Assembly: GCA_001799485.1 (NCBI GenBank)
Contig: MGTO01000065.1
Span: 220-64,219 of the forward strand
Direction of reading: 5' to 3'
Source of the DNA: Desulfuromonadales bacterium GWC2_61_20
GTDB lineage: Bacteria; Desulfobacterota; Desulfuromonadia; Desulfuromonadales; UBA2197
Length of the DNA stretch: 64,000 bases
Part shown: piece after piece, positions 1-64,000 of the stretch
How positions within the stretch are numbered: position 1 is the stretch's first letter
Layout of the letters: every line of letters starts with the position of its first letter
Position numbers and translations under genes: made by a program
Notes under the pieces: generated by a model
Told to the model about the DNA's origin: nothing
The model's input: the letters and a program-made list of their open reading frames with translations, nothing else
Databases searched by the model: none

Positions 1-27
1 GTGTATGGCGCAGCCAGCTCTGTCGCT

Positions 28-942
28 TCACACCCGGACCACCTTGGTCAGATCGAGGGTGCCGAGTCCCCGCTTGGCGCCGGCGACGATGGTCGGGATC
101 TCCTCGGGGCGATGGCCGAAGAGGGTGGCGGCGCAGGCGTCGGCGGCGACGATGTCGGCTGAGGCGATGATGGTGTCGAGGACGCGGACATCCTCCAGCC
201 GCCCCCCCTGCGGGCCGTTGGCGATGAGGATGCGGGTGGCGTCGATGACGGTCAGGTCGGAACGGATGACGCTGTTGATGTCGGCCAGCGCCTCGCCGAT
301 GTTGCGGTGCAGCACGCCGCGGTTGCCGCCGATGACCCCCATGATGTTCTTCATGCCGAGGGTCAGGGTGGAGATGCCGTGGTGCTTGGCCACCGGCAGA
401 TTGATGAAACGGTCGGCGGCGAGGGCCGGCTGGTAGAAGGACCAGGTCTGCTGGTCAATACCGTTTTTGATGGCGACGTCGACGAAGGCGCGGCGGTCGA
501 TCTGCTCGACGCTGACGCGGTCGGATTTGAGTCTTTCGACGGCGGCCTGGATGCCGCTCTCGACGTAGCAGCGGCGCGGGTCGTTGCAGGTGCGGTCAAA
601 GACCATGACCTTTTTGGCCCCGGCCTCCAGACAGAGTTCCACCACCGTCCGCACCACCAGCGGATGGGTGTTGGCCCCCTGCTCCGGAGTGCGGTCCCAG
701 CCGATGTTCGGCTTGACCACGACACTTTCGCCGGCCTTGACGAAGACCCCCATGCCGCCGAGGGCAGCGATCGCCGCCCGCACCGTGGCCGGGATATCCT
801 CCCCCTGGCGCAGGGCCAGTCGCGGCGCAGCGGCGGGCAACGGCGCAGCCAGGGCATTGAGGTCGAGGAGGGGAAAAGACCCGGCGGTCGCGGCCAGGGC
901 GGCGACCTGCAGGGAGTGACGGACAAAGGCGCGACGGTCCAT
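28..942 (-). CDS. DUF362 domain protein with twin-arginine (Tat) signal
   Basis: ATG at 940-942. N-terminus MDRRAFVRHSLQVAALAATAG carries an RR motif plus hydrophobic stretch. DUF362-like blocks VVVKPNIGW, HHGISTLTLGMKNIMG, IDATRILIANGPQGG. Confidence 0.8.
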   Translation of the reverse strand: MDRRAFVRHSLQVAALAATAGSFPLLDLNALAAPLPAAAPRLALRQGEDIPATVRAAIAALGGMGVFVKAGESVVVKPNIGWDRTPEQGANTHPLVVRTVVELCLEAGAKKVMVFDRTCNDPRRCYVESGIQAAVERLKSDRVSVEQIDRRAFVDVAIKNGIDQQTWSFYQPALAADRFINLPVAKHHGISTLTLGMKNIMGVIGGNRGVLHRNIGEALADINSVIRSDLTVIDATRILIANGPQGGRLEDVRVLDTIIASADIVAADACAATLFGHRPEEIPTIVAGAKRGLGTLDLTKVVRV

Positions 943-956
943 GGGGCCTCATGTCG

Positions 957-982
957 GTAGGGGCGAGGTGCTACCTCGCCCC
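957..982. repeat. REP-like GC-rich hairpin (GTAGGGGCGAGGT-GCT-ACCTCGCCCC)
   Basis: 10-bp perfect stem 960-969/973-982 with a 3-nt loop, in the 48-nt spacer between two minus-strand genes. Shares the TAGGGGCG core with the elements at 52888 and 54899. Confidence 0.7.
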
Positions 983-990
983 GGCAATAA

Positions 991-1596
991 TCAGATCAGC
1001 TTGTTGGCTTTGAGGAAGGCCCGCGCCACTTCCGGCGCCGTTTTGCCCTTGGCCTCGCCTTCGAGCTTCTGCATCGTCGCCGCGTCGATGGTGCCGCCGA
1101 GCTTGTTGATGAGGCGGGCGAGGGCGGGAAACTTCTTCAATGTATCCTTGCGCACCACCGGAGCCGGCTGCGCCACCATCCCGGCGGGAGCAAGGTTCAT
1201 TTCCGCAAAGCCAAAGGGGGCCAGCCAGACCAGATTGAGGTCCTGATTGTAGGCCGTCTTCACCGCCTGGTAGAGGGCCTCGCCATCGGCAATCGCCGCC
1301 CCCTTGAGGACCTGGGCCTGAGCCACGCCGGTGTACTCCACCTGGATATCGAGATCGGCCTTGAGCAAAGCCTCATGCGCCGCCGCCGGATTGGCCAGAT
1401 TGACGACCTTGGTGGTGGTGCCGGTCCGTTCGCTGATGAGGATGGCGAGCATCTGGGCGAGAATCTCCTGCTGCGGCGAACCGGCACTGCCGATGAGGAG
1501 GGTCTTGCCGACGCAGGCCCGCACCGGGGCGGCCGGAACCAAAACCAGTGTAAACCCGAGGCAAAGGGCGAGAGGGAATTGCCAGACTGTCTTCAT
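991..1596 (-). CDS. Short OpuAC-like (glycine betaine/quaternary amine binding protein-like) periplasmic lipoprotein
   Basis: Internal ATG at 1594-1596 preceded by AAGGAG. Signal/lipobox MKTVWQFPLALCLGFTLVLVPAAPVRAC. Body resembles substrate-binding proteins of the OpuAC family, but only about 200 aa long. Start overlaps the stop of the upstream gene (TAATG). Confidence 0.5.
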   Translation of the reverse strand: MKTVWQFPLALCLGFTLVLVPAAPVRACVGKTLLIGSAGSPQQEILAQMLAILISERTGTTTKVVNLANPAAAHEALLKADLDIQVEYTGVAQAQVLKGAAIADGEALYQAVKTAYNQDLNLVWLAPFGFAEMNLAPAGMVAQPAPVVRKDTLKKFPALARLINKLGGTIDAATMQKLEGEAKGKTAPEVARAFLKANKLI

Positions 1597-2459
1597 TATC
1601 GTTCTCCTTGCAGCGCCTTGACGGCTGCTAATACAACAGGTTGGGTCAACGGTTCGGGTGCCTCGACGCGGCCGAGGGATGGATCGGCGGCGCCGTCGAA
1701 AAAGGAGGCGGCAATCGCCGCCGAGTCGGCACTCCCCCACCAGTTACGGGGAAAGCTGACATCGGCGGATTGGTCGAGGCCGAGCTTGACATTGTACTGG
1801 CGGTTGCCGCTGATGTTGTTCCCTTCGATCCGGGTTTTGTTCTCGGCCCGGGTCACGACAAAAATCCCGATGTCGTTATCATGGATGGCATTACCGTGCA
1901 GGTAAGCTGTCCCCCGGCGCTCCTCGTAGCGGACGCCGTGGATGTTGTGGTGGATGCGATTGCCGACGACTTCGAGGTTGACCGTGGAAAAACGCACCCC
2001 GTCGACGTTGTAGCGGAACTCCGAAGCGGCGATGCGGCCTTTGCAGAAGTGAACCTGGATACCGCTGTAGGCATATTCGGAGACGACGTATTCTATCGCG
2101 ACCTCGCGGGCAAAGTCGAGGTAGAGGAACTTCCAGTCCGCCGGCCGGGGCGTCGCCGCGCCGCTGGTGAAGAGGATCGGCGCGGCGGCGGTGCCGCGGG
2201 CGATCAGCGCCCCCTCGACCAGCAGCTCGCCATCGCCGATGCCGTCGCCGTCTTCATCAAGTGGGACAAAAACGACCCGGGTTCCGGGGAGGATGGTCAG
2301 ACTCCCTTCCTTCTTCACCGTCACCACCCCCCGGATCTGCACCTCCCCTTGCCAAACGACGGCATCGCGGATCACGGCATCGGTCAGGAGCAAGGATGGT
2401 CGCGGTCCGGCGCAGGCGGCCAGAGTAATACCGAGGAAGAGGGTGATGAGTGCGCGCAT
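1596..2459 (-). CDS. Right-handed parallel beta-helix repeat lipoprotein (NosD/pectin-lyase-fold like), short paralog
   Basis: ATG at 2457-2459. Lipobox MRALITLFLGITLAAC. N-cap VVWQGEVQIRGVVTVKKEGSLTILPGTRVVF. Repeated GN-I--N units (VGNRIHHN, HGNAIHDN, EGNNISGN). C-terminal NWWG motif. Confidence 0.75.
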   Translation of the reverse strand: MRALITLFLGITLAACAGPRPSLLLTDAVIRDAVVWQGEVQIRGVVTVKKEGSLTILPGTRVVFVPLDEDGDGIGDGELLVEGALIARGTAAAPILFTSGAATPRPADWKFLYLDFAREVAIEYVVSEYAYSGIQVHFCKGRIAASEFRYNVDGVRFSTVNLEVVGNRIHHNIHGVRYEERRGTAYLHGNAIHDNDIGIFVVTRAENKTRIEGNNISGNRQYNVKLGLDQSADVSFPRNWWGSADSAAIAASFFDGAADPSLGRVEAPEPLTQPVVLAAVKALQGER

Positions 2460-2488
2460 GGCGGAGCGATGCCGTTTCAGCAAAGGCC

Positions 2489-2800
2489 TCAATGATACGG
2501 TCCGACTTCCGGCGCCGGCACGCGCGGTCCCGGATCGACGGGACCGTGCGCCTGCTCGTACTTGCGCAGGTTCTCCTCCAGCGCCAGGAGCAGCCGCTTG
2601 ACATGGCGCGGGGAGGTGATGATGCGACTGCAGACCTTCCCCCGCGGCGCCTGGGGCTGGACGAAAATGAAGTCGAGGGTGAACTCGGCATCGTTGTGGT
2701 TGATGACCGCCAGATTGGCGTAGTGCCCCTGTGCCGTCGCCTCGTCGATCTGGATTTCGAGCTTGAACTCGGGCTTTTTATTATCCTTTTCCTGACTCAT
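2489..2800 (-). CDS. DUF3467 domain protein
   Basis: ATG at 2798-2800. Sequence YANLAVINHNDAEFTLDFIFVQP is typical of the DUF3467 family. No signal peptide. Confidence 0.7.
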   Translation of the reverse strand: MSQEKDNKKPEFKLEIQIDEATAQGHYANLAVINHNDAEFTLDFIFVQPQAPRGKVCSRIITSPRHVKRLLLALEENLRKYEQAHGPVDPGPRVPAPEVGPYH

Positions 2801-2824
2801 ATCTTTTCCTTTCGGGGAACGGGC

Positions 2825-3871
2825 TCAGTTCAACGAAACGGCGTCGACGGTGACACGCAACTCCGCGGGGAGTTTGCCGGGGGCAACCTCCACCCCGTGG
2901 TCGGCGCCGGCGTCATACATGCCGAAGAGTTCACCGGGGGCCGGCGAGTCGCCGTACTGCTGGCGGGCCCCGACATAATAACGCCCCGGTTGCGGCACCG
3001 CCAGGGTGAAGACACCATCGGCCCCGGTCGGCGGGGAAATCGCTTCGGGGCGCTTGTGGCCGATGACCTTGTCGACGTAGGCGAAGACGTGGACGCCGGC
3101 CACCGGACGGCCGGCGCCATCGACGACGACGCCGCGCAGGGCGAGTCCGCTGGCGCGGGCAAAGGTTTCGCTGCCGGCCACTTCCCTGACCTTGCGCACC
3201 GCCTCCAGCTCGACCGTGACGATCTTCCCGGCATACGCCGGCAGCGGATTGCCGGCATAGAGGGCGAAGTAGTCCCCTTCGAGGACCGGGCCAACCCGCC
3301 CCCCCGCCGCGCGGCGGCGGACAACGAGAAAGTAGTCGCTTTCGGGGAGTCCGTCGAAGGCGAACAGCCCGTCGCTCCCCGTCGGCAGGGAGATGCGGTA
3401 ACCCTGCCCCTTGAGATCCTCGCCGGCGTCGAGATAGAGGGTGACCACAGCGTCGGCCAGCGGTTTGCCCTCGGCGACGACCCGCCCCTCCACCGCCCCC
3501 GTCATGGCATCGTCCCCTTGACGATAGCTCGGCGCCACGGTCGCCACCGCCTGCAACCCGGCCCAGACCGTTTCCCCCTCCCCGACGCTCACCGGGTTGC
3601 GTCCGCAGAAGGCGAAAAGGCCGCGCTGCTCGTCCCGGGCAACGAGGGCATAGCGTCCGGCGGGGAGCTCCAGCCGGTAACTGCCGTCGACAGCCGTCGG
3701 CGGCGCCAGGACCAGCGGCGGCGATGAGAAATCGAGTCCGGCATGGGCCTCGACCCTTACCCCGGCCACCGGCTCGCCCCCCAGCACCACCCGCCCTGCG
3801 ATGACTGCGGCCGGCGCGGTCAGGGGGAGGAGAAGCAGGAGAGGGAAGAGGAAAGCGGCGGCGTACTTCAT
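2825..3871 (-). CDS. Secreted protein with three tandem carboxypeptidase-regulatory-like (transthyretin-like beta-sandwich) domains, paralog 1
   Basis: Internal ATG at 3869-3871 forms an ATGA overlap with the upstream stop. Signal MKYAAAFLFPLLLLLPLTAPAA. Three repeats, each with G-x-Y-[YF/A]-[LV]-x-A-R (AGRYALVARDE, ESDYFLVVRRR, PGRYYVGARQQ). Confidence 0.75.
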   Translation of the reverse strand: MKYAAAFLFPLLLLLPLTAPAAVIAGRVVLGGEPVAGVRVEAHAGLDFSSPPLVLAPPTAVDGSYRLELPAGRYALVARDEQRGLFAFCGRNPVSVGEGETVWAGLQAVATVAPSYRQGDDAMTGAVEGRVVAEGKPLADAVVTLYLDAGEDLKGQGYRISLPTGSDGLFAFDGLPESDYFLVVRRRAAGGRVGPVLEGDYFALYAGNPLPAYAGKIVTVELEAVRKVREVAGSETFARASGLALRGVVVDGAGRPVAGVHVFAYVDKVIGHKRPEAISPPTGADGVFTLAVPQPGRYYVGARQQYGDSPAPGELFGMYDAGADHGVEVAPGKLPAELRVTVDAVSLN

Positions 3872-5241
3872 CGTCCCTTCCCCGGCCCGACATCCTTGAC
3901 CGGGCTCTTGAGCCATGGGGTGTAGCGGACTTCGTCGAGGACGTAGCTGTCCGGTCCGAACCCCTCGTAGGTCACCTTCGGCTTGTCCTTGCGGTCGTAA
4001 AAGATCTTGAGGTTCTTCCCCTTGCCGTCGGCGAGAAGCGCCGTATCGACACCCCACCAGTTGCCGCCGACATCGACATAATCGTTGAAGGTCGTCGGGA
4101 TCTTGGCGATGAGGGGATTCTGACTTTTGCGAGCGGCGGCGGTTTCCTGGATAAATCCTTTGGAGCCGGAACGCTTTTCCCAGTCGGCGCTCTGGTAGAT
4201 GCCGAGCTCGACCCCCATCTTGTTGCCGAGGAAGTTGTTGTTCTTGACCACAGGGTAGGACGAATAGTCGCAGAAGAGGGCAAGATCGTTGTTCTCGACG
4301 AGGTTGCGCTCAATCTCGGGGTTCGACTTGCGGTAGTTGTAGATCGCCGTCTTGTTGCCGCGAAAGGTATTGTGCGTCAGCTTGGGCGACCCGTACTGGT
4401 CGTTGCGCACGCCAATGTCGTTGCCGCTGAAGGTCGAATTCTCGACGAGTGGGTAGGAGAAGGAAAAATTGACCAGACCGATCTGGTTCCCGTCAAAGAC
4501 ATTTTCGGCCATGCGCGGGGTGTTCTGGGTCTGGTTGCAGAAGATCCCAACCTCGTTGCCGACAAAGCGGTTGCCGACGATACGATCGCCATACTTCTGC
4601 AGCACCCCGATCCCCTGTTTGTTCCTTTCGAAGGTGTTCCCTTCGATGGGGCCGGTGCTGTTGTGCGAGACCAGGATGGCGGTGTTCTTGTGCCCGACGA
4701 AACGGTTGCGCCGGATCTGCGGCGACGACTTCATCTCATTGGCGATACCGATTTCGTTCCCCTCGAAGAGGCAATCTTCGATGCGCAGGCTTGCCTCTCG
4801 CACCAGCTTGATTGCCGTACCGCAGTTGCGAAAGGTAGCGTTGCTCACGGGAAAAGAGGTGGCGATGGTCGAGATGGCGGTCTGGGCGCCGTCGAAGCGG
4901 ACAAAAGCGAAACGACTCCCCTCCCGCGCCTCGGAAAAATCGATCCCCTTCCAACCCGGGGGGGCGGCAAAAACGATGGGCTGGCGTGTGCTCCCCGTCG
5001 CAATCAGCACCCCCTGCACCGCCAGCAGGGCTTCGACGCTGGAGGCGCGCACGGTCGTACCCGGGGCGATGGTCAAGACCGCCGTCGGCGCGACCGTCAC
5101 CGGCCCACCCAGGACAACTTCGCCCTGCCAGCGGATTTGGCCCTTCAGTTCACCGGCAAGGGGCGGAGCGGCGACCGCCGTCCCCGCCAGCAACAGCCCT
5201 GCGAGGAGGAGCAGATTACGGAAGCATCTTTGGTTCCACAT
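3868..5241 (-). CDS. Secreted right-handed parallel beta-helix repeat protein
   Basis: ATG at 5239-5241 with upstream GAGGTG. Signal MWNQRCFRNLLLLAGLLLAGTAVA. N-cap IRWQGEVVLGGPVTVAPTAVLTIAPGTTV. Many GN-units (EGNEIGI, VGNRFVGNEVGI, SGNDIGV, RGNKTAI). GGNWWG near the C-terminus. Confidence 0.8.
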   Translation of the reverse strand: MWNQRCFRNLLLLAGLLLAGTAVAAPPLAGELKGQIRWQGEVVLGGPVTVAPTAVLTIAPGTTVRASSVEALLAVQGVLIATGSTRQPIVFAAPPGWKGIDFSEAREGSRFAFVRFDGAQTAISTIATSFPVSNATFRNCGTAIKLVREASLRIEDCLFEGNEIGIANEMKSSPQIRRNRFVGHKNTAILVSHNSTGPIEGNTFERNKQGIGVLQKYGDRIVGNRFVGNEVGIFCNQTQNTPRMAENVFDGNQIGLVNFSFSYPLVENSTFSGNDIGVRNDQYGSPKLTHNTFRGNKTAIYNYRKSNPEIERNLVENNDLALFCDYSSYPVVKNNNFLGNKMGVELGIYQSADWEKRSGSKGFIQETAAARKSQNPLIAKIPTTFNDYVDVGGNWWGVDTALLADGKGKNLKIFYDRKDKPKVTYEGFGPDSYVLDEVRYTPWLKSPVKDVGPGKGR

Positions 5242-6250
5242 GGATTGTCACCTCACGAATCGGATGTTCATCGTCGAGCGTCACCCCCGCCTCGGTGCCG
5301 CTGCGGCCATAGAGTTCTCCTGCCGCCGCCGGGCCGCCAAAGGCCTCACGCGCCAGCAGGAAATAGGGGCCGGAACCGTGCAACGGCAGTTCGAAGCGGC
5401 CGTCGGCCCCGCTCGGCGGAGAGAAGAAGGCGGGGGTCCCGGTCATGGCCGGCGTCGTGTAAGCAAAGACGCGCAAACCGTCGACCCCTTTGCCGGCAGG
5501 ACCCTGCACTATGCCGCGCACGCCACGGAAGGGCGCTTTCTCTCCCTCTTCGAGCATCGACAGGCGGGTGATGGTCTCGATCTTGACTTCGCGCACCTTC
5601 CCCGCTTCGATGGTGACCGGATTACCATAATAGTAGTTGAAGTGGTCGCCGATATCGATGGGGCCGAACTGCCCCCCCTTAAGCCGCTTTCTGGCCAGCA
5701 GATAATATTTCCCCGGCGGCAGACGCAGGCGGAAAGTCCCCTTTTCCACCGGTTGGACGAAATATCCCGGCCCCTTGAACCCGGCCTCCGGCTCCTTGTA
5801 AACATAGAGATAGGAACGCCCGAGAAGTTCGCCCTGAAAGGTGATCTCGCCTTTGATGCCGGAGCTGGCACTGGCTTCAGCGACCGCTTCCTGCGGAATG
5901 CGGATGAGGTTGAAGCCGACATTGGTATAGGCGCCGTCGCGCACCGTCACCGGCGCCCCGCTGTAGTAGCAGAAGAGCTGGCCCGGCTGCGGTGCCCCCT
6001 CGTAGTCGCGGGCGGTGAGGTAGTAGCTCCCCGGCGGCAACGCCAGCTGGTAGGTGCCGTCGACGGCGGTCGGTGCCGAAACGGCGACGACCTTCTCCGC
6101 GGCGATGTCGGCAATGCTGCGATAGGCGCGCACCGTCACCCCGGCCCCGACCTCGCCGCGCCAGGCGGCGCGTCCCTTGATGCCGGAGGCGGCCAGGGCC
6201 GTGCCGGAGAGAACACCGACGGCAACCAACAGGAACAGCAGACGGATCAT
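5216..6250 (-). CDS. Secreted triple carboxypeptidase-regulatory-like domain protein, paralog 2
   Basis: Internal ATG at 6248-6250 (ATGA overlap with the upstream stop). Signal MIRLLFLLVAVGVLSGTALA. Repeats contain PGSYYLTARDY, PGKYYLLARKR, SGPYFLLAREA. Confidence 0.75.
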   Translation of the reverse strand: MIRLLFLLVAVGVLSGTALAASGIKGRAAWRGEVGAGVTVRAYRSIADIAAEKVVAVSAPTAVDGTYQLALPPGSYYLTARDYEGAPQPGQLFCYYSGAPVTVRDGAYTNVGFNLIRIPQEAVAEASASSGIKGEITFQGELLGRSYLYVYKEPEAGFKGPGYFVQPVEKGTFRLRLPPGKYYLLARKRLKGGQFGPIDIGDHFNYYYGNPVTIEAGKVREVKIETITRLSMLEEGEKAPFRGVRGIVQGPAGKGVDGLRVFAYTTPAMTGTPAFFSPPSGADGRFELPLHGSGPYFLLAREAFGGPAAAGELYGRSGTEAGVTLDDEHPIREVTIHVEPKMLP

Positions 6251-7443
6251 GGCAGCTCCTGGAAGCCGATGGGCGCGTTGCGCCACGGGGCAAAGTTGAC
6301 ACGGTCGAGGGACCAGCTCTGACCGCCTTCGACAAAGGTCGCGGTGTCGCGTCCGTCGACGATGAAGGAGGGGTTGCCGGCGCTGCCGATGCGGACCAGT
6401 TCCGCCGTCCCTTCCTCCCCCCACCAGTTGTCACGGGCATCGACCAGCCCGGTCAGCCCTTCCGGCTTGCGCCGTTCCCCCGCCTCCTCGGCGTGGCCAC
6501 TCGACTGACCGAAGGCGCCGCGGTTGCCGGCTTCGGCCTCGCGCGTCGTCTCCCCCCTCGCCTTCTCCCAGGCCGAGGACTGGAACTCGAGAAAAAAGGC
6601 CCGTTTGTTGCCGCTGAAATCGTTACCGTGCACCAGCGGATAGGATGAGTAGGCCAACGACAGGGCGTCGTCGTTCCCCCGAAAGGCGTTCCCTTCGATG
6701 CGGGCGTCGGCGCGGCGGTAGAGGCGCACGCCGGTGCGATTGTTGCTCAAGAAGTTGCCGCGCAGCTGCGGCCGAGCGGCGCGATCGACCAGGATGCCGA
6801 TCTGGTTCCCCGCGAAGCGATTCCCTTCGATGCGCGGGTCGCTGCCGGCATTGGCGATCATCAGGCCGGTCTCGTTGTCGCTGAACCGGTTGCCGCTGAA
6901 GCTGCGCGGCAGAGCCCGGTAGACATAGGCGCCGTACTTGCCGTTCTTTTCGATGCGATTGCCGGTGACGGTCGGCGTCGACTCATCCTTGATGAAGAGC
7001 CCGACCTTGCGGTTGCCGACGATGACACAATCGCTGATCTGTGCCGCGCTCTGCTGTTTGAGTTCGATGCCGACGTCATTGCCGCTGACTGTCACCCCGA
7101 GCAGGCGCGGCGTGCCGCCGCCGGCGAAAATCCCCGTCTTGGCCCCGTCGACGCGGCCACCGCTGAGAACCGTCCCCGCGTCGCACCCTTTGAGGACGAT
7201 GCCGTCCCAGTTGCTGCCGGTGAAGTGCGCGTTCTCGGCCACCAGCCGGCCGGCAACTTCGAGCTTCCCCCCGTGAAAGGTGATGACCGCACCGGAAACC
7301 ACGGTCAGGGTCGCCCCGACTTCGACCCGCACCGATTCGCGCATGGACAGGGCGCCGCACCACTCGGTATCGCTGGTGATGGTCAGGGCGGCGGCCGCGG
7401 TGGTCCAGGCACAGCAGCACACGGTCAAGAAAAGGCTCTTCAT
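6247..7443 (-). CDS. Secreted right-handed parallel beta-helix repeat protein
   Basis: ATG at 7441-7443. Repeated units SGNDVGI, VGNRKVGL, TGNRIEKN, SGNRFSDN, EGNRFAGNQIGI, RGNFLSNNRTGV, EGNAFRGN, HGNDFSGN. RDNWWG near the C-terminus. Confidence 0.8.
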   Translation of the reverse strand: MKSLFLTVCCCAWTTAAAALTITSDTEWCGALSMRESVRVEVGATLTVVSGAVITFHGGKLEVAGRLVAENAHFTGSNWDGIVLKGCDAGTVLSGGRVDGAKTGIFAGGGTPRLLGVTVSGNDVGIELKQQSAAQISDCVIVGNRKVGLFIKDESTPTVTGNRIEKNGKYGAYVYRALPRSFSGNRFSDNETGLMIANAGSDPRIEGNRFAGNQIGILVDRAARPQLRGNFLSNNRTGVRLYRRADARIEGNAFRGNDDALSLAYSSYPLVHGNDFSGNKRAFFLEFQSSAWEKARGETTREAEAGNRGAFGQSSGHAEEAGERRKPEGLTGLVDARDNWWGEEGTAELVRIGSAGNPSFIVDGRDTATFVEGGQSWSLDRVNFAPWRNAPIGFQELP

Positions 7444-7445
7444 CC

Positions 7446-8522
7446 CTACCAGACCTCACGCACGACGATGGGGGACAACTCGACCTGCTGCCCCTTGATC
7501 GCTTCGGCCCGATGATCGGCGCGGCCATCGTAGGTACCGACCCACTCTCCCGGTTCCAGGGGGCCGCCGAAGGTACTACGCACGCCGACGTAATAGCTGC
7601 CGCCGTCACCGAGGCGGATCTCGAAGCGCCCGTCGGTTCCGCTCGGGGGCGAAATGTAGGTCGGTTTGCCGACCATGCGGCTGTCGAGGTAGGCGAAGGC
7701 GTAAACCCCGGCCACCGGCTTGCCATCCTGATCGACAATGCGGCCGGCGAGGGCGGTACCGGTGGCGGTGAAGGTCCCCTGCTCGCGGCGGGCACGGTGG
7801 GCCTTTTCCTCGACTTGTTTGAGGGGAAAATCGCCCAGCTGCCGGTAGCTGCCCCGTTCGACCATCACCGGGTTGCCGGGATAGCTGGCGTTGAGATCGC
7901 CGGTGGCAACCTCGCCGGAACGGGAGCCGTCGGCCCGCTTGCGCGCGGCGAGATAGAAGCGCCCGGCCGGCAGGTTGATGCGAAAGGTGCCGTCTACAGC
8001 GGAGCGGGCCGCCTCGCCGTAGGAGGGGCCCATGAGCCCGGCGGCATCCTCACTGTAGACGTAGACGAAGGCCCCGGCCAACGGCTGTCCGTTGGCAATC
8101 AGGCGGCCACTGACGCCGGTCTCGGGCTCGGCGACCAGGGCGCCATCGCGCCCCATTTCGCGCAGATTGAAGGGGGGGATTTGGCGCTCGCCCGCGGTCA
8201 GCTCGATGGGGTTGGCCGGACATTCGGCCATGAGCATGCGCGTCCCCCCACCTTCGCCCTCACTCTTCTTCTTGGCAATGACAAAGTAGCGTCCCGGCGG
8301 CAGGGCGATACGCCACTGCCCGGCGGCATCGGCACCGGTACTGGCGAAGGGGAGGGTGGCGCGATCCTTTTCCCCCTTGAGATAGACCTCGATGGAAGCG
8401 CCAGCCACAGGCCGATCCTGAAAGAGGACGGCGCCGGAGAGGGCAGTCTCGCCACCTTTGGAACAGGCGGCCAGAAGACAAAGAAGAAAATACGACATGA
8501 GCAGGCGTAACGGCATAAACAT
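7446..8522 (-). CDS. Triple carboxypeptidase-regulatory-like domain lipoprotein, paralog 3
   Basis: Internal ATG at 8520-8522 (alternative ATG at 8516). Lipobox MFMPLRLLMSYFLLCLLAAC. Repeats contain PGRYFVIAKKK, AGRFYLAARKR, GGSYYVGVRST. Confidence 0.75.
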   Translation of the reverse strand: MFMPLRLLMSYFLLCLLAACSKGGETALSGAVLFQDRPVAGASIEVYLKGEKDRATLPFASTGADAAGQWRIALPPGRYFVIAKKKSEGEGGGTRMLMAECPANPIELTAGERQIPPFNLREMGRDGALVAEPETGVSGRLIANGQPLAGAFVYVYSEDAAGLMGPSYGEAARSAVDGTFRINLPAGRFYLAARKRADGSRSGEVATGDLNASYPGNPVMVERGSYRQLGDFPLKQVEEKAHRARREQGTFTATGTALAGRIVDQDGKPVAGVYAFAYLDSRMVGKPTYISPPSGTDGRFEIRLGDGGSYYVGVRSTFGGPLEPGEWVGTYDGRADHRAEAIKGQQVELSPIVVREVW

Positions 8523-8535
8523 CCTGACTTTGCAG

Positions 8536-10995
8536 TTACAGATTCCGTCCCCAGATTCGTCCCTCCTGGCGTCCGGTCGTGAAGACCACCAGCAGGGCCA
8601 GGGCGTAGATCGCTTCACCGCAGAGGAGGGTGACGATGAAACCGAAGTTCATGGCGACGATGACCGCGACGATGGCTCCGAGGACGCTGGTGGCGCTGTT
8701 GATCCCCCAGCTCCACGGCACCAGTTGGCCGTCTGCGTGGAGGAGGCGCAGGCCGAGGGGCATCGGCATCCCCATGAGCAGGCCCAAGGGGGCCAGCAGG
8801 AGTACGGCAACCACGCAGCGCCAGAGTTCGCCAAGGGTCAAAAGGGCGCCGAGAAGTGGGCCGAGACCGAAGATGTAGAGGTTGGAGAGCAAGAGGAGTG
8901 CCAAGAGAACCCGCACCAGCATGGCGCGCTCGGCGCCGCGCCCGACCCGGTCGCTAAGGAGGCTGCCGAGGCCGGAGAAAACCAGGAGCGAAAAGAGAAT
9001 GATGGCCAGGGCATAGATCGGCGGGCCGAGGAAGAGGACAAAGCGCCGCATCAGGCCGATCTCGATGAGCATGTAACCGAGACCGAGGCAGGCGAAATAG
9101 AGGATGCGCCGGCCGCTCCCTTGACGACTGAGACCCGCACGCTGCCAGATCAGCAGCGGCAGACAGATGAAAACGACGACAAAGCCGGAGACGACGAGGA
9201 GGAGGTTGCGCAGGGTGAGGACGGCGCGGTCTTCGAACTGGCTCTGTTGCGGAAAGGCGAAGAGGCGGAGGAAATCGGCCGGTTTGAACATGTAGTAGAA
9301 GAACGGCCGGTCGTCGGTGGTCGGGGTGATATCGAAGGGAAAGGTGCGATAGAACGCGTCGCTGCCGCCGGAGTTGATGAGCTTGCCGAAGACCCCTTCG
9401 GCGGCTTCGCGGCGGTCGGGGAGGAAGACTATTTCGAATTCGCGCTCGGCGGCCAGCTGACGCAGCTGGGCCAGCTCCGCCGTCGTGAAGGGGGTGCGTT
9501 TGAGCATGAAATTGGCCAGCCCGCGCTCCTTGATGATGGCAAGGTGACTGGCGGGATCGGCCACCCCCTGTTCCTTGAGCAAGGCCAGGCCGAGGGAGAC
9601 GAGGCGCAAGGTCTCCCGCTCGAAGATGAAACGGGAGATGGTCAGAATTCCGTCAGGGGTGAGGTGCTGCCAGTAGTCGCGGAAGCCCTCCAGGGTGTAG
9701 AGGGTGTTTTCCGACAGGGTAAAGGCGCCGGCGGCCGGGGCCATGCGGCCGAAGACCGCCGAGGCCTGGATGATGTCGTACTGCACCGGCGAGCGGCGGA
9801 TATAGCTGCGCCCCTCGTCGACCGCGACGGTGACGCCGGGGCGTCGGTAGAGTTCGCCGGTGAAGGCGCCGAAATGGTCGTTGACCGCCTCGACGATGAG
9901 GTTGTTGACCTCGACGGCCGTGACCGGACCGGCATCCATGGCCAGGGCGGTGAGAACATCCTTGCCGCCACCGGGACCGATGATGAGACTGACTGGTTGC
10001 TCCTTCAGGGCATAGGGAAGAGCAATGACGTTGGCGCGAAAGAAGTCGCGGGTCCTCTCCCCCTCCCAGCGGTACATGGTGGTGTAGCCGGTGTCGTCGA
10101 CGACCATGCCGAGCTGTTCCGGCACCGGTCCCTGGTAGGTGCGCGACAGCCCCCACGACTGGTCCATCTCCTGACTCTGGGTCGGATAGACCGCCACCCG
10201 CGAAAAGGAGTTCCATTCGCTCCAGAGGAGGCTCGGCTCGAAGCGGCCACGGACGAAACGAATCTCGGCAAAACCGTAGAGATAATTGGCCACTCCGGCC
10301 AGGGCTAACAGGAGAACCATCCCGGCCAGTCCGACCTTGTGGATACGGGCCGTCTCTTTCGGCATGAAGGACCAGGAGGCGAGCAGGCCGATGAGACCGA
10401 TGACGAGGAGGGCGGTGATGCCGCCACAGAGCTTGAGGAGGGGAATGACCAGGAGGCAGCCGGCCCCGGCGCCGAGGAGGTCCCAGCAGTAGAGGCGGTT
10501 GATGTCATTGAGCCAGCGCGACAGGATGAGGGTGATGGCCAAACCGCTGCAGAAAAAAGGCAAGGAGGTGATCAGGTAAAGCACCGCCAGCACCGGCAGG
10601 AGTCCGGCCGGCACGCCGCGATCGTAGAAACCCTGCTGGAACGGCTGATAAAAGGGCTGGTGGAAAAAGGAGAGGACCTTGAAACCGAGCTGGGGCTGAA
10701 GGCGGAAGAGGACAAAGACCGCAAAGAAGAGAGCCACCGACAGCCCGAAGAGGGCGGCAAAACGACTACAGAGGAATTCACAGCGCTCCGCCGGAAACCA
10801 CTGCGGCTTGAGATAGACGGCAAGGGCCGCCGTCCCCATGCCGAAGAGGGCCAGCGAGATCGCCATGGAAGCGAAGTGGTACCACATGAGGACCGAAAAG
10901 ACCCGGGTCAGGACCAGTTCGTACATGAGAGTGGCGAGGCAGAGGAGAAAGAGTCCCCGGAAGATGCGGGGGGGCGGCGCGGAATGAAGGATCAT
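8536..10995 (-). CDS. Polytopic membrane protein with central spermidine/spermine-synthase-like (class I SAM-fold) domain
   Basis: ATG at 10993-10995 (ATGA overlap with upstream stop). 819 aa. Multiple hydrophobic helices at both ends. Central soluble block IIGPGGGKDVLTALAMDAGPVTAVEVNNLIVEAVNDHFG...VDEGRSYIRR...YDIIQAS resembles aminopropyltransferases. Confidence 0.7.
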   Translation of the reverse strand: MILHSAPPPRIFRGLFLLCLATLMYELVLTRVFSVLMWYHFASMAISLALFGMGTAALAVYLKPQWFPAERCEFLCSRFAALFGLSVALFFAVFVLFRLQPQLGFKVLSFFHQPFYQPFQQGFYDRGVPAGLLPVLAVLYLITSLPFFCSGLAITLILSRWLNDINRLYCWDLLGAGAGCLLVIPLLKLCGGITALLVIGLIGLLASWSFMPKETARIHKVGLAGMVLLLALAGVANYLYGFAEIRFVRGRFEPSLLWSEWNSFSRVAVYPTQSQEMDQSWGLSRTYQGPVPEQLGMVVDDTGYTTMYRWEGERTRDFFRANVIALPYALKEQPVSLIIGPGGGKDVLTALAMDAGPVTAVEVNNLIVEAVNDHFGAFTGELYRRPGVTVAVDEGRSYIRRSPVQYDIIQASAVFGRMAPAAGAFTLSENTLYTLEGFRDYWQHLTPDGILTISRFIFERETLRLVSLGLALLKEQGVADPASHLAIIKERGLANFMLKRTPFTTAELAQLRQLAAEREFEIVFLPDRREAAEGVFGKLINSGGSDAFYRTFPFDITPTTDDRPFFYYMFKPADFLRLFAFPQQSQFEDRAVLTLRNLLLVVSGFVVVFICLPLLIWQRAGLSRQGSGRRILYFACLGLGYMLIEIGLMRRFVLFLGPPIYALAIILFSLLVFSGLGSLLSDRVGRGAERAMLVRVLLALLLLSNLYIFGLGPLLGALLTLGELWRCVVAVLLLAPLGLLMGMPMPLGLRLLHADGQLVPWSWGINSATSVLGAIVAVIVAMNFGFIVTLLCGEAIYALALLVVFTTGRQEGRIWGRNL

Positions 10996-12848
10996 GGGGA
11001 TTTCTTCTTCTCGTCGGCTGAGAGCAGATCGAGGGCATGAATGCGCTGATCGCGGGCGCCGAAGATCAGCCGTCCGCCCTGGAGGAGAGGGGTCCCCTGC
11101 ATCGGCGCGCCGACGGTGAAACTGGCGAGAAGGTCGGCGCTGTCGCCGCCGAAGACCCGGAGCATCCCAGCATTGTCACCGACAACGACACGCCCGTCGG
11201 CGACCAGCGGGGTGGCATAGAAGGGGCCAAACCCGTCGCGCCGCCAGACCGTCCGGCCGCTATCGGCATCGAGGCGCCACAGGCTGCCGGCTGCCGTCGC
11301 GACAAAGAGGGCGCCGCGGTCATAGACCGGAGCACCGTACCAGCATTCCTGCTGCAGCGAGTGGCGCCACATCTCCTGACCGTTGGGGGTCAAGGCCACC
11401 AGCGTCCCGGCCCGGCTGAGGACCGCTACTCCGGCCGGCAGAAGGACCGGGCTCGACAGCAGCGGCGCATCGAGGCTGCGCTCCCAGAGCAGGCGGCCGT
11501 TCAGGTCGAGAGACCACAAGGTGCCGTCGCCCCCGCTGAGGTAGAGACGCTGGCCGTCACTGGTCGGAGTCGCCCGCAGCGGGGGGCGGGCGGTGAAACT
11601 CCAGAGCAACTTGCCGCTGGCCGGATGCAGGGCGTAGAGGGTGCCGTTCCAGCCGGGGACGAGGAGAGAGTCGCCAAGTCGCAACAGCCCCCCCTGGCGA
11701 TGGTCGTCCGCCGGCGAGGCCGGATAGGAAAAGCGCCAGCGAACCCCGCCGTCGGTGCGGTCGAGGGCGACAACCTCCCGCCCCCAGGTCTGCAGGTAGA
11801 GTCGTTCGGTGTCCACCGCCGGGGTAGCATCGATGGTCTCGCCGAGGGAACGCTGCCACAGCAGGCGACCATCCCCGGACAAGGCCCGGGCCGCCCCGTC
11901 CCACCCCGGCAGATAAAGCACGCCCTCCCGGGTGACGGCCGAGGCGTCGACAAAGCCCCCTGTCGCCAGCTCCCAGGCCGAAGTCAGGGCCACACCATCA
12001 CGGGGGCCGGTCGCCGCCAGCCACTCAGGCGCCGCTTCGATGGTCACCGTGCCAAGGGTCGCGTCGGACTTGCGGTCGTAGACCGTTGCCGCTGCCTCCT
12101 GTGCATCGGGATCTCCCCACCAGTTACGGCCGACGGCGATGTCGTGCGGAAAGAAATCGCCCAGACGCAGATTATGTCCATTATTATGGAAGTTATTGCC
12201 GGCGAGCAGGAGGGAGCGGTCGGTTTCGAAGAGGAAGATACCGGTGGCATTGCGGCGGATGATATTACCGCTGATTTCCACCGTCGAATTGCGGAAATTG
12301 ATCCCCTTGCCGCTGTTGTCCTCGATAAGGCAGCGGCGGATGACAAAGCTGCCCTGCCCCAAACGGCAGCCGTCGATATTGTTGCGGATGGTACAATCCT
12401 CGACCACGGCGCGGGTAAAATGGGCATGGAGGGTGTGGGCCGAATCACGGATTTCACAGAAACTCAGGCGGCAGTCCCGGGCAAAATCGACTCGCAGCTC
12501 CAGCCAGTCTCCCGGTTGCGGGTCGCTGGCGGCACTGCGAAAGCGGATCGGTTGCTGGCGGGAACCGACGGCGACCAGGGCACCCTCGACGATCAGTGTC
12601 CCATCGCCGAGCCCGTCCTGGTCGCGATCCTGGCGCACGAAGAGAATGTCGGTCCCCGGCGCAATGGTCAGGGTCGCCCCCTTGAAGACCTTGACTTGTC
12701 CGTCGATAATCACCGTGCCGCGCCAGAGCGTATCGACGAATATTTCCGCCGGAGCCGTCAGGGGGGCGTCTGTTCCGGAAGGGCAGCTCGGGAGACAGCC
12801 CCCGAGAAAAAGGAGGGGCAGAAACAGGCAGAGCAGGGACTTCACCAC
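10992..12848 (-). CDS. Lipoprotein fusing a parallel beta-helix domain to a PQQ-like/BamB-like beta-propeller
   Basis: GTG start (12848 or 12845) after GGAGGAG. Lipobox MVKSLLCLFLPLLFLGGC. N-cap TLWRGTVIIDGQVKVFKGATLTIAPGTDILF and GRNWWG motif. C-terminal half has repeated G-LLW/G--VWR/G-EMWR blades (DGRLLWQRS, GGVRWRF, SGKLLWSF, NGRLLWERS, GQEMWRHS, SGRTVWRR). Confidence 0.75.
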   Translation of the reverse strand: MVKSLLCLFLPLLFLGGCLPSCPSGTDAPLTAPAEIFVDTLWRGTVIIDGQVKVFKGATLTIAPGTDILFVRQDRDQDGLGDGTLIVEGALVAVGSRQQPIRFRSAASDPQPGDWLELRVDFARDCRLSFCEIRDSAHTLHAHFTRAVVEDCTIRNNIDGCRLGQGSFVIRRCLIEDNSGKGINFRNSTVEISGNIIRRNATGIFLFETDRSLLLAGNNFHNNGHNLRLGDFFPHDIAVGRNWWGDPDAQEAAATVYDRKSDATLGTVTIEAAPEWLAATGPRDGVALTSAWELATGGFVDASAVTREGVLYLPGWDGAARALSGDGRLLWQRSLGETIDATPAVDTERLYLQTWGREVVALDRTDGGVRWRFSYPASPADDHRQGGLLRLGDSLLVPGWNGTLYALHPASGKLLWSFTARPPLRATPTSDGQRLYLSGGDGTLWSLDLNGRLLWERSLDAPLLSSPVLLPAGVAVLSRAGTLVALTPNGQEMWRHSLQQECWYGAPVYDRGALFVATAAGSLWRLDADSGRTVWRRDGFGPFYATPLVADGRVVVGDNAGMLRVFGGDSADLLASFTVGAPMQGTPLLQGGRLIFGARDQRIHALDLLSADEKKKSP

Positions 12849-13906
12849 ATCTCCTCCACTACAACATCCACCCCGCGCAGCTGCTCACCGTCCTTGATCT
12901 GCAGTGCGTGATCGGGGGTTCCGGCATAGGTGCCGTAGAGGTCGCCGGGACCGGGAGCGCCGCCGAGGGTATTGCGGGCGGCCAGATAGTAGGTGCCACC
13001 ATGGGGGAAGGAAAGGACAAAGGTTCCGTCGGCGGCGCTCGGCCGCGAAACATAGAGGGGGCGATTGAGCATCTGCGCATCGCCGTAGAGGACGGCGCGG
13101 GCGTCGCGCACCGGACGACCGTCGGGATGGAGAATGCGACCGTGAATGGCCGTGTTGCCGAAGAGGTTCTCCGCCATACGCGCGATTTTTTCCGGCACTT
13201 CCAGCAGCGGAATGGCAATCCGGGCAACCTCCCCGGCGCCGACGCGCAAGGGATTCCCCGGGAAATAGCCGATGAAGTCACCGGCCTGCAACGGCCCGGT
13301 CAGGCCGCTGCCACCACGACGCAAACGCGCCAGCAGGTAGTAGGTTCCCGCCGGCAGGGAGGCTTCAAAATAGCCCGCCTCATCCGTCGGCCCGGCCATG
13401 GCGTACCCCATCCCTTTCAGTCCACCGGAGAGATCGGTGTAGATATGGATCATTGCCCCGGCCAACGGCTGATGGTCGTGAAGAACAGTTCCGGCTACAC
13501 CACTGTCGATCGTCGCGGGGGGGGAAACAGCGGCCTCACTGTCGCCTTCAGGGACAAGCCCAAGATTGATCTCGGCCAGACCGCCGGCCGGAACCGTCAC
13601 CGGATTGCGTCCATAAAAAGAAAAGTAGCCGCCGCCGCGGGCGAAGAGAAAATAGTCCCCCGGAGGCAATTCCAGCTGGAAACGGCCGTCCGCGGTGGTA
13701 AGGGGAGCATTGAACGGGGCAGGTTCCTGCAGGGAGGACCAAGTCAACGGAAAGGCCATGACCCGGACATCGGCCAGGCCGACGCCGGCGGCGGCGACCT
13801 TCCCCGCAACCGTGGTCGTGACAGATTGCACGCCACGCCCGGCGGTACACCCCGACAGCCCCACGCAGAGAAAAAATATCAGCAGTCTTCGACACATGGC
13901 GTCCAT
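12842..13906 (-). CDS. Triple carboxypeptidase-regulatory-like domain lipoprotein, paralog 4 (first gene of the operon)
   Basis: ATG at 13904-13906 (alternative ATG 13897; the track start 13939 is a GTG). Lipobox CRRLLIFFLCVGLSGC. Repeats contain PGDYFLFARGG, AGTYYLLARLR, GGTYYLAARNT. Confidence 0.7.
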   Translation of the reverse strand: MDAMCRRLLIFFLCVGLSGCTAGRGVQSVTTTVAGKVAAAGVGLADVRVMAFPLTWSSLQEPAPFNAPLTTADGRFQLELPPGDYFLFARGGGYFSFYGRNPVTVPAGGLAEINLGLVPEGDSEAAVSPPATIDSGVAGTVLHDHQPLAGAMIHIYTDLSGGLKGMGYAMAGPTDEAGYFEASLPAGTYYLLARLRRGGSGLTGPLQAGDFIGYFPGNPLRVGAGEVARIAIPLLEVPEKIARMAENLFGNTAIHGRILHPDGRPVRDARAVLYGDAQMLNRPLYVSRPSAADGTFVLSFPHGGTYYLAARNTLGGAPGPGDLYGTYAGTPDHALQIKDGEQLRGVDVVVEEMW

Positions 13907-13939
13907 TTTTAGCACTTTCCGTTCCAACTTTGCGTTCAC

Positions 13940-13979
13940 AAAAAAGGGAGAGAGGGTTGCCTGAGCAACCCTCTCTCCC
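13940..13979 (-). terminator. Rho-independent terminator downstream of the CRTAC1-like gene
   Basis: Perfect 15-bp stem GGGAGAGAGGGTTGC/GCAACCCTCTCTCCC (13946-13960/13965-13979) with a 4-nt loop. Followed on the minus strand by TTTTTT (13945-13940). Confidence 0.8.
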
Positions 13980-14006
13980 TGAGTCCCGCTGCTGATCGGT
14001 AAAACT

Positions 14007-15503
14007 TTATTTCACCAGCTGAGTCAGCATATTCGGCTTCTGCAGAGTCGGCTCGATGATTTCTAGGGTCTGACCGGTCTTGACCCCGGTCATCTTCGCC
14101 TCGATGCCGCTCGGGAAGACCGCGACGACATCATACTGCTGGGCGGCGCTGAGGCCGAAGTGGACAATCTGCGGTTCCTGGGCGCAGAAGCCGCTGGCAG
14201 AGCGGAGTTCACGCATGGCCAACTGCTTGCTCTTGCCTGTTTCGAAAACCTTGACCTTGGTGCCGTAACCGTCGCGATTGGAGACGGTGCCGGCCAGCTT
14301 GACCTTGAGCCAGTTCTTGTCGTCCTGGATGTTCTTGTAGAGCTTGTTCGGGGCACCCCAGTTGATGACATAAAGATCGAGATCACCGTCGTTGTCGATA
14401 TCGCCAAAGGCGGTGCCCTTGGTGCGGACAGTCTCACACTTCAGTACCGGCTGGCTGTCGACGACATTGGTGAAGTTCCCTTTGCCGTCGTTGAGATACA
14501 GCTGGTTGGCCAGCTTGCAGTCGCCCTCGTAAAGGTCGACATCGCCATCGTGATCGATATCGCCGAAGGTCGGCCCTTTGCCCCAACCGTCGTGGGAACC
14601 CTTGATCTGGCTGGTGGCCTTGGCGAAACCCCCCTTGCCATCGTTGAGATACAGGTTGTTCGGCCCGACGTAGTTGGAAACGAAAAGATCCTGGTCGCCG
14701 TCATTATCGACATCGGCGAAAGCAGCGCCGAGACCCCAGTTCGGATCCTCGACCCCGGCCTTCTTGGTGGTGTCGGTGAAGGTGCCGTTACCGTTGTTGA
14801 TATAGAGCTTGTTCGGTTCTCCGACAGGATAACGGCCATTGACGACATAGAGATCAACGAAGTTGTCGTTGTTGACGTCGGCCCAGACCCCCATCCAGCT
14901 CCAGGAGCGGTCGCCGACCCCGGCCATATCGGTCACGTCGCTGAAGGTGCCGTTGCCGTTATTGCGGTAGAGCACATTCTTCGAACCGGGACCGTAGGTG
15001 GCGCAATAGAGATCGAGATTGCCATCGTTGTCGAAATCGGCGAAAGAGGCCCCGTAGGTGAAAGCCTTGAGGCCGACCCCGGCCGTCGCGGTCACATCGG
15101 TGAAGGTATTGTCGCCGTTGTTGTGAAAGAGACGGTTGCCGTCAAGCTCGTACTGGCCGCCCCGGGCGAGATAGAGGTCGATATGGCCGTCGTTGTCGTA
15201 GTCGCCAAAGACGCTGCCGAGGGTAAAGCCCGGGTCATCGATACCCTTGCCGGCCTTGGCGGTGATGTCCTCGAAGGTGCCGTTCCCCTTGTTCAGGTAG
15301 AGCTTGTTGGCGCCCCCCTTGTTGGAAACGTAGATATCCACGAAACCGTCATTGTTGATGTCGGCAAAAGCCACACCTTTGCCGAGGCCGTCATCGGCGA
15401 CGCCGGCGGCGACGGAGACATCGACAAACTCCTTGGCACCGGCAATCCCGGCCACCAGAGTGAGTCCACAAACCAGCATCAGACCCATCATTTTTTTCGC
15501 CAT
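14007..15503 (-). CDS. CRTAC1-family secreted protein (FG-GAP/VCBS repeats plus ASPIC/UnbV C-terminal domain)
   Basis: ATG at 15501-15503 after AAGGAGAG. Signal MAKKMMGLMLVCGLTLVAGIAGA. About eight repeats of F-D-[DIV]-[DN]-N-DG--D-Y (FADINNDGFVDIY, FGDYDNDGHIDLY, FADFDNDGNLDLY ...). C-terminal WLKVKLAGTVSNRDGYGTKVKV... matches UnbV/ASPIC. Confidence 0.8.
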   Translation of the reverse strand: MAKKMMGLMLVCGLTLVAGIAGAKEFVDVSVAAGVADDGLGKGVAFADINNDGFVDIYVSNKGGANKLYLNKGNGTFEDITAKAGKGIDDPGFTLGSVFGDYDNDGHIDLYLARGGQYELDGNRLFHNNGDNTFTDVTATAGVGLKAFTYGASFADFDNDGNLDLYCATYGPGSKNVLYRNNGNGTFSDVTDMAGVGDRSWSWMGVWADVNNDNFVDLYVVNGRYPVGEPNKLYINNGNGTFTDTTKKAGVEDPNWGLGAAFADVDNDGDQDLFVSNYVGPNNLYLNDGKGGFAKATSQIKGSHDGWGKGPTFGDIDHDGDVDLYEGDCKLANQLYLNDGKGNFTNVVDSQPVLKCETVRTKGTAFGDIDNDGDLDLYVINWGAPNKLYKNIQDDKNWLKVKLAGTVSNRDGYGTKVKVFETGKSKQLAMRELRSASGFCAQEPQIVHFGLSAAQQYDVVAVFPSGIEAKMTGVKTGQTLEIIEPTLQKPNMLTQLVK

Positions 15504-15775
15504 TGCTTCTCTCCTTTTCACCAAAAACCCAGGTTAAATGCCCCAGTCGCTGCGTGAATTTACCAAGCAAAGAAAAAGTCCATAGTAATCGATAGCTTTA
15601 TACCATTTCCGCGGCTGACGTCAACAACGTCTGAACGATAATCCTGCTGCCGGTCCAAGTCTTATGACGTAGAAATGCCTCGAATTGGAAGGTGTGACGC
15701 TAATATGCAATAAACAGACCCAGACAGTTCAGGCAGAAACTCGTCACCTTGCGGCGACAAGCGGTCAAAACTCCA

Positions 15776-16732
15776 TCACAATGCCAGTTGAAGTGCCCAG
15801 CCGAGGCTGACGCTGACCAGCAAGGCCGTCAACAAGAAAACGATGACCACCCGCCGGCGGAACATCCCCCACAACGCCACGATGGCCGGCAGACTGGTGA
15901 CCGGCCCCGCCAGCAACAGGGTCAGGGCGGCGCCGTGATCCATGCCGCGCTCCAGCAAACCGGCGAGAATGGGAATGATGGGAATCTGATTGGCCGGCAG
16001 CGGCAGGCCGGCAAGCGCGGCCGCCAGCACCGACCAGATATGTTTTCCCCCGACCAGAACCAGGAGCCATGATGTCGGTACCAGGGTGACGATGACCGCT
16101 TCAAGGACGATGGCGAGGAGGAGCCATTTGCCGACAAAGAGCCCGGCATCGAGGGTGCGATCGAGGATGAAACGGAGGCGGCTGGCGCGGGGGATGATGG
16201 TCATGGTCGGCACCGTCACTCCTCCCGCCTGGCCGATTTCGTAGGCGCTGGCCAGGGTGCCGTCCTCCCGGTAGAGCGGCTTGAGGCGGACCATGTCCCC
16301 GGCGAGATAACCACGCCGCACCAGCACTTCGCTGACAAGGCCGACCGTCAACCCGAGAATGGCGGCGCCGACCAGCTTGTACAGCGCCCACTCGGGGCCG
16401 AGGCCGCGATAGGTCAGGAGCAGGGCATCGGGGCTCATTACCGGCGAGGTGGCCAGCAGCGCCAACAACGGCGGGAGCGGGGTACCGAGCATGGCCAGAG
16501 AAATGATGATCGGGAGGATGCCGCAAGCGCACAGGGGCGAGACCATGCCGACAAGAATCGCCAGAAAAATCCCCAGCCAGCCGGCGCGGTTGATGGAATT
16601 TCTGATTTTCAGATCAAGGCGGTAGCCCTTGATGATCCCGACCAGGGCGATGGAAAGGAGAAAGAACCACCACATGCGGCCAATCTCGTCGCCGACGACC
16701 TCGAGCAGGCGCAACAATAACGATTCGGTCAT
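15776..16732 (-). CDS. Permease of the COG0701/ArsP-like family with a vicinal-cysteine motif
   Basis: ATG at 16730-16732 (ATGA overlap with upstream stop). About 10 hydrophobic helices. Motif MVSPLCACGILPII is typical of this permease family. Confidence 0.65.
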   Translation of the reverse strand: MTESLLLRLLEVVGDEIGRMWWFFLLSIALVGIIKGYRLDLKIRNSINRAGWLGIFLAILVGMVSPLCACGILPIIISLAMLGTPLPPLLALLATSPVMSPDALLLTYRGLGPEWALYKLVGAAILGLTVGLVSEVLVRRGYLAGDMVRLKPLYREDGTLASAYEIGQAGGVTVPTMTIIPRASRLRFILDRTLDAGLFVGKWLLLAIVLEAVIVTLVPTSWLLVLVGGKHIWSVLAAALAGLPLPANQIPIIPILAGLLERGMDHGAALTLLLAGPVTSLPAIVALWGMFRRRVVIVFLLTALLVSVSLGWALQLAL

Positions 16733-17271
16733 CGATCCACGCCTTCCGCCCATGCCACCGGGCCATCGAGGGGCCGCACCAGCAACAGCTCTTCCTCGGG
16801 CAGGGTCCGCAATTTCGGCAACAGAACGTCGAGAACGCGTTCCTTCTCTTCCAGCCGCCGGGCGAGTTCAACGGCGGCCAGGGAGCCGCGCTCTTGCTCC
16901 AGCGCCGCATCGAGACGGCGATACTCCCCGGCCAGGGCAAGAGCTTCCGGACGGATCTCGACCGATACCGCGGAGCCGCTGACGAGATCGTACAAGACGA
17001 GCTGATGGCGCCCACCGTCTTCCACGGTCAGCGTCCCCGCCCCTTCGCGACAGCCGGTGGTCACGACAATGCCATCGACGGCACAGGTGGCGATGCCATA
17101 ACTAGCCCGCAGGTTGGCTCCATCCACCTCGGCCAATCGGCGGCGGGCGGCATGCCCGAGTCGTCCGCCGAGGGTACTCATCGGACAGCGATGGCCGTGA
17201 CGGCGCCAGATCTCCTCGAAGATCTCCAGGGCCGGAGCTGTTACTGCCGGAATTGTCGCGTCAGAACTCAT
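16729..17271 (-). CDS. FmdE-domain protein
   Basis: ATG at 17269-17271. Motif [18 protein letters not shown] plus [15 protein letters not shown] is characteristic of the formylmethanofuran dehydrogenase subunit E-like domain. Overlaps the upstream gene by 11 nt. Confidence 0.7.
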
Positions 17272-18172
17272 AGTGATGCGGGCAATCGGTCTCGCGGATG
17301 GCGTAATAACGGGCCGTCATGTCCGGGGTCAGAAATTGCCGCACTTCCTTCAGCGCCTGCCGGAAGTGCGCCTCACTGACCATGGCGGCATCGGCCTTGA
17401 TGGCATTGATGGTGGCGCGCTTGCAGAGGCTCTCGATGTCCCAGCCGACATAGCCCTCTGCCGCATCGGCCAGACGCCGCCGGTCAATCCCGGCCGCAAG
17501 ATTGGGCATCCGGTTCATATAGATATCGAGCATGCCGAGGCGATCGTCAGCTGTCGGCGGGTTGACAAAAACCTTGCGATTGAAGCGTTTCTTCTCTTTG
17601 ATGACCGCCTGATCGACAGTATCGATGCGATAGCACGACCCCAGCAGAGCAACCCCCGGCACCTGATTGATGCGATCGATCTGCTCAATGAAGAGTCGGG
17701 TCAGATCCTTGTCGGCGAAGGTCGGAGGAACCGCGCGCAGATTCCCCGGGCTCCACTCGTAATCGCAACCGGCACGGGGCGCCAGCCATTCGCAGTCGGA
17801 AATGAAGAGAACACAGGGGGCCTCATGGATGGCACAGTCGAAGGCCTCTACCAGCTCCGCTCCCTTGCCGAGCATCTCCTGGCCGGAAATATAGACAAAG
17901 GTGACCCCGGCTTCTTTGGCGCAGGCTTCGGCCAGCATGGTAATGCCGGTGCCCAAGGGACCCCAGAGCATGACCCCGGCGGGGATGCCGAGGTTGTGCC
18001 GCAAGATCTCTGCCCGCTTCTTCAGCGGGAGACAGACCATCTCCTTCAGTGTCTCCTTGACCTCGGCATAGCCGCCGATATCGTCCCAGCCGAGGACGGG
18101 GTCGCGAACTTCATAGAAAATGCGGCTCAGTTTCCGATGCACGGTAGCGCTTCCATTTCTTCGGGCGCACAA
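17261..18172 (-). CDS. AAA+ (Cdc48/FtsH-type) family protein with degenerate Walker A, Walker B, sensor-1 and arginine-finger region
   Basis: Family-typical [24 protein letters not shown] and overall AAA module. Walker A reads GPLGTGIT (canonical GPPGxGKT). Walker B reads VLFISDCE (canonical hhhhDExD). Start uncertain: TTG 18172 or GTG 18142, no ATG available upstream of the conserved region. Confidence 0.7.
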
Positions 18173-18325
18173 AAACGATCACGGCCCGAGACAAAAAAAT
18201 TGGCCCTCGCGGGGCGCTGCAAACCTTCGTCCCAAGAGCAACATCCATGCCACCTTGACCCTCGCCAGGAGGCGGACTATAGTGCCGGGCAGAAGGTGAA
18301 GGCACCGTCGCCGCGGGAGGTCGTC

Positions 18326-19804
<1,479 letters not shown>

Positions 19805-19807
19805 CGG

Positions 19808-20128
19808 TTACAACTCGTTCAACAAGCGATAAACTTTCTGTTCCATCTCCCAAACGGCCGCCGCCGCATCTTCGCGTCCGTCTTCTTCAAGGAGCAGACG
19901 CGCCCGGTCGAGATAGCCGTGCGCCTTGAGCAATACCGGCGTCAACTGGGATTCAAGACGGATGCGGGGGATTTCTCCGACCTTTTCCTGCAGTTCCGCC
20001 AGCTCCTGAACTGCCTGGTTGACGGAGCGGAGTTCCCGCCCCGGCTCGGCCGCATCCGGGGGTGACAGGGTCTCAAGCAGAGCGCGGGCGTCATTGACGA
20101 GTTGACGGTAACGGTCGGATATGTTCAT
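19808..20128 (-). CDS. Small helical hypothetical protein (106 aa)
   Basis: Internal ATG at 20126-20128. The remaining upstream part of the track ORF runs through a palindrome and an intergenic region. No recognisable family. Converges on glpK with only 3 nt between the stops. Confidence 0.4.
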   Translation of the reverse strand: MNISDRYRQLVNDARALLETLSPPDAAEPGRELRSVNQAVQELAELQEKVGEIPRIRLESQLTPVLLKAHGYLDRARLLLEEDGREDAAAAVWEMEQKVYRLLNEL

Positions 20129-20233
20129 GATCTGGGCTCCAAAAACCCTGCGGGGGATTTGCATCTGATTTGAGCCAGTCATGCTAGTCATTACCCGCGA
20201 AGAACTCAAGAAAAACCTGCGCCCCAGATAAAT

Positions 20234-20285
20234 GCCGTTCAAACGCCCCAGCCCGCGCATGCGCGGGCTGGGGCGTTTGAACGGC
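20234..20285. repeat. Perfect 52-nt palindrome (26-bp arms)
   Basis: GCCGTTCAAACGCCCCAGCCCGCGCA|TGCGCGGGCTGGGGCGTTTGAACGGC. Yields the same peptide PFKRPSPRMRGLGRLNG in track ORFs on both strands. Lies 3' of the Wzc-like gene. Confidence 0.9.
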
Positions 20286-20363
20286 AAACATGATGACTCC
20301 GGGGCAGCTCGCGCGCCATACCCACAACGTAACTGTGCGCGAAGCTCGGCAGCCCCTGGCGAG

Positions 20364-22565
20364 TTACTCTTCCCTCGCCGATGCCGCATCCACGAACATC
20401 GCGCGCGACAACATCAGGCGTTTCACGCTGGATGTGGCATGGTATTCGCCGTAATAGTATTCGTTGTGCTTCGGGTCCATGCCGTTGATGACCACCCCCA
20501 GAACCTGAAGCTTGCGGTCGCGCAACATCTTGATGGCCCGGGTCGCCATATCGTGCGTGGTCTGATGCGCCTTGGTCACCATGATCGTGCCGTCAAAACT
20601 CCGGCCGAGCAACAGCGCATCGGCAACCATCAGCACCGGCGGAGAGTCGCAGATGATGAAATCGAACTTCTCGCCGAGGGCATCAATCAGACTCCGGAAC
20701 CGTTTCGATGCGATCAATTCAGAAGGGTTGGGCGGAGTCGGACCGGCAGCGATGAACGAGAGGTTGGGGACGGGCCCGGGCTGGAGAATCCCTTCCGTTT
20801 GCCCCCCGGTCAGATAGCTGCTGAGACCGACCTTGCTGTCCATTTTGAACAGTTTGTGCAGTCTCGGTTTGCGCAAGTCGCCATCGATCAGGACAACACG
20901 ATTTTCGGTTTGCGCCAGGGCGATCGCCAGATTGATGGCGGTGGTGGTTTTCCCTTCCCCCATGACCGCGCTGGTGATGAGGATCTTGCTTGGAGCCAGA
21001 TCGGCTGCTGCCATCAGCAGAACACTGCGCAGTGTCTTATAGTTCTCGGCGAAAGCGGAAAGGGGCTGCTGCAGGACTATCCCCTCGATGGCCTTGCCGC
21101 TCTCCCGGCTGAGGGGGATCACGCTCAGGATCGGAGTAGCCAGGGACGTCTCGGCCGCGTCCGGGTCGGTGATCCGGTTATCGAGATAACTGCAGAGAAA
21201 GGCCAGGCCGATCCCGCCCGTCACGCCGAGCAGCATCCCGAGCAAGAGGTTCAACCCTTTGCGCGGGGAGGCAGGCTCAAGGGGAACCGTAGCTTCTTCG
21301 ACGATCCAGAGATTGATCGGCTGATTCTCGCCGGTAATCCCCTGCTCCCTGAGCTTGAGGGTAAGGGCATCGTACGTCTGACGAATCGTGTCCACTTCCC
21401 TTTTCAGGGCACCGAAGCGAATGAAGCGTTCGTTGAGTTCCATCGTCTCGGCTTTGGTGAGATCAAGCTGCGAACGCAGACTCTGCTCGTTTTTCAGGGC
21501 CAGCTCATAGTCGTTCCGGATGGTCCGGACGATGCGCCGGACCTCTTGCTGTTTCTTCGACAGCAACATACTCAAATCGCCGCTGGCCTTGATCATGACC
21601 GGGTGCTTGGGGCCATACTTGTTCGTCAACTCCATAATCTGCTTTTCCGTCTGCACAATCTGCGTCCGCAAAACCTGCAACGTCGGATCGGCAGCAATAG
21701 CCGTCACCGCTTCCGCCGCCGCCGGGCTGTCCTCGACCTGCGCGACCTTCGCGTAGAGGGTTTCCAGTTCCTTGCGGCGCAGCTCGGCGAGCACCAACTG
21801 GGAACTGAGTTCGGAGAGTCTTTCGGGGGTGACGGTGATGCGATTTTCCAGAGTCACGATGCCGTTGGTCTGCATATAGGCCTGCAGTTCCTGTTCGGCC
21901 TGCTCCAGAGCTTTGCGCTCGCTCCGGGCTTTGTCGTCCATCCAGCCGAGATTGCGCCGGGTCCCCTCGATCTTCATTTTGAGAACTTCCTCGATGAACG
22001 CCTGGGCGGTGGTATTGGCCACCTGAGCGGCAAAGACCGGGTCGGTTGAGGTAAAACGGATTGAGACGAGATGGCTCTCCGCCAGCGGCGACACTTTGAT
22101 GTCGGCGCTGATGGCCGTCGCCGCCCGGTCCTGCCAGCTCTGCCCCGTTGCGGGGGCGACGGCGGGCGCCTCTTCCCCGAAGATTGACTTGACCCTCTGC
22201 AGGGCGCCGGCGATCACCGATTTGACGGCAGACAACGGCGACTGCTCGGTCATGGACGCGGCATAATCTTCCGGCAAAGCCAATATATCCACGACCCGGC
22301 GGGCAACGGCCCGACTTTTGATGAGCTGGAACTGGGTCTGGTAGAATTCGGAATCGTAGGCCAGACGTGCACGCCCGGACAATTCGCCGGAATCCCCCCG
22401 TTCGATGAGGACCTTGGTCACCCCCTCGTAACGCGGGGTGAGGAGGAAGTTGGCCAGCAGGACAAGGGTGACGGTCGCGCCGAAAAAGGTGAGCACGACT
22501 CGCCGGCGCTGGCTGATCACCTTGAAGCAATCCCTCAGGTGGAGACCCTGGTTTGCTGTCGGCAT
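20364..22565 (-). CDS. Polysaccharide co-polymerase / tyrosine autokinase (Wzc/GumC-type, fused chain-length determinant and CpsD-like kinase)
   Basis: Best start is ATG 22563-22565, 9 nt after GGGAGG (alternatives 22574, 22613). N-terminal TM plus long coiled-coil periplasmic region. Walker A ITSAVMGEGKTTTAINLA. C-terminal tyrosine cluster NEYYYGEYH. Confidence 0.85.
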   Translation of the reverse strand: MPTANQGLHLRDCFKVISQRRRVVLTFFGATVTLVLLANFLLTPRYEGVTKVLIERGDSGELSGRARLAYDSEFYQTQFQLIKSRAVARRVVDILALPEDYAASMTEQSPLSAVKSVIAGALQRVKSIFGEEAPAVAPATGQSWQDRAATAISADIKVSPLAESHLVSIRFTSTDPVFAAQVANTTAQAFIEEVLKMKIEGTRRNLGWMDDKARSERKALEQAEQELQAYMQTNGIVTLENRITVTPERLSELSSQLVLAELRRKELETLYAKVAQVEDSPAAAEAVTAIAADPTLQVLRTQIVQTEKQIMELTNKYGPKHPVMIKASGDLSMLLSKKQQEVRRIVRTIRNDYELALKNEQSLRSQLDLTKAETMELNERFIRFGALKREVDTIRQTYDALTLKLREQGITGENQPINLWIVEEATVPLEPASPRKGLNLLLGMLLGVTGGIGLAFLCSYLDNRITDPDAAETSLATPILSVIPLSRESGKAIEGIVLQQPLSAFAENYKTLRSVLLMAAADLAPSKILITSAVMGEGKTTTAINLAIALAQTENRVVLIDGDLRKPRLHKLFKMDSKVGLSSYLTGGQTEGILQPGPVPNLSFIAAGPTPPNPSELIASKRFRSLIDALGEKFDFIICDSPPVLMVADALLLGRSFDGTIMVTKAHQTTHDMATRAIKMLRDRKLQVLGVVINGMDPKHNEYYYGEYHATSSVKRLMLSRAMFVDAASAREE

Positions 22566-22616
22566 GGCATGCATCCTCCCGCTACAGGTTGATCGGTATA
22601 CGGTCCGGGTCACTGC

Positions 22617-23423
22617 TCAGAAGAAGCTCTCGGGCACCACGATGACATCCTCGGGCAACACCGCTGTGTGCAACGGCACATTTTCCAGCACCTGATCGGT
22701 CCCGTTGACTTTGCGGATGATTTTGACTCGACCTTTGGCCGCCAGTTCCGTAAAGCCGCCAGCCATGGTGACCGCCTTGATGATCGACGTTTTCTGGCCG
22801 ATCCGGTAGGCGTTCGGCCGGTTGACCTGGCCGGTCACATAGAGGGTGCCGGTCTCCGCCACAAAGACGCTGTCGCCATCGAGCACAGAGACGTTCAGGG
22901 ACGCATCACCATTTTCCGTCAAATCTTTCAGGTTGAGGGTAAGCAGCTGTTCCTCTCCGCTTTTAGCACTCGCCCGACGTTTGATGCTCACGCTTTCTCC
23001 GGCATTGGCGCTTAAGCCGCCGGCCTTGGAAATCAGCTCCAGAAGGGTCGAGGGCCCACTCAATTCATAGAGTCCGGGGTTCTTGACTTGCCCCATGATG
23101 ATTGCCTTGCGGCTGCGGAATTCTTCAATAAAGACCGAGACCTGGGGGTTGACGATGTAGCCGTCGGCCAAGGCGGCACCCAGCATCGTCGAGGCCTTGG
23201 CGACCGACCCTCCGGCGACATGCACCGTTCCGATCAAGGGGAAGTTGATGGAGCCATCGTTGTTGACCCGCACCGTCGTGCTCAGGTCCGGATGATCATA
23301 GACGGCAATTTTCAGGACATCCCCGGCGCCGATCAGATAATTGCCGGGTTCGGCGGCGCACAGGGGCATGACTCCCAGGAAAAAAAGAAATAGCGCGATG
23401 TTGCCGACGAGCTTCCCATTCAT
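22617..23423 (-). CDS. Polysaccharide export protein (Wza family: Poly_export plus SLBB domains)
   Basis: ATG at 23421-23423. Signal MNGKLVGNIALFLFFLGVMPLCAA. YLIGAGDVLKIAVYDHPDLS...DGSINFPLIGTVHVAG is typical of the family. Confidence 0.85.
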   Translation of the reverse strand: MNGKLVGNIALFLFFLGVMPLCAAEPGNYLIGAGDVLKIAVYDHPDLSTTVRVNNDGSINFPLIGTVHVAGGSVAKASTMLGAALADGYIVNPQVSVFIEEFRSRKAIIMGQVKNPGLYELSGPSTLLELISKAGGLSANAGESVSIKRRASAKSGEEQLLTLNLKDLTENGDASLNVSVLDGDSVFVAETGTLYVTGQVNRPNAYRIGQKTSIIKAVTMAGGFTELAAKGRVKIIRKVNGTDQVLENVPLHTAVLPEDVIVVPESFF

Positions 23424-23488
23424 GATTGCGCCCTTTCTGTTCCGGCCGATTCCCGGAACGCCGAGCAAACGGGGCTAAGGACTTGCGA

Positions 23489-24838
23489 CTACAAGGCTGC
23501 GGAGAGCCTCAGATATGCCGTGTTGTTGTCATAGCAAAGCGCGGGGAAATTGGAATCACGCCGGAGAAAACGATAGCCGATGGTGACATCCAGCCATTTG
23601 CGCGGGGTATAACCGAGGGCCAGCCCGGCACGGTAATAGCTGTCCTCGCGCATGCCCACCATGCCGCCCGCGACCGTCTTTTCCCGATACTCTTCGAACA
23701 GGTACGAGCCGTCGATGGTCACTTCCAGCCGGGTCAAGAGTTTCTGGCGAAAACCGAATGACGTCTGCGTCGCCAGGGTGCCGGAGGTCGACGGGGTGTC
23801 GGGCTCATTGATCTTGCGGGTCGCCTGCAGGTAGGCCGAGCGCTTCGCGGCGAAACGGTAGTCGAGCCGGACCTCGCCGATAGGTTCTCCGTAGTCGACC
23901 CTTCCCTTGTCCCAAAAATCCTTCTGTCCGTAACCGAGCATGACGCGGCCACGCATTTTTGCGGACGCCCGCCACTCGATGCCGGCAAATGCGTGATACT
24001 CCGTACTGTCCAGAAGAAGTGCCAGATCATAGTCGATGAGGACCTGCTCGTAGAGGAGGAACAGTTCGCTTTTGGCGAATGACTTCCGGGAAAGGCGGAC
24101 CGAAAGCGCATTGTCTTCTCTTTTGCGATAGGCATTATCCTGCGCATCAAAGTCGAGACGGTAATTGGCATAGTCTGCCCGGAGACCGGTTCTGGCGGTA
24201 ATGGGGACATTGAGAAGGGTGTGGATGAGGTTCGCCTTGTACCGCTCGAGATTGTAGGTCTGATTGGTGTCGCCGTAGAAGGGATCCTGCTCCTCCTCAT
24301 ATACTTCAAGAATCTCCAGGGAGAGGCCGCGGGGGGACTGATACAGGATAAAGGCCTCGCCATGGTGGCTGGTTCGTTCCTCCTCGGGGAAACGCGCGTT
24401 CATCTCGAAGTTTGCCCGATACAGGGCATAGCCCTGGAAACGGGTCGCGGTTTCGGTACGGAACCGGGCAATTTCCAAACCGCCCGGGGTGGCGATCATG
24501 GTGTTCACCCGCAGTGGCTGTTGTCGGCTCGGCGGAGCGACCAGCCAAAGTCCTGGGGTAATGATGGTGGTGTATTCGCTCTGCGGATCGGCCGTACTGT
24601 TGAAATAGTTGTCGGTGAAGCGCTCGCCGACCGCGACAAAGGGGTGAATGTAGCCGGTCCGACCGCCGAGGAAGTCCCCTCCGGGATCAGTCCAGTCCAG
24701 ATAAGTCACGACCTGCGTCCCTGCGTCCTCCGCCAGCGGAAGGGGGACCGTTTCCGCCAGAACGGTGTCGGCGGCGCGGGCGCGAAGCGGCAGGAGCAGG
24801 AGGATGCCAAGCAATGGCAGGAGTAAGTGTGTTTTCAT
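23489..24838 (-). CDS. Putative outer-membrane beta-barrel protein of EPS loci (EpsL / PEP-CTERM-system-associated-like)
   Basis: ATG at 24836-24838. Signal MKTHLLLPLLGILLLLPLRARA. Alternating-residue strands rich in Y/R/D/G throughout. Position immediately after the Wza/Wzc genes. Confidence 0.5.
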   Translation of the reverse strand: MKTHLLLPLLGILLLLPLRARAADTVLAETVPLPLAEDAGTQVVTYLDWTDPGGDFLGGRTGYIHPFVAVGERFTDNYFNSTADPQSEYTTIITPGLWLVAPPSRQQPLRVNTMIATPGGLEIARFRTETATRFQGYALYRANFEMNARFPEEERTSHHGEAFILYQSPRGLSLEILEVYEEEQDPFYGDTNQTYNLERYKANLIHTLLNVPITARTGLRADYANYRLDFDAQDNAYRKREDNALSVRLSRKSFAKSELFLLYEQVLIDYDLALLLDSTEYHAFAGIEWRASAKMRGRVMLGYGQKDFWDKGRVDYGEPIGEVRLDYRFAAKRSAYLQATRKINEPDTPSTSGTLATQTSFGFRQKLLTRLEVTIDGSYLFEEYREKTVAGGMVGMREDSYYRAGLALGYTPRKWLDVTIGYRFLRRDSNFPALCYDNNTAYLRLSAAL

Positions 24839-24916
24839 CAGACCCGTCCACTTACTTTCAAGGGCAACTGTAGCGGCATGAGACAGCGGCTGTCCCGCGC
24901 CCACCCGCTCACGAAT

Positions 24917-26899
24917 TCAAATCGTCGCCCGGGCAACGTCGCCCTTGGCTCGAGCCGGGGCCGCGGGCAGGGGCGGTGCCGGCTTTGTCCTGACGCTCTG
25001 CGGCAGCGTAATTTTTACCTCAACCGGACTTGCGTGGGACACGCGGTATTCCGGCACGATTTCCCGCAACTTGGCGATCAGCAATGCACTGTCCCTGATC
25101 TGCGAGGTCTGGGCCATGTTCAGGAACCACTGTTCAGAAACGTTCTCATCAATCGGTCTGGACTTGGCCACAAAAATTTTGTCGTGGGCCGTCTCTTGTA
25201 TGTCCTCCCCGGCTAGGAGCAACTCCTCGTAAAGCTTCTCGCCGGGGCGCAAACCGGAAAAGACGATATCGATATCTTTATAGGGACGCAGACCTGAGAG
25301 ACGGATCAACTCTTCCGCCAGTTCGAGAATCTTGACCGGCTCACCCATGTCAAGGAGGAATATCTCGCCCTTGCGCCCCATGCTTCCCGCCTGCAGCACC
25401 AGTTGGGCCGCTTCGGGAATGGTCATGAAGAAACGCGTGACCTCGGGGTGGGTGACGGTGACCGGCCCGCCCTGTTCGATCTGGTCCCTGAAGACCGGGA
25501 TGACACTGCCATTACTCCCCAAAACATTGCCGAAGCGCACGGTAATGAAGTTGGTGGCGCTCCGCCTGGCCAGATATTGCACATAAATCTCGGCGGCACG
25601 CTTGCTGGCACCCATGACATTGGTTGGGTTGACGGCCTTGTCCGTCGAGACCATGACGAAACGACTGACCCCGGCGGCATGGGCCGCATTGGCGAGAATG
25701 CGGGTCCCCATCACATTGTTGCTGATCGCCTCATAGGGATGGGATTCAAGCATCGGCACATGCTTGTAGGCGGCGGCGTGAAACACCACCTCGGGCCGGT
25801 GCCGGGCGAAGATCTGGCGGATTTTCTGTTCGTCGCGGATGTCGCTCAGACTGGGAGTCAGGACAACGCCCGCGGAGCGCGCGTGCAGTTCTCGCTCGAC
25901 ATTGAAGAGGGGGGTTTCGGCACTATCGAGGAGGACGATGCCGGCGGGAGAGAAATTGAGCACCTGGCGGCAGATTTCGCTGCCGATGCTTCCCCCGGCC
26001 CCGGTGACGAGAATGCGCTTCCCCTTGAGGTAGCCCTGGATTTTGTCGACATCGAGCTCAACCGGCCTGCGGCCGAGCAAGTCTTCGAGCTGGACATCCC
26101 GCATATGTCGGACCGATACCGCCCCTTTGATGATCTCGCCGACGGTGGGGAGGATCTTTGATTCCACCCTCGCCCGCCGGCAGGCCGCGACGATGGTGCG
26201 TAATTCGCGATAGCCCACCGCTGGCTGCGCCACGATGACTAGGCCGATATGCCTGCTCCAGCAAGTTTGCACCAGGTCTTGAGGAGCCCCCAGAACCGGC
26301 ACCCCCTGGTAATTCTCCCCGAGGCGCTCCGGGTCACAGTCGAGAAAACCGATTACTGTCATGTTCAAGCTGGGAGTCTGGCGGATTTCCCGGGCGATCG
26401 TCTGTCCTGCCGCGCCGGCTCCAACAACCAGAACCCTCCCCCCCGCCTCCTTGCCTTGTTTGAACGTTCCGCTGACCGTTTCCATACCGATACGGGCCAG
26501 CACGCGCGCACCGCTGATGGTCAGAAAACAGAAGAGTCCATCCAGCACGAAGACGGCGGGGGGGATGTGCACGTATTGACGACCCGCCAGAACATACAAT
26601 CCCAAGAGCAGCAGCGAGGCGGACAGATTGGCGTTGACAATCCTGAGCAGGTCGGGCAGGGAAATGTACTTCCACCCACCGGAGAAGAGGCCCATCGTCC
26701 AGAAGATGGGAATCTTGATCAACAGCAGTAACGGCAGGATGGTCACGATTGACGCTTGGTAAAGCAGGGGGATGGTCCCGTCAAAGCGCAGGGAGAGCGC
26801 ACCGATATAACTACAGACCACTGCCGTCATGAGGAACAAAATGGTCATCAGCATTTTTGTCGGGTTTTTACATCGAAGGCCTTCAGCGAATTCTGCCAT
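24917..26899 (-). CDS. Membrane-anchored nucleotide-sugar 4,6-dehydratase/epimerase (CapD/WbpM/PglF family)
   Basis: ATG at 26897-26899. Four N-terminal TM helices. Two Rossmann motifs (VLVVGAGAAGQ and ILVTGAGGSIGSE). YKHVPMLE, SNNVMGTRILA, STDKAVNPTNVMGASKR. Confidence 0.85.
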   Translation of the reverse strand: MAEFAEGLRCKNPTKMLMTILFLMTAVVCSYIGALSLRFDGTIPLLYQASIVTILPLLLLIKIPIFWTMGLFSGGWKYISLPDLLRIVNANLSASLLLLGLYVLAGRQYVHIPPAVFVLDGLFCFLTISGARVLARIGMETVSGTFKQGKEAGGRVLVVGAGAAGQTIAREIRQTPSLNMTVIGFLDCDPERLGENYQGVPVLGAPQDLVQTCWSRHIGLVIVAQPAVGYRELRTIVAACRRARVESKILPTVGEIIKGAVSVRHMRDVQLEDLLGRRPVELDVDKIQGYLKGKRILVTGAGGSIGSEICRQVLNFSPAGIVLLDSAETPLFNVERELHARSAGVVLTPSLSDIRDEQKIRQIFARHRPEVVFHAAAYKHVPMLESHPYEAISNNVMGTRILANAAHAAGVSRFVMVSTDKAVNPTNVMGASKRAAEIYVQYLARRSATNFITVRFGNVLGSNGSVIPVFRDQIEQGGPVTVTHPEVTRFFMTIPEAAQLVLQAGSMGRKGEIFLLDMGEPVKILELAEELIRLSGLRPYKDIDIVFSGLRPGEKLYEELLLAGEDIQETAHDKIFVAKSRPIDENVSEQWFLNMAQTSQIRDSALLIAKLREIVPEYRVSHASPVEVKITLPQSVRTKPAPPLPAAPARAKGDVARATI

Positions 26900-27156
26900 A
26901 GTCGCCACCTTATCGATATTAGTTGTCAATAACGTTAGAACCGAATTGTGCCTCTTCAATAACCGGATAGGTGGAAACAAGGTCGAATAAGGTTATAAAG
27001 ATTATTAACCTGAAAGTTTCAGGGCTGAGCGCATTCCTGTCCCGCTCTTGCAATGACGCCCCGAGACGGCGCAGAGACTGCCCGGGGACGGCAGTCTCTG
27101 CGCCTGTTTCAGCCCGCATGCGGGGTATGCGCCCCGGGCAAGACGCGACGAGACGA

Positions 27157-28134
27157 TTACGGGGTCAAGCCCTCCACCATCGGATAGGCCGCCGCATCTA
27201 AGCTCGCCCATTCCTTGGCGGATCCGCAGTAGTTGGCGACCTGAGAGTAGCCCATCAACCGGGCAAGAAAATAGATGAAGGCACTTCGCTTGCCGACCGA
27301 GCTATAGACGATGACTTGTTTTTCGGGGGCCTTGGTGAAGCCGTGGGCTTCGAAGAGCAGTTTGAGGTCGTAGTAATTCAATACCGACTTGTCGGCGTTA
27401 TAGCACGCGGTGTAGGGCAGGTTGATCGCTCCGGGAATATGGCCGGGGCGGGTAGTTTCTGCGTCCGGCCCCGCGTACTCGGGTTCGGTACGTGCATCAA
27501 TCACTAGCACTGACCCATCTCCCGCATCGACTATCGCCTTGACCTGATTCTTGTCGACAGAGATGGCGGCAACGCCCCCTGCATCAAAAACTTCAAAGGC
27601 AACTGGAGTGATCGGGGGATGAATCGTGGCAGCGGTTTCCACCGGCCTGAGCTGGGCAAGCCACTGATCCCATCCGCCATTGAGAATGGAAACACTCGTA
27701 CAGCCCAGGTATTCGAGCAGCCAGAAGAGTCGGCCACCGGCACCTTGCGATGCCGTCGTGTTGTCGTAGATGACGATCTTGCTTGTCCGGGTGATGCCCA
27801 TGGCGCCCAGCTTCGCCTTCAGTTCGGCGATAGGCAGCAAAACGTTGTCCTGCCCTGTTTCGGTAAAAGCATTTGGTGGGGCGAAGATGGCGCCGGGGAT
27901 ATGTCCGGCGTTGTAATCGGCCAACGAATGCCGGGCATCGAGAATGATCACCTGCTCGGTGGCAAGAGTGGTGGCAGTCGACAGGAGACTGGCATTCGCA
28001 AAGAGGGTGGTTTCACCCGTTTGTGCCGGCGGCGGCGGGGCCTCGTCTACGCCGGAGCCACCACACGCGGTCAGCAGCGCGGCAAGGAGTGTCGTCAGCA
28101 GAATGGAGAGTCGCCGTACCCGATTTTTCCTCAT
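27157..28134 (-). CDS. Tandem rhodanese-homology-domain lipoprotein, catalytic Cys apparently replaced by Ser
   Basis: ATG at 28132-28134 after AGGAGG. Lipobox LLTTLLAALLTAC. Two rhodanese-like modules. The C-terminal active-site loop reads VIVYSSVGKRSAF, where YC--G-RS is expected. Confidence 0.65.
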   Translation of the reverse strand: MRKNRVRRLSILLTTLLAALLTACGGSGVDEAPPPPAQTGETTLFANASLLSTATTLATEQVIILDARHSLADYNAGHIPGAIFAPPNAFTETGQDNVLLPIAELKAKLGAMGITRTSKIVIYDNTTASQGAGGRLFWLLEYLGCTSVSILNGGWDQWLAQLRPVETAATIHPPITPVAFEVFDAGGVAAISVDKNQVKAIVDAGDGSVLVIDARTEPEYAGPDAETTRPGHIPGAINLPYTACYNADKSVLNYYDLKLLFEAHGFTKAPEKQVIVYSSVGKRSAFIYFLARLMGYSQVANYCGSAKEWASLDAAAYPMVEGLTP

Positions 28135-28306
28135 CACACATCCTCCTTTTGGTGAGACGCCTCCTCCGCGAACTCAAGTTTGGCGTGCGCGTTGCGCTCC
28201 CTGCTTTTTCAGCGGGGCCAATCGAGTCAGGATTTCGCCCTTCTCTGCCTCAGACAACGTGTTTGATTTTCAACGCTTGACCAAGTCCCGGAGCTGTCAT
28301 GGGCAA

Positions 28307-28969
28307 TTACTGTAATTGCCCATTGGTCGAAAGATTCGACTTATGCGTACTGGTGGCAGTGAACTTTGCCGCGATAATCGCCAGTTTCATCCGGTTGGGG
28401 ACACCGAACTTTTTAAACAGGTGATTGCAATGGGATTTGACCGTCTGTTCACTGATAAAAAGCTTTTCGGCGATGCTTTTATTGCTCTCGCCCGAGCAGA
28501 CATATTTGAGGATTTCTTTTTCTTTCTTGGTCAGACTGATTTTTTTCTGTTCTTGGTTGAAGTTCGTGAGAATGCTGCCGATGGTTTTGTGGTCGATCCA
28601 GAATTCACCGGATTGCAGCTTCAATATGGCCTTCTTCAACAGTTGCGAATCGCCCATTTTCGGCATGATCCCGGCGAGCCCCTTGCTGATCATCTCCTTG
28701 AGTTCGTCGTAAAGAAGAGGATTCTTGTCGTTGTCGCTAAGCAGCAGTATCTTGGGATGACCCGTGCCCAGAACAGCTTCGAGGAGGCTGCAGCATTCCG
28801 GGTGATCGGTGACGACGATATCGATGTTGTTCTTCCTCAATAGCGCCTTCATGTCGTCATCGTCGCAGGCGATGCCGACAATCTGATAGTTGACAGAATC
28901 GCTCAGGAGCCGGGCCAGCCCTTCGGCGAAAAGATAGGTGCGACCGAAAATCACCAGATTGACAGACAT
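28307..28969 (-). CDS. LuxR/NarL-type transcriptional regulator with atypical receiver-like domain
   Basis: ATG at 28967-28969 after GGAGG. C-terminal HTH LTKKEKEILKYVCSGESNKSIAEKLFISEQTVKSHCNHLFKKFGV. The N-terminal receiver-like fold lacks the acidic pair (LVIFGRTYL instead of hhhhDDH). Visibly lower GC than its neighbours. Confidence 0.8.
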   Translation of the reverse strand: MSVNLVIFGRTYLFAEGLARLLSDSVNYQIVGIACDDDDMKALLRKNNIDIVVTDHPECCSLLEAVLGTGHPKILLLSDNDKNPLLYDELKEMISKGLAGIMPKMGDSQLLKKAILKLQSGEFWIDHKTIGSILTNFNQEQKKISLTKKEKEILKYVCSGESNKSIAEKLFISEQTVKSHCNHLFKKFGVPNRMKLAIIAAKFTATSTHKSNLSTNGQLQ

Positions 28970-29064
28970 GCTGACCTCCGTTTCGTGGGCATACGCCAGT
29001 CGGGCACAACATCGGCATTATGATTTACTAATGCATTAGACTTTTATTACGATTCCACAGGATG

Positions 29065-30348
29065 TCAATGCAACTGTCGAATTAATTGAGGTTCTTTGGC
29101 GGCCCGGCGGAAAACTTTACCGACCGCTTCCGTCGTCTCGCGCATGTCGGCCTCGCCCGATGTCGGGTGGACCAGAAACATCAGACTGGTGCGACCCAAT
29201 GTCCTGGCCACGGGCAGATGGCTGTTCTGGCACAACATTCTGTTTGTAAAGGCTTTTTCACGACAAATCTCGCTGCAGCTGCCGCTGAGGCAAGGAATCC
29301 CCTCGGCCACAATGGCCTCGATGATCTGCTCCCGGGTCCAGCCGTCCCTGAGGAGTTCCGGACGAATGAAGGTGTAGTACTTGTAGTAGGAATGTCCTGC
29401 TTCGAAGGGGGGCTCGGTCACCCGAAGGGCGGGTATGGTCTTGAAACCTTCGGTCAGGATGGCGGCGTTGCGTCGGCGGCAGGCGATCCAGCCGGAGAGA
29501 CGGGGGAGAGTGGCCCGGCCGATGGCGGCCTGCATTTCCGTCATCCGCCAGTTGGTGCCGAAGGATTCGTGGAGCCAGCGAAAGCCGGCGGGATGCTGGC
29601 GATGGTAAACCGCATCATAGCTCTTGCCGTGGTCCTTGTAGGCCCAGGCCCGCTCCCAGATGCCCCGGTCATTGGTTGTCAGCATCCCCCCCTCCCCGCC
29701 GGTCGTCATGATCTTGTCCTGGCAAAAAGAGAAGGCGGCGACATCGCCCAGCCCCCCGACTTGCCGCCCCCGGTAGCTAGCGCCATGGGCCTGGGCGCAG
29801 TCCTCGATCAGTTTCAGCCCCCGCTCGTGGGCCAGAGCGAGCAACCCTTCCATGTCGCAAGGCCAGCCCGCCAGATGCACGGCGATAATGGCCCGGGTCC
29901 GGGGTGAGAGGACCTTGCGCACGGTGGCGGCGGTAAGGTTCTGACTCTCCGGATCGACGTCGGCGAGAACCGGTATCGCGCCCCGCATGACCACGGCGCT
30001 GGCCGAAGCGATGAAGGTGCGGCTGGTGGTGACGACCTCGTCGCCCGGGCCGATGCCGAGAGCGTAGAGAGCCAGTTCCAGGGCGACGGTGCCGTTGGCC
30101 ACGGCCACCGCATAGCGACAGCCGCAGAGTTCGGCGAACTCCTGCTCGAACCGTCGCCCCTCTTCGCCGGTCCAGTAATTGACTTTCCCGGAGTGCAGCA
30201 CCGCAGCCACGGCAGCGATCTCCTCGGCCTCGAAATGCGGCCACGGCGGCCACGGCGCCGTGCGTGTGGGTGATGATTGGCCCGGTGCCTCGCGAAGGGG
30301 GAGCCGAGGCCGGGCATATTCAGACCGTTGACCGGGCAGTAGCGACAT
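29065..30348 (-). CDS. DegT/DnrJ/EryC1/StrS-family PLP-dependent sugar aminotransferase
   Basis: ATG at 30346-30348. FEQEFAELCGCRYAVAVANGTVALELAL, VTTSRTFIASA, FSFCQDKIMTTGGEGGMLTT (the family's Lys-containing PLP site). Confidence 0.85.
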   Translation of the reverse strand: MSLLPGQRSEYARPRLPLREAPGQSSPTRTAPWPPWPHFEAEEIAAVAAVLHSGKVNYWTGEEGRRFEQEFAELCGCRYAVAVANGTVALELALYALGIGPGDEVVTTSRTFIASASAVVMRGAIPVLADVDPESQNLTAATVRKVLSPRTRAIIAVHLAGWPCDMEGLLALAHERGLKLIEDCAQAHGASYRGRQVGGLGDVAAFSFCQDKIMTTGGEGGMLTTNDRGIWERAWAYKDHGKSYDAVYHRQHPAGFRWLHESFGTNWRMTEMQAAIGRATLPRLSGWIACRRRNAAILTEGFKTIPALRVTEPPFEAGHSYYKYYTFIRPELLRDGWTREQIIEAIVAEGIPCLSGSCSEICREKAFTNRMLCQNSHLPVARTLGRTSLMFLVHPTSGEADMRETTEAVGKVFRRAAKEPQLIRQLH

Positions 30349-30394
30349 CTCTGGATCCTCCTGTTTTCACGGCGTGGCCCCAACTAATTGCGGC

Positions 30395-31270
30395 TCAGGG
30401 CCGACTGACCCAACTCACCACCATACTTCCCTTACCCATTACCCGTGCACCCTGCCAGAGGAAGACATACGCCGGATTGCGCCGGGAACGCATGTTGTTC
30501 GAGGTCACATACTCCGGATCAACGGGGGTGGTGGTTTTGCCGGCGAGGCATTTGAACCCGGCCCGATGGAGAAGACGGTTCAACGTTTGCGGGGTGAAAC
30601 CGTGCAGGTGATGCGGCGGGGGAACGGTCGCCACCCGGTCGCGGACGCCGCCCAGCAGGAGGCGCATTTTCGTCGGGAGACCGTCTTCATTGGGGGTGAC
30701 AAAGAGGGCAACGCCGCCGGGGGCGAGGAGACGCCGGATCATGCGCAGATTGTCATAGGGGTCGGGGAGGTGTTCGATCACATCGCGCAAGCGAATGAAG
30801 TGGAATGCTCCTTCCGGCAGACCACTTTGCAGCAGGGGGACACAGCGCAGGTCGACCTGCAACTGTTGCCGCCCCGCCGCGATCAGTTCCGGATCGATAT
30901 CGATACCCGTGGCCTGCCAGCCGAGATCGGTGGCGGCACGCACTGAGGCCCCGGAGCCACAACCGACTTCGAGATAGCGTGGGGTTTGCAGGGTCTGCCC
31001 GGTCAGACGGGTAATTTCCCGCAGGTGCCCGAGGAGTTGCTGGGTTTCATGTCGCAGGATCTCCGGCGTAATGGTCTGATGCATATACTGGGTGTATTGA
31101 AAATCCTTGGAAACCTGCGAAAACTCCAGGGTCGGCTCAAAAAACGGCGCCGGATTGACGTAGATCACTTCGCATCGGGCGCATTTGCCGATGGACCACT
31201 CACCGACCGACGAGAGCTTGATGTAGTCGTCGGCACCACAGACATTGCAGGAAATCGGTTGTTTGATCAT
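30395..31270 (-). CDS. Class I SAM-dependent methyltransferase with N-terminal Cys4 zinc-ribbon
   Basis: Internal ATG at 31268-31270 (ATGA overlap with upstream stop). CNVCG...CARCE ribbon. SAM motif YLEVGCGSGAS. Motif II/III LRDVIEHLPDP...LLAPGGVALFVTPN. Confidence 0.8.
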   Translation of the reverse strand: MIKQPISCNVCGADDYIKLSSVGEWSIGKCARCEVIYVNPAPFFEPTLEFSQVSKDFQYTQYMHQTITPEILRHETQQLLGHLREITRLTGQTLQTPRYLEVGCGSGASVRAATDLGWQATGIDIDPELIAAGRQQLQVDLRCVPLLQSGLPEGAFHFIRLRDVIEHLPDPYDNLRMIRRLLAPGGVALFVTPNEDGLPTKMRLLLGGVRDRVATVPPPHHLHGFTPQTLNRLLHRAGFKCLAGKTTTPVDPEYVTSNNMRSRRNPAYVFLWQGARVMGKGSMVVSWVSRP

Positions 31271-32511
31271 GACGTCGCTCCTTTTGCACTCTTGTAGTTG
31301 AGGTTGGCCGACCGGCGTTGCCAGGGTTGTCGCCAGCGGGCGAGAAGGGATCCGCAGGCGCTGGCGAAACCCTGCCGGAGTAGATGGGCGATCCGCCGCA
31401 GGAAGGGCCGGAGGTCGTGCCAATCGAGAATGGCAAAGACATGGGGGTGCAGGTAGGGGCGGAGATACGCACCCACGGTATAACGTTCCCGGGTCAGATA
31501 GATGGCGCTGTAGCCAAGATCGCGACTGAGATCGATCCAGTAGACCCCCTTGCGGTAATCGGAGGCGACGGGGAGTTCTCCCGCGACCAGATGGCGATAG
31601 TGCAGCCAGGGGAAGTTGGTCCCGCAGCGGACGGCGAGGAGGGTGGAGAGATTGTGACGCGCGTTGACCTCCATGAGCTTGTAGACGCCGCTGCGCGCAT
31701 CCTTCTTGAACTCGGTACAGGCGTAGCCGGAAAAACCGATGGCGTGCAGGATGGCGCGCCCGGGCTCAAGGACTTCGGGAATCTCCCGACTGAGAACGAC
31801 CCGGGGCGAACCAAACCACGGGGGCGCATTGCGCACGTGAGCGGCGGTGAACTCGGCGACGGCAACACCGTTCCAGGCATAGGCGTTGTAATTGACCACC
31901 TGGCTATCGTCACCCGGGATGAGTTCCTGGAGCATGATCTCCAGTCCTGCTTCCGCGGCGCGTTCGCAGACGTCGAGGAGTTGTGCGGGCGTATCGACCC
32001 GAAACATCTTGCGCTGAAACCGTTCATAAAAGAGATGGCTCTGGCACGGTTTGACCAGACAGGGGAATTCGCCCGTGCCGGCGTAACTTTCGATCTCGTC
32101 CCAGGAGTTGGGGACCAGAGTGCGCGGGGCCGCCACGCCGCTGGACTCGGCCAGGGCGTAAGTCAGCTTCTTGTCGATGCAGCGCCGGGTGACCGCCCAG
32201 TCCGGGCAGGCGACGATGAAGTGCTCTTCGAGCACGGCTTTGTACTGCGAAGCCACGGTCAGGGACTCGTCGGAAGTCGGGAAGATCACCCCTCCGGCAA
32301 ACCGCGCCGCGCTGCCGAGGAGCAGCCCGATAAATTCCTCCGTGTGCTTTTCCGGATGGGGGGCGCGGAGAGCGACGGTCACATGGCGCGAGCGATGGGC
32401 CATGTCGCGCTCGTCGTAATGCACCACCACGATCGGCACCCCCATGGTCCCGAGGGCACGGGCCACACCCAGCGCCATCGTATGTCCGGACAGTATGATT
32501 GCGGGTCGCAT
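31267..32511 (-). CDS. ATP-grasp family carboxylate-amine ligase (COG3919-like)
   Basis: ATG at 32509-32511 after AAGGAG. N-terminus AIILSGHTMALGVARALGTMGVPIVVV, CLVKPCQSHLF, IMLQELIPGDD, ACTEFKKDARSGVYKLMEVNAR fit the ATP-grasp fold. Confidence 0.7.
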   Translation of the reverse strand: MRPAIILSGHTMALGVARALGTMGVPIVVVHYDERDMAHRSRHVTVALRAPHPEKHTEEFIGLLLGSAARFAGGVIFPTSDESLTVASQYKAVLEEHFIVACPDWAVTRRCIDKKLTYALAESSGVAAPRTLVPNSWDEIESYAGTGEFPCLVKPCQSHLFYERFQRKMFRVDTPAQLLDVCERAAEAGLEIMLQELIPGDDSQVVNYNAYAWNGVAVAEFTAAHVRNAPPWFGSPRVVLSREIPEVLEPGRAILHAIGFSGYACTEFKKDARSGVYKLMEVNARHNLSTLLAVRCGTNFPWLHYRHLVAGELPVASDYRKGVYWIDLSRDLGYSAIYLTRERYTVGAYLRPYLHPHVFAILDWHDLRPFLRRIAHLLRQGFASACGSLLARWRQPWQRRSANLNYKSAKGATS

Positions 32512-32544
32512 CAGCTTGGCTCCTTGCCGGGTCGCCGGTGACGG

Positions 32545-33777
32545 TCAGGGACAGCGGTAGTACGCCTTGATCCCGTGTTTCCGGAAGTAGCTGAAGGCGC
32601 TTTGCATCCGCTTGCGAATGACCTCGGGCGACACCTTGTCCTGTATCTCGGAAGCCGGTGTCCCCTCCTTGTCGTGGTAGGGAAAAACCACCACGGAATT
32701 GAACTGGGCCTGGCGGACCATGTCGAGGGTGGCGGAAAATTCGCTCTCGGATTCCGAGGGGAAGCCGACAATCATCTGGGTCTCGAGATTCATCTGCGGC
32801 TGCAGTTGTCTGGCCTTGCGCAAAATTTTCTGGAGCTCGCCCGCCGTGTGCTCGCGCTGCATAAGCTCAAGAATCCGGTCGCTCCCCGACTGCACCGGGC
32901 AGAGCATGCTCTTGACCAGCCGCGTGAAGGGCTGTTCAAGAAGTTCTCGCTCGTACTTGATGAGAAATTTCGGGTGAATTTCCTTGATGTGAAAACTGAT
33001 GTCGGTGAGCTTTTCCCCTTTCCTGTCCCCATCGTCGAGGGATAGCCGCAACGCCCGCAGCAGGTCCGGGAGGTTTCCGCCGTTATCCAGGCCATAACAG
33101 CCAGGGTCGTCGCCGAGGATGCTGAAATCGCGATAGCCCGCCCGCAGTCCCCGGCGCAGTTCGGCGACAACGTCCGAAACCGGCTTGCTTTTCACCGGCC
33201 CGACGGAGCGGCGGATGGCGCAGTAGCTGCATTTGCCGTGACAGCCGCGACAGACAAAGAGAAACCAGCTCTCCTGCGGTTCGGAAAGCAGATCCTTCAG
33301 ACGATTCACCCCGGACTGGGCGGTTTCGGCGAAGAATTCGCGATTGAACAGCTCGCCGCTCTGGATTTTGCGTTTGAGGGACTTGACGATATTGAGATTT
33401 TTTCTGGTGACGAGGTTTTCTTCCGACATTTCGGCGTATTTGACGACGTCATGGTCGAAATAGCGGTCGATATGCTCGATTTCCCGCGGCGCGATTTTGT
33501 GAAAATCGGCAAACTCGCGATACCTGTCCGAAGCAATGTCCGGTAGACACCCGAAGACGACGATCTCCCGGCCGAACTTGCGAAAAAAACGCAAACGCTT
33601 GACCGAGTCATCTTCTTCCTTCTTCTTGAAAGCACAGGTGCTGACGAGGATCCGGTCGGCATCTTCCGGGTTTTCCACCAGGGCGTGGCCATTGGCCTGC
33701 AGGTATTTCTTGATCGTCTCGATATCCAACTGGCGCCGCTTGCATCCGGCTTCTTCGACATAGATTCGCGTTGTCAC
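32545..33777 (-). CDS. Radical SAM enzyme of the methylthiotransferase (MiaB/RimO/MtaB)-like family, no TRAM domain
   Basis: GTG start at 33775-33777 five nt after AAGGAGG (the track ORF extends spuriously to 34575). N-terminal MTTase-type cysteines AGC, STC, FGC. Radical SAM motif CHGKCSYC. 410 aa, ending directly after the radical SAM core. Confidence 0.75.
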   Translation of the reverse strand: MTTRIYVEEAGCKRRQLDIETIKKYLQANGHALVENPEDADRILVSTCAFKKKEEDDSVKRLRFFRKFGREIVVFGCLPDIASDRYREFADFHKIAPREIEHIDRYFDHDVVKYAEMSEENLVTRKNLNIVKSLKRKIQSGELFNREFFAETAQSGVNRLKDLLSEPQESWFLFVCRGCHGKCSYCAIRRSVGPVKSKPVSDVVAELRRGLRAGYRDFSILGDDPGCYGLDNGGNLPDLLRALRLSLDDGDRKGEKLTDISFHIKEIHPKFLIKYERELLEQPFTRLVKSMLCPVQSGSDRILELMQREHTAGELQKILRKARQLQPQMNLETQMIVGFPSESESEFSATLDMVRQAQFNSVVVFPYHDKEGTPASEIQDKVSPEVIRKRMQSAFSYFRKHGIKAYYRCP

Positions 33778-34652
33778 GAAAGCCTCCTTTTTTCGTTGCC
33801 GGTCTTTACCAGGCAGGCAATCCAGTGATTGGTGATGCTCCGCAGGAAGGAAAAAACCTTTTTTTTTCCCATGGCGAACAACGCGTCGCTGAACCGCATC
33901 GAGAAGGGCAGCGGGAGGAATTCGCGGCGCCACAGGGTCAACGGGCCAAAACTGACGTTGCAGCTTTCCACTTCCGTCAGGCCATGACGGCGGTACACCA
34001 TATCGATCGTGGCAGGGCGGTATCTTCTGATCATCTCGGCGCTGAACTTTTGGGTTCTTTGCGGGACCGCAACGATAGCGCAGGTCAATCTTCGCACTGC
34101 CCGCAACGGCATCCAGACCAGGTAATAATAGGGATCGCAAATCTTGCCGAGCATCAGCCAGTTGGGGAGGGCCATGATCACCACCCCTCCCGGCTTGGCG
34201 ACGCGGGAGATTTCCGCGACGGCCGGTTCGTCTTCCCGCAGATAGGAAAGGACCCCGACACAGCAAACGATATCGAAGCTTTGATCGCGGAAGGGGAGGC
34301 TTTCCACGTCGGCCTGGATCCAGGTGACGTTCTCGCCGACCTCGTTTCTGGCCTGGGTCAGATGGCGCCGATTGATATCGATCCCGGTCAGGCGACAGCG
34401 GTGCGCGGCGAATGCCCCGAGAATGCCCCCGGGGCCGCAGCCACATTCGAGGATGCACGGATGATCCGCCGTCGCCGCATACTTGTTCAGCAGCTCGACC
34501 ACCAGTTCCCGCCTTTTGCGCATCTCGAAGCTGAAGAAACGGCGCGGCAGCGCCGGCGCGTAAACCTCCTTCCACCAGCCATAGTCGGCGTCGAAGAAAT
34601 CGATGATCCGGCGGTTGTCGGCCACCGGCTTGTTTGCGTCAGTGCCGAGCAT
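33774..34652 (-). CDS. Class I SAM-dependent methyltransferase
   Basis: Internal ATG at 34650-34652. SAM motif ILECGCGPGGILG. DIVCCVGVLSYL, AKPGGVVIMALPN. The upstream part of the track ORF (to 35552) overlaps the FemAB-like gene in another frame. Confidence 0.8.
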   Translation of the reverse strand: MLGTDANKPVADNRRIIDFFDADYGWWKEVYAPALPRRFFSFEMRKRRELVVELLNKYAATADHPCILECGCGPGGILGAFAAHRCRLTGIDINRRHLTQARNEVGENVTWIQADVESLPFRDQSFDIVCCVGVLSYLREDEPAVAEISRVAKPGGVVIMALPNWLMLGKICDPYYYLVWMPLRAVRRLTCAIVAVPQRTQKFSAEMIRRYRPATIDMVYRRHGLTEVESCNVSFGPLTLWRREFLPLPFSMRFSDALFAMGKKKVFSFLRSITNHWIACLVKTGNEKRRLS

Positions 34653-35754
34653 GATCGGGCCTTGTCTGCTCCACCGGGGGCGGCGGCATCCGTCGCGGGC
34701 AGGTGGTGCTGCGGTACAGGGGGAAAAACTCCTCATTGACCTGCCCCGTCGCGAGCTGCATCTGCCGGAAGCGACTATTGAGCCAGCCGTAGTGATCGTG
34801 GTCGACGACCAGACGGCAGGTATGAAATTCCGCGGTCGTCCGGGAAAATCCGGCTTTGAAGCGAAAGAGGGAATCGTCCCGCCCGCCGACCCCGCCGCCC
34901 AGATGAAAGATGCTCTGGCCGTTGTCCCTGGCCCAATTCCGCACGTGATCGAACATGAGCTTCGAGGGGGCCAGGGGCAGATATTTTTCCGCCGTGCCGC
35001 CAAGGTGGTACTGAACGATGCCATTGACCGCCGTGAAGAGACCGGCGGCCGCCACCTCGTTGTGCGGCGAAAGGATGGCGCAGAGATGGAGTCTGGCGCC
35101 GAGGGCGGCGCACAGATCACGAAAATAGGTTTCGGAAAAGTGGTAGAAGGATTCGGCGTGCAGACGCTCCATGGTCGCCTCGTAGACGGCGACAAAGGCC
35201 GGCCAGTCCTCGTGGTGGTCGAGCCTGGCCTGAAATCCCTTTTGGCGCAGCGCGGCGATTCCCCGTCGATGGTTTTCGCGAGTGGAACGCCAGAGACTCT
35301 GGCGATCGTCGTTGAGGTCGATCCAGACCGTCTGGCCGTGGCGGACGACGGCGCCATGCTCGCAGAATTCGGCCAGAGGACTCGACAGCAGTGGATGGAA
35401 GCGCAGGAAAACCGAGATGATTTCCGCGTCCCGGCTGCAGCGCAAAAAGGCATGAAGCAGGCGACATCCCCGATGCGCTGTCGCCGTCGGGGAGAGCAGC
35501 GGCGAAGGATAGCCGTAGGGGCTGCTGGCGTCGCGCCAGGTCGATCGGCCACCGAGTCCGTCAGGAACGCGGCGCAACAGCAACGGGATCAGCAGGGCCT
35601 GCGACCCCTCCCGCGCCAGAAAAGCTGCTGCGGTTCCACCCTCGTGCCGCGCGGCGAATGCCACATATTCCGGCAAGTGATAAAAGTCATGTGGCATTTC
35701 GGCAAGGCACTCGGCCCAGCGCGGATCCGTGACCGTAATAAATTCGGCGTTCAT
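34639..35754 (-). CDS. FemAB-like / GNAT-fold (Acetyltransf_6) aminoacyl- or acyl-transferase
   Basis: ATG at 35752-35754 after GGAGGG (ATGA overlap with upstream stop). YHLPEYVAFAA, QYHLGGTAEKYLPLAPSKLMFDHVRNWARDNG, FHLGGGVGGRDDSLFRFKAGFS are typical of FemAB-related proteins of EPS loci. Confidence 0.7.
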   Translation of the reverse strand: MNAEFITVTDPRWAECLAEMPHDFYHLPEYVAFAARHEGGTAAAFLAREGSQALLIPLLLRRVPDGLGGRSTWRDASSPYGYPSPLLSPTATAHRGCRLLHAFLRCSRDAEIISVFLRFHPLLSSPLAEFCEHGAVVRHGQTVWIDLNDDRQSLWRSTRENHRRGIAALRQKGFQARLDHHEDWPAFVAVYEATMERLHAESFYHFSETYFRDLCAALGARLHLCAILSPHNEVAAAGLFTAVNGIVQYHLGGTAEKYLPLAPSKLMFDHVRNWARDNGQSIFHLGGGVGGRDDSLFRFKAGFSRTTAEFHTCRLVVDHDHYGWLNSRFRQMQLATGQVNEEFFPLYRSTTCPRRMPPPPVEQTRPDHARH

Positions 35755-36413
35755 CGCGTCCCTCCTAGACCGGCATTGGTCTGCAACGCGTCCCCGGAGT
35801 GGATGTTTTTATGCATCCGGGCGTAGCGCTCTTGATCGAGGTCGGTTTCCACCTCGTCGGGGTTGGCGGCGGCCCCCTGCCGGGACAGGACGGCGCGAAC
35901 GGTCAGGAGCAGAATCTTCAGGTCGAGAATGATGGATTGGTGTTCGACGTACCAGACATCGAGGGCGAGACGCGCGTTCCAGGGGAGAAAGTTGCGGCCA
36001 TGCACTTGCGCCCAGCCGGTGATGCCGGGGCGCACGTCGTGCCGCCGCCGCTCCCGTGCGGTGTAATACGGCAGGTAGCGCATCAGCAGCGGCCGGGGGC
36101 CGACCAGACTCATCTCTCCCTTGAGCACATTGAACAGTTCCGGTAGTTCATCCAGGCTGGATTGACGCAAAAAAGCGCCGAACGGAGTCAGGCGGGCGCC
36201 GTCGGGCAAAAGATAGCCGGCGGCATCACGCGCGTCCGTCATGGTGCGGAACTTGAGGATCGCGAAGGGGCGCCCATGCAGGCCCGGTCGCTGCTGGCGA
36301 AAGAGGACTCCCCGGCCCAGCTGGTTGCGAATCAGCCAGGCCAAAGCCGTCAGCAGTGGTGCCAACAGGAACAGCAGCAGGACACTGACGATCAAGTCAA
36401 ACAGTCGTTTCAT
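35751..36413 (-). CDS. Initiating polyprenyl-phosphate sugar-phosphate transferase (small PglC/WbaP C-terminal type)
   Basis: Internal ATG at 36411-36413. MKRLFDLIVSVLLLFLLAPLL, RPFAILKFRTM, SLDELPELFNVLKGEMSLVGPRP, PGITGWAQV. Confidence 0.9.
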   Translation of the reverse strand: MKRLFDLIVSVLLLFLLAPLLTALAWLIRNQLGRGVLFRQQRPGLHGRPFAILKFRTMTDARDAAGYLLPDGARLTPFGAFLRQSSLDELPELFNVLKGEMSLVGPRPLLMRYLPYYTARERRRHDVRPGITGWAQVHGRNFLPWNARLALDVWYVEHQSIILDLKILLLTVRAVLSRQGAAANPDEVETDLDQERYARMHKNIHSGDALQTNAGLGGTR

Positions 36414-37530
36414 GGAGGAGTCCCAGTGATTGAAGAATGCTGCGGTTGACCTCGCGTACATCGAACTTTGCCTCGGCCAGGCGGCGGCTGGCATTGCCCA
36501 TGGTGGCGACAGACGCCGGATCGTGAATGAAACGTTCCATGGACGCGGCCAGTTGCACGGGATCGTGAACCGGAACCAGATAACCGTTCTTGCCGGGCTG
36601 GACGGTTTCGCGGCAGCCGGGGGTGTCCGTGGTAACGATCGGACGCCCCATGGCCATCGCTTCGAGGATCGAACGCGGGATCCCTTCGCCGTAATGGGAC
36701 GGCAGCACATAGACGGAAGCGGCGGCAATCGCCGGGCGGACATCGCCAATCGTGCCGAGATAATCAATCCAACCCTGGCTGACCCAGTGGTCAATCTCGG
36801 CGACCGGTACACCGCGGCTGCTCTTTTCAAGCCCGCCGACAAGATAGAATTTAGCCTGGGGATAACGTGATTTGAGTTGCCTGGCCGCCTCGGCGTAGTA
36901 GCAGATTCCTTTGGCACGCAGCAGCCTGGCAATGAGCAAAAAGGAGGCATTGGCGGGCAAGGGAGCAGGCACATAGTAATCTAGATCGACGCCGGAGCCG
37001 TTGATCAGGGTCGGATGATTCGAGGTCGTAACGATGCCATAGTCGATAAAGAGACGCAGGTCGTCCGGATTCTGAAAAAAGACGACCCGATTCGAACGGA
37101 GTCCGAGCCGGTAGAGCGATTTGGCCAATTGACAGGTCAGGCGCTGCCATGGCGTTGCCGTGCTGAAACTGCTGCCGCGTCCGGTAATCATTGAACTGAT
37201 GGTGCCGACACGAGCCAATGTCGCGCCGAGAGATCCATAGATAATCGGCTTGATGGTGTAGCTGAGAACGACATCGGGACGCTGGCGCTGGAAAAGGCGG
37301 GTCAGGGACCAGAGACTGTAGAGGTCCTGCAAGGGGTTGAGACCGGTTCGGTTGAGGGGCAGTCCCTGGAAGCGGACACCGAGCCGCAGCAAATCGTTGC
37401 GGAGAGCAGTCGACCCATTGGGTGCGCAGGCCACAACTTCATGACCCATTTGGGCCATATCCTCGAGAAGGCGCCCGCGAAAACCGATCAGAGATTCCGC
37501 CAGACTGCCGATTAGCATGACTCTAGCCAT
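36397..37530 (-). CDS. Glycosyltransferase family 4 (GT-B)
   Basis: ATG at 37528-37530. C-terminal LPSHYGEGIPRSILEAMAMGRPIVTTDTPGCRETV matches the GT4 E-x7-E region. Confidence 0.85.
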   Translation of the reverse strand: MARVMLIGSLAESLIGFRGRLLEDMAQMGHEVVACAPNGSTALRNDLLRLGVRFQGLPLNRTGLNPLQDLYSLWSLTRLFQRQRPDVVLSYTIKPIIYGSLGATLARVGTISSMITGRGSSFSTATPWQRLTCQLAKSLYRLGLRSNRVVFFQNPDDLRLFIDYGIVTTSNHPTLINGSGVDLDYYVPAPLPANASFLLIARLLRAKGICYYAEAARQLKSRYPQAKFYLVGGLEKSSRGVPVAEIDHWVSQGWIDYLGTIGDVRPAIAAASVYVLPSHYGEGIPRSILEAMAMGRPIVTTDTPGCRETVQPGKNGYLVPVHDPVQLAASMERFIHDPASVATMGNASRRLAEAKFDVREVNRSILQSLGLLHETTV

Positions 37531-37953
37531 ATGCAACTCGCCGCCAGGACAGGATGCCAGTTGGTGCACTCTAATGTTTAGTTGATTTTAAAGGACTAGT
37601 CCCGTGCGACAATTCAACGTCGGCATGAATCAAACAAAGAATAAGTTTGATGGGCCGCATGGACTAAAGTTTGAATTTCAGTCACGCCCCGAACCCGGCC
37701 GAAATACGCCGGCACAGGCAGGGTGCGCGTCGGCAGGAAGGGCATTGACGGGGGAATGTGGCCGATGGCAAAGTTGGCCGCAGTGAAGCTTCGGAGCCCT
37801 GGGCGAGAAGATAAGGAAGGCGTGCGGGGTGCGGCAGAAGTGGTTGGGCTTAACAGCTGCGGCAGCGGCAGCAACCACAACTTCGGTTTCCCCTCCCGCC
37901 ACTGGCGGCAGAAGGCCTCGGTTGGACAAACACCACCGCCGGTGAAAACAAAA

Positions 37954-39135
37954 TCAGTACGTTGCTGCAGCGGCCCCTGCTTTTTTCTTCCCCCCCATGG
38001 TGGCCGCAAATAGATCGAAATAGAGTTTTTCGTAACTGGCGACAACCGCCTCCAGGGAAAACTGTTCGCGTATGCGCTGACGCCCCCTTTCGCCGAGCAG
38101 CCGGCGCTGACCCTCGCCCATCAGGGCCAGGTGCTCCCAGGCGGCGGCCAGGGCCTGCGGATTTCGCGCCGGGACCACGACCCCGGTATCTCCAACCAGC
38201 AGCGCCGAGTCACCGACATCGGTGACCACACAGGGGACCTGACACGCCATCGCTTCGCCGACGGCATTGGGGAAACCTTCGCCGAGGGACGACGACGTGG
38301 CGATATCGACGGCCGAGAGCAGCCGCGGGATGTCGTCCCGGCGGCCGAGCAATGAGACCTTGTCGGCAAGCCCTGCCTGCTGAATCCACTCCACCAGTAT
38401 CCGGTTGTCCCACTGCACCTCATCCCCCGCCAGCAAGAAACGCAGACCAGGATATCGGGTGGCGAAGCGGGCCGCTGCCTGGATGAAGTTGCGGTGATCC
38501 TTTTGCGGGTGGAAACGCCCCACCAGTCCGATGACCAAGGTTTGCTCGGCGATCCCCAACTCGTCCCGGATCTCCCGGCGAGCCTGCGTCTGCCGGGAGA
38601 GTTTCCCCAGATCGAAGCCGTTGGGGATGACCTCGAACCGGCGCTCCGCATAACCGAACTGCACATGGCTCTGCCGGGCGGCCTCGGCACAACAGATAAT
38701 CTTGGCCGGTAGCCACCCGGACAGGTGGGCGCAGGCTTTGGCCGTCAGCAGGGTCGTCCGGCGATTGACCTGCGGTTCGAGGTTGCTGTGGCGGATGTTC
38801 CAGACCACCGGCGCCCGTCCGGCCAGGCGCGCAGCGATCCCGCCGAAGAGGTCGGCGTGATAGAGCCAGGTCTGGATGATATGGGGGGGATCGGCCCGCA
38901 GTTGCCGCACCAGACGCAGCAACGCCAGCGGTCCGTCGAGATGCGAGCGCACCCCGAGAACCCGTACCGGCACCTCGATCTCCGCGAACTGCCGGGCCAT
39001 CGGCACCTGATCGATGAGCGTGGTGACGACCGGCTCGAAGCGCTCCCGGTCGATGCGGCCGAGAAGACGCAGCAGCATGTTCTGCGCCCCTTGGGGAGCG
39101 AGGGAATTGATGATGCAGTGGAGCCGGATCCTCAT
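37954..39135 (-). CDS. Glycosyltransferase family 4 (GT-B)
   Basis: ATG at 39133-39135 (ATGA overlap with upstream stop). SSSLGEGFPNAVGEAMACQVPCVVTDVGDSALLV. Confidence 0.85.
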   Translation of the reverse strand: MRIRLHCIINSLAPQGAQNMLLRLLGRIDRERFEPVVTTLIDQVPMARQFAEIEVPVRVLGVRSHLDGPLALLRLVRQLRADPPHIIQTWLYHADLFGGIAARLAGRAPVVWNIRHSNLEPQVNRRTTLLTAKACAHLSGWLPAKIICCAEAARQSHVQFGYAERRFEVIPNGFDLGKLSRQTQARREIRDELGIAEQTLVIGLVGRFHPQKDHRNFIQAAARFATRYPGLRFLLAGDEVQWDNRILVEWIQQAGLADKVSLLGRRDDIPRLLSAVDIATSSSLGEGFPNAVGEAMACQVPCVVTDVGDSALLVGDTGVVVPARNPQALAAAWEHLALMGEGQRRLLGERGRQRIREQFSLEAVVASYEKLYFDLFAATMGGKKKAGAAAATY

Positions 39136-40337
39136 GTCTTGCCATCCCAGCACGGATGCGGCTTGGCCGTTTCAAGGATTGGGTGGGAGGAAGTCCATGC
39201 CGGGGGGAAAAAGAACCTTAGATAGTCCTGAAGTATCCGGTCAACATGGTAGTTTGCGGCCCGCTCCATCAACCGCATTTTGCTTGCAGCAGACGGCGGG
39301 CAGGTCAGGAGCGACACCATGGCCGCCGCCATCGCATCGGTATCGCCGATGGCGACAAGCGGTCCGAAGTTGCCCTGATCGAGGATTTCCGCCGGCCCGC
39401 TGGGACAGTCGGTGGCAATCACCGCAGTGCCGAGGGCCATCGCCTGGATCAGCACATTGGGCAGACCTTCATGGCGCGACGACAAGACCAGCAGCCGCGC
39501 CTGGCGCATGTAGGGGAAGGGGTTGGGGACGAAACCGGGCAGGGCGACGGCCTCGCCGAGGCCCAGTTCCGCCACCAGTTGTTGCAGAGCTTGCCGCTCC
39601 GGGCCTTCGCCAAGGATCATCAGACGGCACTCCAGTTGACGCCGGACGAGGGCGAAGGACTTGATCAGGGTATCAAAATCTTTCTGCGGCGCCAGCCGTC
39701 CGACCCCGAGAATCACGGGTAGTGCGCCGGAATGGAACCAGGGATGCTCGAGGGCAGCGTCGGCCATGGCGAGAAGGTCCCGGGTGACGACCGGGTTATT
39801 GATGACTTTCAGCAGTCGCGGATTGAGCCGCAACAGCGCCTGCAGATCGCTGGCAACCCCTGCGGAGACGGCGATGATGCCGTCAGCCCGAGGATAGATC
39901 AGCCGGGCCAGTGTAACGGCTTTCCAGGCCCCCCAGGGCGGGAGGGTCCGCAGCGTTTCCGACAGAGTCGCAGCTTCGCGCACGAAGACTCGTACCGGGG
40001 AGCGGGCCAGCATTCGGGCGAGAAGAACCACAATATTGGCCCGAAACGGCGTGGACAGGAAGACCTGCGGACGATGGGCGCGCAGGTAGCGGACCAGGCC
40101 GGGGAGACAGGTAAGCACGCGCCCCCTGGCGAGATCGATGATACGGACCTGCGCCGCAACCTGGGGCAGATACGGTCCAGTGGCGTTGGCGAGCAGGAGA
40201 TCGACCCGGAATCCGGCATCGAGCAGCCCGCCGGCGAGATTGAGCATGGCCCTCTCCGCGCCACCACCACCGAGACTCGGCATGAACAGGGCGATATGCT
40301 TGTCACCCGCCGAGGGGTCAGGCCCGCAGGCGCTCAC
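39132..40337 (-). CDS. Glycosyltransferase family 4 (GT-B)
   Basis: IALFMPSLGGGGAERAMLNLAGGL N-terminus. SSRHEGLPNVLIQAMALGTAVIATDCPSGPAEIL. Start uncertain: GTG 40335-40337 (20-nt overlap with upstream gene) or the ATG of MPSLGGGG. Confidence 0.75.
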   Translation of the reverse strand: MSACGPDPSAGDKHIALFMPSLGGGGAERAMLNLAGGLLDAGFRVDLLLANATGPYLPQVAAQVRIIDLARGRVLTCLPGLVRYLRAHRPQVFLSTPFRANIVVLLARMLARSPVRVFVREAATLSETLRTLPPWGAWKAVTLARLIYPRADGIIAVSAGVASDLQALLRLNPRLLKVINNPVVTRDLLAMADAALEHPWFHSGALPVILGVGRLAPQKDFDTLIKSFALVRRQLECRLMILGEGPERQALQQLVAELGLGEAVALPGFVPNPFPYMRQARLLVLSSRHEGLPNVLIQAMALGTAVIATDCPSGPAEILDQGNFGPLVAIGDTDAMAAAMVSLLTCPPSAASKMRLMERAANYHVDRILQDYLRFFFPPAWTSSHPILETAKPHPCWDGKT

Positions 40338-41808
40338 GGGCTCCCTGGTAGACCGTTGCGTAAAGGTATCCACGTGTACTCTCCCAGGCGTCGGAAACCC
40401 GCCGCGGTTCGATGGAAACGCCCTGGATCTTATATTCTTCGGAGAAGAGCGCCAGAGCGCCGAGCCAGGCCACGGTTTCGTCGAGCATATTGACACTCCG
40501 GGTGGTGGCCTGCGGCCAGATACGTGCCAGCCACTTCAGACTGTCGGGATTGAACAGGTTGAGTCGCTGCAAGGCGTCGCTTTTAAGGAGACTCTGCATC
40601 GGGGCTCCGAGATCGTGGCGCAGCCAATGCCCGTATTTATGACTCAGTTTTGTAAACTGGTCCGCCACCGGTGGCGCCCCGTCGAGAGGCAATCCGTTCC
40701 GCGCCCACGGAATTTCTCCGACCTTGCCGGGCAAAGTCGGTAGCAACCGGGCGTAGTGGTGATCCCCGCGTGTCTTGAATTCCAGACTCCACATCAGTGC
40801 GCAGGTTTCCGGCGCGGTAAAAAGCTGAAAGAAAGGGATATGTTCCGCTATCAGCGCCAAGGGACCCTGGTTGCGGCGGCGCATGTAGTGCAACTGCTGT
40901 TCGATCTCCCGATACTGCGCCTCCGTGCGGTCGGGAATATGTGCCCGATAGCCATAAATCTCCCGCTGCAATGCCCGGTCAAGGCCACTGCTGACAGCGG
41001 TGCGCAGGAGTCCGAGTTTGTCCACACGCCGTGTCAGCAACGGTTTGAGGTTCCAGACCCGCTTACCGGAGAATTCGGCGCGCCCGATGCTGTCACCATA
41101 GCTGCCGGCGACTATGGCATCGATGCCGTCGAGACGCAGAACCTGGCTCATGGCATGGAGATGAAACGGGGCAAACTCGGCACCCATTCTGGCCCCCAGG
41201 TGAATGTTTTCCCAGAGCTGTTCCGGTTCCAGTTTGAGACGAACCCAATCCCAGTCGTAACGTCGGGCAATTTCCTTGGCGTAGACGATATCGCGACAGT
41301 CGTCCAGCCCCCAGGTGATGGCGATGACGTCTCCGCCGTAGTCCCCGGTTTCCTGGAGTTCGCGCAGCGTGCCGGCGACAATCCTGCTGTCCAGCCCGCC
41401 GGAGAGCAACAACCCTATCCGTTTACGCCCCGCAACGTAACCGAGCATCTCCCGGTGCAGGGCCGCCTTGAGTTCTCTGGCGACCGCTTCCGGCTCACGC
41501 TCGGCATTGCCATGGCACGGGACGCCGGCATACCGCCAGCCGCCATTGCCGTCGGGGGCGCCCAGCCAGGGGCTCCGGCGAATCCCCTGTACCATGGTGG
41601 TATTCCCGGGCAGATACCCCTTGCAGAGAAAACCGAGAGCGCCCAACGGATCGACTTTGCGCTCGACCGGGGACATCGTCTGCAGGATGCCACCGATCCC
41701 GGTACTGAACGCCGTCGGTTGCCGGACATGGTAATACGGATAGAGACTGCCGATATGGGCATAGGTATCGAACCAGGATGCCGCCGGAACCGTGACGTCA
41801 TGTAACAT
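40318..41808 (-). CDS. Asparagine-synthetase-like adenylating (PP-loop) protein lacking the N-terminal glutaminase domain
   Basis: ATG at 41806-41808, 6 nt after AAAGGAGG. Begins MLHDVT (no Cys2 nucleophile). PP-loop RIGLLLSGGLDSRIVAG. 496 aa. Confidence 0.7.
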   Translation of the reverse strand: MLHDVTVPAASWFDTYAHIGSLYPYYHVRQPTAFSTGIGGILQTMSPVERKVDPLGALGFLCKGYLPGNTTMVQGIRRSPWLGAPDGNGGWRYAGVPCHGNAEREPEAVARELKAALHREMLGYVAGRKRIGLLLSGGLDSRIVAGTLRELQETGDYGGDVIAITWGLDDCRDIVYAKEIARRYDWDWVRLKLEPEQLWENIHLGARMGAEFAPFHLHAMSQVLRLDGIDAIVAGSYGDSIGRAEFSGKRVWNLKPLLTRRVDKLGLLRTAVSSGLDRALQREIYGYRAHIPDRTEAQYREIEQQLHYMRRRNQGPLALIAEHIPFFQLFTAPETCALMWSLEFKTRGDHHYARLLPTLPGKVGEIPWARNGLPLDGAPPVADQFTKLSHKYGHWLRHDLGAPMQSLLKSDALQRLNLFNPDSLKWLARIWPQATTRSVNMLDETVAWLGALALFSEEYKIQGVSIEPRRVSDAWESTRGYLYATVYQGARERLRA

Positions 41809-41834
41809 CGCAACCTCCTTTTTTCGCGTCCTCC

Positions 41835-43010
41835 TTACACAACAGCCAGGGCAGCAAGCTTGCGCCGCAGTGTCGGGTGCCGACTCATGCCCTGCCTGAG
41901 AAAATCGAGATAGGTCTGCTCTAGCCGCCGCACCGCCACCGGCATACTGAAGGTCCTTTCGACCATAACCCGCGATGCGCCGCCGAACTTGCGGCGAAGC
42001 GCAGCATCGCTTAACAGCAGTTTCAACTTCGCAGCCAGTGCCCCGACATCGCCGCGGGGGACGACGAAACCATTAACCCCCTCCGCGATGACCTGCCCCA
42101 GGGACGTGCACTGCGTGGAGATGATCGGCCGCGACGCCCGCATCGCTTCGAGGAGGGCATTGGGACACCCCTCCGAATCACTGGTCAGGACGACGACGTC
42201 CATGACTTCATAAGCCGCCTCGACATCGTCACGCTGGCCCAGCATACGGACACAGTCATCGAGCTGGAGCGCGGTGATCTTGCGGGCGATATCTTCACGC
42301 GCCGGGCCGTCGCCGATGATCCAGTAGTCGGCAGCGACCCCTTCGTCACGCAGCCGCGCGGCGGCCTGCAGGAACAGGGTGTGGTTCTTCACCGGATGGA
42401 GCCGCGCGACCAGGCCGATCACCGGGCGGTCCCGTTTCAATGCCAGGTAGAACGGCACTTGCCGTGCCAGCACGGTTCGATCCAGCTCCAGGTCGAGGCC
42501 GTTTTCCACCACAGCCACCGGGCTGAAGCGATTCAGGTACATTTTGTCGAGGGCATACTGCTTGAGTGCCTCGGAGTTGACGATCCAGCCGGCACAGGCG
42601 AGGTTCATCCCCGAATAGACGAAAGGCCAGAGTCCGTTCAAGCCATCCTTCCCCAGCAGACCGCCGAGCACCACGGGAACTCCGACCACCAGCGCCGGCA
42701 GCCGCCCGTAGAGATTGGCTGACGCGGACCAGGCATGGACCAGGTCGAAACGCTTGCTGCGCATGAAGTTGACCGCCTCGCGCAAGTAGGCGTTGCGATT
42801 CCAGGTCGGGCGCCCGAGAAATCTGACCGGTACACCCTGTCGTTCGAGTTCGAACCTGGGCGGGCCGACCTTGTGATTGTAGTAGATCACCTCAAGGTCG
42901 AAGAGCGCCGGGTCGAGCCGGGGCAACATGCGGGCGGCCTGCATCTCCGCCCCGCCAACGCGGAGGGAGCCACAGACGACAAGCAATTTGATCGGTTCGG
43001 CGCAAGACAT
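41835..43010 (-). CDS. Glycosyltransferase family 4 (GT-B)
   Basis: ATG at 43008-43010. VVCGSLRVGGAEMQAARM. TSDSEGCPNALLEAMRASRPIISTQCTSLGQVI. Confidence 0.85.
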   Translation of the reverse strand: MSCAEPIKLLVVCGSLRVGGAEMQAARMLPRLDPALFDLEVIYYNHKVGPPRFELERQGVPVRFLGRPTWNRNAYLREAVNFMRSKRFDLVHAWSASANLYGRLPALVVGVPVVLGGLLGKDGLNGLWPFVYSGMNLACAGWIVNSEALKQYALDKMYLNRFSPVAVVENGLDLELDRTVLARQVPFYLALKRDRPVIGLVARLHPVKNHTLFLQAAARLRDEGVAADYWIIGDGPAREDIARKITALQLDDCVRMLGQRDDVEAAYEVMDVVVLTSDSEGCPNALLEAMRASRPIISTQCTSLGQVIAEGVNGFVVPRGDVGALAAKLKLLLSDAALRRKFGGASRVMVERTFSMPVAVRRLEQTYLDFLRQGMSRHPTLRRKLAALAVV

Positions 43011-44180
43011 TTACGCCCCCTGCATGGCAAAGCGTTTTTCCAGGGTCGCCACCGCCAGAATGCAGCCATAGTTGAAGGGGGCGAAGACACTGGTGAACTG
43101 CAGCGCCAAAAAGATGAAGAACATGACCAGACCTTCTGTTCGCATGGTCGCCGGCAGCTGTTGGTTGAAGGCAAGCGAACGGGTCCGGACCGTCACCCAG
43201 ACCACCCATGCGGTATAGACCAACGCACAGAATCCGCCGTAAGCCAGATGCAGCCAGAGAAAGGCGCTGTGCGGCTGCAACCCCTCCAGCGTGTAGGCAT
43301 TCGGCGTGCCGTAGCCGGCCATCAAGGTGTCGACCATGTCCTGGGGAGCGGTTGCCCAGTAATCGACGCGACTGCTCTCCAGCCCGAGACGGAAGAGGAA
43401 CCCGCCCACTATTTCCATAATTTCGGCACTGAAGATAACGGCGATCCCGAGGATGAGCGTGGCGAGCAAAACGGCTTCGAGCTTGCGGGCCTGGGTGCCC
43501 AGGACCGTCACCAGATAAACGCAAAGCCCGAAGGCCAGCAGAATCAAGCCCTGGCGGGACAAGGTCAGCAGCACCACTCCCATCAGGCCAATGGCGACAA
43601 TCATGATGCATGCTGAGGCCAGACGACCGCAGCGCAGGCCGAGGAAGAGCAAGGATATTCCCGCGATCAGGGCGATCTGAGCCAGGTCGTTGGGGTTGCC
43701 AAACATCGTCCCCACCGTGCCGGATTCGAGCCCGAGGCGCTTGACGCCATGCATCCCCGAGTAATAAGTCCCGCCAATGGCAACGGAGAGGAAAACACAC
43801 CCGGACAAGAAGAGCACGCAACGGAGGTGGGCGCCTTCGTCGCGAACGATGTAGCACATCATGAGCAGGATGCTCGTCCAGTAAAGCATGTCGCGTGGGA
43901 CCAGATCGACCAGGTAGAGATCGACGACTGTCGCAATGAGGCTGATCAACGCGGCGAACATGACACTTGCGGGAAGGCGTTCCTGGCGCGCAAAGACGAT
44001 GGCGAGCGTGGCGACACCGGAAAAGAGAATGATCGCGCCCGAAAGTCCGACAACCTTCAGCACTCCCAGCTCGTTGCCGAAGACCCGGGCGCCGAGGGAG
44101 AGATAAAGAAGAATCTCTACCGTCATGCGGAAGGGCCGATCAATTAGAGAGGGATTGCTGTCTCGTTTGCAGGGGAGCAT
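43011..44180 (-). CDS. O-antigen ligase/polymerase-like (Wzy_C) integral membrane protein
   Basis: Internal ATG at 44178-44180, 2 nt after the upstream stop. About 10 TM helices. Central loop LSRQGLILLAFGL... typical of the Wzy/WaaL family. Stop abuts the next start (43010/43011). Confidence 0.65.
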   Translation of the reverse strand: MLPCKRDSNPSLIDRPFRMTVEILLYLSLGARVFGNELGVLKVVGLSGAIILFSGVATLAIVFARQERLPASVMFAALISLIATVVDLYLVDLVPRDMLYWTSILLMMCYIVRDEGAHLRCVLFLSGCVFLSVAIGGTYYSGMHGVKRLGLESGTVGTMFGNPNDLAQIALIAGISLLFLGLRCGRLASACIMIVAIGLMGVVLLTLSRQGLILLAFGLCVYLVTVLGTQARKLEAVLLATLILGIAVIFSAEIMEIVGGFLFRLGLESSRVDYWATAPQDMVDTLMAGYGTPNAYTLEGLQPHSAFLWLHLAYGGFCALVYTAWVVWVTVRTRSLAFNQQLPATMRTEGLVMFFIFLALQFTSVFAPFNYGCILAVATLEKRFAMQGA

Positions 44181-44182
44181 GA

Positions 44183-45700
44183 TCAGGCCCTCCCTGGCAG
44201 GAACTTGCGAAAAGTGACACGGATGATGCTTTTGACTTCCATCGGACCGCACCAGGTGAGCCAGGCAAGACACATCAGGACCGCGATGGTACCGCCCAAT
44301 CCGAGACTGGCAACCACGTTGTCGATAAAACTGAGAGGATATAACGCGGCAAAAAGGAGCACCCCGAAGAGCCCCGGGCTCCTCAGGACATCGAGGGGTG
44401 GGACCAGAGCACATTGATCGAAGAGTATCCGGGCCAGAGGTATGCAGCCGATGATGAAGCCCAACGTCATCGCCACCGGCACGCCAGTCACGCCGAGGAG
44501 GGGGATAAGGAGCCCATAGGCGGTCAGGGTAATAGCGACTGTCACCAGATATTGCGTCGCAAGGTGGCGTGCCGAGACCAGCCGGAGCGCGGCTTCGCGT
44601 AATAACGTCCAGAACGCTACGGCAATCAACGTCATCCCGAAAGCGGACAGAAGTTGACCATCTGCAGCATATTTTGCTCCCCCGTAAAGGGCCAGGATCG
44701 GCTTACCGAGGGCGCAGATGAAGAAGCCCAACGGGATGAAGACAAAGCCGATGACCGCCACCGACTGGCGATAAAATTCCGTCAATTGTGGCCGCCCCTC
44801 GACCAGAACTTCACCGAATTTCACCCCCATCGGCACAGCAAACGCCGTCATCGCCGTGTACAGGTTGTCGTAAAGACGTTTCACCATATGGTAACTGGCC
44901 AAACCTTCCGGACCGAGGAGAACCGCCACCAGCGGCCGATCGGCTTGCATGGCCCCCGAGCGAATCCATTTCAACGTCCAGTAGCCGCGACTTGCCACGA
45001 TAATCTCCCGAAATGGCATCAGTTTCGCGCTGAAGCATTGCCTGATATCCCAGAGACCCATGCCCAAACCGACAAGAGTCCCGAAAAGAAAACCGTAGTA
45101 GAAGCCTGTCTGACCCCAAGCGAAGAATCCGAGGACGCAGAAGACTCGCTGCACCAGCGTCGTTCCAACATTGATCAGCGCCCTGGCATGAAATGTCTGC
45201 AAGGCAACCTGAACGTGACCAACCTGCGCCCGCAACGCCATGAAGAAAGAAATCACGACGGCGAGCAGGACCAGTTTCAGATTGGCATTGTCGACAAAGA
45301 AATAACCGACCACAAAAGGCATGGCCGCGGCCCAGACAATACACGTAAGCAAAATACCGAGGGTGCGATAGACAAAGACACTGGAAATCAGCCGGTTGGC
45401 TTCGTCCTGGCGGCCATTGGCATTGAGCCCGGCGACATCCTTGATCAACAACGTGCCCATACCCAGTCCACCGATGACTTCGTTCCATGAAGAGAAGATC
45501 GTCAAGGTGGCGTAAATGGCCATCTGCTCCTTGCTGAAAACCCTGGCGAAATAAGCCAGAAATACGATGGAAATCAGGGCCGAAGCAAATTGCGACGAAA
45601 GTATGCTCGCCGAAGATTTGATAATTTCCTTGTACCTTGACAAAGAGATTCCTCCCGCCGTATCAATTCGCCGCCCCGCCTCATTCTTCTTGTCTGTCAA
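44183..45700 (-). CDS. Polysaccharide flippase (Wzx / MOP superfamily)
   Basis: About 12-14 TM helices, length and position typical of Wzx. Start is a TTG in either case: 45700 (track) or 45643, which sits 7 nt after GGGAGG. Confidence 0.7.
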   Translation of the reverse strand: MTDKKNEAGRRIDTAGGISLSRYKEIIKSSASILSSQFASALISIVFLAYFARVFSKEQMAIYATLTIFSSWNEVIGGLGMGTLLIKDVAGLNANGRQDEANRLISSVFVYRTLGILLTCIVWAAAMPFVVGYFFVDNANLKLVLLAVVISFFMALRAQVGHVQVALQTFHARALINVGTTLVQRVFCVLGFFAWGQTGFYYGFLFGTLVGLGMGLWDIRQCFSAKLMPFREIIVASRGYWTLKWIRSGAMQADRPLVAVLLGPEGLASYHMVKRLYDNLYTAMTAFAVPMGVKFGEVLVEGRPQLTEFYRQSVAVIGFVFIPLGFFICALGKPILALYGGAKYAADGQLLSAFGMTLIAVAFWTLLREAALRLVSARHLATQYLVTVAITLTAYGLLIPLLGVTGVPVAMTLGFIIGCIPLARILFDQCALVPPLDVLRSPGLFGVLLFAALYPLSFIDNVVASLGLGGTIAVLMCLAWLTWCGPMEVKSIIRVTFRKFLPGRA

Positions 45701-45886
45701 TAAAGATTACACAGCAGGGCTTGCAATCTATTACCGAAAGGTCTGACAATTTTCAAAAGAAGTTTCCATTTTATTTGGAACTAAAGTATGAATTTTGGAT
45801 TTTTCCGGAGAGTGATCTCTGTCATCGCTGGTCAGGACAAAAATACCCGATATATAAGTGATGAATTCGAATAGGGAAAGGGCCTC

Positions 45887-46885
45887 ATGTCATCGTGGCG
45901 GCAAAGGATAACGACCTGGAGGGCCTACTGGAGAAAGCCTCGTTGGCGGCTGGGGGTTTTCGGATTGGCAGCGCTTGTCGTCACGGGGCTGAGCAGTCCC
46001 CGGGGGATTCCGTTTGTCGGGCGGGAAACGGTCTGGTCCATCGGTATCTACTCAGGACCGACCCTCTTCGACCTGCAGCCACTAGCCAATTGCACGAACC
46101 CGGTACTCACCGCCGAGGACATCGACGATGTGTCGGCACGTTACGTGGCGGATCCGTTTTTGTTGCGTCACGGAGATGGCTGGGTGATGTTCTTCGAGGT
46201 CTTCAATCGGGAGAAATGGCGCGGTGAGATTGGCTTCGCCACGAGCCGCGACGGCTGCTCCTGGCGCTATGGTGGAATGGTTTTACAGGAACCTTTTCAT
46301 CTTTCTTATCCGCACGTCCTGCTTGTTGATGGCGAATATTTCATGATCCCCGAGTCGGGTGCAGACAAATGCGTGCGCCTTTATCGCGCCAGGGATTTCC
46401 CCAGGCAGTGGGAGTATGTCTCCACCCTGCTGGCCGGCGAGGCATTTCGGGACAGTTCCGTCTTCCATCGTGACGGAATATGGTGGATGTTTACATCCAT
46501 TGAGAAATCAGAGCTGCGACTCTACTATGCCGATCGCCTGACGGGGCCGTGGCGACCGCATCCGCGCAATCCCCTTATCGCCAACGATGCCGGCGTTGCC
46601 CGCGGCGGGGGACGCGTCACGACGCAGAACGGGCAGCTGTTTCGTTTGGCCCAGGACGACCACCTATCGTACGGGCGTCAGGTCCGGGCATTTGCGATCA
46701 CCGAACTGAGCAAGGTGAATTATCGGGAAATCCCGGTCTCGCACTCTCCTGTCGTCGTCGCCGGCAACGCGGCCTGGAATAACCTCGGCATGCATCAGGT
46801 CGATTGCCAGCCGCTGACGAACTCGACATATATCGCCGCCGTGGACGGGTTGACCTCCTATTTCCGCGTCGGGTTGAAGTACTGA
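45887..46885 (+). CDS. Membrane-anchored GH43-like five-bladed beta-propeller protein
   Basis: ATG at 45887. N-terminal anchor WRLGVFGLAALVVTGL. ADPFLLRHGDGWVMFFE, YPHVLLVDGEYFMIPES, DSSVFHRDGIWWMFTS are propeller blade signatures resembling GH43 / glucosamine-IPC-transferase-like proteins. Confidence 0.5.
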   Translation: MSSWRQRITTWRAYWRKPRWRLGVFGLAALVVTGLSSPRGIPFVGRETVWSIGIYSGPTLFDLQPLANCTNPVLTAEDIDDVSARYVADPFLLRHGDGWVMFFEVFNREKWRGEIGFATSRDGCSWRYGGMVLQEPFHLSYPHVLLVDGEYFMIPESGADKCVRLYRARDFPRQWEYVSTLLAGEAFRDSSVFHRDGIWWMFTSIEKSELRLYYADRLTGPWRPHPRNPLIANDAGVARGGGRVTTQNGQLFRLAQDDHLSYGRQVRAFAITELSKVNYREIPVSHSPVVVAGNAAWNNLGMHQVDCQPLTNSTYIAAVDGLTSYFRVGLKY

Positions 46886-46916
46886 GACGCAGCTGTCTGG
46901 CCGTTGGGAAATTGTG

Positions 46917-48197
46917 TCACCTGAGTTCCAGCGCGACAGCCATTTCCTGCAAGACTTCCTCGATATTGCTGTAGCTATCACCGTCGGCGTCGCCGTTGGG
47001 ATCGATCGGGGACAGCAAGCCAAAATCACGCCTATGCGTTGTGGGCCATGGCCACTCCGGCCGAAACCGATTGGTGACCCGGCCACGGCGCTCCGCCAGC
47101 TCCCCGAGAAAGGTTTTGTCAACCTGGTTGCCGTGCACCGTCTTCCGCTCGGCGGGACGAGCTCCGACCGTAGCCGCCAGCAACGATTCAACCTGGGCGG
47201 CCGGAATAATGTTGAAGGCGTCGAGAGGGACGGGCGGAGCAGACTGCAGGGCGAAACCCAAAGACGGCGCAAGAAGGCGCCCGCTGGACTGGTTGGTATT
47301 GGGGCCGCTGGTTGGGGCGTAGATTCGTGAACCGGCCTGGAGGTCGGCTCCGGCCATCGCCGCTCCGTCCGGACGGTTGTCGGGGCCGGAGAGGAAAACA
47401 TTGCCCGCCAGGGATAGTCGATCCGGGCCGTGGACTGAACCGATGGCCATATGCTCGCGGCCACTCACATTATAGAAGAGGTTGTTAAGCAGATTGACCG
47501 TGGTGCCGCCGCCGAGCCGCGGTTGTCGTTCGAGGCTGTGCATGACGATATTGCGCAGCAACGTGATGTTGGTCGCCTTTGACCCGATCAGGACACCATA
47601 ATGCCCACCGGCTATGAGGCAGTTACTGATCGTCATGTTCTGCTCGAACCGGTTGTCGTAGCCAGGGAAGATGGCGAGATTTTCGTCGTTGGCCCAAGCC
47701 AGTGAACAATGGTCAATGACCACATTGAACGGCCGGTCACTACGGTTGGGCTGAATTGATATGCAGTCCTGGTCGGCCAGTGCCGGGTTGGCCCGAATGA
47801 AGAGATGCTGCAAAAGCACGTCGTGGGTGTGAATGCGCAGGCCAAAACCTTCCAGGATGATGCCTGGTGCTGGTGCCGTCTGCCCGGCGACGGTCAGGAA
47901 CGGATGCCGAACAACCAAGGGGCTGGCCAATTCGATAACGCCGCCCACATCGAATACGACGATGCGCGGAGCCTTGATCTCGGACAAGGCTTCGCGCAGG
48001 GAACCGGGACCACTGTCAGCGAGATTCGTCACTCGCACGATGCGCCCCCCCCGCCCAGCCGGCGTCTCCGTGCCGAATCCAGCCGCGCCTGGAAAGACCG
48101 GAAGGGCGGCACTCACCCTGGCTTGGCTGAGAGACAGGCAGACGACCATGCCGACAAACAGGGCTCTCCATGCAAACAGGGAAAAAATTTTGACCAT
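46917..48197 (-). CDS. Secreted pectate-lyase-like polysaccharide lyase (PL1-like parallel beta-helix)
   Basis: ATG at 48195-48197 (the track start 48206 is a GTG). Signal MVKIFSLFAWRALFVGMVVCLSLSQA. FPGAAGFGTETPAGRGGRIVRVTNLADSGPGSLREAL, TVAGQTAPAPGIIL, VIDHCSLAWANDENL. Confidence 0.7.
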   Translation of the reverse strand: MVKIFSLFAWRALFVGMVVCLSLSQARVSAALPVFPGAAGFGTETPAGRGGRIVRVTNLADSGPGSLREALSEIKAPRIVVFDVGGVIELASPLVVRHPFLTVAGQTAPAPGIILEGFGLRIHTHDVLLQHLFIRANPALADQDCISIQPNRSDRPFNVVIDHCSLAWANDENLAIFPGYDNRFEQNMTISNCLIAGGHYGVLIGSKATNITLLRNIVMHSLERQPRLGGGTTVNLLNNLFYNVSGREHMAIGSVHGPDRLSLAGNVFLSGPDNRPDGAAMAGADLQAGSRIYAPTSGPNTNQSSGRLLAPSLGFALQSAPPVPLDAFNIIPAAQVESLLAATVGARPAERKTVHGNQVDKTFLGELAERRGRVTNRFRPEWPWPTTHRRDFGLLSPIDPNGDADGDSYSNIEEVLQEMAVALELR

Positions 48198-48377
48198 GTT
48201 GTTCACAGACTGTCATGCCTTTCCAAGCCATTGAAGCGAACTGAATCCGAACGACTGTACATACCGAATACTCCACCTCCACGCAAAGTCAAACGGCTCT
48301 TGCCGTCAGAACCAAATAATATGGCCCTCCCCGTGAGCGGGGAGGGCCATGGTCTTGCTTCAGTCAGAGACCAGAAG

Positions 48378-50990
48378 TTACTTGCCTTCGACCTGCAAAG
48401 CCATCCGGTAAAGGACTTCCTCGATATTGGTGTAGCCGTTGCCGTTATCGTCGCCATTCGGATTGGCGGGAAGGAGCGGATCGATATCGCGGGTCGAGGC
48501 AATCGGCTTGTCGCTCCAGGCCGGTTGTACACGATTCTTCACCGAGCCACTTCGCGTCAGGATTTCAGAGATAAACCGCTCATCGACGCTGTCTCCATAA
48601 GTTGTACCGCGTTCGGCGGGGCGAGCGCCGGCGCTCGTGGCCAGCGTGGCCTGGAGACTCGTTACCGGGGTGATGGTGATGCCATCCAGGGAGACCGGCG
48701 GCGTCCCAACCATGTAGGAGGTGATCCCCGACGAGGTGATATTGTAGCTGGAAGTATTGGCATGGGCACCCGACACCGGCACATAGATCTTGGATCCGGT
48801 CTGGATGCTCGAAGTACCGAGTCCCGGGACACTGGTGCGACTGCTCGGTCCAGCGACGAACGAGTTTCCGGCATAAGAAACCTGATCAGGGCCGTAGGTC
48901 GAACCGACGGCGGAGAACTCGTAGGCGCCGACGTTGTAGAGGAGATTGTTGACCACGTGGGCGTAGGTCGCCCCGCCCAGGCGTGGCTGACGTTCCACGG
49001 TACTCAACACGACGTTTCGCAGGAAAGAGACACGCGTCGCATTGGAACCGATCAGCACACCATAATGCCCTTCCCCGACCAGACTGTTGCTGACAGTGAT
49101 GTTCTGGTCGGTCTGATCGGTGTAGCCGGGAAAGATGGAGATGTTTTCATCATAAGCCCACGCCGTCGAGCAGTGGTCGACCACGACGTTGTAGGGACGG
49201 TCGGTGCCACTCGGCTGAATCGAGATGCAGTCCTGGTCGACCAGCGTAGTGTTACCGCGGAAGAAGAGGTGCTGCAGCAGGACGTCGTGGGTGTAAATGC
49301 GCATACCGTAACCGGACAGGGTAATTCCGGGAGCCGGCGCAGTCTGTCCGGCGATGGTCACGTACGGTTCGCGAATGACCAGCGGGCTGGTCAGGTTGAT
49401 GATCCCGGCCACTTCAAAGACGACGATGCGTTTGCCGGTAGTATTGTAGAGGGCTTCCCGCAGCGAACCGGCACCAGAGTCGTTAAGGTTGGTCACTTTG
49501 ACGATTTTGCCACCACGTCCAGCCGGGGTGTCGGTACCGAACCCTTCGGCCCCCGGGAAAGCCTTGACCGGGCCGTTGACTACGGGCGGCGCAGGCGTGG
49601 CTGCATCGTCATCCAGAATGGAGAGGATTGATTCAGTCACCGCGCCGAGAGTGGCGCCGGCGGTCGGCGTGCTGAGGATCACCTTGAAGCTCTCTTCGCT
49701 CTCCTGGACGCTGTCGTTGACGATGCCGACACGCTCGGTCTTCCACGTTTCGCCATTGACAAAGATCAGGCTTTTCTGGCTGACGCCGACATAGTCCTCA
49801 CCGTTGACCGCCGTCCCCAGGGCGGTACGGAAGTCGACTGACACCTGGCCGTCGCTGCCACCCACACGGTCGATGGTGACGTCGACATAGCCGCCATTCT
49901 CGCTGACGGTATGGGCGCCGACGGCAAATTCGAAGCTGCCGGGTTTGGCGACCGCAATATTGACGGTAACGGGAATGGCGGAAGAAACCTTGCTGTTCCC
50001 CGCCGCGTCATAAGCCTTGGCGGTCAGGCTGTGGCTGCCGTTATTGGCGCTGGTGATGGCCCAGGCGAAGCTGTAGGGGGCGGCACTGTCGGTCTCCTTG
50101 AGGGTGGTACCGTCGTAGAGTTCGACCTTGGTGACAGCAACGCTGTCCGCCGCAGCAACGGCAACGGTCACCGTCTGCGCGCTGGTATAGGTTGCGCCGC
50201 TGGCCGGGCTGGTCAGGGAAACGGTCGGAGCGGTCACATCCGGCACCGGAAGATTGATGGTGACGGCCACGGCGGCGGAGACCTTGCTGTTTCCCGTCGC
50301 GTCGTAAGCCTTGGCGGTCAGGCTGTGGCTGCCATTATTGGCGCTGGTGACCGCCCAAGCGAAACTGTAGGGAGCGGTGCTGTCGCTGCCAATCAGGGTG
50401 GCGCCAGCGTAGAACTCGACCTTGCTCACCCCGACGTTGTCGGCAGCAGAGGCGGCCATGGTGAGAGGCTGGGCACTGAGCAAGGCGACCCCGCTGGCCG
50501 GACTGGTCAGGGAGACGGTCGGGGCAGTCGCATCGACCGCGATCGTATCATTGTCCCGAAGGGTGATGATGGCGCTGGTGATGCTGCCGAGAGTCGCCCC
50601 GCCGGTCGGGGCCGAGAGGAGGACCTTGAAGGTCTCGGTCGGCTCAATCACCTTGTCGTCAATAATTCCGACACTGACGACCTTCTGCGTCACGCCGCTG
50701 GCGAAGCTCAGCGTGGACAAGGGCATCCCGACATAATCCTGGTCGTTGACCGCCGAGATCAAGCCGGTCCGGAAACCGACGGTTGCGGCACCGGTACTGC
50801 CTCCGACCCGATTGATGGTGATATTGACTTTGCCCGCCCCTTCAACGACCAAGTAGGTTGAGGCGGAGAAGGTGAAGGCGCCGGAAGCCGCGTGGCTGGC
50901 CGGGGCGGACAGGACCAGGAGCCCGGTGATGGCCAAGAGGGTACAGGTGAGGTTGCTGACGAAACGCTTGATTGTGGTGATATTTTTCAC
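48378..50990 (-). CDS. Large secreted protein: Calx-beta, 2x Ig-like, Calx-beta, pectate-lyase-like domain
   Basis: GTG start at 50988-50990, 8 nt after AAGGAG. Signal VKNITTIKRFVSNLTCTLLAITGLLVLSAPASHA. Calx-beta signatures (VGFRTGLISAVNDQDYVGMP, VDFRTALGTAVNGEDYVGVS). The lyase domain is roughly two-thirds identical by eye to the protein at 46917-48197. Confidence 0.75.
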   Translation of the reverse strand: MKNITTIKRFVSNLTCTLLAITGLLVLSAPASHAASGAFTFSASTYLVVEGAGKVNITINRVGGSTGAATVGFRTGLISAVNDQDYVGMPLSTLSFASGVTQKVVSVGIIDDKVIEPTETFKVLLSAPTGGATLGSITSAIITLRDNDTIAVDATAPTVSLTSPASGVALLSAQPLTMAASAADNVGVSKVEFYAGATLIGSDSTAPYSFAWAVTSANNGSHSLTAKAYDATGNSKVSAAVAVTINLPVPDVTAPTVSLTSPASGATYTSAQTVTVAVAAADSVAVTKVELYDGTTLKETDSAAPYSFAWAITSANNGSHSLTAKAYDAAGNSKVSSAIPVTVNIAVAKPGSFEFAVGAHTVSENGGYVDVTIDRVGGSDGQVSVDFRTALGTAVNGEDYVGVSQKSLIFVNGETWKTERVGIVNDSVQESEESFKVILSTPTAGATLGAVTESILSILDDDAATPAPPVVNGPVKAFPGAEGFGTDTPAGRGGKIVKVTNLNDSGAGSLREALYNTTGKRIVVFEVAGIINLTSPLVIREPYVTIAGQTAPAPGITLSGYGMRIYTHDVLLQHLFFRGNTTLVDQDCISIQPSGTDRPYNVVVDHCSTAWAYDENISIFPGYTDQTDQNITVSNSLVGEGHYGVLIGSNATRVSFLRNVVLSTVERQPRLGGATYAHVVNNLLYNVGAYEFSAVGSTYGPDQVSYAGNSFVAGPSSRTSVPGLGTSSIQTGSKIYVPVSGAHANTSSYNITSSGITSYMVGTPPVSLDGITITPVTSLQATLATSAGARPAERGTTYGDSVDERFISEILTRSGSVKNRVQPAWSDKPIASTRDIDPLLPANPNGDDNGNGYTNIEEVLYRMALQVEGK
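49947..50528 (-). repeat. Tandem in-frame duplication (2 x about 294 nt) encoding two Ig-like domains
   Basis: TAPTVSLTSPASG...APYSFAWA[VI]TSANNGSHSLTAKAYDA[TA]GNSKVS occurs twice. Nucleotide stretches around 49987-50090 and 50281-50384 are nearly identical. Confidence 0.85.
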
Positions 50991-51696
50991 GATGATTCTC
51001 CTTTGTCGGTGTTGCCTCTGTTTTCTGTCTGAAATTTTTTGCGGGTTGAATATTTTGCAAACAATGAAATGCCCGTATTCTTGGCCAAAGAAGACGGGCA
51101 TTATCGGTAGGGGAATACGACGCCAGACCGAATAATCCTTCACCTTCTCTTCGGCAGCCCGACTAACCACACATGTGGTCTCGCGGCTTTGCGTCGCCAG
51201 GTCACCCTGGCTTTGCCCTTTCGGAGTTATAGAAAATAGATTCTAGGTCATGTCATCCTCTCTACCGCGCACGCTATATGTTGCATGGTGCGCATTTTTC
51301 ATATACTTAATTGCCGCCAATGGTGACAGGCATGGTCTTGCACAATCGCCGTCACGACACAAGAGCAGATTGCGTGCCAAAATGTAAATTTAAAAACTTA
51401 ATCTAAAGTTCCAATTAAATATTTACATCCGCTATTATTTTCTCAAACTTTAGTATTATATTTTCTGCAAACTAATTAGTTCATGATAATTTGCGACTTG
51501 TATCGGAATTTATCCGTGAAGTGTCATTCTCGATATAATCAATGATCACAACATGTTAGCAAATTGAGACGAAAAATGCCCCCTGACGGCGTGTTTTCGC
51601 CGGCTCGTCGAGACGAAAGAAGAGGGCTGCGCTTCGGTCCGCTTCCGCGTCCGGGACAACCCCATTGACTTTACTTCCCCCCTGCTGCTACGGTGT

Positions 51697-51790
51697 CGCT
51701 GCCCTAGGGGAGTGAGACACTGAGAGTTCCGCAGCGTGCGGGACGACCCTTTGAACCTGATCCGGATCATACCGGCGTAGGGAAGCGGCG
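51697..51790 (+). promoter_or_regulatory. TPP (THI-box) riboswitch
   Basis: CCUAGGGGAGUGAGACACUGAGAG...GACGACCCUUUGAACCUGAUCCGGAUCAUACCGGCGUAGGGAAGCGGC matches the conserved cores of the TPP riboswitch (Rfam RF00059): UAGGGG, CUGAGA, ACCC, AACCUGAUC-GGAU-AU-CC-GCGUAGGGAA. Lies directly upstream of the thi operon. Confidence 0.9.
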
Positions 51791-51825
51791 CTACCAACCG
51801 TGAAGAGCTTTTTCTTCCGCTTTGG

Positions 51826-51851
51826 GGCCGCTTTTACGCGGTCCTTTTTTT
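51826..51851 (+). terminator. Terminator-like hairpin plus U-tract (riboswitch expression platform)
   Basis: GGCCGC/GCGG(U)CC stem with a 6-nt loop, followed by TTTTTTT (51845-51851) ending 1 nt before the thiF ATG. Confidence 0.5.
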
Positions 51852-52658
51852 ATGCGCATATTCCTCAATGAAGAACCGCGTGAAGCCGCCGCCGGAACAA
51901 CCCTGTTCGCCCTGCGCGACGAGGTGCGCCCAGGGGCCGACCTCCTCATCGTCAACGGCTTTCCGGCCGCGGTCGACGTGCAACTCGCCGAGGACGACAG
52001 AATCGTCATGATCCGGCGCGGTGAAATCCCTTCCGCCGACGAACTCGAAGCACTCATGGCCGCCCGCCACACTCCGGGCGTTCATGCCCGGCTCAAACGC
52101 GGCACGGTCGGCATCGCCGGCTGCGGCGGTCTCGGCTCGGCGGTAGCAGTCGCCCTGGCGCGGATCGGGGTCGGCCGGCTCATTCTCGCCGATTTCGACG
52201 TCGTCGAACCGTCCAACCTCAATCGCCAGCAGTTTTTTGTCGACCAGATCGGACTGCCCAAGGTCGATGCCCTCAAGGCGAACCTGGTGCGGATCAATCC
52301 CTACGTCAAGGTGGCGGCCTTTTACGGCCGCCTCGAGCGCGACAATATCCCGCAGGTTTTTGCCCTGGTCGACGTGCTGATCGAAGCCTTCGACGGCGCC
52401 GAGCAGAAGGCGATGCTGGTCGAGACCTTTCGTGCCGCCTGCCCGGAGCGCCCCCTCATCGCCGCTTCGGGACTGGCCGGGCATGCCGCCTCCAACACCA
52501 TTGTCACCCGTCGCGCCGGGCGCAATTTCTATCTCGTCGGCGATGGCACGACTGCCGCCGCTCCCGGTCAGGGCTTGATGGCCCCGCGGGTCGGCATCGC
52601 CGCCCACCACCAGGCCAATGCCGTGCTGCGGCTGCTCTTGGGAGAAGAACCGGAATAG
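51852..52658 (+). CDS. thiF: ThiS adenylyltransferase ThiF with N-terminal ThiS-like domain
   Basis: ATG at 51852. E1-like Rossmann [43 protein letters not shown]. About 70-aa N-terminal beta-grasp-like segment [23 protein letters not shown].... Confidence 0.85.
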
Positions 52659-52681
52659 ATCAAAATTGGAAGGACCGACCT

Positions 52682-52879
52682 ATGACCATCATCGTCAACG
52701 GCACAGCGAAAAGTGATCCTGCGGCCGACGTCGCCGGGCTCCTGACCCAACTCGGCCTCGACCCGGCACGGGTAGCCGTGGAATACAACCGCAACATTCT
52801 GGCACGGGAACGCTTCGCCGCGACGACTTTGGCCGACGGCGATGAACTGGAAATCGTGCAGTTCGTCGGCGGCGGATAA
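52682..52879 (+). CDS. thiS: Sulfur carrier protein ThiS
   Basis: 65 aa. [11 protein letters not shown]...[11 protein letters not shown] with a C-terminal GG. Confidence 0.9.
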
Positions 52880-52887
52880 AATTTATC

Positions 52888-52938
52888 GTAGGGGCGACCC
52901 GGCGGGTCGCCCTGGGCGCTGACAAGCATCGCCCCTAC
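52888..52938. repeat. REP-like compound hairpin element (thiS-thiG spacer)
   Basis: GTAGGGGCGACCCGGCGGGTCGCCCTGGGCG...CGCCCCTAC. Inner 9-bp hairpin 52892-52900/52904-52912. Outer 10-bp inverted termini 52888-52897/52929-52938. Confidence 0.75.
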
Positions 52939-52956
52939 ATCACAAAGGACATTCCC

Positions 52957-53727
52957 ATGGACCCCTTGATCCTCGCCGGACGCAAGTTCACCTCGCGCCT
53001 TCTGGTCGGTACCGGCAAATTCTCTTCCAACGCGGCGATGGTCGCGGCGATGGAAGCTTCGGGCTGCGAGATCGTCACCGTCGCCCTGCGCCGCGTCGAC
53101 ATCGACAACCCCAAGGACAGCATCCTCGCCCACATCGACCGGCAGAAGTACCTGCTGCTGCCCAACACCAGCGGCGCCCGCGATGCCGAAGAAGCGGTGC
53201 GTCTGGCCCGTCTCGCCCGCGCCGCCGGCTGCGAACCTTGGGTCAAGCTGGAGGTCACCCCCGACCCCTTCTATCTCCTCCCCGACCCCATCGAGACCTT
53301 CAAAGCCGCCGAGATTCTGGTCAAGGAGGGATTTATCGTTCTCCCCTACATCAACGCCGACCCGGTCCTGGCCAAGCGCCTGCAGGAGATCGGTGTCGCT
53401 ACGGTCATGCCGCTGGGCGCCCCCATCGGCACCAACAAGGGGCTCAAAACCCGCGAGCAGATCGCCATCATCATCGAGCAAGCCATCGTGCCGGTGGTGG
53501 TAGATGCCGGTCTCGGCGCCCCGAGTCATGCCGCCGAAGCGATGGAGATGGGCGCCGACTGCGTGCTGGTCAACACCGCCCTGGCCGTGGCCCGCGACCC
53601 GGGCGCCATGGGCGCCGCCTTCAAGAAGGGAGTCGAAGCCGGGCGGGAAGCCTATCTTGCGGGACTGGGCGAACAGCGCCAGCAGGCCGAGGCGAGCAGT
53701 CCGTTGACCGGTTTTTTGCACAGATGA
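52957..53727 (+). CDS. thiG: Thiazole synthase ThiG
   Basis: [74 protein letters not shown]. Confidence 0.95.
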
Positions 53728-53730
53728 TAG

Positions 53731-53761
53731 GATCCGACGGATCGGACCGATCCGTCGGATC
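53731..53761. repeat. Perfect 31-nt palindrome containing four GATC sites (thiG-thiH spacer)
   Basis: GATCCGACGGATCGG-A-CCGATCCGTCGGATC: 15-bp arms around one central nucleotide. Confidence 0.9.
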
Positions 53762-53774
53762 AATGAGGACCTTT

Positions 53775-54893
53775 ATGCCCTTTTACGACGAAATCAGCAC
53801 CTACGACCCGCAGCGCCTCGAAGATGAAATTCTCGCTAAAACGTCCTCCGAGGTCGAACGCGCCCTGGCCACCCCTCATCTGCGTCTGGAGGAGTTCAAG
53901 GCCCTCCTCTCGCCGGCGGCGGCGAACTACCTGGAGCCGATGGCGCAACGCGCCCATCGGTTGACAGTGCAGCGCTTCGGCAAAACCATCCTCATGTACG
54001 CCCCTCTCTATCTCTCCAACGAGTGCAGCAATGGCTGTCGCTATTGCGGTTTCAATGCCGGCAATAAGATGGCGCGCCGCACCCTGACCCTGGACGAGAT
54101 CGCGACCGAGGCGCGGGTTCTGCATGAGCGCGGCTTCCGCCATCTATTGCTGGTCACCGGCGAGGCGCCGAAACTGGCGGACAACAAATATCTCTGTGCC
54201 GCCGTCGAACGCTTGCGGCCGCTCTTCTCCTCCATGAGCATCGAGGTTTACCCCATGGACCGAACCGGTTATGCTCAGGTCGTGACGAGCGGTGTCGACG
54301 GGCTGACCCTCTATCAGGAAACCTACGATCCTGCCCTCTACGCCGAGATGCACCCCTTCGGCAAGAAGCGCGACTACAACTTCCGCCTCGCCGCGCCGGA
54401 AGCGGCCGCCGCCGCCGGCATCCGCCGCATCGGCATCGGCGCCCTCCTCGGCCTCGGCAAGTTCCGCAACGAAGGCTTCTTCACCGGCCTCCATGCCCTC
54501 TATCTCGCCCGTCATTACTGGCGTACCCATCTCGCCGTCTCCTTCCCGCGCATGCGCCCGGCCGACGGCGGCTTCCAGCCCCTCCACCCGGTCCCCGACC
54601 GCGACTTCGTCCAGCTGATCTGCGCCCTGCGCCTCCTCCTCCCCGACGTCGGGCTGGTCATGTCGACCCGCGAGAGCGCCACCCTGCGCGACCATCTCCT
54701 GCCTTTGGGGATTACCCAGATGAGCGCCGGCAGTTGCACCTCGCCCGGGGGGTATGCCGAGCACGACGACAGCGGTCAGCAGTTCGTTATCGACGACGAT
54801 CGCAACCATCGCGAGGTCGCCGCGATGATCGCCCGCCAGGGCTACGAGCCGGTGTGGAAGGATTGGGATCCGGCCTTTCACCTGTCGGATTGA
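53775..54893 (+). CDS. thiH: 2-iminoacetate synthase ThiH (radical SAM tyrosine lyase)
   Basis: ATG 53775 preceded by GAGGA (alternative ATG 53763). PLYLSNECSNGCRYCGF radical SAM motif. About 372 aa. Located in the thi operon. Confidence 0.9.
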   Translation: MPFYDEISTYDPQRLEDEILAKTSSEVERALATPHLRLEEFKALLSPAAANYLEPMAQRAHRLTVQRFGKTILMYAPLYLSNECSNGCRYCGFNAGNKMARRTLTLDEIATEARVLHERGFRHLLLVTGEAPKLADNKYLCAAVERLRPLFSSMSIEVYPMDRTGYAQVVTSGVDGLTLYQETYDPALYAEMHPFGKKRDYNFRLAAPEAAAAAGIRRIGIGALLGLGKFRNEGFFTGLHALYLARHYWRTHLAVSFPRMRPADGGFQPLHPVPDRDFVQLICALRLLLPDVGLVMSTRESATLRDHLLPLGITQMSAGSCTSPGGYAEHDDSGQQFVIDDDRNHREVAAMIARQGYEPVWKDWDPAFHLSD

Positions 54894-54898
54894 TTTTT

Positions 54899-54948
54899 TA
54901 GGGGCGCGGCGGTGCCTCGCCCTGGGCAACCCACCGGGTTGTCCCTAC
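54899..54948. repeat. REP-like compound hairpin element (thiH-thiE spacer)
   Basis: TAGGGGCGCGGCGGTGCCTCGCCCTGGGCAACCCACCGGGTTGTCCCTAC. Shares the TAGGGGCG...TCGCCCTGGGC...CCCTAC frame with the element at 52888. Hairpin GGGCAACCC-ACC-GGGTTGTCC. Confidence 0.7.
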
Positions 54949-54956
54949 GGAGACCC

Positions 54957-55586
54957 ATGCCAAGCGTCGATTTCTCCCTCTACCTCATCACCGACCGCCA
55001 CCAGCTGCCAGCGGGCCGTACCCTGGGGGAAACGGTGCGGGCCGCCCTGGAAGGCGGGGTACGCGCCGTGCAGTTGCGGGAGAAAGATCTCGCCGCCGCC
55101 GAACTCTACCCCCTGGCGCGTGAGTTACGTGCCCTCACCCGCGCCTTCGGTGCCAAGCTGCTGGTTAATGACCGCGTCGATATCGCCCTCGCGGTCGAGG
55201 CCGACGGCGTCCACCTCGGCGGACACTCCCTGCCGATCGCCGTCTGCCGGACCCTCCTCGGCCCCGACAAGCTCCTCGGCGTCTCCACCCACCGCCTTGG
55301 CGAAATCGACGCGGCCGCCGGTGCCGGGGCCGACTTCGTCACCTTTGGCCCGGTCTATCCGACCCCCACCAAACTCCCTTTCGGCCCCCCCCTCGGACCA
55401 GAAGCCCTGGCCGCGGCCTGCGCAACGACGCCGCTCCCCCTCTTTGCCCTCGGCGGGATCGGCAAGGAGCAACTCCCCCCCCTGCGTCTGTCCGGTTGCT
55501 GCCGCGTCGCCGTGATTTCAGCCATTTTGACCGCCCCCGATCCGCGATCCTCCGCCAGCACCCTTCTCCGCCTCCTTGCCGATTAG
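54957..55586 (+). CDS. thiE: Thiamine-phosphate synthase ThiE
   Basis: Internal ATG at 54957. LYLITDR, VQLREKD, LLVNDRVDIALAVEADGVHLG, GVSTH, GADFVTFGPVYPTPTK, LFALGGI. Confidence 0.9.
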   Translation: MPSVDFSLYLITDRHQLPAGRTLGETVRAALEGGVRAVQLREKDLAAAELYPLARELRALTRAFGAKLLVNDRVDIALAVEADGVHLGGHSLPIAVCRTLLGPDKLLGVSTHRLGEIDAAAGAGADFVTFGPVYPTPTKLPFGPPLGPEALAAACATTPLPLFALGGIGKEQLPPLRLSGCCRVAVISAILTAPDPRSSASTLLRLLAD

Positions 55587-56020
55587 CGCACCCATGTTCT
55601 ATTTTTCAGATAACACTGTTTATTTTTAAAACTTATTTTCACTTTCTTCGCAAAATTACTGTCTTACGCCTGCCGCGCACCCCCCCCCAGCAGAATATTC
55701 CCTTATATTCCCTTACCTTAGCTCGACTGACCGCCCCCTTCCCGCCCCCTTCATCCGCCTCCTGACTCTTCCGCTCCGCACCGTTCTAGCAAAATTTACC
55801 ATTTAATTGCGAACACTTATGTATTTTCATCACATGCGTGAAAGAATCTTCTTGACAAAAATGAAACGTTATTACATTTTAACGCGCGTTTGGGACCAGC
55901 TTTTCACGCGAAGAAACACCCGTTCTTTCCCGCAAACAGCAGCATTTTTCAGTCTTTCCGGACACTCGGGTCATTACAGCGCGGCCCGTCATGTCCTACT
56001 TTCAACACAAGGAGCGCGCA

Positions 56021-56329
56021 ATGGCACAGAAAACGTACGACTGGGCGGCCATCGCCAAGGACCCGCGGTTCATCGAACTGCACGAGAGAAAGACCCGTTT
56101 CCTCTTTGGCTGGTGGATTTTCTCCACGGCCTACTACTTCCTGCTGCCGATCGGCGCAGCCTACGCCCCGGACCTGTTCAAGATCCAGGTTCTCGGCCGC
56201 GTCAACTTCGGCTATGCCTTCGCCCTCTCCCAGTTTTTCGTCTCCTGGGGTCTGGCGATGTACTACGCCAAGGTGGCCAATCGCGATTTCGACCGGATGA
56301 CCCGTGAACTGGTCCAGGAACTCGGTTAA
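56021..56329 (+). CDS. DUF485 (YjcH-like) inner membrane protein
   Basis: ATG 56021, 6 nt after AAGGAG. Two TM helices. KDPRFIELHERKTRFLFGWWIF is typical of YjcH. Sits immediately upstream of actP. Confidence 0.85.
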   Translation: MAQKTYDWAAIAKDPRFIELHERKTRFLFGWWIFSTAYYFLLPIGAAYAPDLFKIQVLGRVNFGYAFALSQFFVSWGLAMYYAKVANRDFDRMTRELVQELG

Positions 56330-56348
56330 GAGAGAGGATAATCAATCA

Positions 56349-58208
56349 ATGAAGAAGCTCATCACCATCCTGGCTGTGGCCTTGCTGGCCACGCCGAGTC
56401 TGGCTCTGGCCGCCAACACCCTCAAGGCCAACCCTTACGTCACCCTGCCGATCTTCGGGATCATCATCGCCGTCACCATGGGTGTCGTCATTTGGTCGGC
56501 CAAGAAGACCAAGTCGGCCGCCGACTTTTACACCGCCGGTGGCGGCATCACCGGCACCCAGAACGGCTGGGCCATCGCCGGCGACTACATGTCGGCCGCC
56601 TCGTTTCTCGGCATCTCCGGCATGATCTCCCTCTATGGCTATGACGGCTTCATGTACTCGGTCGGCTGGCTCGTCGCCTACATCACCGTCCTCCTCATCG
56701 TCGCCGAGCCGTGCCGCAACGCCGGCAAGTACACCCTGGGCGACATCCTCTCCTTCCGCACCGAACCGAAGCCGGTTCGCGCCGTCGCCGCCGTCGCCAC
56801 CGTCGCCGTCTCGACCTTCTACCTGACCGCGCAGATGGTCGGCGCCGGCAAACTGATGCAGCTCCTCCTCGGCATCCAGTACACCTACGCCATCGTCGGC
56901 GTTGGCATCCTCATGGTCGGTTACGTCGTCTTCGGCGGCATGACCGCCACCACCTGGGTGCAGATCATCAAGGCCGGCCTCCTCATGACCGGCGCCTTTG
57001 TCCTCTCGATTCTGGTCGCCATCAAGTCGGGGATGAACCCGATGCGCTTTTTCGAGGATATCGCCACCAGCCCGTACATTATCGATCATGTCAAACTGCT
57101 GCCGATCTACCTGCGTGAACTCGAAGGCGGCAAGGCGACCCTGGACGCCGGCCAGCGCTTCCTCGAGCCGGGGCTGTTCCTGACCAACCCCCTCGACCAG
57201 ATCTCCCTCGGCATGGCCCTGGTTCTCGGCACCGCCGGCATGCCGCATATCCTCATGCGCTTCTTCACCGTGCCGACCGCCCAGGCGGCGCGCAAGTCGG
57301 TCATCGTGGCGATGTTCATCATCGGCTCCTTCTACATCCTCACCACCCTCCTCGGCTTCGGCGCCGCCATCCACGTCACGCCGCAGGGGATCCAGGCCGT
57401 CGACAAGGGCGGCAACATGGCGGCGATGATGTTGGCCCAGCAGCTCGGCGGCGAGTTCTCGCCCTTCCTCGGCGACCTCCTCCTCGCCTTCCTCTGCGCC
57501 GTCGCCTTCGCCACCATCCTCGCCGTCGTCTCGGGCCTGGTTCTGGCCGCGTCCGCCGCCATCGCCCATGACATCTACGTCAACGTCATCAAGGACGGCC
57601 ACGCCGACCAGCACGAGCAGGTCATGGCCGCCCGCATCACCTCCCTCTGCGTCGGCACCGCCGGTATCATCATCGGCATCGCCGCCGAGAAGCAGAACGT
57701 CGCCCATCTGGTCGCCCTGGCCTTCGCCGTCGCCTCCTCGGGCAACTTGCCGGTCGTCGTTCTCTCTCTCTTCTGGCGCAAGATGAACACCGCCGGCGTC
57801 ATCGCCGGTCTGGTCGTCGGCACCATCGTCTCCATCGGCCTGGTCATGGTCTCCCCCAACATGACTTACCCGGAGAAGGTTGCCGACAACGCCAAGAAGG
57901 CTTACACCAAGCTGGAGGGCGACATCGCCGCCGGCAAGGTTGCGCCGGAAGCGATGGACAAGACGGTCAAGACCATCGAGGCCAAAAAGGCGGAAGAGAC
58001 CGCCAATCGCGGCGGCACCTCGATGCTCGGCCTGAAAAAGGAACTCTTCCCGCTGAAGAACCCCGGCATCGTTTCGATCCCGGTCGGCTTCCTCGCCGCC
58101 ATCCTCGCGGCGCTGGTTTTCCCCAGCCGGCGTTCGGAAGAGATGTTCGACGAAGTCTATGTCCGCCAGAACACCGGCCTCGGTATGGCCAAAGCGATCG
58201 ACCACTGA
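56349..58208 (+). CDS. actP: Cation/acetate symporter ActP (SSS family)
   Basis: ATG 56349. DFYTAGGGITGTQNGWAIAGDYMSAASFLGISG, TAQMVGAGKL, GTAGMPHILMRFFTV, AFATILAVVSGL closely parallel E. coli ActP. Confidence 0.9.
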   Translation: MKKLITILAVALLATPSLALAANTLKANPYVTLPIFGIIIAVTMGVVIWSAKKTKSAADFYTAGGGITGTQNGWAIAGDYMSAASFLGISGMISLYGYDGFMYSVGWLVAYITVLLIVAEPCRNAGKYTLGDILSFRTEPKPVRAVAAVATVAVSTFYLTAQMVGAGKLMQLLLGIQYTYAIVGVGILMVGYVVFGGMTATTWVQIIKAGLLMTGAFVLSILVAIKSGMNPMRFFEDIATSPYIIDHVKLLPIYLRELEGGKATLDAGQRFLEPGLFLTNPLDQISLGMALVLGTAGMPHILMRFFTVPTAQAARKSVIVAMFIIGSFYILTTLLGFGAAIHVTPQGIQAVDKGGNMAAMMLAQQLGGEFSPFLGDLLLAFLCAVAFATILAVVSGLVLAASAAIAHDIYVNVIKDGHADQHEQVMAARITSLCVGTAGIIIGIAAEKQNVAHLVALAFAVASSGNLPVVVLSLFWRKMNTAGVIAGLVVGTIVSIGLVMVSPNMTYPEKVADNAKKAYTKLEGDIAAGKVAPEAMDKTVKTIEAKKAEETANRGGTSMLGLKKELFPLKNPGIVSIPVGFLAAILAALVFPSRRSEEMFDEVYVRQNTGLGMAKAIDH

Positions 58209-58234
58209 TTATTTGCTCAGCTTTGTGCTAGGAT

Positions 58235-58265
58235 GGGGAAGGCCTTTGGCCTTCCCCATTTTTTT
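58235..58265 (+). terminator. Rho-independent terminator after actP
   Basis: GGGGAAGGCC-TTT-GGCCTTCCCC followed by ATTTTTTT. Confidence 0.8.
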
Positions 58266-58296
58266 ACCCCGTCATCTTGCCACGAGGAACCCAGCA

Positions 58297-59520
58297 ATGC
58301 CCCAGCGCCGGACTGTGCCCTCTCCCCCACGGGCATTTGTGGAGCAGTTCCAGAGGCAGGTCACCGACTTCCTCAGCCGTCTCGATCGCCCTGAAAGCAG
58401 TCAGCTCCTCGCCGCGCTGAAGGTCCATACCGAGCAGGAAATGGCGGCCATCGCGGCGTTTGAAGGCCGCCGCGCGACGTACCTTGAGGCGATCGCAACG
58501 ACCAGTGACTACCCCGGTTTGCGCCGCCTCGAGGAGGCCCTGGCCACCCTCGAGGCGGAGCGTTTCCTCCTCTATCGCTCAGTGCCGGGGCTGCACCATG
58601 GCTGCACCGAATACCGCGATCGCCTCGCCGCCCGCACCCTGCAACTGGTCGAGGACGAAGTTGCCGTCCTCGGCCTCGGCCCGGCGCCGTGCCGCTATGC
58701 CCTGGTCAGCATGGGGAGTGACGGCCGCGGCGAGCAGACCTTGATTACCGACCAGGATTACCTCATCGTCCATGAAGACGGCAATGCCGTCGTCGATGAC
58801 TATTTCCGGCGCTTTTCCGAACTTTTGGTCGAGCGTCTCGCCGCCGTCGGCTTCAAGAAATGCACCGGCGACATCATGCCGTCCAACCCGACCTGGCGCG
58901 GCTCCATCAGCCAGTGGCGGCAACGTCTCAACGCCATCGTCCGTTATGAATTCGACGAATATGCGAAAAACCTCATGGACCTCATCGTCCTCTCCGACGC
59001 CCGCTACGTTGCCGGCGACCGGACCCTTGCCGAGAATCAGATCGAATCGATCCGCGAGTTCGAACAGGGCTATTTCCAGGTCATCTGGGGGATGGCCAAG
59101 GCGGCGGCAGAGATGAAGGTCGGGCTGAGATCCTTCGGCCGCATCTGGACCGATCCCAAGGGGGAATACAAGGGCCTGTTCAACGTCAAGCTCCTCGGCT
59201 GGGCGCCCCTGGTCATGAACGTGCGTATCCTCGCCGTCAACCTCGGCCTCGCGGCGACCAGCACCCTGCAACGACTGGAACTGCTGGAAGAACGGAAGAG
59301 TCTTTCCCCGGGGAGTGCCGCCGCCCTCCGGGAGGCCTACCATGTCCTCACCCGCCACCGCATCCTGCTGCAGATCCGCTATCTCAAGGGGGAACAGACG
59401 GAGTCCTATCACCTCGACCCGAAAAACCTGAGCAAGGACGAGCGCGAGGAGTTGCGTCAGGCCCTGGTCAGCATCGAGGAATTGCAGACGGTCATCCGCA
59501 CCAATTTTTCCATCCTCTGA
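58297..59520 (+). CDS. DUF294-type (GlnD-like Pol-beta fold) nucleotidyltransferase with DUF294_C domain, no cNMP/CBS sensor domains
   Basis: Internal ATG 58297. NTase motif YALVSMGSDGRGEQTLITDQDYLIVHED. CTGDIMPSNPTWRGSISQWRQR, LSDARYVAGD, FNVKLLGWAPLV, STLQRLELL. Confidence 0.75.
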   Translation: MPQRRTVPSPPRAFVEQFQRQVTDFLSRLDRPESSQLLAALKVHTEQEMAAIAAFEGRRATYLEAIATTSDYPGLRRLEEALATLEAERFLLYRSVPGLHHGCTEYRDRLAARTLQLVEDEVAVLGLGPAPCRYALVSMGSDGRGEQTLITDQDYLIVHEDGNAVVDDYFRRFSELLVERLAAVGFKKCTGDIMPSNPTWRGSISQWRQRLNAIVRYEFDEYAKNLMDLIVLSDARYVAGDRTLAENQIESIREFEQGYFQVIWGMAKAAAEMKVGLRSFGRIWTDPKGEYKGLFNVKLLGWAPLVMNVRILAVNLGLAATSTLQRLELLEERKSLSPGSAAALREAYHVLTRHRILLQIRYLKGEQTESYHLDPKNLSKDEREELRQALVSIEELQTVIRTNFSIL

Positions 59521-59527
59521 GCGGCCG

Positions 59528-59809
59528 ATGAAACAACCTGGAAAGGACGACGCCATGACCGCCCCGAAGCCGCCACAAAAATCGTTACTGGCACGCATCT
59601 TCTCCATCGAGGGATTCCTCGTCCTCGCCGGGCTTGCCCTTCTGGTCGTCGGCCTGGCGACCGGGGAGGTCATTGCCATCTTCTGGGGCGTGCTGGCCCT
59701 GGCCGGCCAGGTCGCCCTTTACTTCGTGCGCAAACGTGACTGGCAAGCCCACTGGGCCAGCATCGAAGAGCAACAGCGCCAGCAGCAAAAGCCCAAAGAC
59801 GAGCTTTGA
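59528..59809 (+). CDS. Small 2-TM membrane protein, hypothetical
   Basis: ATG 59528, 7 nt after the NTase stop. Two hydrophobic helices (GFLVLAGLALLVVGLATG, VIAIFWGVLALAGQVALYFV) and a charged Q/E/K tail. Confidence 0.5.
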   Translation: MKQPGKDDAMTAPKPPQKSLLARIFSIEGFLVLAGLALLVVGLATGEVIAIFWGVLALAGQVALYFVRKRDWQAHWASIEEQQRQQQKPKDEL

Positions 59810-59848
59810 CCACCCCCGAGTCGCAACCCAGAATCCGGAGATAAACCG

Positions 59849-60307
59849 ATGGCACAGCCGACCTTCCAGCGCGTCAAACGTCTGACCCTCATCTACCTGG
59901 CCATCCAGATCTTTCTCCTGGCCCTACTGGTAGTGATGGCCTTCCAGTTCCAGGCCGTCTTCCGCGCCAAGGGGGTGCCCCAGGTCTTTGTCAACAGCAT
60001 CGTTGCCGGCGTCGTCCTGCAACTTGTCGCCTTTTACCCCCTCAAACGCCTGGCCGAGAAGGAAGCCTTCCGGGAAGTCGGAGCCGACGCCGGAACCCTT
60101 ACGCCGGAGGAGCAGAAGGGGTTGCGCCACCATCGCATGTTCTACGATTTCGGCAAGGCAACGATCTTCCTCTTTTTTGCCGCTTTCATCATCCTCGCCC
60201 CGGCGGTCACTTTCGTCATGAGCACCATCTATTTCAGCTTTCTCCTCATCGCCCTGACCTATTTTCAGTGTTTCAACTTTGCCGTACGCCGGGCAATAAA
60301 AGGATAA
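59849..60307 (+). CDS. 4-TM membrane protein, hypothetical
   Basis: ATG 59849 after GGAG. Four hydrophobic helices separated by a charged loop (KRLAEKEAFREVGADAGTLTPEEQKGLRHHRMF). Confidence 0.55.
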   Translation: MAQPTFQRVKRLTLIYLAIQIFLLALLVVMAFQFQAVFRAKGVPQVFVNSIVAGVVLQLVAFYPLKRLAEKEAFREVGADAGTLTPEEQKGLRHHRMFYDFGKATIFLFFAAFIILAPAVTFVMSTIYFSFLLIALTYFQCFNFAVRRAIKG

Positions 60308-60326
60308 GTCGCACCACGTTGCGAAC

Positions 60327-60362
60327 AAAAAAGCCCCCGGCGTTCTCGCCGGGGGCTTTTTT
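60327..60362. terminator. Bidirectional-looking rho-independent terminator
   Basis: AAAAAA-GCCCCCGG-CGTTCTCG-CCGGGGGC-TTTTTT. Confidence 0.85.
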
Positions 60363-60618
60363 GTTTCAGTAGATTTTTTCGCGATAAGCGGGAACGGCGG
60401 CGACGTGCGCTGCCGAGGTGATACCCGGCGGCCCGCCCGCGCCGCGACGGCCCGACCGATATGGTTGAGAAAGACCGGTTGCTCCAGGAGCTGTTCATGG
60501 GTGAGCGTTGCCGCCACTCGCGACGAGTGTCAAGACGCAACCGGCCAGGAGGGTCTTTCGACCTTGCATTTTCCCCCCGCCCTCGTTATCTTCGCAGCAC
60601 TTTTTCTCGGGAGGCGAC

Positions 60619-61224
60619 ATGGATCTGCTGCTCTTGCTCGATCTCGTCGGTACCGCCGCCTTTGCCGCCTCGGGCGCCTGGTCCGGGGTCAAGCGGGAGA
60701 TGGATCTTTTCGGCGTTCTGGTCCTCGGCCTGGTCACCGCCACCGGCGGCGGCACCCTGCGCGATCTCCTCATCGGCGACATCCCGCCTTTCTGCCTGCA
60801 GCACGAAAGCTACCTCTATATCTCCATCGCGGCGGCCCTGGCGGTCTTTTTCGGTCACCGCCGGCTCAACCGCTGGCAGCAGCCATTGCAATTCTTCGAT
60901 GCCATCGGCCTCGGCACCTTTGTCATCATCGGCACCGGCAAGGGCCTGACCTACGGCCTCGGCCCCCTGGGTGCGGTCATGATGGGGGTGATGACCGCAA
61001 CGGCCGGCGGTGCCCTGCGCGACCTCCTCTCGGGCGAAGTCCCCCTGATCCTGCGCAAGGAGATCTACGCCAGCGCCTGCCTCGTCGGAGGGGCTCTGCT
61101 GGTGACCCTGCGGCACACGCCTCTCTCCCCCCCGCTTGCCGCCCTTGTCGCCGCCCTGACGGTCATCGCCATTCGCCTCCTCGCTCTCCGTTATGACTGG
61201 TCGCTACCGCGCGCCCGCAGCTGA
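60619..61224 (+). CDS. Trimeric intracellular cation channel family protein (UPF0126/YadS-like)
   Basis: Internal ATG 60619. Duplicated motif GVLVLGLVTATGGGTLRDLL / GAVMMGVMTATAGGALRDLL. Confidence 0.85.
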   Translation: MDLLLLLDLVGTAAFAASGAWSGVKREMDLFGVLVLGLVTATGGGTLRDLLIGDIPPFCLQHESYLYISIAAALAVFFGHRRLNRWQQPLQFFDAIGLGTFVIIGTGKGLTYGLGPLGAVMMGVMTATAGGALRDLLSGEVPLILRKEIYASACLVGGALLVTLRHTPLSPPLAALVAALTVIAIRLLALRYDWSLPRARS

Positions 61225-61255
61225 CAACCTCGCCATCTGGCCAGAAGGAGCCTCC

Positions 61256-61912
61256 ATGCATACCGTCACCCTCAGCGGCACCGACCAGCATTTTCCTGTC
61301 GGCAAGATTGTCTGCCTCGGGCGCAACTACCACGATCACATCCGCGAACTCGGCAACGAACTCCCCGAACGGGCCGTCCTCTTTATGAAGCCCGCTTCCA
61401 GCATTATCGGCAACGGCGAAACGGTCGTCATCCCCGGCTATTCCCACGATTGCCACCACGAGGTCGAACTTGCCCTCCTCATCGGTCGCGGCGGTAAGCA
61501 TATCGCCGAAGCTGCGGCCCGGGACGTCATCGCCGGCTATGGCGTCGCCATCGACCTGACCCTGCGCGACATCCAGCAGGAGTTGAAACAGAAAGGTCTC
61601 CCCTGGGACATCGCCAAGGGCTTCGATACCGCCTGTCCCCTCTCCGACTTTGTCCCGGCGGCCACTGTCGCCGACGCCCAGAATCTGCAACTGACCCTCA
61701 GCGTCAACGGCATCGTCCGCCAGGATGCCACGACCGCCCTGATGATCCGCTCCATCCCCCGGATCATCGCCGAGATCTCCGCCATTTTCACCCTCGAACC
61801 CGGCGACATCATCCTCACCGGCACCCCGGCCGGGGTTGGCCCGGTGGTCAGCGGCGATCGCATGACCGCGACCATCGCCGGCGTGGGGACGCTGGATATT
61901 GGTGTGCGTTGA
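61256..61912 (+). CDS. Fumarylacetoacetate hydrolase (FAH) family protein
   Basis: Internal ATG 61256 after AAGGAG. KIVCLGRNYHDHIRELG, FMKPASSIIGNGETVVIP, HHEVELALLIGR, DLTLRDIQ, GDIILTGTPAGVGPV. Confidence 0.85.
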   Translation: MHTVTLSGTDQHFPVGKIVCLGRNYHDHIRELGNELPERAVLFMKPASSIIGNGETVVIPGYSHDCHHEVELALLIGRGGKHIAEAAARDVIAGYGVAIDLTLRDIQQELKQKGLPWDIAKGFDTACPLSDFVPAATVADAQNLQLTLSVNGIVRQDATTALMIRSIPRIIAEISAIFTLEPGDIILTGTPAGVGPVVSGDRMTATIAGVGTLDIGVR

Positions 61913-61949
61913 AAACTTGAAGTAACCCCTGGAGGGCGCAGCCCCATAC

Positions 61950-61981
61950 AAAGGCCCCGCGGGATTTCCCGCGGGGCCTTT
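61950..61981. terminator. Bidirectional terminator between convergent genes
   Basis: AAAGGCCCCGCGGGA-TT-TCCCGCGGGGCCTTT, a 12-bp GC-rich stem flanked by A and T runs. Confidence 0.8.
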
Positions 61982-62026
61982 GGCAAAGGACAAAAGATGG
62001 CCGGCGGCGCTCGCGGCCAAGACTCC

Positions 62027-63712
62027 CTACGACACCAGAGCGAGACGTCTTTGTTGCCGCGAGGTGATGCTGCCGGGGCGCTGCGTTTCCGGCAGACGGT
62101 CCTCCCGCTCCATGCGAAAAAAGCCCGCCATCTCCCGCAACTGATCCGATTGGGCCGACAATTCCTCGGCGGTCGACGCCATCTCTTCGGACGAGGCGGA
62201 ATTCTGCTGGATGACCTGGTCGAGCCGGCCGATGGCATTGCCCACCTGCTCGGCCCCGACTTCCTGCTTCTTGCTGGCCACTGCGATCTCCTGGATGAGA
62301 TCGGCGGTGCGCTGGATCATCGGCACCAGCTTGTCGAGCAACTCCCCGGCCCGCTCGGCCACCTGCACACTCGAAACCGACATCTTGCCGATTTCGGCCG
62401 CCGCCGTCTGGCTGCGGTCGGCCAATTTGCGCACTTCCGCGGCAACCACGGCGAAACCGCGGCCGTGCTCTCCCGCCCGTGCCGCTTCAATCGCCGCGTT
62501 CAAGGCGAGCAGACTGGTCTGCCGGGCAATTTCCTCGATGATCGAAACATTGCCGGTGATCTCGCGCATCGCCTTGGCCGTTTCCCGCACGGCTTCGCCC
62601 CCCGTCAACGCTTCCTGGGCCGCAGCTCGCGAGATATTGCCGGTCTGCGCCGCATTGGCCGCACTTTGCCGGGTAACGACCAGCATCTCTACCATGGCGC
62701 TGTTCACCTCCTGCGCGACGGCTGCCTGCTGCGCCGTCCCATCGGAAAGTTGCTGGCAGGAGAGGGAAATCTGCCCGGCCCCCGTCGCCACATTACCGGT
62801 GGCCTCGTGCAGTCGCTGGGCGATGCCGCCGAGGCTGGCAACCATTCCCTGCAAAGCCTGCCCGAGGATGTCGTGTGGCGACGCCAGGGACACCTCGGTG
62901 TCGAGCTTCCCCTCGGCGATGGTCTGGGCCAGTTGCGAGCGTTGCAGCATACTGTCGGCCAGACCATTGAGTTCCTGCGCCAGCTCGCCGATCTCCCCCC
63001 CGGCCTTGACGACAATGCGGTTATGCGCTTCCACTTCACCCCGCCCGAGAAGAGCCACTTGGGCACGAATATCCTCGATCGGACGAATCAGCAGGTGATT
63101 GGCAACATACCTGGCAATCAAAGCCGTGCAGACCAACGCCACCAGAAATAGGATCAGCTGATAGCGGCCGTTGCGCTCGGCCACCCGACTGTTTTCCGCA
63201 ACCTGTTCCTCGGCCCGCGCCGTCAAGTGCGTCGACAGTGCTTCGAATCGTTCCAGTAACGCCTGCTGGGTCTTCCCGGTCTGCTGCACCTGCTCGATCA
63301 AGCCCGCTATGCTCTCGCCTTTGGCCAAGCGCCGGTAGATGTTCGGGGCCTGCTCCGCATAGCTGCGGAAGTCCCCGGCCAGCTGACGCAAAGGACCCTC
63401 GCCATCGTGACCGGGGAGTGCCATGCGGCTCATCAGCTCGCCAATCTCCCGACCGAGGGATTCGGCGCTGGCAATCGCGTCTTCGTCGCCGACCAGAACG
63501 GCCTCTTCATACATCGCCTTCTGCTTCTTGAAGAGAGTCAGCACCTCGGCCCCCTGCATGGCCAGGGGAAACTCGACAGACCTCAATTCTTTGAGGCTGG
63601 CGGAAAAACGCACGCTGGCGACATAATTCACCGCCGTGGCCAGGGCAAAACCGAGAAAGCCAAGGCCGACGCAGAGCCAGATTTTTGCCCGGATACTGGA
63701 AAAATATCCCAT
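62027..63712 (-). CDS. Methyl-accepting chemotaxis protein (2 TM, periplasmic helical sensor, HAMP, MCP signalling domain)
   Basis: ATG 63710-63712. The highly conserved hairpin region [41 protein letters not shown]. Confidence 0.9.
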
Positions 63713-63770
63713 ATAAACCCCTTCTGCGGGACTTGCGATTCAGTCGCAAGCCCCGCAGTTCTGTCATACA

Positions 63771-64000
63771 CTAGTTGAGCTTGATTTCCTTGACCGAATC
63801 GTCGAGGGCAGCCCGGGAGATATACCCGATGCCCCGCGGGTCTGCAGCGATAAACTTCTTCATCTCCGCATCGTCCTTGAGTTCGATCGGCGGCGTACCG
63901 GTCCCGGTGAACAGGGCCTTTTTCCAATAGATCTGGAACTGTTGCACAGTCTTTTTGACGACGGTATCGACAAACGCCTGTGTCACCTTCTCATCGTACT
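63771..64000 (-). CDS. PstS-like periplasmic substrate-binding domain protein, 3' part only (runs off the window)
   Basis: C-terminal sequence ...WKKALFTGTGTPPIELKDDAEMKKFIAADPRGIGYISRAALDDSVKEIKLN resembles phosphate-binding-protein-like domains. The N-terminus lies beyond 64000. Confidence 0.45.
   Translation of the reverse strand, partial: YDEKVTQAFVDTVVKKTVQQFQIYWKKALFTGTGTPPIELKDDAEMKKFIAADPRGIGYISRAALDDSVKEIKLN

What the first reader, a model, noticed from the sequence alone, without database searches (positions are those of the whole stretch)
15776..18172. Overlapping three-gene operon: AAA+ protein with every catalytic motif degenerate, FmdE-domain protein, CxC permease
**Seen in sequence.**
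- The genes overlap (17261-17271 and the ATGA at 16729-16732).
- The AAA+ protein keeps the Cdc48/FtsH-type scaffold (GWDDIGGY...LPLK...GVMLWGP...) but diverges at four motifs when hand-aligned to Cdc48 D2:

| Motif | This protein | Canonical |
|---|---|---|
| Walker A | GPLGTGIT | GPPGxGKT (Lys to Ile) |
| Walker B | VLFISDCE | hhhhDExD (DE to SD) |
| Sensor-1 region | LLGSCYRID | GATNRPD |
| Arg-finger region | KEKKRFN | RPGRLD |

- The FmdE-like protein carries HGHRCP and TGC motifs. The permease carries SPLCACG.

**Established knowledge.** The Walker A Lys and Walker B Glu are required for ATP binding and hydrolysis. FmdE-like domains bind metal through Cys/His. COG0701/ArsP-type permeases use vicinal cysteines.

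**Inference.** This looks like a pseudo-ATPase acting as scaffold or regulator for a thiol-based metal(loid) or small-molecule export pair. I do not recognise this combination as described.
Basis: partly seen in the sequence, partly recalled or inferred. Interest (0 to 1): 0.6.

Follow-up and report, generated by a model that had tools for sequence, protein, structure and literature searches.

The report
Conserved dead AAA protein with metal-export partners
The flagged gene encodes a very strongly conserved, undescribed family of AAA "motor" proteins that has lost its ATP-burning residues; it sits behind a sigma-54 promoter with a metal-binding FmdE protein and a cysteine-lined permease, inside a larger cell-envelope gene cluster of unknown function.

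Summary
Three overlapping minus-strand genes encode a 293-aa classic-clade AAA module, an FmdE protein and an ArsP-type permease.

- **Motif loss.** HMMER alignment to VAT/p97 confirms Walker A K->I, Walker B DE->SD, sensor-1 N->Y, loss of the first Arg finger and deletion of pore loop 1. One Arg (R186) and the P-loop glycines and Thr remain.
- **Not decay.** The replacement residues are near-invariant in 75 homologues from at least five phyla. The protein is more conserved than the adjacent glycerol kinase (82% vs 69%).
- **Family marks.** Members also share a conserved 23-residue insertion and a C-terminal DCPHHYxF tail.
- **Synteny.** AAA -> FmdE -> permease is conserved: FmdE in 60/71 loci, permease in 56/65.
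- **Partners.** FmdE keeps its His2Cys2 metal site and the permease keeps Cys-x-Cys, both in 100% of homologues.

New here:
- A sigma-54 promoter lies upstream and is conserved across phyla.
- The triad heads a larger cluster of exported DUF4198-like lipoproteins, NosD-beta-helix/propeller and FG-GAP proteins.
- Some lineages keep the AAA gene and the envelope genes but lack FmdE and the permease.
- The nearest relatives are archaeal paralogue trios in corrinoid-methyltransferase operons.

"Pseudo-ATPase adaptor for thiol-based export" is plausible but partial and untested. I found no description of the family in the library searched.

The parts
18237..18252 (-). Sigma-54 (-24/-12) promoter-like element, TGGCATGGATGTTGCT. 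It lies about 95 nt upstream of the AAA start codon.
   Evidence: 3 matches to TGGYAY-N5-YTGCW in the window against 0.34 expected; a motif at the same place (56-149 nt upstream) in 52-57 of 78 genome loci and 45 of 69 metagenome loci. Background expectation is 0.013 per 300 nt. Nitrospirota loci are included.
17261..18142 (-). Pseudo-AAA gene: 293 aa, GTG start, a bare classic-clade AAA module plus lid, with no N-domain.
   Evidence: AF2 model: pLDDT 81, pTM 0.80. Foldseek top hits are p97 D2 and PAN.
17939..17962 (-). Walker A remnant GPLGTGIT (residues 61-68; Lys->Ile).
   Evidence: Alignment to VAT. GPLG[TV]GIT in 69 of 75 homologues; 73 of 75 end in -IT.
17786..17812 (-). Walker B remnant VLFISDCEW (residues 111-119; Asp-Glu -> Ser-Asp).
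   Evidence: S115 is Ser in 74 of 75 (one Thr) and D116 is invariant; W119 is invariant; position 118 is always acidic (E or D).
17708..17776 (-). Conserved 23-residue insertion [23 protein letters not shown], in place of pore loop 2.
   Evidence: Low model confidence (pLDDT 63-73). Shared in outline with the archaeal type-B paralogues.
17627..17641 (-). Sensor-1 remnant GSCYR (residues 168-172; Asn->Tyr).
   Evidence: Y171 and R172 are invariant.
17573..17602 (-). Second region of homology, [10 protein letters not shown]. The first Arg finger is replaced; the second Arg (R186) is kept.
17264..17287 (-). C-terminal tail DCPHHYEF. Cys, His and Tyr are invariant, also in the archaeal relatives.
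16729..17271 (-). FmdE-domain protein: 180 aa, core domain only, no zinc ribbon. It overlaps the AAA gene by 11 nt. HGHRCP is at 17182-17199 and Cys63 at 17083-17085.
   Evidence: Pfam. Weak matches to PDB 3D00, 2GVI and 2GLZ. H25, H27, C29 and C63 are 100% conserved in 57 homologues; these are the Zn/Ni ligands in the crystal structures (PMC2954224).
15776..16732 (-). ArsP_1-family permease, 318 aa, with an ATGA overlap with FmdE. SPLCACG is at 16520-16540.
   Evidence: Pfam E 1e-41. NCBIfam SaoE and SO_0444 scores are far below their cut-offs. C68 and C70 are 100% conserved in 61 homologues.
14007..15524 (-). Exported FG-GAP / ASPIC-UnbV repeat protein.
   Evidence: Pfam. Found downstream of the AAA gene in 18 of 60 genome loci and 11 of 27 metagenome loci.
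13945..13980 (-). Strong terminator-like hairpin (16-bp stem plus T run) after the FG-GAP gene.
12842..13939 (-). Lipoprotein with CarboxypepD_reg and DUF4198 domains.
   Evidence: Present in 40-42 of 57 genome loci and 18 of 22 metagenome loci.
10992..12848 (-). NosD-type beta-helix fused to a PQQ/BamB-type beta-propeller.
   Evidence: The most constant neighbour: 43 of 47 genome loci and 17 of 19 metagenome loci.
8536..10995 (-). 819-aa polytopic membrane protein with a weak match to spermidine synthase.
   Evidence: Present in 20 of 47 loci.
1647..8618 (-). Three further CarboxypepD_reg/DUF4198 and NosD-beta-helix gene pairs. A second sigma-54-like site lies at 8888-8903.

Best explanation
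The 293-aa protein belongs to a compact, undescribed family of stand-alone classic-clade AAA modules that no longer work as ATPases.

**What the protein has lost and gained.**
- Lost: the Walker A Lys, the Walker B Asp-Glu, the sensor-1 Asn, the first Arg finger, the aromatic pore loop 1 and the inter-subunit DG[FM] signal.
- Gained: near-invariant replacement residues (Ile67, Ser115-Asp116, Trp119, Cys170-Tyr171, Trp234), a conserved insertion where pore loop 2 should be, and an invariant C-terminal Cys-Pro-His-His-Tyr tail.

**Where it sits.**
- It is the first gene behind a sigma-54 promoter.
- It is translationally coupled to an FmdE protein with an intact His2Cys2 metal site.
- FmdE is in turn coupled to an ArsP-type secondary permease with an invariant Cys-x-Cys.

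**Proposed mechanism.** The dead AAA module is a non-hydrolysing structural or adaptor subunit. Together with FmdE it binds a thiophilic cargo (a soft metal, a metalloid, or a sulfur- or selenium-bearing species) and hands it to the permease. The permease passes it across the inner membrane to the exported DUF4198-like lipoproteins and NosD-beta-helix/propeller proteins encoded downstream.

**Shown.** Motif loss, purifying selection, gene order and overlaps, the conserved ligand residues, the promoter and the extended cluster.

**Inferred.** The absence of ATPase activity, any physical complex, the nature of the cargo, and the direction of transport.
For: - **Motifs.** HMMER alignment to VAT/p97 fixes the positions. 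The replacements are near-invariant in 18 and then 75 homologues.
- **Selection.** Median identity to the window is 77% for AAA, 65% for the permease and 43% for FmdE over 58 triads. AAA is 82% identical against 69% for the adjacent GlpK in the same 19 genome pairs.
- **Fold.** The AF2 model is confident (pLDDT 81). Its best structural matches are p97 D2 and PAN.
- **Synteny.** FmdE is present in 60/71 loci and the permease in 56/65 (genome set). In the metagenome set the figures are 44/62 and 24/36. Overlapping reading frames recur across loci.
- **Ligands.** The FmdE His2Cys2 residues and the permease C-x-C are 100% conserved. The same four FmdE residues bind Zn/Ni in crystal structures, and that paper states that most FmdE genes adjoin metal-transporter genes (PMC2954224).
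- **Permease relatives.** ArsP, SO_0444 and SaoE are described or proposed efflux carriers for organoarsenicals or soft metals that use the same Cys motif (own knowledge for ArsP).
- **Promoter.** The sigma-54 motif is conserved across phyla.
- **Envelope genes.** At least one lies downstream in 45/47 and 17/19 loci with enough sequence.
- **No active partner nearby.** No second AAA gene occurs in any of 80 loci or in the window.
Against: - Nitrospirota, Actinomycetes and some other lineages keep the AAA gene without an adjacent FmdE or permease. The AAA function cannot depend on that pair alone.
- Three loci have AAA followed directly by the permease, with no FmdE.
- No metal-responsive riboswitch or regulator was found.
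- The P-loop glycines, Thr68, Asp116, the acidic residue at position 118 and Arg186 are conserved. Some nucleotide or anion binding is therefore not excluded.
- Cargo and transport direction are guesses taken from family names.
- A separate sub-clade links the AAA gene to peptidase-U32 and TP_methylase genes, which the metal-relay picture does not explain.
- There is no experimental data.
Confidence: 0.45

Rival explanations
1. The AAA protein serves the exported NosD-beta-helix/propeller, DUF4198-like and FG-GAP proteins, or the cluster as a whole. It could be a cytoplasmic assembly factor, a holdase for the precursors, or an auto-regulator of the sigma-54 operon. FmdE and the permease would then be an optional add-on module.
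For: - Envelope genes are the most constant neighbours: NosD-propeller in 43/47 and 17/19 loci, any envelope gene in 45/47 and 17/19.
- Nitrospirota loci read promoter-AAA-CPDreg-FGGAP-CPDreg-NosD, with no FmdE or permease.
- The AAA gene is always the first gene after the sigma-54 site.
Against: - The envelope proteins carry Sec or lipoprotein signals and need no known cytoplasmic AAA partner (N-termini read).
- The tight overlaps are with FmdE and the permease. The envelope genes follow after gaps of 70-290 nt.
- Actinomycetes loci have neither set of genes.
Confidence: 0.25
2. The protein still binds a nucleotide, or hydrolyses it slowly, through a non-canonical site. It would then act as a nucleotide-dependent switch rather than a pure scaffold.
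For: - The G-x-x-G-x-G-x-T backbone of the P-loop, Thr68, Asp116, the acidic residue at position 118, Arg186 and the DIGG N-loop are invariant or nearly so.
- The pocket residues are the most conserved part of the protein.
- Archaeal type-A relatives keep GPPGGGKT.
- The Actinomycetes variants have GPLGTGIK.
Against: - The Walker A Lys, Walker B Asp and Glu, sensor-1 Asn and one Arg finger are all missing at once. They are replaced by hydrophobic or aromatic residues (Ile, Tyr, Trp) in 73 of 75 sequences.
- By established AAA+ mutagenesis, the loss of any one of these abolishes hydrolysis.
Confidence: 0.15
3. The dead module is a regulatory subunit that joins a ring of an active AAA protein encoded elsewhere (for example FtsH). 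This would parallel the archaeal relatives, where three paralogues with different degrees of motif loss are co-encoded.
For: - Archaeal sister proteins occur as trios in one locus: one with an intact Walker A and two degenerate.
- Known AAA+ pseudo-ATPases usually work inside mixed rings. Examples are the clamp-loader delta-prime, BchD and plant FtsHi (own knowledge).
Against: - No second AAA gene lies within +/-8 kb in any of 80 bacterial loci, or in the 64-kb window.
- The inter-subunit signalling motif and one Arg finger are lost.
- Whole genomes could not be searched for paralogues.
Confidence: 0.1
4. The gene is a decaying pseudogene or an annotation artefact.
For: Loss of all catalytic residues would ordinarily suggest decay.
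Against: - The reading frame is intact at 293 aa in more than 150 loci from at least five phyla.
- Identity is 52-88%, with invariant replacement residues.
- The protein is more conserved than GlpK.
Confidence: 0.01

Closest known systems
Classic-clade AAA ATPases (VAT / p97-Cdc48 D2, PAN, FtsH)
   Same: Same fold and lid domain. Best sequence matches (phmmer E 2e-65 to VAT; NCBIfam CDC48/PAN E 1e-38) and best structural matches. The DIGG loop, the P-loop glycines and the second SRH Arg are retained.
   Different: - No N-domain, single module only.
- Walker A Lys, Walker B DE, sensor-1 Asn, first Arg finger, pore-loop-1 aromatic and the DG[FM] motif are all lost.
- An extra conserved insertion and a Cys-His-His-Tyr tail.
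- All NCBIfam scores are far below the family cut-offs.
Known AAA+ pseudo-ATPases (clamp-loader delta and delta-prime, BchD/ChlD, chloroplast FtsHi, NSF D2, Pex6 D1) - own knowledge
   Same: An AAA fold kept for structural or regulatory roles after loss of the catalytic residues.
   Different: Those act inside hetero-oligomers with active paralogues, or as one domain of a two-ring protein. Here the protein stands alone, no active paralogue is encoded nearby, and its genomic partners are a metal-binding protein and a permease.
Hydrothermarchaeales single-domain AAA paralogue trios (uncharacterised; P0255/P0318, P0229, P0333)
   Same: Nearest relatives per domain: 33-36% identity, about 240 bits over the full length. 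Same size, same C-terminal [DE]C-x-H-x-Y-x-[FY] tail, and sensor-1 Tyr in types A and B. Type B also shares GPLGTG, D-W-LAP, SCYRID, VGWD and the insertion. FmdE genes lie nearby in one locus.
   Different: - Archaeal; three co-encoded paralogues.
- Type A keeps the Walker A Lys-Thr and the Walker B Glu.
- They are embedded in URO-D / corrinoid-protein / URO-D methyltransferase operons, not next to a permease or envelope genes.
FmdE family (PF02663; PDB 2GLZ, 2GVI, 3D00)
   Same: The alpha+beta core with the FHGHxC motif and a second Cys, forming a His2Cys2 Zn/Ni site. The structure paper states that FmdE genes usually adjoin metal-transporter genes.
   Different: No C-terminal zinc ribbon. 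Instead there is a roughly 60-residue, probably helical tail. No formylmethanofuran dehydrogenase genes are present. The pairing with an AAA module has not been reported.
ArsP / SO_0444 / SaoE permeases (PF03773, TC 2.A.119)
   Same: Same Pfam family and the same vicinal Cys-x-Cys in a membrane segment.
   Different: Scores of 88-92 bits against cut-offs of 300-325. No ars, mer or SAO genes are nearby. The substrate is unknown.
ArsD-ArsA-ArsB and NosL-NosDFY metal relay systems (own knowledge)
   Same: The same logic: a cytoplasmic or periplasmic metal-binding chaperone, a P-loop protein and a membrane carrier that pass a thiophilic species to a periplasmic beta-helix protein.
   Different: There the P-loop proteins (ArsA, NosF) are active ATPases of other folds and the carriers belong to other families. 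There is no homology apart from the NosD-type beta-helix.

Membership tests
AAA (PF00004) classic clade | AAA alpha/beta core plus four-helix lid | tested here: met
   Pfam AAA E 1.4e-15 and AAA_lid_3 E 1.7e-9. Foldseek to p97 D2 and PAN, probability 1.0, TM 0.65-0.72.
AAA (PF00004) classic clade | Walker A GxxxxGK[ST] | tested here: not met
   GPLGTGIT aligned to GPPGTGKT. Ile in all 75 homologues; Ile-Thr in 73 of 75.
AAA (PF00004) classic clade | Walker B hhhhDE | tested here: not met
   FISDCE aligned to FIDEID. Ser-Asp in 74 of 75 (one Thr-Asp).
AAA (PF00004) classic clade | Sensor-1 Asn/Thr | tested here: not met
   GSCYR aligned to GATNR. Tyr is invariant.
AAA (PF00004) classic clade | Two SRH arginine fingers | tested here: inconclusive
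   KEKKRF aligned to RRPGRF. The first Arg becomes Glu or Lys; the second Arg (R186) is invariant.
AAA (PF00004) classic clade | Pore-loop-1 aromatic-hydrophobic-Gly | tested here: not met
   SKYYGQSE / SKWVGESE aligned to LGK--G---, a five-residue deletion with no aromatic residue. GQEMLGK is near-invariant.
AAA (PF00004) classic clade | ATP hydrolysis and hexamer formation | not testable with these tools
   Needs purified protein.
FmdE (PF02663) | Core domain with FHGHxC plus a distal Cys (His2Cys2 metal site) | tested here: met
   Pfam E 3e-20. H25, H27, C29 and C63 are 100% conserved in 57 sequences. The ligands are as in PMC2954224.
FmdE (PF02663) | C-terminal treble-clef zinc finger (in a subset of the family) | tested here: not met
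   No Cys residues after residue 74. This is the single-domain type, like 2GLZ.
ArsP organoarsenical exporter (PF03773) | ArsP_1 fold with a vicinal Cys pair | tested here: met
   Pfam E 1.3e-41. SPLCACG, with both Cys 100% conserved.
ArsP organoarsenical exporter (PF03773) | ars-operon context and organoarsenical efflux | tested here: not met
   No ars genes in the window or in 160 loci. Efflux itself was not tested.
SO_0444 Cu/Zn efflux and SaoE equivalogs (NCBIfam) | Score above the curated cut-off | tested here: not met
   87.9 bits vs a cut-off of 300, and 91.7 vs 325.
Anti-phage AAA systems (IetA/IteA) | Specific PADLOC or NCBIfam match, and a partner protease | tested here: not met
   Only generic AAA similarity: 43 bits in PADLOC, 41.6 vs a cut-off of 510 in NCBIfam. 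No IetS-like gene is present.
Sigma-54-dependent operon | GG-N10-GC element (TGGCAC-N5-TTGCW) at a fixed distance upstream | tested here: met
   TGGCATGGATGTTGCT at 18252-18237. Conserved in 52-57 of 78 and 45 of 69 loci against 0.013 expected. No enhancer-binding protein gene is in the window, and transcription was not tested.

The most novel reading that the evidence does not exclude
The AAA fold has been converted from an ATPase into a carrier for a ligand or a metal. The former gamma-phosphate site is now lined by invariant Ile, Tyr, Trp and Cys residues, and the protein ends in an invariant Cys-His(-His)-Tyr tail. On this reading the family would be a new kind of cofactor or metal chaperone serving a so far undescribed, multi-phylum envelope system. 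In some lineages that system also encodes UbiU/UbiV-like U32 enzymes and a CbiF-like tetrapyrrole methylase. The partly active archaeal sisters would be accessory factors of corrinoid methyltransferases.
Probability: 0.15. Interest if true: 0.8.

Novelty: new variant of a known kind. Interest (0 to 1): 0.58.

Why it matters
AAA+ pseudo-ATPases are known mainly as silent subunits inside rings of active paralogues. This is a free-standing bacterial AAA module that has lost its core catalytic residues yet evolves more slowly than a housekeeping kinase, so its remodelled pocket and tail must carry out some other, strongly selected task.

It marks a conserved sigma-54-controlled gene set found in at least five phyla:
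- an FmdE metal-binding protein;
- a Cys-x-Cys permease;
- DUF4198-like lipoproteins;
- NosD-type beta-helix/propeller proteins.

I found no described function for this gene set.

Three things would follow from working out what the protein binds:
- a function for a family of FmdE proteins, which are still orphans;
- a first physiological context for a branch of ArsP-type permeases outside arsenic resistance;
- a clean natural case of neofunctionalisation of an AAA nucleotide site.

The archaeal relatives, which keep part of the motifs and sit in corrinoid methyltransferase operons, provide an evolutionary series for studying that transition.

Tried and rejected
- **Alternative alignment restoring Lys or Asp-Glu.** HMMER alignments to both VAT domains agree with the hand alignment. 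Rejected.
- **Pseudogene.** Rejected on conservation.
- **Defence system.** PADLOC gives only generic IetA/TRIP13-level AAA similarity, and nothing for the two partners.
- **SaoE or SO_0444 membership of the permease.** Scores are far below the cut-offs. The SAO paper mentions neither FmdE nor an AAA protein.
- **ars operon.** No ars genes were seen.
- **Riboswitch or other Rfam element upstream of the operon.** None was found in the window at gathering or E<=1 thresholds, and none next to the AAA gene in nine other loci. The Moco riboswitches in L074 belong to downstream ABC genes. The TPP riboswitch in L038 belongs to the divergent thi genes.
- **Sigma-54 activator gene in the window.** There is no GAFTGA-type motif in any frame.
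- **Second AAA paralogue nearby.** None.
- **Thiamine genes upstream in Desulfuromonadales.** They lie on the opposite strand, are lineage-specific and have their own riboswitch. I judged this to be inherited synteny.
- **Literature.** There were no papers combining FmdE, permease and AAA. There were none combining DUF4198, NosD, FG-GAP, U32 and FmdE in a relevant way. Nothing was found on the archaeal AAA trio.
- **Structure search.** It returned only canonical AAA ATPases and gave no functional hint.
- **Model coordinates.** They could not be inspected. The position of the C-terminal tail relative to the pocket is unknown, and its pLDDT is below 50.


Full report
**1. What is in the sequence.**

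On the minus strand there are three consecutive ORFs:

| Coordinates | Length | Notes |
|---|---|---|
| 18172/18142-17261 | 303/293 aa | AAA |
| 17271-16729 | 180 aa | FmdE |
| 16753/16732-15776 | 325/318 aa | permease |

- Pfam assigns AAA + AAA_lid_3, FmdE and ArsP_1.
- NCBIfam gives only sub-threshold matches: CDC48/PAN/FtsH for the first protein and SaoE/SO_0444 for the third.
- The overlaps can be read directly from the sequence. CAC TAT GAG TTC TGA contains the FmdE ATG, an 11-nt overlap at 17271-17261. GAT CGA TGA contains the permease ATG, the ATGA at 16732-16729.
- All homologues of the first protein are 293 aa and begin MH[RK]KL. The start is therefore GTG 18142, preceded by GGAAG.
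- The JGI gene call for FmdE (150 aa) begins after the invariant HGHxC motif. ATG 17271 is the only in-frame start upstream of that motif, so the overlap is real.

**2. The motif losses are real and fixed.**

phmmer against PDB sequences aligns the protein over its full length to both AAA domains of VAT and p97 (E 2e-65).

| Element | This protein | VAT/p97 |
|---|---|---|
| Walker A | GPLGTGIT | GPPGTGKT |
| Walker B | VLFISDCEW | IIFIDEIDS |
| Sensor-1 | LLGSCYRID | VIGATNRID |
| SRH | [11 protein letters not shown] | AL-RRPGRFDRE |

- The first Arg finger is lost and the second Arg is kept.
- The pore-loop-1 stretch SKYYGQSE/SKWVGESE is reduced to LGK-G. The inter-subunit DG[IM] becomes DRI.
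- In 75 family members taken from genome contigs, the counts are as follows. GPLG[TV]GIT occurs in 69, and 73 of 75 end in -IT. The Ser-Asp of Walker B occurs in 74 (one Thr-Asp). [CA]-Y-R of sensor-1 occurs in all, with Tyr invariant. K-E-[KH]-x-R-[FY]-N-R-K occurs in all. DCPHHYx-F at the C-terminus occurs in 73.
- A 23-residue insertion ([23 protein letters not shown]) replaces pore loop 2 and is also conserved.
- The AF2 model is confident for the core (pLDDT 81, pTM 0.80). It is less confident for the insertion and poor for the last five residues.
- Foldseek returns p97 D2 and PAN first.
One arginine, the P-loop glycines, Thr68, Asp116 and the acidic residue at position 118 survive.

**3. 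It is under unusually strong selection.**

- The large protein search found more than 120 clusters of 60-87% identity, all about 293 aa. They come from Desulfuromonadales, Deferrisomatales and unclassified MAGs.
- The genome scan adds Nitrospirota, Actinomycetes, Pseudomonadota and Desantisbacteria, at 52-61% identity.
- At 50% clustering the family collapses to very few representatives.
- Across 58 loci with all three genes, median identity to the window is 77% (AAA), 65% (permease) and 43% (FmdE).
- Against the adjacent glycerol kinase in the same 19 genome pairs it is 82% vs 69%.
- This rules out decay. It implies that the replacement residues are functional.

**4. Synteny, and the unit is larger than three genes.**

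- tblastn of the window proteins against 80 genome loci finds FmdE directly downstream in 60 of 71 loci with enough sequence, and the permease in 56 of 65.
- A second, differently seeded set of 80 metagenome loci gives 44 of 62 and 24 of 36.
- Three loci have AAA followed directly by the permease.
- The downstream genes are also conserved:

| Gene | Genome set | Metagenome set |
|---|---|---|
| NosD-type beta-helix fused to a PQQ/BamB-type propeller | 43/47 | 17/19 |
| CarboxypepD_reg/DUF4198 lipoprotein | 40-42/57 | 18/22 |
| FG-GAP/ASPIC | 18/60 | 11/27 |
| 819-aa spermidine-synthase-like membrane protein | 20/47 | 4/18 |

- In the window these occupy 15524-8536. Three more lipoprotein/beta-helix pairs follow, down to about 1647.
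- Nitrospirota loci read AAA-lipoprotein-FG-GAP-lipoprotein-NosD/propeller, with no FmdE or permease.
- Actinomycetes loci have a peptidase-U32 pair directly upstream of the AAA gene, and neither of the other sets.
- A further sub-clade carries the full string TP_methylase-U32-U32-like-AAA-FmdE-permease-FG-GAP-lipoprotein-NosD/propeller (L096, L099, L102).
- Within the flanks fetched here (up to about 8 kb each side of the AAA gene), at least one of the three neighbour sets accompanies the AAA gene in most loci with enough flanking sequence. A few (for example L167) show none. No single known pathway joins all of the sets.

**5. Regulation.**

- Aligning the regions upstream of the AAA gene exposed TGGCATG-N4-TTGCT, a textbook sigma-54 -24/-12 element. 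In the window it lies at 18252-18237, about 95 nt before the start codon.
- A motif of this form lies 56-149 nt upstream in 52 of 78 genome loci. The count rises to 57 with the first base relaxed, and is 45 of 69 in metagenome loci. Background density would give 0.013 per 300 nt.
- It is present in both Desulfuromonadales and Nitrospirota. It is absent from Deferrisomatales and from the U32-linked clades.
- A second site lies at 8903-8888, before the next lipoprotein gene.
- A strong hairpin terminator follows the FG-GAP gene at 13980-13945.
- No Rfam element precedes the operon. No enhancer-binding protein gene is in the window.

**6. The partners.**

- *FmdE.* H25, H27, C29 and C63 are invariant in 57 homologues. 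By alignment to 2GVI they correspond to the four residues that bind Zn, or Zn/Ni, in the crystal structures of FmdE proteins.
- The paper reporting those structures states that most FmdE genes adjoin metal-ion transporter genes (PMC2954224).
- *Permease.* C68 and C70 (SPLCACG) are invariant in 61 homologues.
[quoted passage not shown] It is also the hallmark of ArsP (own knowledge).
- The window protein is a member of neither equivalog. No solved structure is related by sequence.

**7. Relatives that keep part of the motifs.**

- Per domain, the nearest outgroups are single-domain AAA proteins of about 290 aa from Hydrothermarchaeales.
- They share the size and the C-terminal [DE]C-x-H-x-Y-x-[FY] tail. 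Types A and B also share the Tyr at sensor-1.
- They occur as three paralogue types in one locus:

| Type | Walker A | Other features |
|---|---|---|
| A | GPPGGGK[TS], intact | N-E at Walker B |
| B | GPLGTGKG | MDIDW, SCYRID, VGWD and the insertion; closest to the bacterial family |
| C | degenerate | keeps the sensor-1 Asn (or Gln/Thr) |

- In three independent contigs the order is URO-D, corrinoid protein, URO-D, AAA(C), AAA(B), with AAA(A) close by in two of them. A fourth contig has an AAA gene beside URO-D genes, a corrinoid protein and a RACo-type activase.
- FmdE genes lie nearby in one locus.
- The bacterial family therefore looks like a type-B-like subunit that became independent and lost the remaining catalytic residues.
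- No second AAA gene lies near it in any bacterial locus.

**8. Most likely mechanism, and its rivals.**

*Shown:*
- a non-canonical, strongly constrained AAA module;
- translational coupling to a His2Cys2 metal-binding protein and a Cys-x-Cys permease;
- a sigma-54 promoter;
- a conserved set of exported proteins downstream.

*Inferred:*
- the AAA module does not hydrolyse ATP;
- it serves as an adaptor or scaffold that, with FmdE, loads or gates the permease for a thiophilic cargo destined for the envelope proteins.

I put this at about 0.45. The rivals are:

| Rival | Confidence |
|---|---|
| The AAA protein primarily serves the envelope proteins or the operon's regulation, with FmdE and the permease as an optional module | 0.25 |
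| It retains non-canonical nucleotide binding and acts as a switch | 0.15 |
| It joins a ring of an active AAA protein encoded elsewhere, as its archaeal relatives suggest | 0.10 |
| Decay | excluded |

The cargo is not identified. The hints point in different directions:
- Zn/Ni in FmdE crystals;
- DUF4198, a family whose members are annotated as nickel/cobalt-uptake components (own knowledge);
- corrinoid operons in the archaeal sisters;
- a CbiF-like methylase, and UbiU/V-like enzymes;
- a cysteine desulfurase, a Se/S-carrier and YedE upstream of the AAA gene in one Nitrospirota locus.

**9. Comparison with what is known, and novelty.**

- By fold and sequence the protein is a classic-clade AAA module. 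It fails four of the five sequence motifs tested that define an AAA ATPase; the fifth, the pair of Arg fingers, is half-lost.
- It resembles known AAA+ pseudo-ATPases in principle. It differs in standing alone and in its partners.
- FmdE and ArsP_1 membership is met at the domain level. The specific characterised families (Fmd operon protein, ArsP, SO_0444, SaoE) are not matched.
- No curated family model names the AAA protein, and no paper in the searchable library describes it, the triad or the extended cluster.
- I rate it a new variant of a known kind (AAA+ pseudo-enzymes) that marks an undescribed multi-gene system. Interest is moderate to high (0.58).
- It is a solid and surprising conservation pattern with clear experiments attached. 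There is no established function yet, and no direct bearing on a long-standing open question.

Noticed in passing
window 1647-13939 (-): Four tandem pairs of a CarboxypepD_reg/DUF4198 lipoprotein gene followed by a NosD-type beta-helix gene. The first beta-helix is fused to a PQQ/BamB-type propeller. An 819-aa membrane protein gene is inserted after the first pair. This is a repeated module of unknown function.
   Followed up: partly
window 8888-8903 (-) and 51364-51379 (-): Two further sigma-54-like -24/-12 matches. One lies inside the 3' part of the 819-aa gene, 270 nt before the next lipoprotein gene. The other lies between a c-di-GMP-I riboswitch (51149-51226, -) and a TPP riboswitch (51696-51800, +).
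   Followed up: no
window 13945-13980 (-): A very strong terminator-like hairpin (16-bp stem, 10 G-C pairs, T run) directly after the FG-GAP gene. It suggests that the first transcription unit is AAA-FmdE-permease-FG-GAP.
   Followed up: no
L090 10962-11414 (= window about 17181-16729): The public JGI gene call for the FmdE gene is 150 aa. It starts after the invariant HGHxC metal-binding motif, so it is truncated by 30 codons and hides the overlap with the AAA gene.
   Followed up: yes
L085-L089 (Hydrothermarchaeales contigs): Three co-encoded single-domain AAA paralogues with graded loss of the ATPase motifs. They sit immediately after URO-D / corrinoid-protein / URO-D methyltransferase genes, with FmdE and B12-radical-SAM genes nearby in one contig. 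This is an uncharacterised accessory module of corrinoid methyltransferase systems.
   Followed up: partly
L069, L073-L077, L094-L096, L099, L102, L159-L161: A pair of peptidase-U32 (UbiU/UbiV-like) genes lies directly upstream of the AAA gene on the same strand, in a distinct AAA sub-clade. A CbiF-like TP_methylase often accompanies them. In L049, L078 and L141 a polyprenyl synthetase is upstream instead.
   Followed up: partly
L074 9800-9938 and 13437-13568: Two Moco/Tuco riboswitches precede ABC-transporter genes, with a MoeA-like gene further on (MoeA judged from its N-terminal sequence only, not scanned). They lie downstream of the Actinomycetes AAA gene. The link to the AAA gene is uncertain.
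   Followed up: no
L064 2275-7938: In one Nitrospirota locus the AAA gene is preceded by two YedE/YeeE-type sulfur or selenium transporters, a class-V aminotransferase (cysteine-desulfurase-like) and a DUF3343 Se/S-carrier protein.
   Followed up: no
window 19808-20131 (-) and 18326-19804 (+): A 106-aa helical protein with no Pfam match is conserved next to the AAA promoter in 26 Desulfuromonadales loci. In the window and some relatives a glycerol kinase gene is inserted between them in the opposite orientation.
   Followed up: no
window about 20.3-27 kb (-): Exopolysaccharide export genes: a Wza-like Poly_export/SLBB protein, a GNVR chain-length determinant fused to a tyrosine-kinase-like ATPase, a BBP2_2 porin and a Polysacc_synt_2 protein. 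They lie just upstream of the cluster.
   Followed up: no

Follow-up and report, generated by a model that had tools for sequence, protein, structure and literature searches.

The window, by which we mean the whole 64,000-nt stretch analyzed here, comes from an uncultured Desulfuromonadales bacterium and carries a complete Wzx/Wzy/Wza/Wzc locus on the minus strand at ~20.4–45.7 kb (Pfam, NCBIfam). Enclosed by this locus is a block of six genes (29065–35754), here called A to F, which continues into a PglC-like initiating transferase, G (ORF calls). The genes are listed below; ORF starts within 36397–45700 are maximal, and the true starts may be further downstream.

20364–22613, minus strand: Wzc-type chain-length determinant and tyrosine kinase (Pfam, NCBIfam)
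22617–23468, minus strand: Wza-type exporter (Pfam, NCBIfam)
23489–24904, minus strand: EpsL-like outer-membrane beta-barrel (Pfam, NCBIfam)
24917–26980, minus strand: PglF/WbpM-type membrane-anchored UDP-GlcNAc 4,6-dehydratase (Pfam Polysacc_synt_2, E 2.2e-120, and CoA_binding_3); from its likely true start it would be 660 aa long, 24917–26899 (gene call on the identical contig L001)
27157–28137, minus strand: two-domain rhodanese sulfurtransferase (Pfam Rhodanese x2, E 8.4e-32)
28307–28969, minus strand: LuxR/GerE-type regulator, between the dehydratase and the block (Pfam GerE, E 7.4e-21)
29065–30348, minus strand: A, DegT aminotransferase, 427 aa (Pfam PF01041)
30395–31270, minus strand: B, class-I SAM methyltransferase MT1, 291 aa (Pfam Methyltransf_23/11)
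31267–32511, minus strand: C, ATP-grasp carboxylate-amine ligase, 414 aa (AlphaFold model and Foldseek)
32545–33777, minus strand: D, methylthiotransferase-like radical-SAM protein, 410 aa, GTG start (Pfam PF00919 and PF04055)
33774–34652, minus strand: E, class-I SAM methyltransferase MT2, 292 aa (Pfam Methyltransf_11/25)
34639–35754, minus strand: F, FemABX-fold tandem-GNAT transferase, 371 aa (Pfam Acetyltransf_6 and FemAB)
35751–36413, minus strand: G, small PglC-like monotopic phosphoglycosyl transferase (PGT) (Pfam Bac_transf, E 4.8e-62)
36397–37569, 37954–39153, 39132–40496 and 41835–43010, minus strand: four GT4 glycosyltransferases (Pfam; L001 gene calls)
40318–41808, minus strand: AsnB-like adenylating enzyme (Pfam; L001 gene calls)
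43011–44414, minus strand: Wzy-like polymerase (Pfam; L001 gene calls)
44183–45700, minus strand: Wzx flippase (Pfam; L001 gene calls)

The six consecutive minus-strand genes of the original prediction are present exactly as given, and every domain assignment was upheld by Pfam and NCBIfam, with the caveat that the radical-SAM protein has no TRAM domain. All four of the proposed overlaps were found: C stop with B start (ATGA, 31267–31270), E stop with D start (33774–33777), F with E (14 nt, 34639–34652) and F with G (ATGA, 35751–35754). However, the sequence at 33774–33777 is GTGA, as D starts with GTG rather than ATG, and two junctions are short gaps (A/B, 46 nt; C/D, 33 nt), so that overlaps occur at 3/5 of the internal junctions of A–F. 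The upstream GT4 gene overlaps G by a further 17 nt (36397–36413). AGGAG-type Shine-Dalgarno sequences precede most of the starts, that of E being weak (AAGG). Stop/start overlaps are commonplace in compact operons and are unremarkable alone. Promoter- and terminator-like sites were no more frequent in the region than in shuffled sequence. The six genes are co-transcribed. Two further genes of the locus lie outside 29065–35754, namely the AsnB-like gene that had been mentioned alongside them and the dehydratase that must feed A.

A matches PF01041 (E 7e-95, Pfam) and, across residues 31–414, PDB 7l7x (Pcryo_0638; E 1.8e-141, ~55–60% identity), a UDP-4-keto-6-deoxy-GlcNAc C4-aminotransferase whose product is UDP-2-acetamido-4-amino-2,4,6-trideoxy-glucose (PMC8040287). 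A is predicted to have the same activity, giving the bacillosamine precursor. No hexapeptide or PglD-type acetyltransferase was found by Pfam among the locus genes scanned. As a PglF-like dehydratase and a PglC-like transferase are present and a PglD-type enzyme is absent, the C4 amine would be free for another acyl donor. G, presumably the initiator of the repeat unit, is also presumed to be the enzyme that uses the decorated UDP-sugar.

The AlphaFold model of C (pLDDT 89.9) shows a confident ATP-grasp fold, with 2pn1 (CPS-like), the L-amino-acid ligase 3vot and biotin carboxylase/PurK as the best Foldseek matches. Members of its family are 55–80% identical across phyla; JGI labels the homologs "D-aspartate ligase", which is an automatic annotation. 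B carries an N-terminal CxxC...CxxC motif and passes no curated NCBIfam family cut-off, and its orthologs (55–67% identity) come after the ATP-grasp gene in five related loci (L005, L006, L057, L058, L059). For E, the best PDB match is generic (phosphatidylethanolamine N-methyltransferase 8ys9, E 1.3e-14). Orthologs of E adjoin D-family genes in L005, L006, L020 and L021, and the one in L058 occurs without any radical-SAM gene.

F exceeds the Pfam cut-offs for both Acetyltransf_6 (40.6 bits) and FemAB (39 bits). Its model (pLDDT 92.4) has as best Foldseek matches Sba18/Sbb17, FemX, FemA and MprF, all of which are aminoacyl-tRNA-dependent transferases. Sba18 and Sbb17, whose structures are with streptothrisamine, head the list, and some of the matched enzymes acylate an amino sugar. 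The related enzyme Orf11 makes glycylthricin by moving glycine from Gly-tRNA onto streptothrisamine (PMC12945691). F is predicted to be an aminoacyl-tRNA-dependent aminoacyl transferase. It shares the tandem-GNAT Fem fold with FemX and with the amino-sugar transferases of streptothricin-type antibiotics (Orf11, Sba18/Sbb17), but is only 12–16% identical to them in sequence. F belongs to a large, uncharacterized family of ~350-aa proteins in polysaccharide loci; one homolog (P0282, L054) is fused to a PglD-like acetyltransferase and is encoded between PGT and DegT genes.

D combines a UPF0004 N-terminal domain (PF00919) with a radical-SAM core (PF04055), separated by a family-specific insertion of ~40 aa. 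Six cysteines are invariant in the family (C12, C48, C77, C179, C183, C186) and make up both methylthiotransferase triads: the three UPF0004 cysteines of the auxiliary [4Fe-4S] cluster and the radical-SAM motif CxxxCxxC. The nearest PDB entries are RimO (4jc0, E 1.6e-38) and MiaB (7mjz). D thus has the three-cysteine domain and core of MiaB, RimO and MtaB, but differs from them by its extra ~40 aa, by only ~25% identity to E. coli MiaB and RimO, and by the absence of TRAM, a module recognizing RNA or protein substrates (Pfam; alignment to both E. coli proteins). Those enzymes act in translation, whereas the genomic setting of D is polysaccharide tailoring. D also scores below the cut-off of every NCBIfam methylthiotransferase model (TIGR00089 and four specific ones), the best specific model being TIGR01578 (archaeal/eukaryotic MtaB type; 200 bits against a 314.7-bit cut-off). 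From its sequence, D belongs to an uncharacterized radical-SAM family that resembles tRNA and ribosomal-protein methylthiotransferases and is sited in sugar loci; without TRAM and below the curated cut-offs, it can be called methylthiotransferase-like only. The family was found in metagenome-derived sequences only and spans many phyla. Among the 26 related loci that have 4 kb or more of flanking sequence, a homologous ATP-grasp gene is found in 14, a related methyltransferase in 17, a Fem-like gene in 9 and any of these in 19. We found no published methylthiotransferase-like enzyme in polysaccharide pathways, in keeping with the original remark that this combination was unfamiliar from characterized EPS or O-antigen pathways.

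All of A–F, together with the transferase, recur in a different deltaproteobacterial MAG (L005/L020) at 42–67% identity, and this conservation indicates that the gene set is more than chance. The block is not, however, the single six-gene cassette that had been proposed. Comparison of gene content shows it to be a mosaic of a conserved core (A, B, C) and a swappable add-on (D, E, F). The core genes (ATP-grasp, MT1, DegT, the small transferase and the PglF-like dehydratase) are also found without the radical-SAM gene: C and B are always neighbors beside an A-type DegT and a small PGT, even where D is missing (L057, L058, L059), and the pair tracks these two genes at 55–71% identity through loci otherwise differing in content. 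Sister loci carry different enzymes that handle amino acids in the variable slot: an Orn/DAP decarboxylase, a PSD-like decarboxylase and a PylC-like ligase.

The best explanation, to which we give a probability of roughly 55% as a whole, is that A–F are the part of a Wzx/Wzy-dependent exopolysaccharide locus that tailors the sugar, and that they act as follows. The PglF-like dehydratase would convert UDP-GlcNAc to UDP-4-keto-6-deoxy-GlcNAc, which A would transaminate to UDP-4-amino-4,6-dideoxy-GlcNAc. The C4 amine, with no PglD-type acetyltransferase at hand, would instead receive an amino-acid-derived acyl group, as C would join a free carboxylate to it in the manner of Neisseria PglB2 and Bacillus cereus Pyl. 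This carboxylate may belong to an Asp or Glu side chain, and the acyl group would be methylated by B, the obligate partner of C. The add-on trio would then elaborate the acyl group: F would transfer an aminoacyl residue from aminoacyl-tRNA onto a free amine, E would add a further methyl group, and D, with two [4Fe-4S] clusters, would make a radical attack on an unactivated side-chain C-H, most likely a RimO-type methylthiolation. Finally, G would put the finished sugar-1-phosphate on undecaprenyl phosphate as the first repeat-unit residue. The most likely product is therefore a bacillosamine-type initiating sugar with a 4-N-aminoacyl or -peptidyl group, methylated, further modified and possibly methylthiolated. 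We infer every substrate, the order of the steps and the reaction catalyzed by D. The earlier prediction, an amino sugar that bears an amino acid or short peptide on its nitrogen and is methylated and radical-SAM-modified, is consistent with all findings, in particular the similarity of A to Pcryo_0638, the lack of a PglD-type gene and the aminoacyl-tRNA-dependent matches of F.

Several observations speak against this pathway. D-family genes stand beside WbpB/WbpD/WbpE-like genes in five loci (L009, L017, L019, L022, L039), a setting in which a hexapeptide acetyltransferase would be able to cap the amine, so the acceptor need not be the C4 amine of bacillosamine. Other members (L010, L011, L012, L027) lie outside any recognizable glycan locus. 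The tailoring could also target a lipid-linked oligosaccharide or another residue rather than the UDP-sugar.

The WbpB/WbpD/WbpE-like neighbors, which are typical of 2,3-diamino uronic-acid pathways and also co-occur with C homologs, would suit a different role for the ligases, in which the ATP-grasp enzyme, perhaps aided by the AsnB-like enzyme of the same locus, adds an amino acid or amine to a repeat-unit uronic acid, and the methyltransferases and D tailor the amide-linked residue on the lipid-linked or polymerized glycan. A likeness is offered by Campylobacter capsules, in which glucuronate bears amide-linked substituents. The fold of C fits, since ATP-grasp enzymes activate carboxylates, and one D-family gene (L037) adjoins a UDP-glucose dehydrogenase-family gene. 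We nevertheless consider such uronic-acid amidation unlikely, as Pfam revealed no UDP-sugar 6-dehydrogenase among the window locus genes scanned, the C–B pair follows the A-type DegT and small PGT rather than other locus content, and a donor of the acyl group on the C4 amine is still required. A free small molecule or RiPP-like peptide, unrelated to the polysaccharide, is highly improbable. ATP-grasp, radical-SAM and methyltransferase genes are frequently combined in peptide natural-product clusters, and the D-family genes outside glycan loci would agree with this, but the 46- and 33-nt gaps and the overlaps leave no space for a precursor-peptide gene, the block is coupled in translation to the gene of the initiating transferase and sits between the glycosyltransferase block and the export genes, and DegT and PGT genes always accompany the C–B pair.

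As regards D itself, a housekeeping tRNA (MtaB/CDKAL1-like) or ribosomal-protein methylthiotransferase present by chance is scarcely credible. Homologs are named MiaB or CDKAL1 by JGI, metagenome pipelines annotate likewise, the best specific model is TIGR01578 and some relatives lie outside glycan loci; but the score is far under the cut-off, TRAM is missing, identity is low (~22–27% to the plasmid-collection matches, several of which are annotated MiaB), and D is translationally coupled inside a sugar operon with synteny in 19/26 loci from several phyla. A chemistry other than methylthiolation deserves more weight, although we still tend to doubt it: the scaffold may be reused to insert sulfur without transferring a methyl group (E then being the S-methylase), or to C-methylate, epimerize or cross-link the acyl or sugar part. 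The failed cut-offs and missing TRAM mean that the chemistry may indeed differ, and the family-specific insertion points the same way. To our knowledge, known methylthiotransferases need no separate methyltransferase, which leaves the tight coupling of D to E unexplained. Against this, both cysteine triads are invariant, all characterized proteins of this architecture that we know of are methylthiotransferases, and the E-type gene without D in L058 indicates that E is not a dedicated partner of D.

The preferred pathway, acylation of a bacillosamine-type C4 amine, has parallels in characterized systems. With pgl-type bacillosamine synthesis the window shares the PglF/WbpM-type dehydratase, C4 aminotransferase and small PglC-like transferase, although its aminotransferase is of the Pcryo_0638 rather than the PglE type. 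In Neisseria PglB2, an ATP-grasp domain takes the place of the acetyltransferase and puts glyceroyl onto the C4 amine, giving GATDH (PMC11130364). The window may be analogous in having an ATP-grasp gene in a locus without a PglD-type gene, but its ligase is a separate protein rather than fused to the PGT. It also adds four tailoring enzymes (two methyltransferases, the Fem-like transferase and the radical-SAM protein), and its product would enter a Wzx/Wzy/Wza/Wzc exopolysaccharide, whereas the pgl and PglB2 systems serve protein glycosylation. In B. cereus, the aminotransferase Pat and the ATP-grasp enzyme Pyl, whose genes directly adjoin a small PGT and which A and C may parallel, acylate the C4 amine of UDP-4-amino-6-deoxy-HexNAc with 2-oxoglutarate to give UDP-yelosamine (UDP-FucNAc4N-2-oxoglutarate; PMC11626204). 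The description consulted mentions no methyltransferase, Fem-like or radical-SAM gene, all of which the window has. The C. difficile type B flagellin locus (CDR20291_0244-0247) combines FemAB-like, ATP-grasp and DegT-family (FdtB-like) genes and yields a terminal peptidylamido sugar (PMC5207246), a likeness to the window at the domain level only. Its glycan is O-linked on flagellin rather than an exopolysaccharide and involves a sulfonated peptide; the locus also has an ornithine cyclodeaminase-like gene, with no radical-SAM gene described there. The decoration had been called unusually elaborate; DegT and ATP-grasp enzymes, with or without a Fem-like protein, are already known to make peptidylamido or N-acyl amino sugars, as with PglB2, Pyl and the flagellin glycan of C. 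difficile type B, and it is only for the radical-SAM part that we found no precedent.

Two neighboring genes may also be noted. The rhodanese sulfurtransferase, whose NCBIfam match is 3-mercaptopyruvate sulfurtransferase-like and below cut-off, is possibly a sulfur donor; it is missing from the relatives L005/L020. The LuxR/GerE-type regulator is kept at the same position in relatives, with homologs in L005, L020 and L024.

Six consecutive minus-strand genes (A–F) fill positions 29065-35754, as seen both in the ORF listing and by direct reading of the strand, and they run straight into a seventh gene, G, which encodes a PglC-like small phosphoglycosyl transferase (PGT). A complete Wzx/Wzy-dependent polysaccharide locus on the same strand encloses the cassette.

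Genes of the cassette, the adjoining PGT gene and the enclosing polysaccharide locus
20364-22613, minus strand: Wzc-type co-polymerase and kinase
22617-23468, minus strand: Wza-type exporter
23489-24904, minus strand: EpsL-like beta-barrel
24917-26980, minus strand: PglF/WbpM-type 4,6-dehydratase
27157-28137, minus strand: two-domain rhodanese
28307-28969, minus strand: LuxR-type regulator
29065-30348, minus strand: A, DegT aminotransferase, 427 aa
30395-31270, minus strand: B, methyltransferase MT1, 291 aa
31267-32511, minus strand: C, ATP-grasp ligase, 414 aa
32545-33777, minus strand: D, radical-SAM protein, 410 aa, GTG start
33774-34652, minus strand: E, methyltransferase MT2, 292 aa
34639-35754, minus strand: F, Fem-like transferase, 371 aa
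35751-36413, minus strand: G, PGT
36397-43010, minus strand: four GT4 genes, with an AsnB-like gene among them
40318-41808, minus strand: AsnB-like enzyme
43011-44414, minus strand: Wzy-like polymerase
44183-45700, minus strand: Wzx flippase

The original prediction described overlapping stops and starts along the cassette, and these were found as ATGA at 31267-31270, as a 14-nt overlap at 34639-34652 and as ATGA at 35751-35754, leading into G. The overlap at 33774-33777 is also present, but it reads GTGA rather than ATGA. Between G and the upstream GT4 gene there is a 17-nt overlap, and the remaining junctions are gaps of 46 nt (A/B) and 33 nt (C/D). An AGGAG-like ribosome-binding site precedes most cassette starts and is weak for E. 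Gene overlaps of this kind are routine in operons, and promoter- and terminator-like sites were no commoner than in shuffled sequence in a consensus scan, which speaks neither for nor against a single transcript. Proteins 100% identical to C and F are listed at NCBI under Desulfuromonadales bacterium GWD2_61_12 (locus tags A2091_12685 and A2091_12700), and all six genes together with G are found again, at 42-67% identity, in a further deltaproteobacterial MAG (L005/L020; L numbers denote related loci or contigs). This conservation of the whole set shows that the arrangement is under selection. We regard the operon as real, and its earlier interpretation as an elaborate amino-sugar decoration cassette as reasonable.

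The one unexplored component of this cassette is the family of D, which is methylthiotransferase-like and TRAM-less; it is conserved across phyla in glycan loci, and all its known members come from uncultured organisms. D has the UPF0004 N-terminal domain (PF00919, 57.7 bits against a cut-off of 27) and a radical-SAM core (PF04055, 69.2 bits). The cysteines of the auxiliary [4Fe-4S] cluster (C12, C48 and C77) and of the CxxxCxxC motif (C179, C183 and C186) never vary, whether across a 14-member family alignment or on alignment with E. coli RimO and MiaB, to which D is only 25% identical. Its nearest solved structures are RimO (4jc0, E 1.6e-38) and MiaB. The TRAM domain, by which membership of the MiaB/RimO family was judged, gave no Pfam match in D, which ends approximately 65-100 residues short of the E. 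coli RimO and MiaB ends, where TRAM would start; an insertion of approximately 40 residues separates its two domains. D scores below the general methylthiotransferase cut-off (TIGR00089, 231.4 versus 251) and below every specific model: the archaeal/eukaryotic MtaB type (e-MtaB, TIGR01578), which is the nearest (200.1 versus 314.7), RimO (186.6 versus 357), MtaB (167 versus 357) and MiaB (164.3 versus 355). As D has no TRAM and falls below the curated cut-offs, though it keeps the cluster motifs, it should be called neither MiaB nor RimO nor MtaB. A housekeeping MtaB or RimO was likewise rejected, given the missing TRAM, the sub-threshold scores and the conserved synteny. Judged from its sequence, D probably has the mode of action of a methylthiotransferase.

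Searched against protein sequences, D gave 6218 matches at E<=1e-10 among 8000 candidates, ordinary methylthiotransferases included. The best 120 of these 6218 are nearly all approximately 410 aa long, TRAM-less and 40-100% identical to D, and the few of them labelled by organism come from MAGs of Bacteroidota, Thermodesulfobacteriota and Latescibacterota and from one DPANN-labelled bin. D-family loci were found in GTDB genomes (13) and JGI metagenomes (31), all from uncultured organisms. Among the 26 non-redundant loci flanked by 4 kb or more, a homologous ATP-grasp gene was present in 14, a related methyltransferase in 17 and a Fem-like gene in 9, with at least one of these in 19. Two host contexts recur. 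One, that of the window, combines a PglF-like dehydratase, an A-type DegT aminotransferase and a small PGT (L005/L020, L006, L024); the other combines a GFO_IDH_MocA oxidoreductase, a hexapeptide acetyltransferase and a DegT aminotransferase, a WbpB/WbpD/WbpE-like trio (L009, L017, L019, L022, L039). A minority of the family lies in unrelated neighbourhoods (L010, L011, L012, L027). In a plasmid collection, D matched only genuine MiaB-type genes (22-27% identity) and C only distant ATP-grasp genes (up to approximately 30% identity), and a cassette homologue from a cultured organism was not found there.

In L004, a Bacteroidetes MAG, two tandem TRAM-less radical-SAM paralogues (148-1377 and 1580-2812; 49% and 52% identical to D) are followed by a B-type methyltransferase, and no ATP-grasp gene was detected on the 10.9-kb contig. 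A protein of approximately 310 aa (L017:7673-8638, L019:6213-7133, L021:6610-7578) has no Pfam match and is conserved at 51-59% identity across phyla. Its gene invariably comes with a Fem-like one, next to D-family genes of the WbpB/D/E-like context, and the window has no homologue of it. L019 (JAADFO010000064.1) is labelled a Nanobdellati/DPANN archaeon and carries a bacterial-style Bac_transf PGT, DegT, Fem-like and ATP-grasp genes, with its locus genes 44-67% identical to bacterial counterparts; this probably reflects a binning error or a horizontal transfer. An Old-Yellow-Enzyme-type flavin oxidoreductase gene lies convergent and immediately downstream of the D-family gene at L012:10985-12058, outside any recognisable glycan locus, and at L037:3977-5104, where a UDP-glucose dehydrogenase-family gene is upstream, and so forms a recurrent second neighbourhood.

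When the search was run outward from the ATP-grasp gene, C-type ATP-grasp and B-type MT1 genes were always adjacent (MT1 at 55-67% identity). This pair is joined by an A-type DegT gene (60-71% identity) and a small PGT, also in loci devoid of a radical-SAM gene (L057, L058, L059). At L058:6756-12123, the place of F-E-D is taken by an E-type methyltransferase, an Orn/DAP/Arg-type PLP decarboxylase and a PylC-like ATP-grasp ligase, which suggests that the slot beside the ATP-grasp/MT1 pair is a hot-spot for diversifying an amino-acid side chain. In L022, L030 and L032 the slot holds a D-family gene, a methyltransferase, two ATP-grasp genes and a phosphatidylserine-decarboxylase-like gene. From the neighbourhoods without D and the refilled slot, we therefore divide the cassette into a conserved core (A, B and C, with G and the dehydratase) and a variable amino-acid-handling add-on (D, E, F). 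Such a modular locus, a fixed ATP-grasp/methyltransferase/DegT/small PGT core beside a swappable Fem-like, decarboxylase, ligase or radical-SAM slot, looks like a general route to diversify the reducing-end amino sugar of environmental bacteria's surface polysaccharides. L022:10001-20267 also contains three methyltransferase genes after the D-family gene and a B12-binding radical-SAM gene.

The other cassette enzymes have better-known relatives. A aligns over residues 31-414 with residues 8-399 of PDB 7l7x (E 1.8e-141) and matches PF01041 at 318.7 bits. The structure is that of Pcryo_0638, which converts UDP-4-keto-6-deoxy-GlcNAc to UDP-2-acetamido-4-amino-2,4,6-trideoxy-D-glucose (PMC8040287). 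Full-length close similarity and a partner PglF-like dehydratase at 24917-26980 mark A as a predicted Pcryo_0638-type C4-aminotransferase. The Hexapep and PglD_N domains expected of PglD in the canonical diNAcBac pathway were found in no scanned gene of the 20.4-45.7 kb locus; PglD-type or hexapeptide genes are present in the related loci L059 and L054. In L054, a homologue of F (P0282, 585 aa, L054:8001-9758) joins a PglD_N/hexapeptide acetyltransferase to an F-like Fem domain in one natural fusion protein. It is encoded exactly between the small PGT and DegT genes, and the fusion connects the family of F with the chemistry of the C4 amine in bacillosamine-type sugars.

C folds as an ATP-grasp enzyme (model pLDDT 89.9): among its 443 PDB matches at E<=0.001 the best 50 are all ATP-grasp proteins (2pn1, 3vot, biotin carboxylases, PurK), the nearest being 2pn1 and the L-amino-acid ligase 3vot. 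Its Pfam sequence match falls below the cut-off (ATPgrasp_Ter, 18.5 versus 29.1). The C family is conserved to an unusual degree (55-80% identity across phyla), and the sole pointer to a D-aspartate ligase of the Aslfm type is the automatic JGI name 'D-aspartate ligase' on many homologues (58-66% identity). F passes Pfam FemAB (PF02388, 39 bits versus 24) and Acetyltransf_6 (PF13480, 40.6 versus 22). The top 11 Foldseek matches to its model (pLDDT 92.4) are Sba18/Sbb17, in structures bound to streptothrisamine, FemX and FemA (TMt 0.61-0.81), followed by MprF. The best structural matches are thus aminoacyl-tRNA-dependent transferases, with CoA-dependent tandem GNATs weaker (2wpw, TM approximately 0.46). 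F falls well short of the equivalog cut-off for the XrtA/PEP-CTERM-associated FemAB protein (TIGR03019, 39.1 bits versus 260.35). B and E are generic class-I methyltransferases, and as PDB sequence searches with them gave only generic class-I matches, their substrates are not indicated. None of B, C, D, E and F is covered by a curated NCBIfam model; concrete functional hypotheses are offered here for these five protein families.

From this gene content and synteny and these folds we infer a pathway, its substrates, order of steps and chemistry included. The PglF-like enzyme would dehydrate UDP-GlcNAc and A would transaminate the product. With no acetyltransferase, C would acylate the C4 amine with a free carboxylate, maybe the side-chain carboxylate of Asp or Glu, and B would methylate the acyl group. 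F would extend a free amine by an aminoacyl residue from aminoacyl-tRNA, its predicted donor, E would add a further methylation, D would carry out radical chemistry on the side chain and G would move the product onto undecaprenyl phosphate. We give a probability of roughly 0.55 to an amino-acid-derived, methylated, radical-SAM-modified N-acyl amino sugar starting the repeat unit. A RiPP-like cluster, as a competing account of such a gene set, was rejected on two grounds: a precursor gene would have nowhere to fit, and the cassette genes are coupled to that of the initiating transferase. For D, methylthiolation is the default expectation for the scaffold, and it is doubtful that this specifically is the reaction.

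Apart from D, the parts of the cassette have clear precedents, and the whole is a variant of N-acyl/peptidylamido amino-sugar decoration. It resembles Neisseria PglB2 and B. cereus Pyl, in both of which an ATP-grasp enzyme beside a small PGT acylates the C4 amine of a UDP-4-amino-6-deoxy-HexNAc; the acyl group is glyceroyl for PglB2 (PMC11130364) and the acyl donor is 2-oxoglutarate for Pyl (PMC11626204). Fem-type tRNA-dependent acylation of streptothrisamine is carried out by Orf11 and Sbb17-type enzymes (PMC12945691), and Fem-like, ATP-grasp and DegT-family genes occur together for the type B flagellin of C. difficile, where the product is a peptidylamido sugar (PMC5207246). A full-text literature search found nothing on this module, precedents being confined to parts without a radical-SAM enzyme, in agreement with the original prediction, which knew of no such combination with a methylthiotransferase-like enzyme in characterised EPS or O-antigen pathways.

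To our knowledge, every characterised methylthiotransferase acts on tRNA or ribosomal protein S12. With a conserved TRAM-less clade embedded in operons for sugar tailoring, the known range of this chemistry would grow to include glycans or small molecules. We consider it unlikely that the D family is the first radical-SAM methylthiotransferase clade to act on a nucleotide-sugar- or lipid-linked aminoacyl side chain instead of tRNA or ribosomal protein. If it were, many uncultured bacteria would display an unseen methylthio-bearing (thioether) peptidylamido sugar on their exopolysaccharides, and an MtaB/CDKAL1-like ancestor would have given rise to the family through loss of TRAM. It would also offer a soluble, small-substrate system for studying the sulfur-donor mechanism of methylthiotransferases, which is still debated. 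Whether a methylthiotransferase can have a non-macromolecular substrate is directly testable using the genes defined here.

Three further features of the region were noted. The rhodanese gene (27157-28137), between the LuxR-type regulator and the PglF-like dehydratase, has a weak NCBIfam match ('rhoda_near_glyco'). Its product could supply persulfide sulfur to D; we rejected it as a dedicated donor, the gene being absent from the closest syntenic relatives L005/L020. The alignment of the AsnB-like protein (40318-41808) to the asparagine synthase model TIGR01536 starts only at approximately profile position 148, and the protein therefore appears to be missing the larger part of the N-terminal glutaminase domain. 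Instead of a glutamine amidotransferase, it may be an adenylating enzyme that depends on ammonia or is specialised in some other way. Immediately outside the locus, a GINT1_N-like protein is encoded at 45887-46885 (plus strand), and proteins with a pectate-lyase fold at 46917-48206 and at 48378-51170, the second and larger of which also carries Ig-like and Calx-beta domains; all three may process polysaccharide or be surface proteins.

Follow-up and report, generated by a model that had tools for sequence, protein, structure and literature searches.

A TRAM-less, methylthiotransferase-like radical SAM enzyme encoded in a polysaccharide operon of a Desulfuromonadales bacterium

Introduction

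The only known substrates of methylthiotransferases (MTTases) are tRNA and the ribosomal protein S12 (2023 paper, PMC10702137). The locus described here raises the question of what an MTTase-like radical SAM enzyme may act on when its gene is embedded among polysaccharide genes and its product has no TRAM domain. The gene lies in a stretch of 64,000 nucleotides from Desulfuromonadales bacterium GWC2_61_20 (contig MGTO01000065.1), the whole of which is referred to below as the window. An earlier note on this DNA had proposed an MTTase-family enzyme without TRAM and, from the genomic context, a non-RNA substrate of glycan type.

Results

The gene occupies positions 32545..33777 of the minus strand and encodes 410 amino acids plus a stop codon (32545-32547). 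Its GTG start codon (33777-33775) is preceded, 6 nt to the 5' side, by a sequence that reads as a ribosome-binding site, AAGGAGG (33784..33790, minus strand), so that both elements named in the earlier note could be located. Every motif that it quoted, namely RIYVEEAGCKRR, ILVSTCAFKK, VVFGCLPD, FVCRGCHGKCSYCAI and, at the C terminus, FRKHGIKAYYRCP, was found in the 410-aa translation. The gene is not a chance reading frame, given that public data contain a protein identical to its product, along with 6218 homologues (E <= 1e-10). A near-identical 410-aa cluster-mate from a Desulfuromonadales metagenome-assembled genome (MAG), OGR32139.1, is named "hypothetical protein" by NCBI, and relatives are automatically annotated as MiaB, CDKAL1 or hypothetical, labels that are probably wrong for most such proteins.

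Two domains account for most of the protein. A UPF0004 (MTTase N-terminal) domain spans residues 4-86 (33520..33768, minus strand; Pfam PF00919, E 1.3e-15) and holds the auxiliary-cluster cysteines C12, C48 and C77, while the radical SAM core spans residues 175-353 (32719..33255, minus strand; PF04055, E 6e-19) and carries the CxxxCxxC motif as C179-x3-C183-x2-C186. All six cysteines are invariant, those of the auxiliary cluster across 34 family members, and all six match the cluster cysteines of both E. coli MiaB and E. coli RimO in the alignment; the retention of the three auxiliary-cluster ligands was thereby borne out. Two motifs common to MTTases, PVQSGS (294-299) and GFPSES (338-343), are retained in the core and correspond to the PxQSGS and GFP(G/S)E(T/S)E motifs that the enzyme has in common with both E. 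coli proteins (PxQxxS and GFPGETE-type in the comparison with RimO). Judged by its sequence, the product belongs with the radical SAM enzymes of the MiaB/RimO/MtaB superfamily and has two predicted [4Fe-4S] clusters, SAM-dependent methylthiolation being its putative activity.

Other features set the family apart from canonical MTTases. Three further cysteines, C176, C293 and C409, are near-invariant within it and absent from canonical MTTases. Between the two domains, alignment and an AlphaFold2 model place a family-specific insert at residues ~107-170 (33268..33459, minus strand), which is predicted to be helical with low model confidence, is lacking in E. coli MiaB and RimO, and may be a candidate substrate-recognition element. 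At the C terminus, the position taken by TRAM in MiaB and RimO is occupied by a short tail (residues 384-410; 32548..32628, minus strand) that consists of one helix and a short strand and closes with a conserved AYYxCP ending.

The absence of TRAM, a central claim of the earlier note, was upheld by several approaches. Pfam gave no TRAM match even at E <= 1, either in the window enzyme or in any of the 34 family members, and the same searches gave no match to the B12-binding domain (PF02310). In the alignment the window enzyme ends soon after the post-core helix, whereas MiaB and RimO run many residues further, and the NCBIfam alignments end at about profile position 353 of 429. The AlphaFold2 model (pLDDT 88) likewise shows a single helix followed by a short strand at the C terminus, and neither a beta-barrel nor any other TRAM-like domain.

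Profile searches place the enzyme within the MTTase superfamily and outside its described groups. The best NCBIfam match was TIGR00089, the MiaB/RimO family, at 231.4 bits against a cut-off of 251, and the best match of equivalog type was TIGR01578, the archaeal/eukaryotic-type tRNA methylthiotransferase (e-MtaB), at 200.1 bits against 315. Scores for TIGR01125 (the RimO equivalog; 186.6 bits, cut-off 357), TIGR01574 (164.3 bits, cut-off 355) and TIGR01579 (167 bits, cut-off 357) were lower still, so that the enzyme falls under every curated MTTase cut-off tested and far under all equivalog cut-offs. Foldseek searches with the AlphaFold2 model returned MtaB, MiaB and RimO as the closest solved folds (E 1e-25 to 1e-23, probability 1.00, TM-score about 0.7). 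The tRNA A37 MTTases MiaB, MtaB and e-MtaB (CDKAL1) agree with the window enzyme in both N-terminal domains, in cluster ligands and in fold, and MiaB and MtaB supplied the top matches (9a6d and 7mj* entries; query-normalised TM-score 0.70-0.73). They differ from it in having TRAM, in their profile cut-offs of 315-357 bits, of which it reaches 164-200, and, for E. coli MiaB, in an identity of only 25%.

RimO, which modifies an Asp beta-carbon of uS12, gave the strongest sequence match to any solved structure (4jc0, E 1.6e-38; Foldseek E 7.5e-24); it too joins a UPF0004 domain, with its three auxiliary-cluster cysteines, to a radical SAM core. Its target, a side-chain sp3 carbon of an amino acid, is of the kind that we propose below for the window enzyme. 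However, E. coli RimO is only 26% identical to the window enzyme, bears a C-terminal TRAM domain and lacks the insert of about 45-60 aa, and the window enzyme is encoded in a sugar-decoration operon and not in a housekeeping context.

Radical SAM enzymes of the B12-binding type, such as MgmA (9ccb) and TsrM, also place a Rossmann-like N-terminal domain before the radical SAM barrel and rank behind the MTTases in the structural search (E 7e-17 and weaker). Unlike them, the window enzyme has the three MTTase cysteines in its N-terminal domain and no B12 domain, and sequence similarity to MgmA is confined to the core (E 1.7e-10). A B12-type identity was therefore rejected, and the assignment to the MTTase family made in the earlier note, with profiles nearest to MiaB/RimO, holds.

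In neighbour-joining trees of few sequences, the family and its TRAM-less relatives form a group to which E. coli MiaB and RimO do not belong; the window enzyme belongs to a distinct, uncharacterised clade. A library search with a TRAM-less profile was taken to the best-scoring 150 representatives at 50% identity, which measure about 240-760 aa, mostly 360-460. Since these match the profile nearly end to end, and the ten of them checked with Pfam had no TRAM, the clade comprises at least 150 representatives. Its distribution is patchy, mostly in MAGs. A plasmid search turned up canonical MiaB-like genes alone, 22-27% identical, and no cultured host with a member of the family; one match, on a Geobacter anodireducens plasmid, is unannotated and only 27% identical.

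In the window, the operon runs in the order PglC-like transferase, FemAB-like protein, methyltransferase MT1, radical SAM enzyme, ATP-grasp ligase, methyltransferase MT2 and DegT aminotransferase, all on the minus strand. The small PglC-type polyprenyl-phosphate sugar-phosphate transferase (Bac_transf; 35751..36413) is followed by the FemAB-like/Acetyltransf_6 (GNAT) protein (34639..35754), a recurrent cassette member with a weak TIGR03019 match, and by MT1, a class I SAM methyltransferase (33774..34652). The TGA stop of MT1 overlaps the GTG of the radical SAM gene by 4 nt (GTGA), and the latter is translationally coupled within the operon. The ATP-grasp carboxylate-amine ligase (U414; 31267..32511) begins 33 nt downstream of the radical SAM gene, and its stop shares a 4-nt overlap with MT2, a second class I methyltransferase of Methyltransf_23 type (30395..31270). 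From the GT4 gene through MT2, all genes lie on a single strand, overlapping or closely spaced; the gene for the DegT/PseC-type nucleotide-sugar C4 aminotransferase (29065..30348; E 7e-95) follows on the same strand, 46 nt beyond MT2. The genes from the FemAB-like protein to the second methyltransferase make up a compact five-gene module.

The surroundings agree with the earlier placement of the gene in a polysaccharide locus. A membrane-anchored UDP-GlcNAc 4,6-dehydratase of PglF/CapD type (24917..26980, minus strand; Polysacc_synt_2, E 2e-120), together with the DegT, PglC-type, Wzx, Wzy, Wza and Wzc genes, lies on one strand between 20.3 and 45.7 kb, so that the gene set expected of a Wzx/Wzy-dependent locus with bacillosamine-type priming is complete in the window, the Wzy match being weak (Wzy_C, E 1.5e-4, under Pfam's threshold). 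Scanning of the ORFs at 20.3-45.7 kb brought up no PglD-type hexapeptide acetyltransferase, and the window offers no tRNA-related context for the radical SAM gene.

Searches on the partner enzymes were informative mainly on their folds. The ATP-grasp protein matched PRK12767, a carbamoyl-phosphate-synthase-like ATP-grasp family (NCBIfam, E 1.9e-12), and Foldseek with its AlphaFold2 model returned biotin carboxylase and the L-amino acid ligase 3vot; the model confirms a generic ATP-grasp ligase fold, and the PDB sequence search, AlphaFold2 and Foldseek gave no clue to its substrate. The JGI name 'D-aspartate ligase' for this protein is an automatic label. The FemAB-like protein had no relative among solved structures, and the nearest solved relatives of MT1 are generic, many of them N-methyltransferases. 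A rhodanese encoded in the locus is unlikely to be the sulfur donor, as its translation begins with a lipoprotein signal sequence and the gene is absent from other loci.

Conservation of the neighbourhood was assessed in 32 unique informative loci of the core family, drawn from many phyla: Desulfuromonadales and other Deltaproteobacteria, Bacteroidota, Nitrospirota, Thermodesulfobacteriota, Ignavibacteriales, Chlorobiaceae and a DPANN archaeon are among the sources. Cassette partners or glycan genes were present in 24 of them. An MT1 and/or ATP-grasp gene lies within 5 kb in 23/32 and a Bac_transf, DegT, PglF, GT, Wza or Wzc gene within 10 kb in 19/32, so the most consistent partners are MT1 and the ATP-grasp ligase, and not EPS genes in general; the pair of MT1 and radical SAM enzyme persists outside glycan loci too (L016). 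Some loci hold two or three tandem copies of the radical SAM gene. In the window's own subclade all eight genes of the first tree, and one added in a later tree, are linked to glycan or cassette genes. Such genes were absent from the other 8/32 loci, about a quarter, among which are a whole sister subclade (L007, L025 and L029) and a Pedobacter homologue that adjoins cmoA/cmoB-like tRNA-modification methyltransferase genes. The linkage of homologues to glycan genes is thus strong, though not universal.

More distant TRAM-less relatives (26-35% identity) adjoin DegT, NDP-sugar epimerase or dehydratase, FemAB-like and Wza/Wzc genes, and share their sugar clusters with several further radical SAM enzymes. 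One relative is fused to a nucleotide-diphospho-sugar transferase fold (a weak match), and PglD_N-FemAB fusions are present in related cassettes.

Discussion

An enzyme that is TRAM-less and encoded in a sugar-decoration operon conserved across phyla would be expected to form part of a conserved decoration module and not to modify the translation apparatus. These two features suggest that its substrate is probably a glycan building block. The non-RNA, glycan-type substrate predicted in the earlier note is accordingly favoured by the family, the absence of TRAM and the locus, and is weakened by the quarter of loci that show no glycan link.

From the domain architecture, cluster ligands, fold, operon structure and synteny described above, we infer a substrate, a sulfur chemistry and an order of steps. 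The PglF-like dehydratase and the DegT aminotransferase would generate a UDP-2-acetamido-4-amino-2,4,6-trideoxyhexose, a bacillosamine-type sugar. Because a PglD-type acetyltransferase is missing from the locus, an amino-acid or carboxylic-acid side chain may be added at N4 by the ATP-grasp ligase, the FemAB-like enzyme or both, and MT1 and MT2 would methylate this side chain. The radical SAM enzyme would take hydrogen from an unactivated carbon of this side chain, or of its free precursor, and the auxiliary cluster would then donate sulfur (S or SCH3), a step comparable to the one that RimO carries out on the Asp beta-carbon of S12. The PglC-like transferase would put the decorated sugar on undecaprenyl phosphate, and the loaded sugar would prime a Wzx/Wzy-dependent polymer for export by Wza/Wzc. 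That the two-cluster enzyme (methyl)thiolates the acyl or aminoacyl group borne on N4 of a bacillosamine-type sugar is the reading that we favour, though we put it a little short of an even chance.

Radical chemistry on a 4-amino-4,6-dideoxy nucleotide sugar has a precedent in DesII, which acts on TDP-4-amino-4,6-dideoxy-D-glucose in desosamine biosynthesis directly after a DegT-family aminotransferase, the likeness being one of description only. So far as we know, DesII lacks a UPF0004 auxiliary-cluster domain, and its reaction is a deamination or a dehydrogenation rather than an insertion of sulfur. We likewise know of no methylthio-bearing (SCH3) polysaccharide from a locus such as this one. 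Literature searches on TRAM-less or non-canonical MTTases and on radical SAM enzymes in sugar pathways yielded no methylthio-bearing polysaccharide and nothing else of relevance, and neither a search on MiaB-like enzymes and TRAM nor the ProfileView paper contributed anything further.

The pathway and the non-RNA substrate could be as proposed and the radical reaction a different one, in which the auxiliary cluster anchors or oxidises the substrate: thiolation alone, with MT1 as an S-methyltransferase, dehydrogenation, epimerisation, a DesII-like deamination or C-C bond formation. With two dedicated methyltransferases adjoining its gene, the radical SAM enzyme could be one that does not itself methylate, and the tightness of their coupling, like the persistence of the MT1 pair outside glycan loci (L016), is consistent with such a division of labour. 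The near-invariant C176, C293 and C409, the insert, the scores under all curated MTTase cut-offs and the company of several radical SAM enzymes in the sugar clusters of distant relatives point the same way, as does the want, to our knowledge, of any SCH3-bearing glycan. However, the whole family keeps each motif that MiaB and RimO have in common, the three auxiliary-cluster cysteines among them, and every one of the nearest folds is that of a bona fide methylthiotransferase; C-methylation of the glycan, which the earlier note had also raised, is less likely because the enzyme has no cobalamin domain. We regard a different chemistry as a real, if rather unlikely, possibility.

A substrate of another kind appears less plausible. 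The resemblance to RimO, the best sequence match among solved structures and an enzyme that acts on a protein side chain, would suit a component of the EPS machinery as target, or else a small peptide, since ATP-grasp and FemAB-like enzymes can build peptides; some family members also lie outside glycan loci. Yet precursor-peptide, carrier-protein or RiPP-recognition genes were not seen in the annotated cassettes, the partners recur with PglC, DegT and PglF genes, and the PglD_N-FemAB fusions suggest an amino sugar as acceptor, which makes a protein or peptide substrate improbable. Least of all do we expect an ordinary tRNA or ribosomal MTTase that has lost TRAM, perhaps served by a stand-alone TRAM protein, in a glycan neighbourhood that is incidental. 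The eight loci without glycan genes, the cmoA/cmoB-like neighbours in Pedobacter and the automatic MiaB or CDKAL1 labels would fit it, but the translational coupling in a decoration operon, the recurrence of the same partners in many phyla, the tandem paralogues (two or three copies per locus), the patchy occurrence mostly in MAGs, the identity of only 25-26% to E. coli MiaB and RimO and the scores far under all equivalog cut-offs argue strongly against it.

More speculatively, and with considerable doubt, the window enzyme would stand as the first member of a large clade of MTTases without TRAM that act on nucleotide sugars or lipid-linked glycans, here placing a (methyl)thio group on an amino-acyl side chain. 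A glycan intermediate as substrate would be a new substrate class for the MTTase family. If (methyl)thiolation of the sugar decoration is true, the locus would direct the synthesis of a sulfur-decorated exopolysaccharide of a type so far undescribed. A clade of such enzymes in sugar-decoration cassettes would bring radical sulfur insertion into glycan biosynthesis, and predicts a new chemical decoration on the surface polymers of bacteria and archaea.

Results

The radical SAM enzyme gene runs from 33777 to 32545 on the minus strand and encodes 410 residues from a GTG start, 6 nt downstream of an AAGGAGG ribosome-binding site (33790-33784, minus strand); the earlier note had read both correctly, and the motifs it quoted are all found in the translation. 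On the sequence, the start overlaps by 4 nt (GTGA) the TGA stop of the upstream class I methyltransferase MT1 (33774..34652, minus strand). Pfam places UPF0004 at residues 4-86 (E 1.3e-15) and Radical_SAM at residues 175-353 (E 6e-19), and at E <= 1 it detected neither TRAM, the C-terminal RNA-binding domain of methylthiotransferases (MTTases), nor a B12-binding domain, nor any other credible match. The top NCBIfam model is TIGR00089 of the MiaB/RimO family (231 bits vs a cut-off of 251), whose alignment ends near profile position 353 of 429, where TRAM begins. With the four equivalog-type MTTase models the protein reaches 164-200 bits, where the cut-offs are 315-357.

An AlphaFold2 model computed from a 34-sequence alignment has a mean pLDDT of 88.3, with a helical segment of low confidence at residues ~121-170. 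Past the last core strand the chain forms one helix (residues 384-400) and a short strand and then ends, with no beta-barrel after the core. The first Foldseek matches in the PDB are MtaB (9a6d), MiaB (7mj*) and RimO (4jc0), with E values of 1e-25 to 1e-23 and a TM-score of ~0.7, followed by the B12 enzyme MgmA (9ccb, 7e-17). The family rank of TIGR00089 and these folds uphold the assignment to the MTTase family made in the earlier note, and the loss of TRAM that it claimed is confirmed by Pfam, by the model and by the relatives, since none of 34 family members has a TRAM or B12 match. The enzyme is 25% identical to Escherichia coli MiaB and 26% to RimO, from which the TRAM-less family differs by an insert of ~45-60 residues between the two domains and by ending shortly past the post-core helix, whereas MiaB and RimO extend many residues further.

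A search of 5.8 billion proteins gave 6218 matches at E <= 1e-10; among the matches listed, most have ~410 residues and 40-79% identity. Pipelines call these relatives MiaB, CDKAL1 or nothing at all, and a near-identical 410-residue cluster-mate in the Desulfuromonadales MAGs GWD2_61_12 and GWC2_61_20 is labelled "hypothetical protein" at NCBI. The family profile gave 5734 matches at E <= 1e-30 among 1.84 billion representatives. The best 150 of these (~240-760 residues, mostly 360-460) align over almost their whole length, with no space left for a TRAM domain, and none was detected by Pfam in ten of them. A few TRAM-less relatives are fusions (P0137, P0191, P0217): one carries an N-terminal histidine phosphatase (His_Phos_1), one an N-terminal nucleotide-diphospho-sugar transferase fold (weak match) and one an uncharacterised C-terminal extension of ~350 residues.

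Every gene between 20.3 and 45.7 kb of the window lies on the minus strand. In operon order they begin with Wzx, a Wzy-like protein (weak match, E 1.5e-4), a GT4, an AsnB-like protein and three further GT4s, and continue with a small PglC-type Bac_transf, a FemAB-like/Acetyltransf_6 protein, MT1 and the radical SAM enzyme. These are followed by a 414-residue ATP-grasp ligase (31267..32511), a second class I methyltransferase, MT2 (30395..31270), and a DegT aminotransferase, and finally by a LuxR-type regulator, a rhodanese lipoprotein, a PglF-type dehydratase, a porin, Wza and Wzc. From the GT4 gene GT4a through MT2, neighbouring genes overlap or have gaps of no more than 33 nt, and 46 nt separate MT2 from DegT. 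The 414-residue protein has no Pfam match; it matches ATP-grasp families in NCBIfam, and the structures matched by its model (pLDDT 89) are those of biotin carboxylase, PurK and L-amino acid ligase.

Other features of this locus deserve mention. The gene for the double-rhodanese sulfurtransferase (27157-28137, minus strand) is flanked by those for the LuxR-type regulator and the PglF-like protein. The sulfurtransferase carries a signal sequence of lipoprotein type (...LLTAC), matches NCBIfam 'rhoda_near_glyco' weakly and is not kept in the other loci; as it is predicted to lie outside the cytoplasm, it is unlikely to supply sulfur to the radical SAM enzyme. The asparagine-synthase-like protein (40318-41808, minus strand) shows only the synthase (adenylating) domain, with no glutamine amidotransferase domain found, and its role may be amidation of a polymer carboxylate, such as that of a uronic acid. 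Divergent from the adjoining Wzx gene, a bacterial protein (45887-46885, plus strand) matches GINT1_N (E 1.6e-59), the N-terminal domain of eukaryotic glucosamine inositolphosphorylceramide transferase 1. The locus is flanked by Beta-helix/NosD-like, pectate-lyase-like, FG-GAP and Calx-beta/Ig-domain proteins (3868-5241, 10992-12848, 14007-15524 and 46917-51170, all minus strand) which, judging by their domain families, are probably secreted and may have a polymer-modifying or matrix role.

Loci from genomes (21), metagenomes (80) and nine contig look-ups were compared with the window's cassette by tblastn and Pfam, and the counts cover 32 unique loci of the core family (>= 38% identity) whose flanks were usable. 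MT1 and/or the ATP-grasp gene lies within 5 kb in 23 of them, Bac_transf, DegT, PglF, GT, Wza or Wzc lies within 10 kb in 19, and 24 have some cassette or glycan partner. The consistent link to exopolysaccharide genes asked for in the earlier note therefore holds for about three quarters of the loci and fails for the remaining 8/32, which have neither kind of partner. Hosts comprise Deltaproteobacteria, Bacteroidota, Nitrospirota, Thermodesulfobacteriota, Ignavibacteriales, Chlorobiaceae, Pseudomonadota and a DPANN archaeon. The recurrent set is FemAB-like, MT1, radical SAM enzyme, ATP-grasp ligase and MT2, beside PglC-like, DegT and PglF-like genes; one Lentisphaerae locus retains nothing but the MT1-enzyme pair. 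In the window's own subclade all eight genes of the first tree, and one added later, are glycan-linked. Tandem paralogues, in two copies at three core-family sites (L003 139-2815, L026 6767-9326 and the contig of P0016/P0048) and in three copies at a more distant locus (L060 1332-5286), suggest successive modifications. Relatives at 26-35% identity adjoin DegT, NDP-sugar epimerases/dehydratases, FemAB-like genes, other radical SAM enzymes or Wza/Wzc.

Two further loci are unusual in content. A related cassette (L027 3430-13368) joins the enzyme with an Orn/DAP decarboxylase, a second, PylC-like ATP-grasp, a 2-hydroxyacid dehydrogenase and a PEP mutase, which suggests that phosphonates and amino acids both serve as decorations within one module. 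At L064 (7640-13886) four radical SAM genes in a row accompany a DegT gene: one is of the SPASM type, two have Zn_ribbon_HMPTM at the N-terminus, and the MTTase-like one encodes a distant TRAM-less relative. The arrangement resembles a sugar pathway that relies heavily on radical SAM enzymes.

Discussion

The radical SAM enzyme has a two-cluster, MTTase-type architecture without TRAM, it lies in an operon with sugar-decoration enzymes, and the synteny of its cassette extends across phyla. Taken together, these results partly support the reading of the earlier note, namely the assignment to the MTTase family, the loss of TRAM and the link to glycan genes. The PglF-like and DegT enzymes would yield a UDP-4-amino-4,6-dideoxy-HexNAc. 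Given that no PglD-type acetyltransferase was found among the ORFs at 20.3-45.7 kb, N4 would be acylated with an amino acid or another acid by the ATP-grasp and/or FemAB-like enzymes; PglD_N-FemAB fusions, present in some cassettes, tie the latter to the 4-amino sugar. Both methyltransferases and the radical SAM enzyme would then tailor the N4 side chain, the radical SAM enzyme possibly placing S or SCH3 on an unactivated carbon, by analogy with RimO acting on Asp. Many ATP-grasp homologues bear the automatic JGI name "D-aspartate ligase", which fits this analogy and is only a lead.

When the protein is aligned directly with MiaB and RimO of E. coli, the auxiliary-cluster cysteines C12, C48 and C77 and the radical SAM cysteines C179, C183 and C186 are invariant, and PxQ, GFP-E and other core motifs are kept. 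Three near-invariant cysteines are specific to the family, C176 (in CRGC), C293 (in LCPxQSGS) and C409 (in the terminal AYYxCP), with codons at 33250-33252, 32899-32901 and, for C409-P410, 32548-32553; they are missing from both E. coli enzymes and from more distant TRAM-less relatives. A different radical chemistry on the same substrate is a tentative alternative that we take seriously. A protein or peptide as substrate of the cassette enzyme seems unlikely to us. A 2023 study (PMC10702137) gives tRNA and S12 as the only known MTTase substrates.

The enzyme could also be a housekeeping MTTase that has lost TRAM, a reading we consider very improbable. A neighbour-joining tree places the core family within a set of more distant TRAM-less relatives, with E. 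coli MiaB and RimO separate from them all. The subclade sister to the window's own, with 46-52% identity to the window protein (L007/L028, L025/L031, L029), has no glycan-linked member (0/3; L007, L025, L029), its neighbourhoods being of housekeeping type, with Flp/Tad pilus genes and a two-component system, an MFS transporter, or Mfd/enolase, and its substrate may be different. Only one family member hints at a connection with RNA, in a Pedobacter sp. MAG (L006 9986-13726, 48% identity), where the homologue and a small unknown gene precede cmoA-like and cmoB-type (Methyltransf_9) methyltransferases, which are tRNA U34 modification genes.

No description of TRAM-less MTTase-type enzymes in sugar pathways was found in a literature search. 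The radical SAM enzyme is MTTase-like in fold and in predicted working. Given that it lacks the TRAM domain and scores below the curated cut-offs, it is assigned to a separate TRAM-less clade associated with glycan genes rather than to MiaB, RimO or MtaB.
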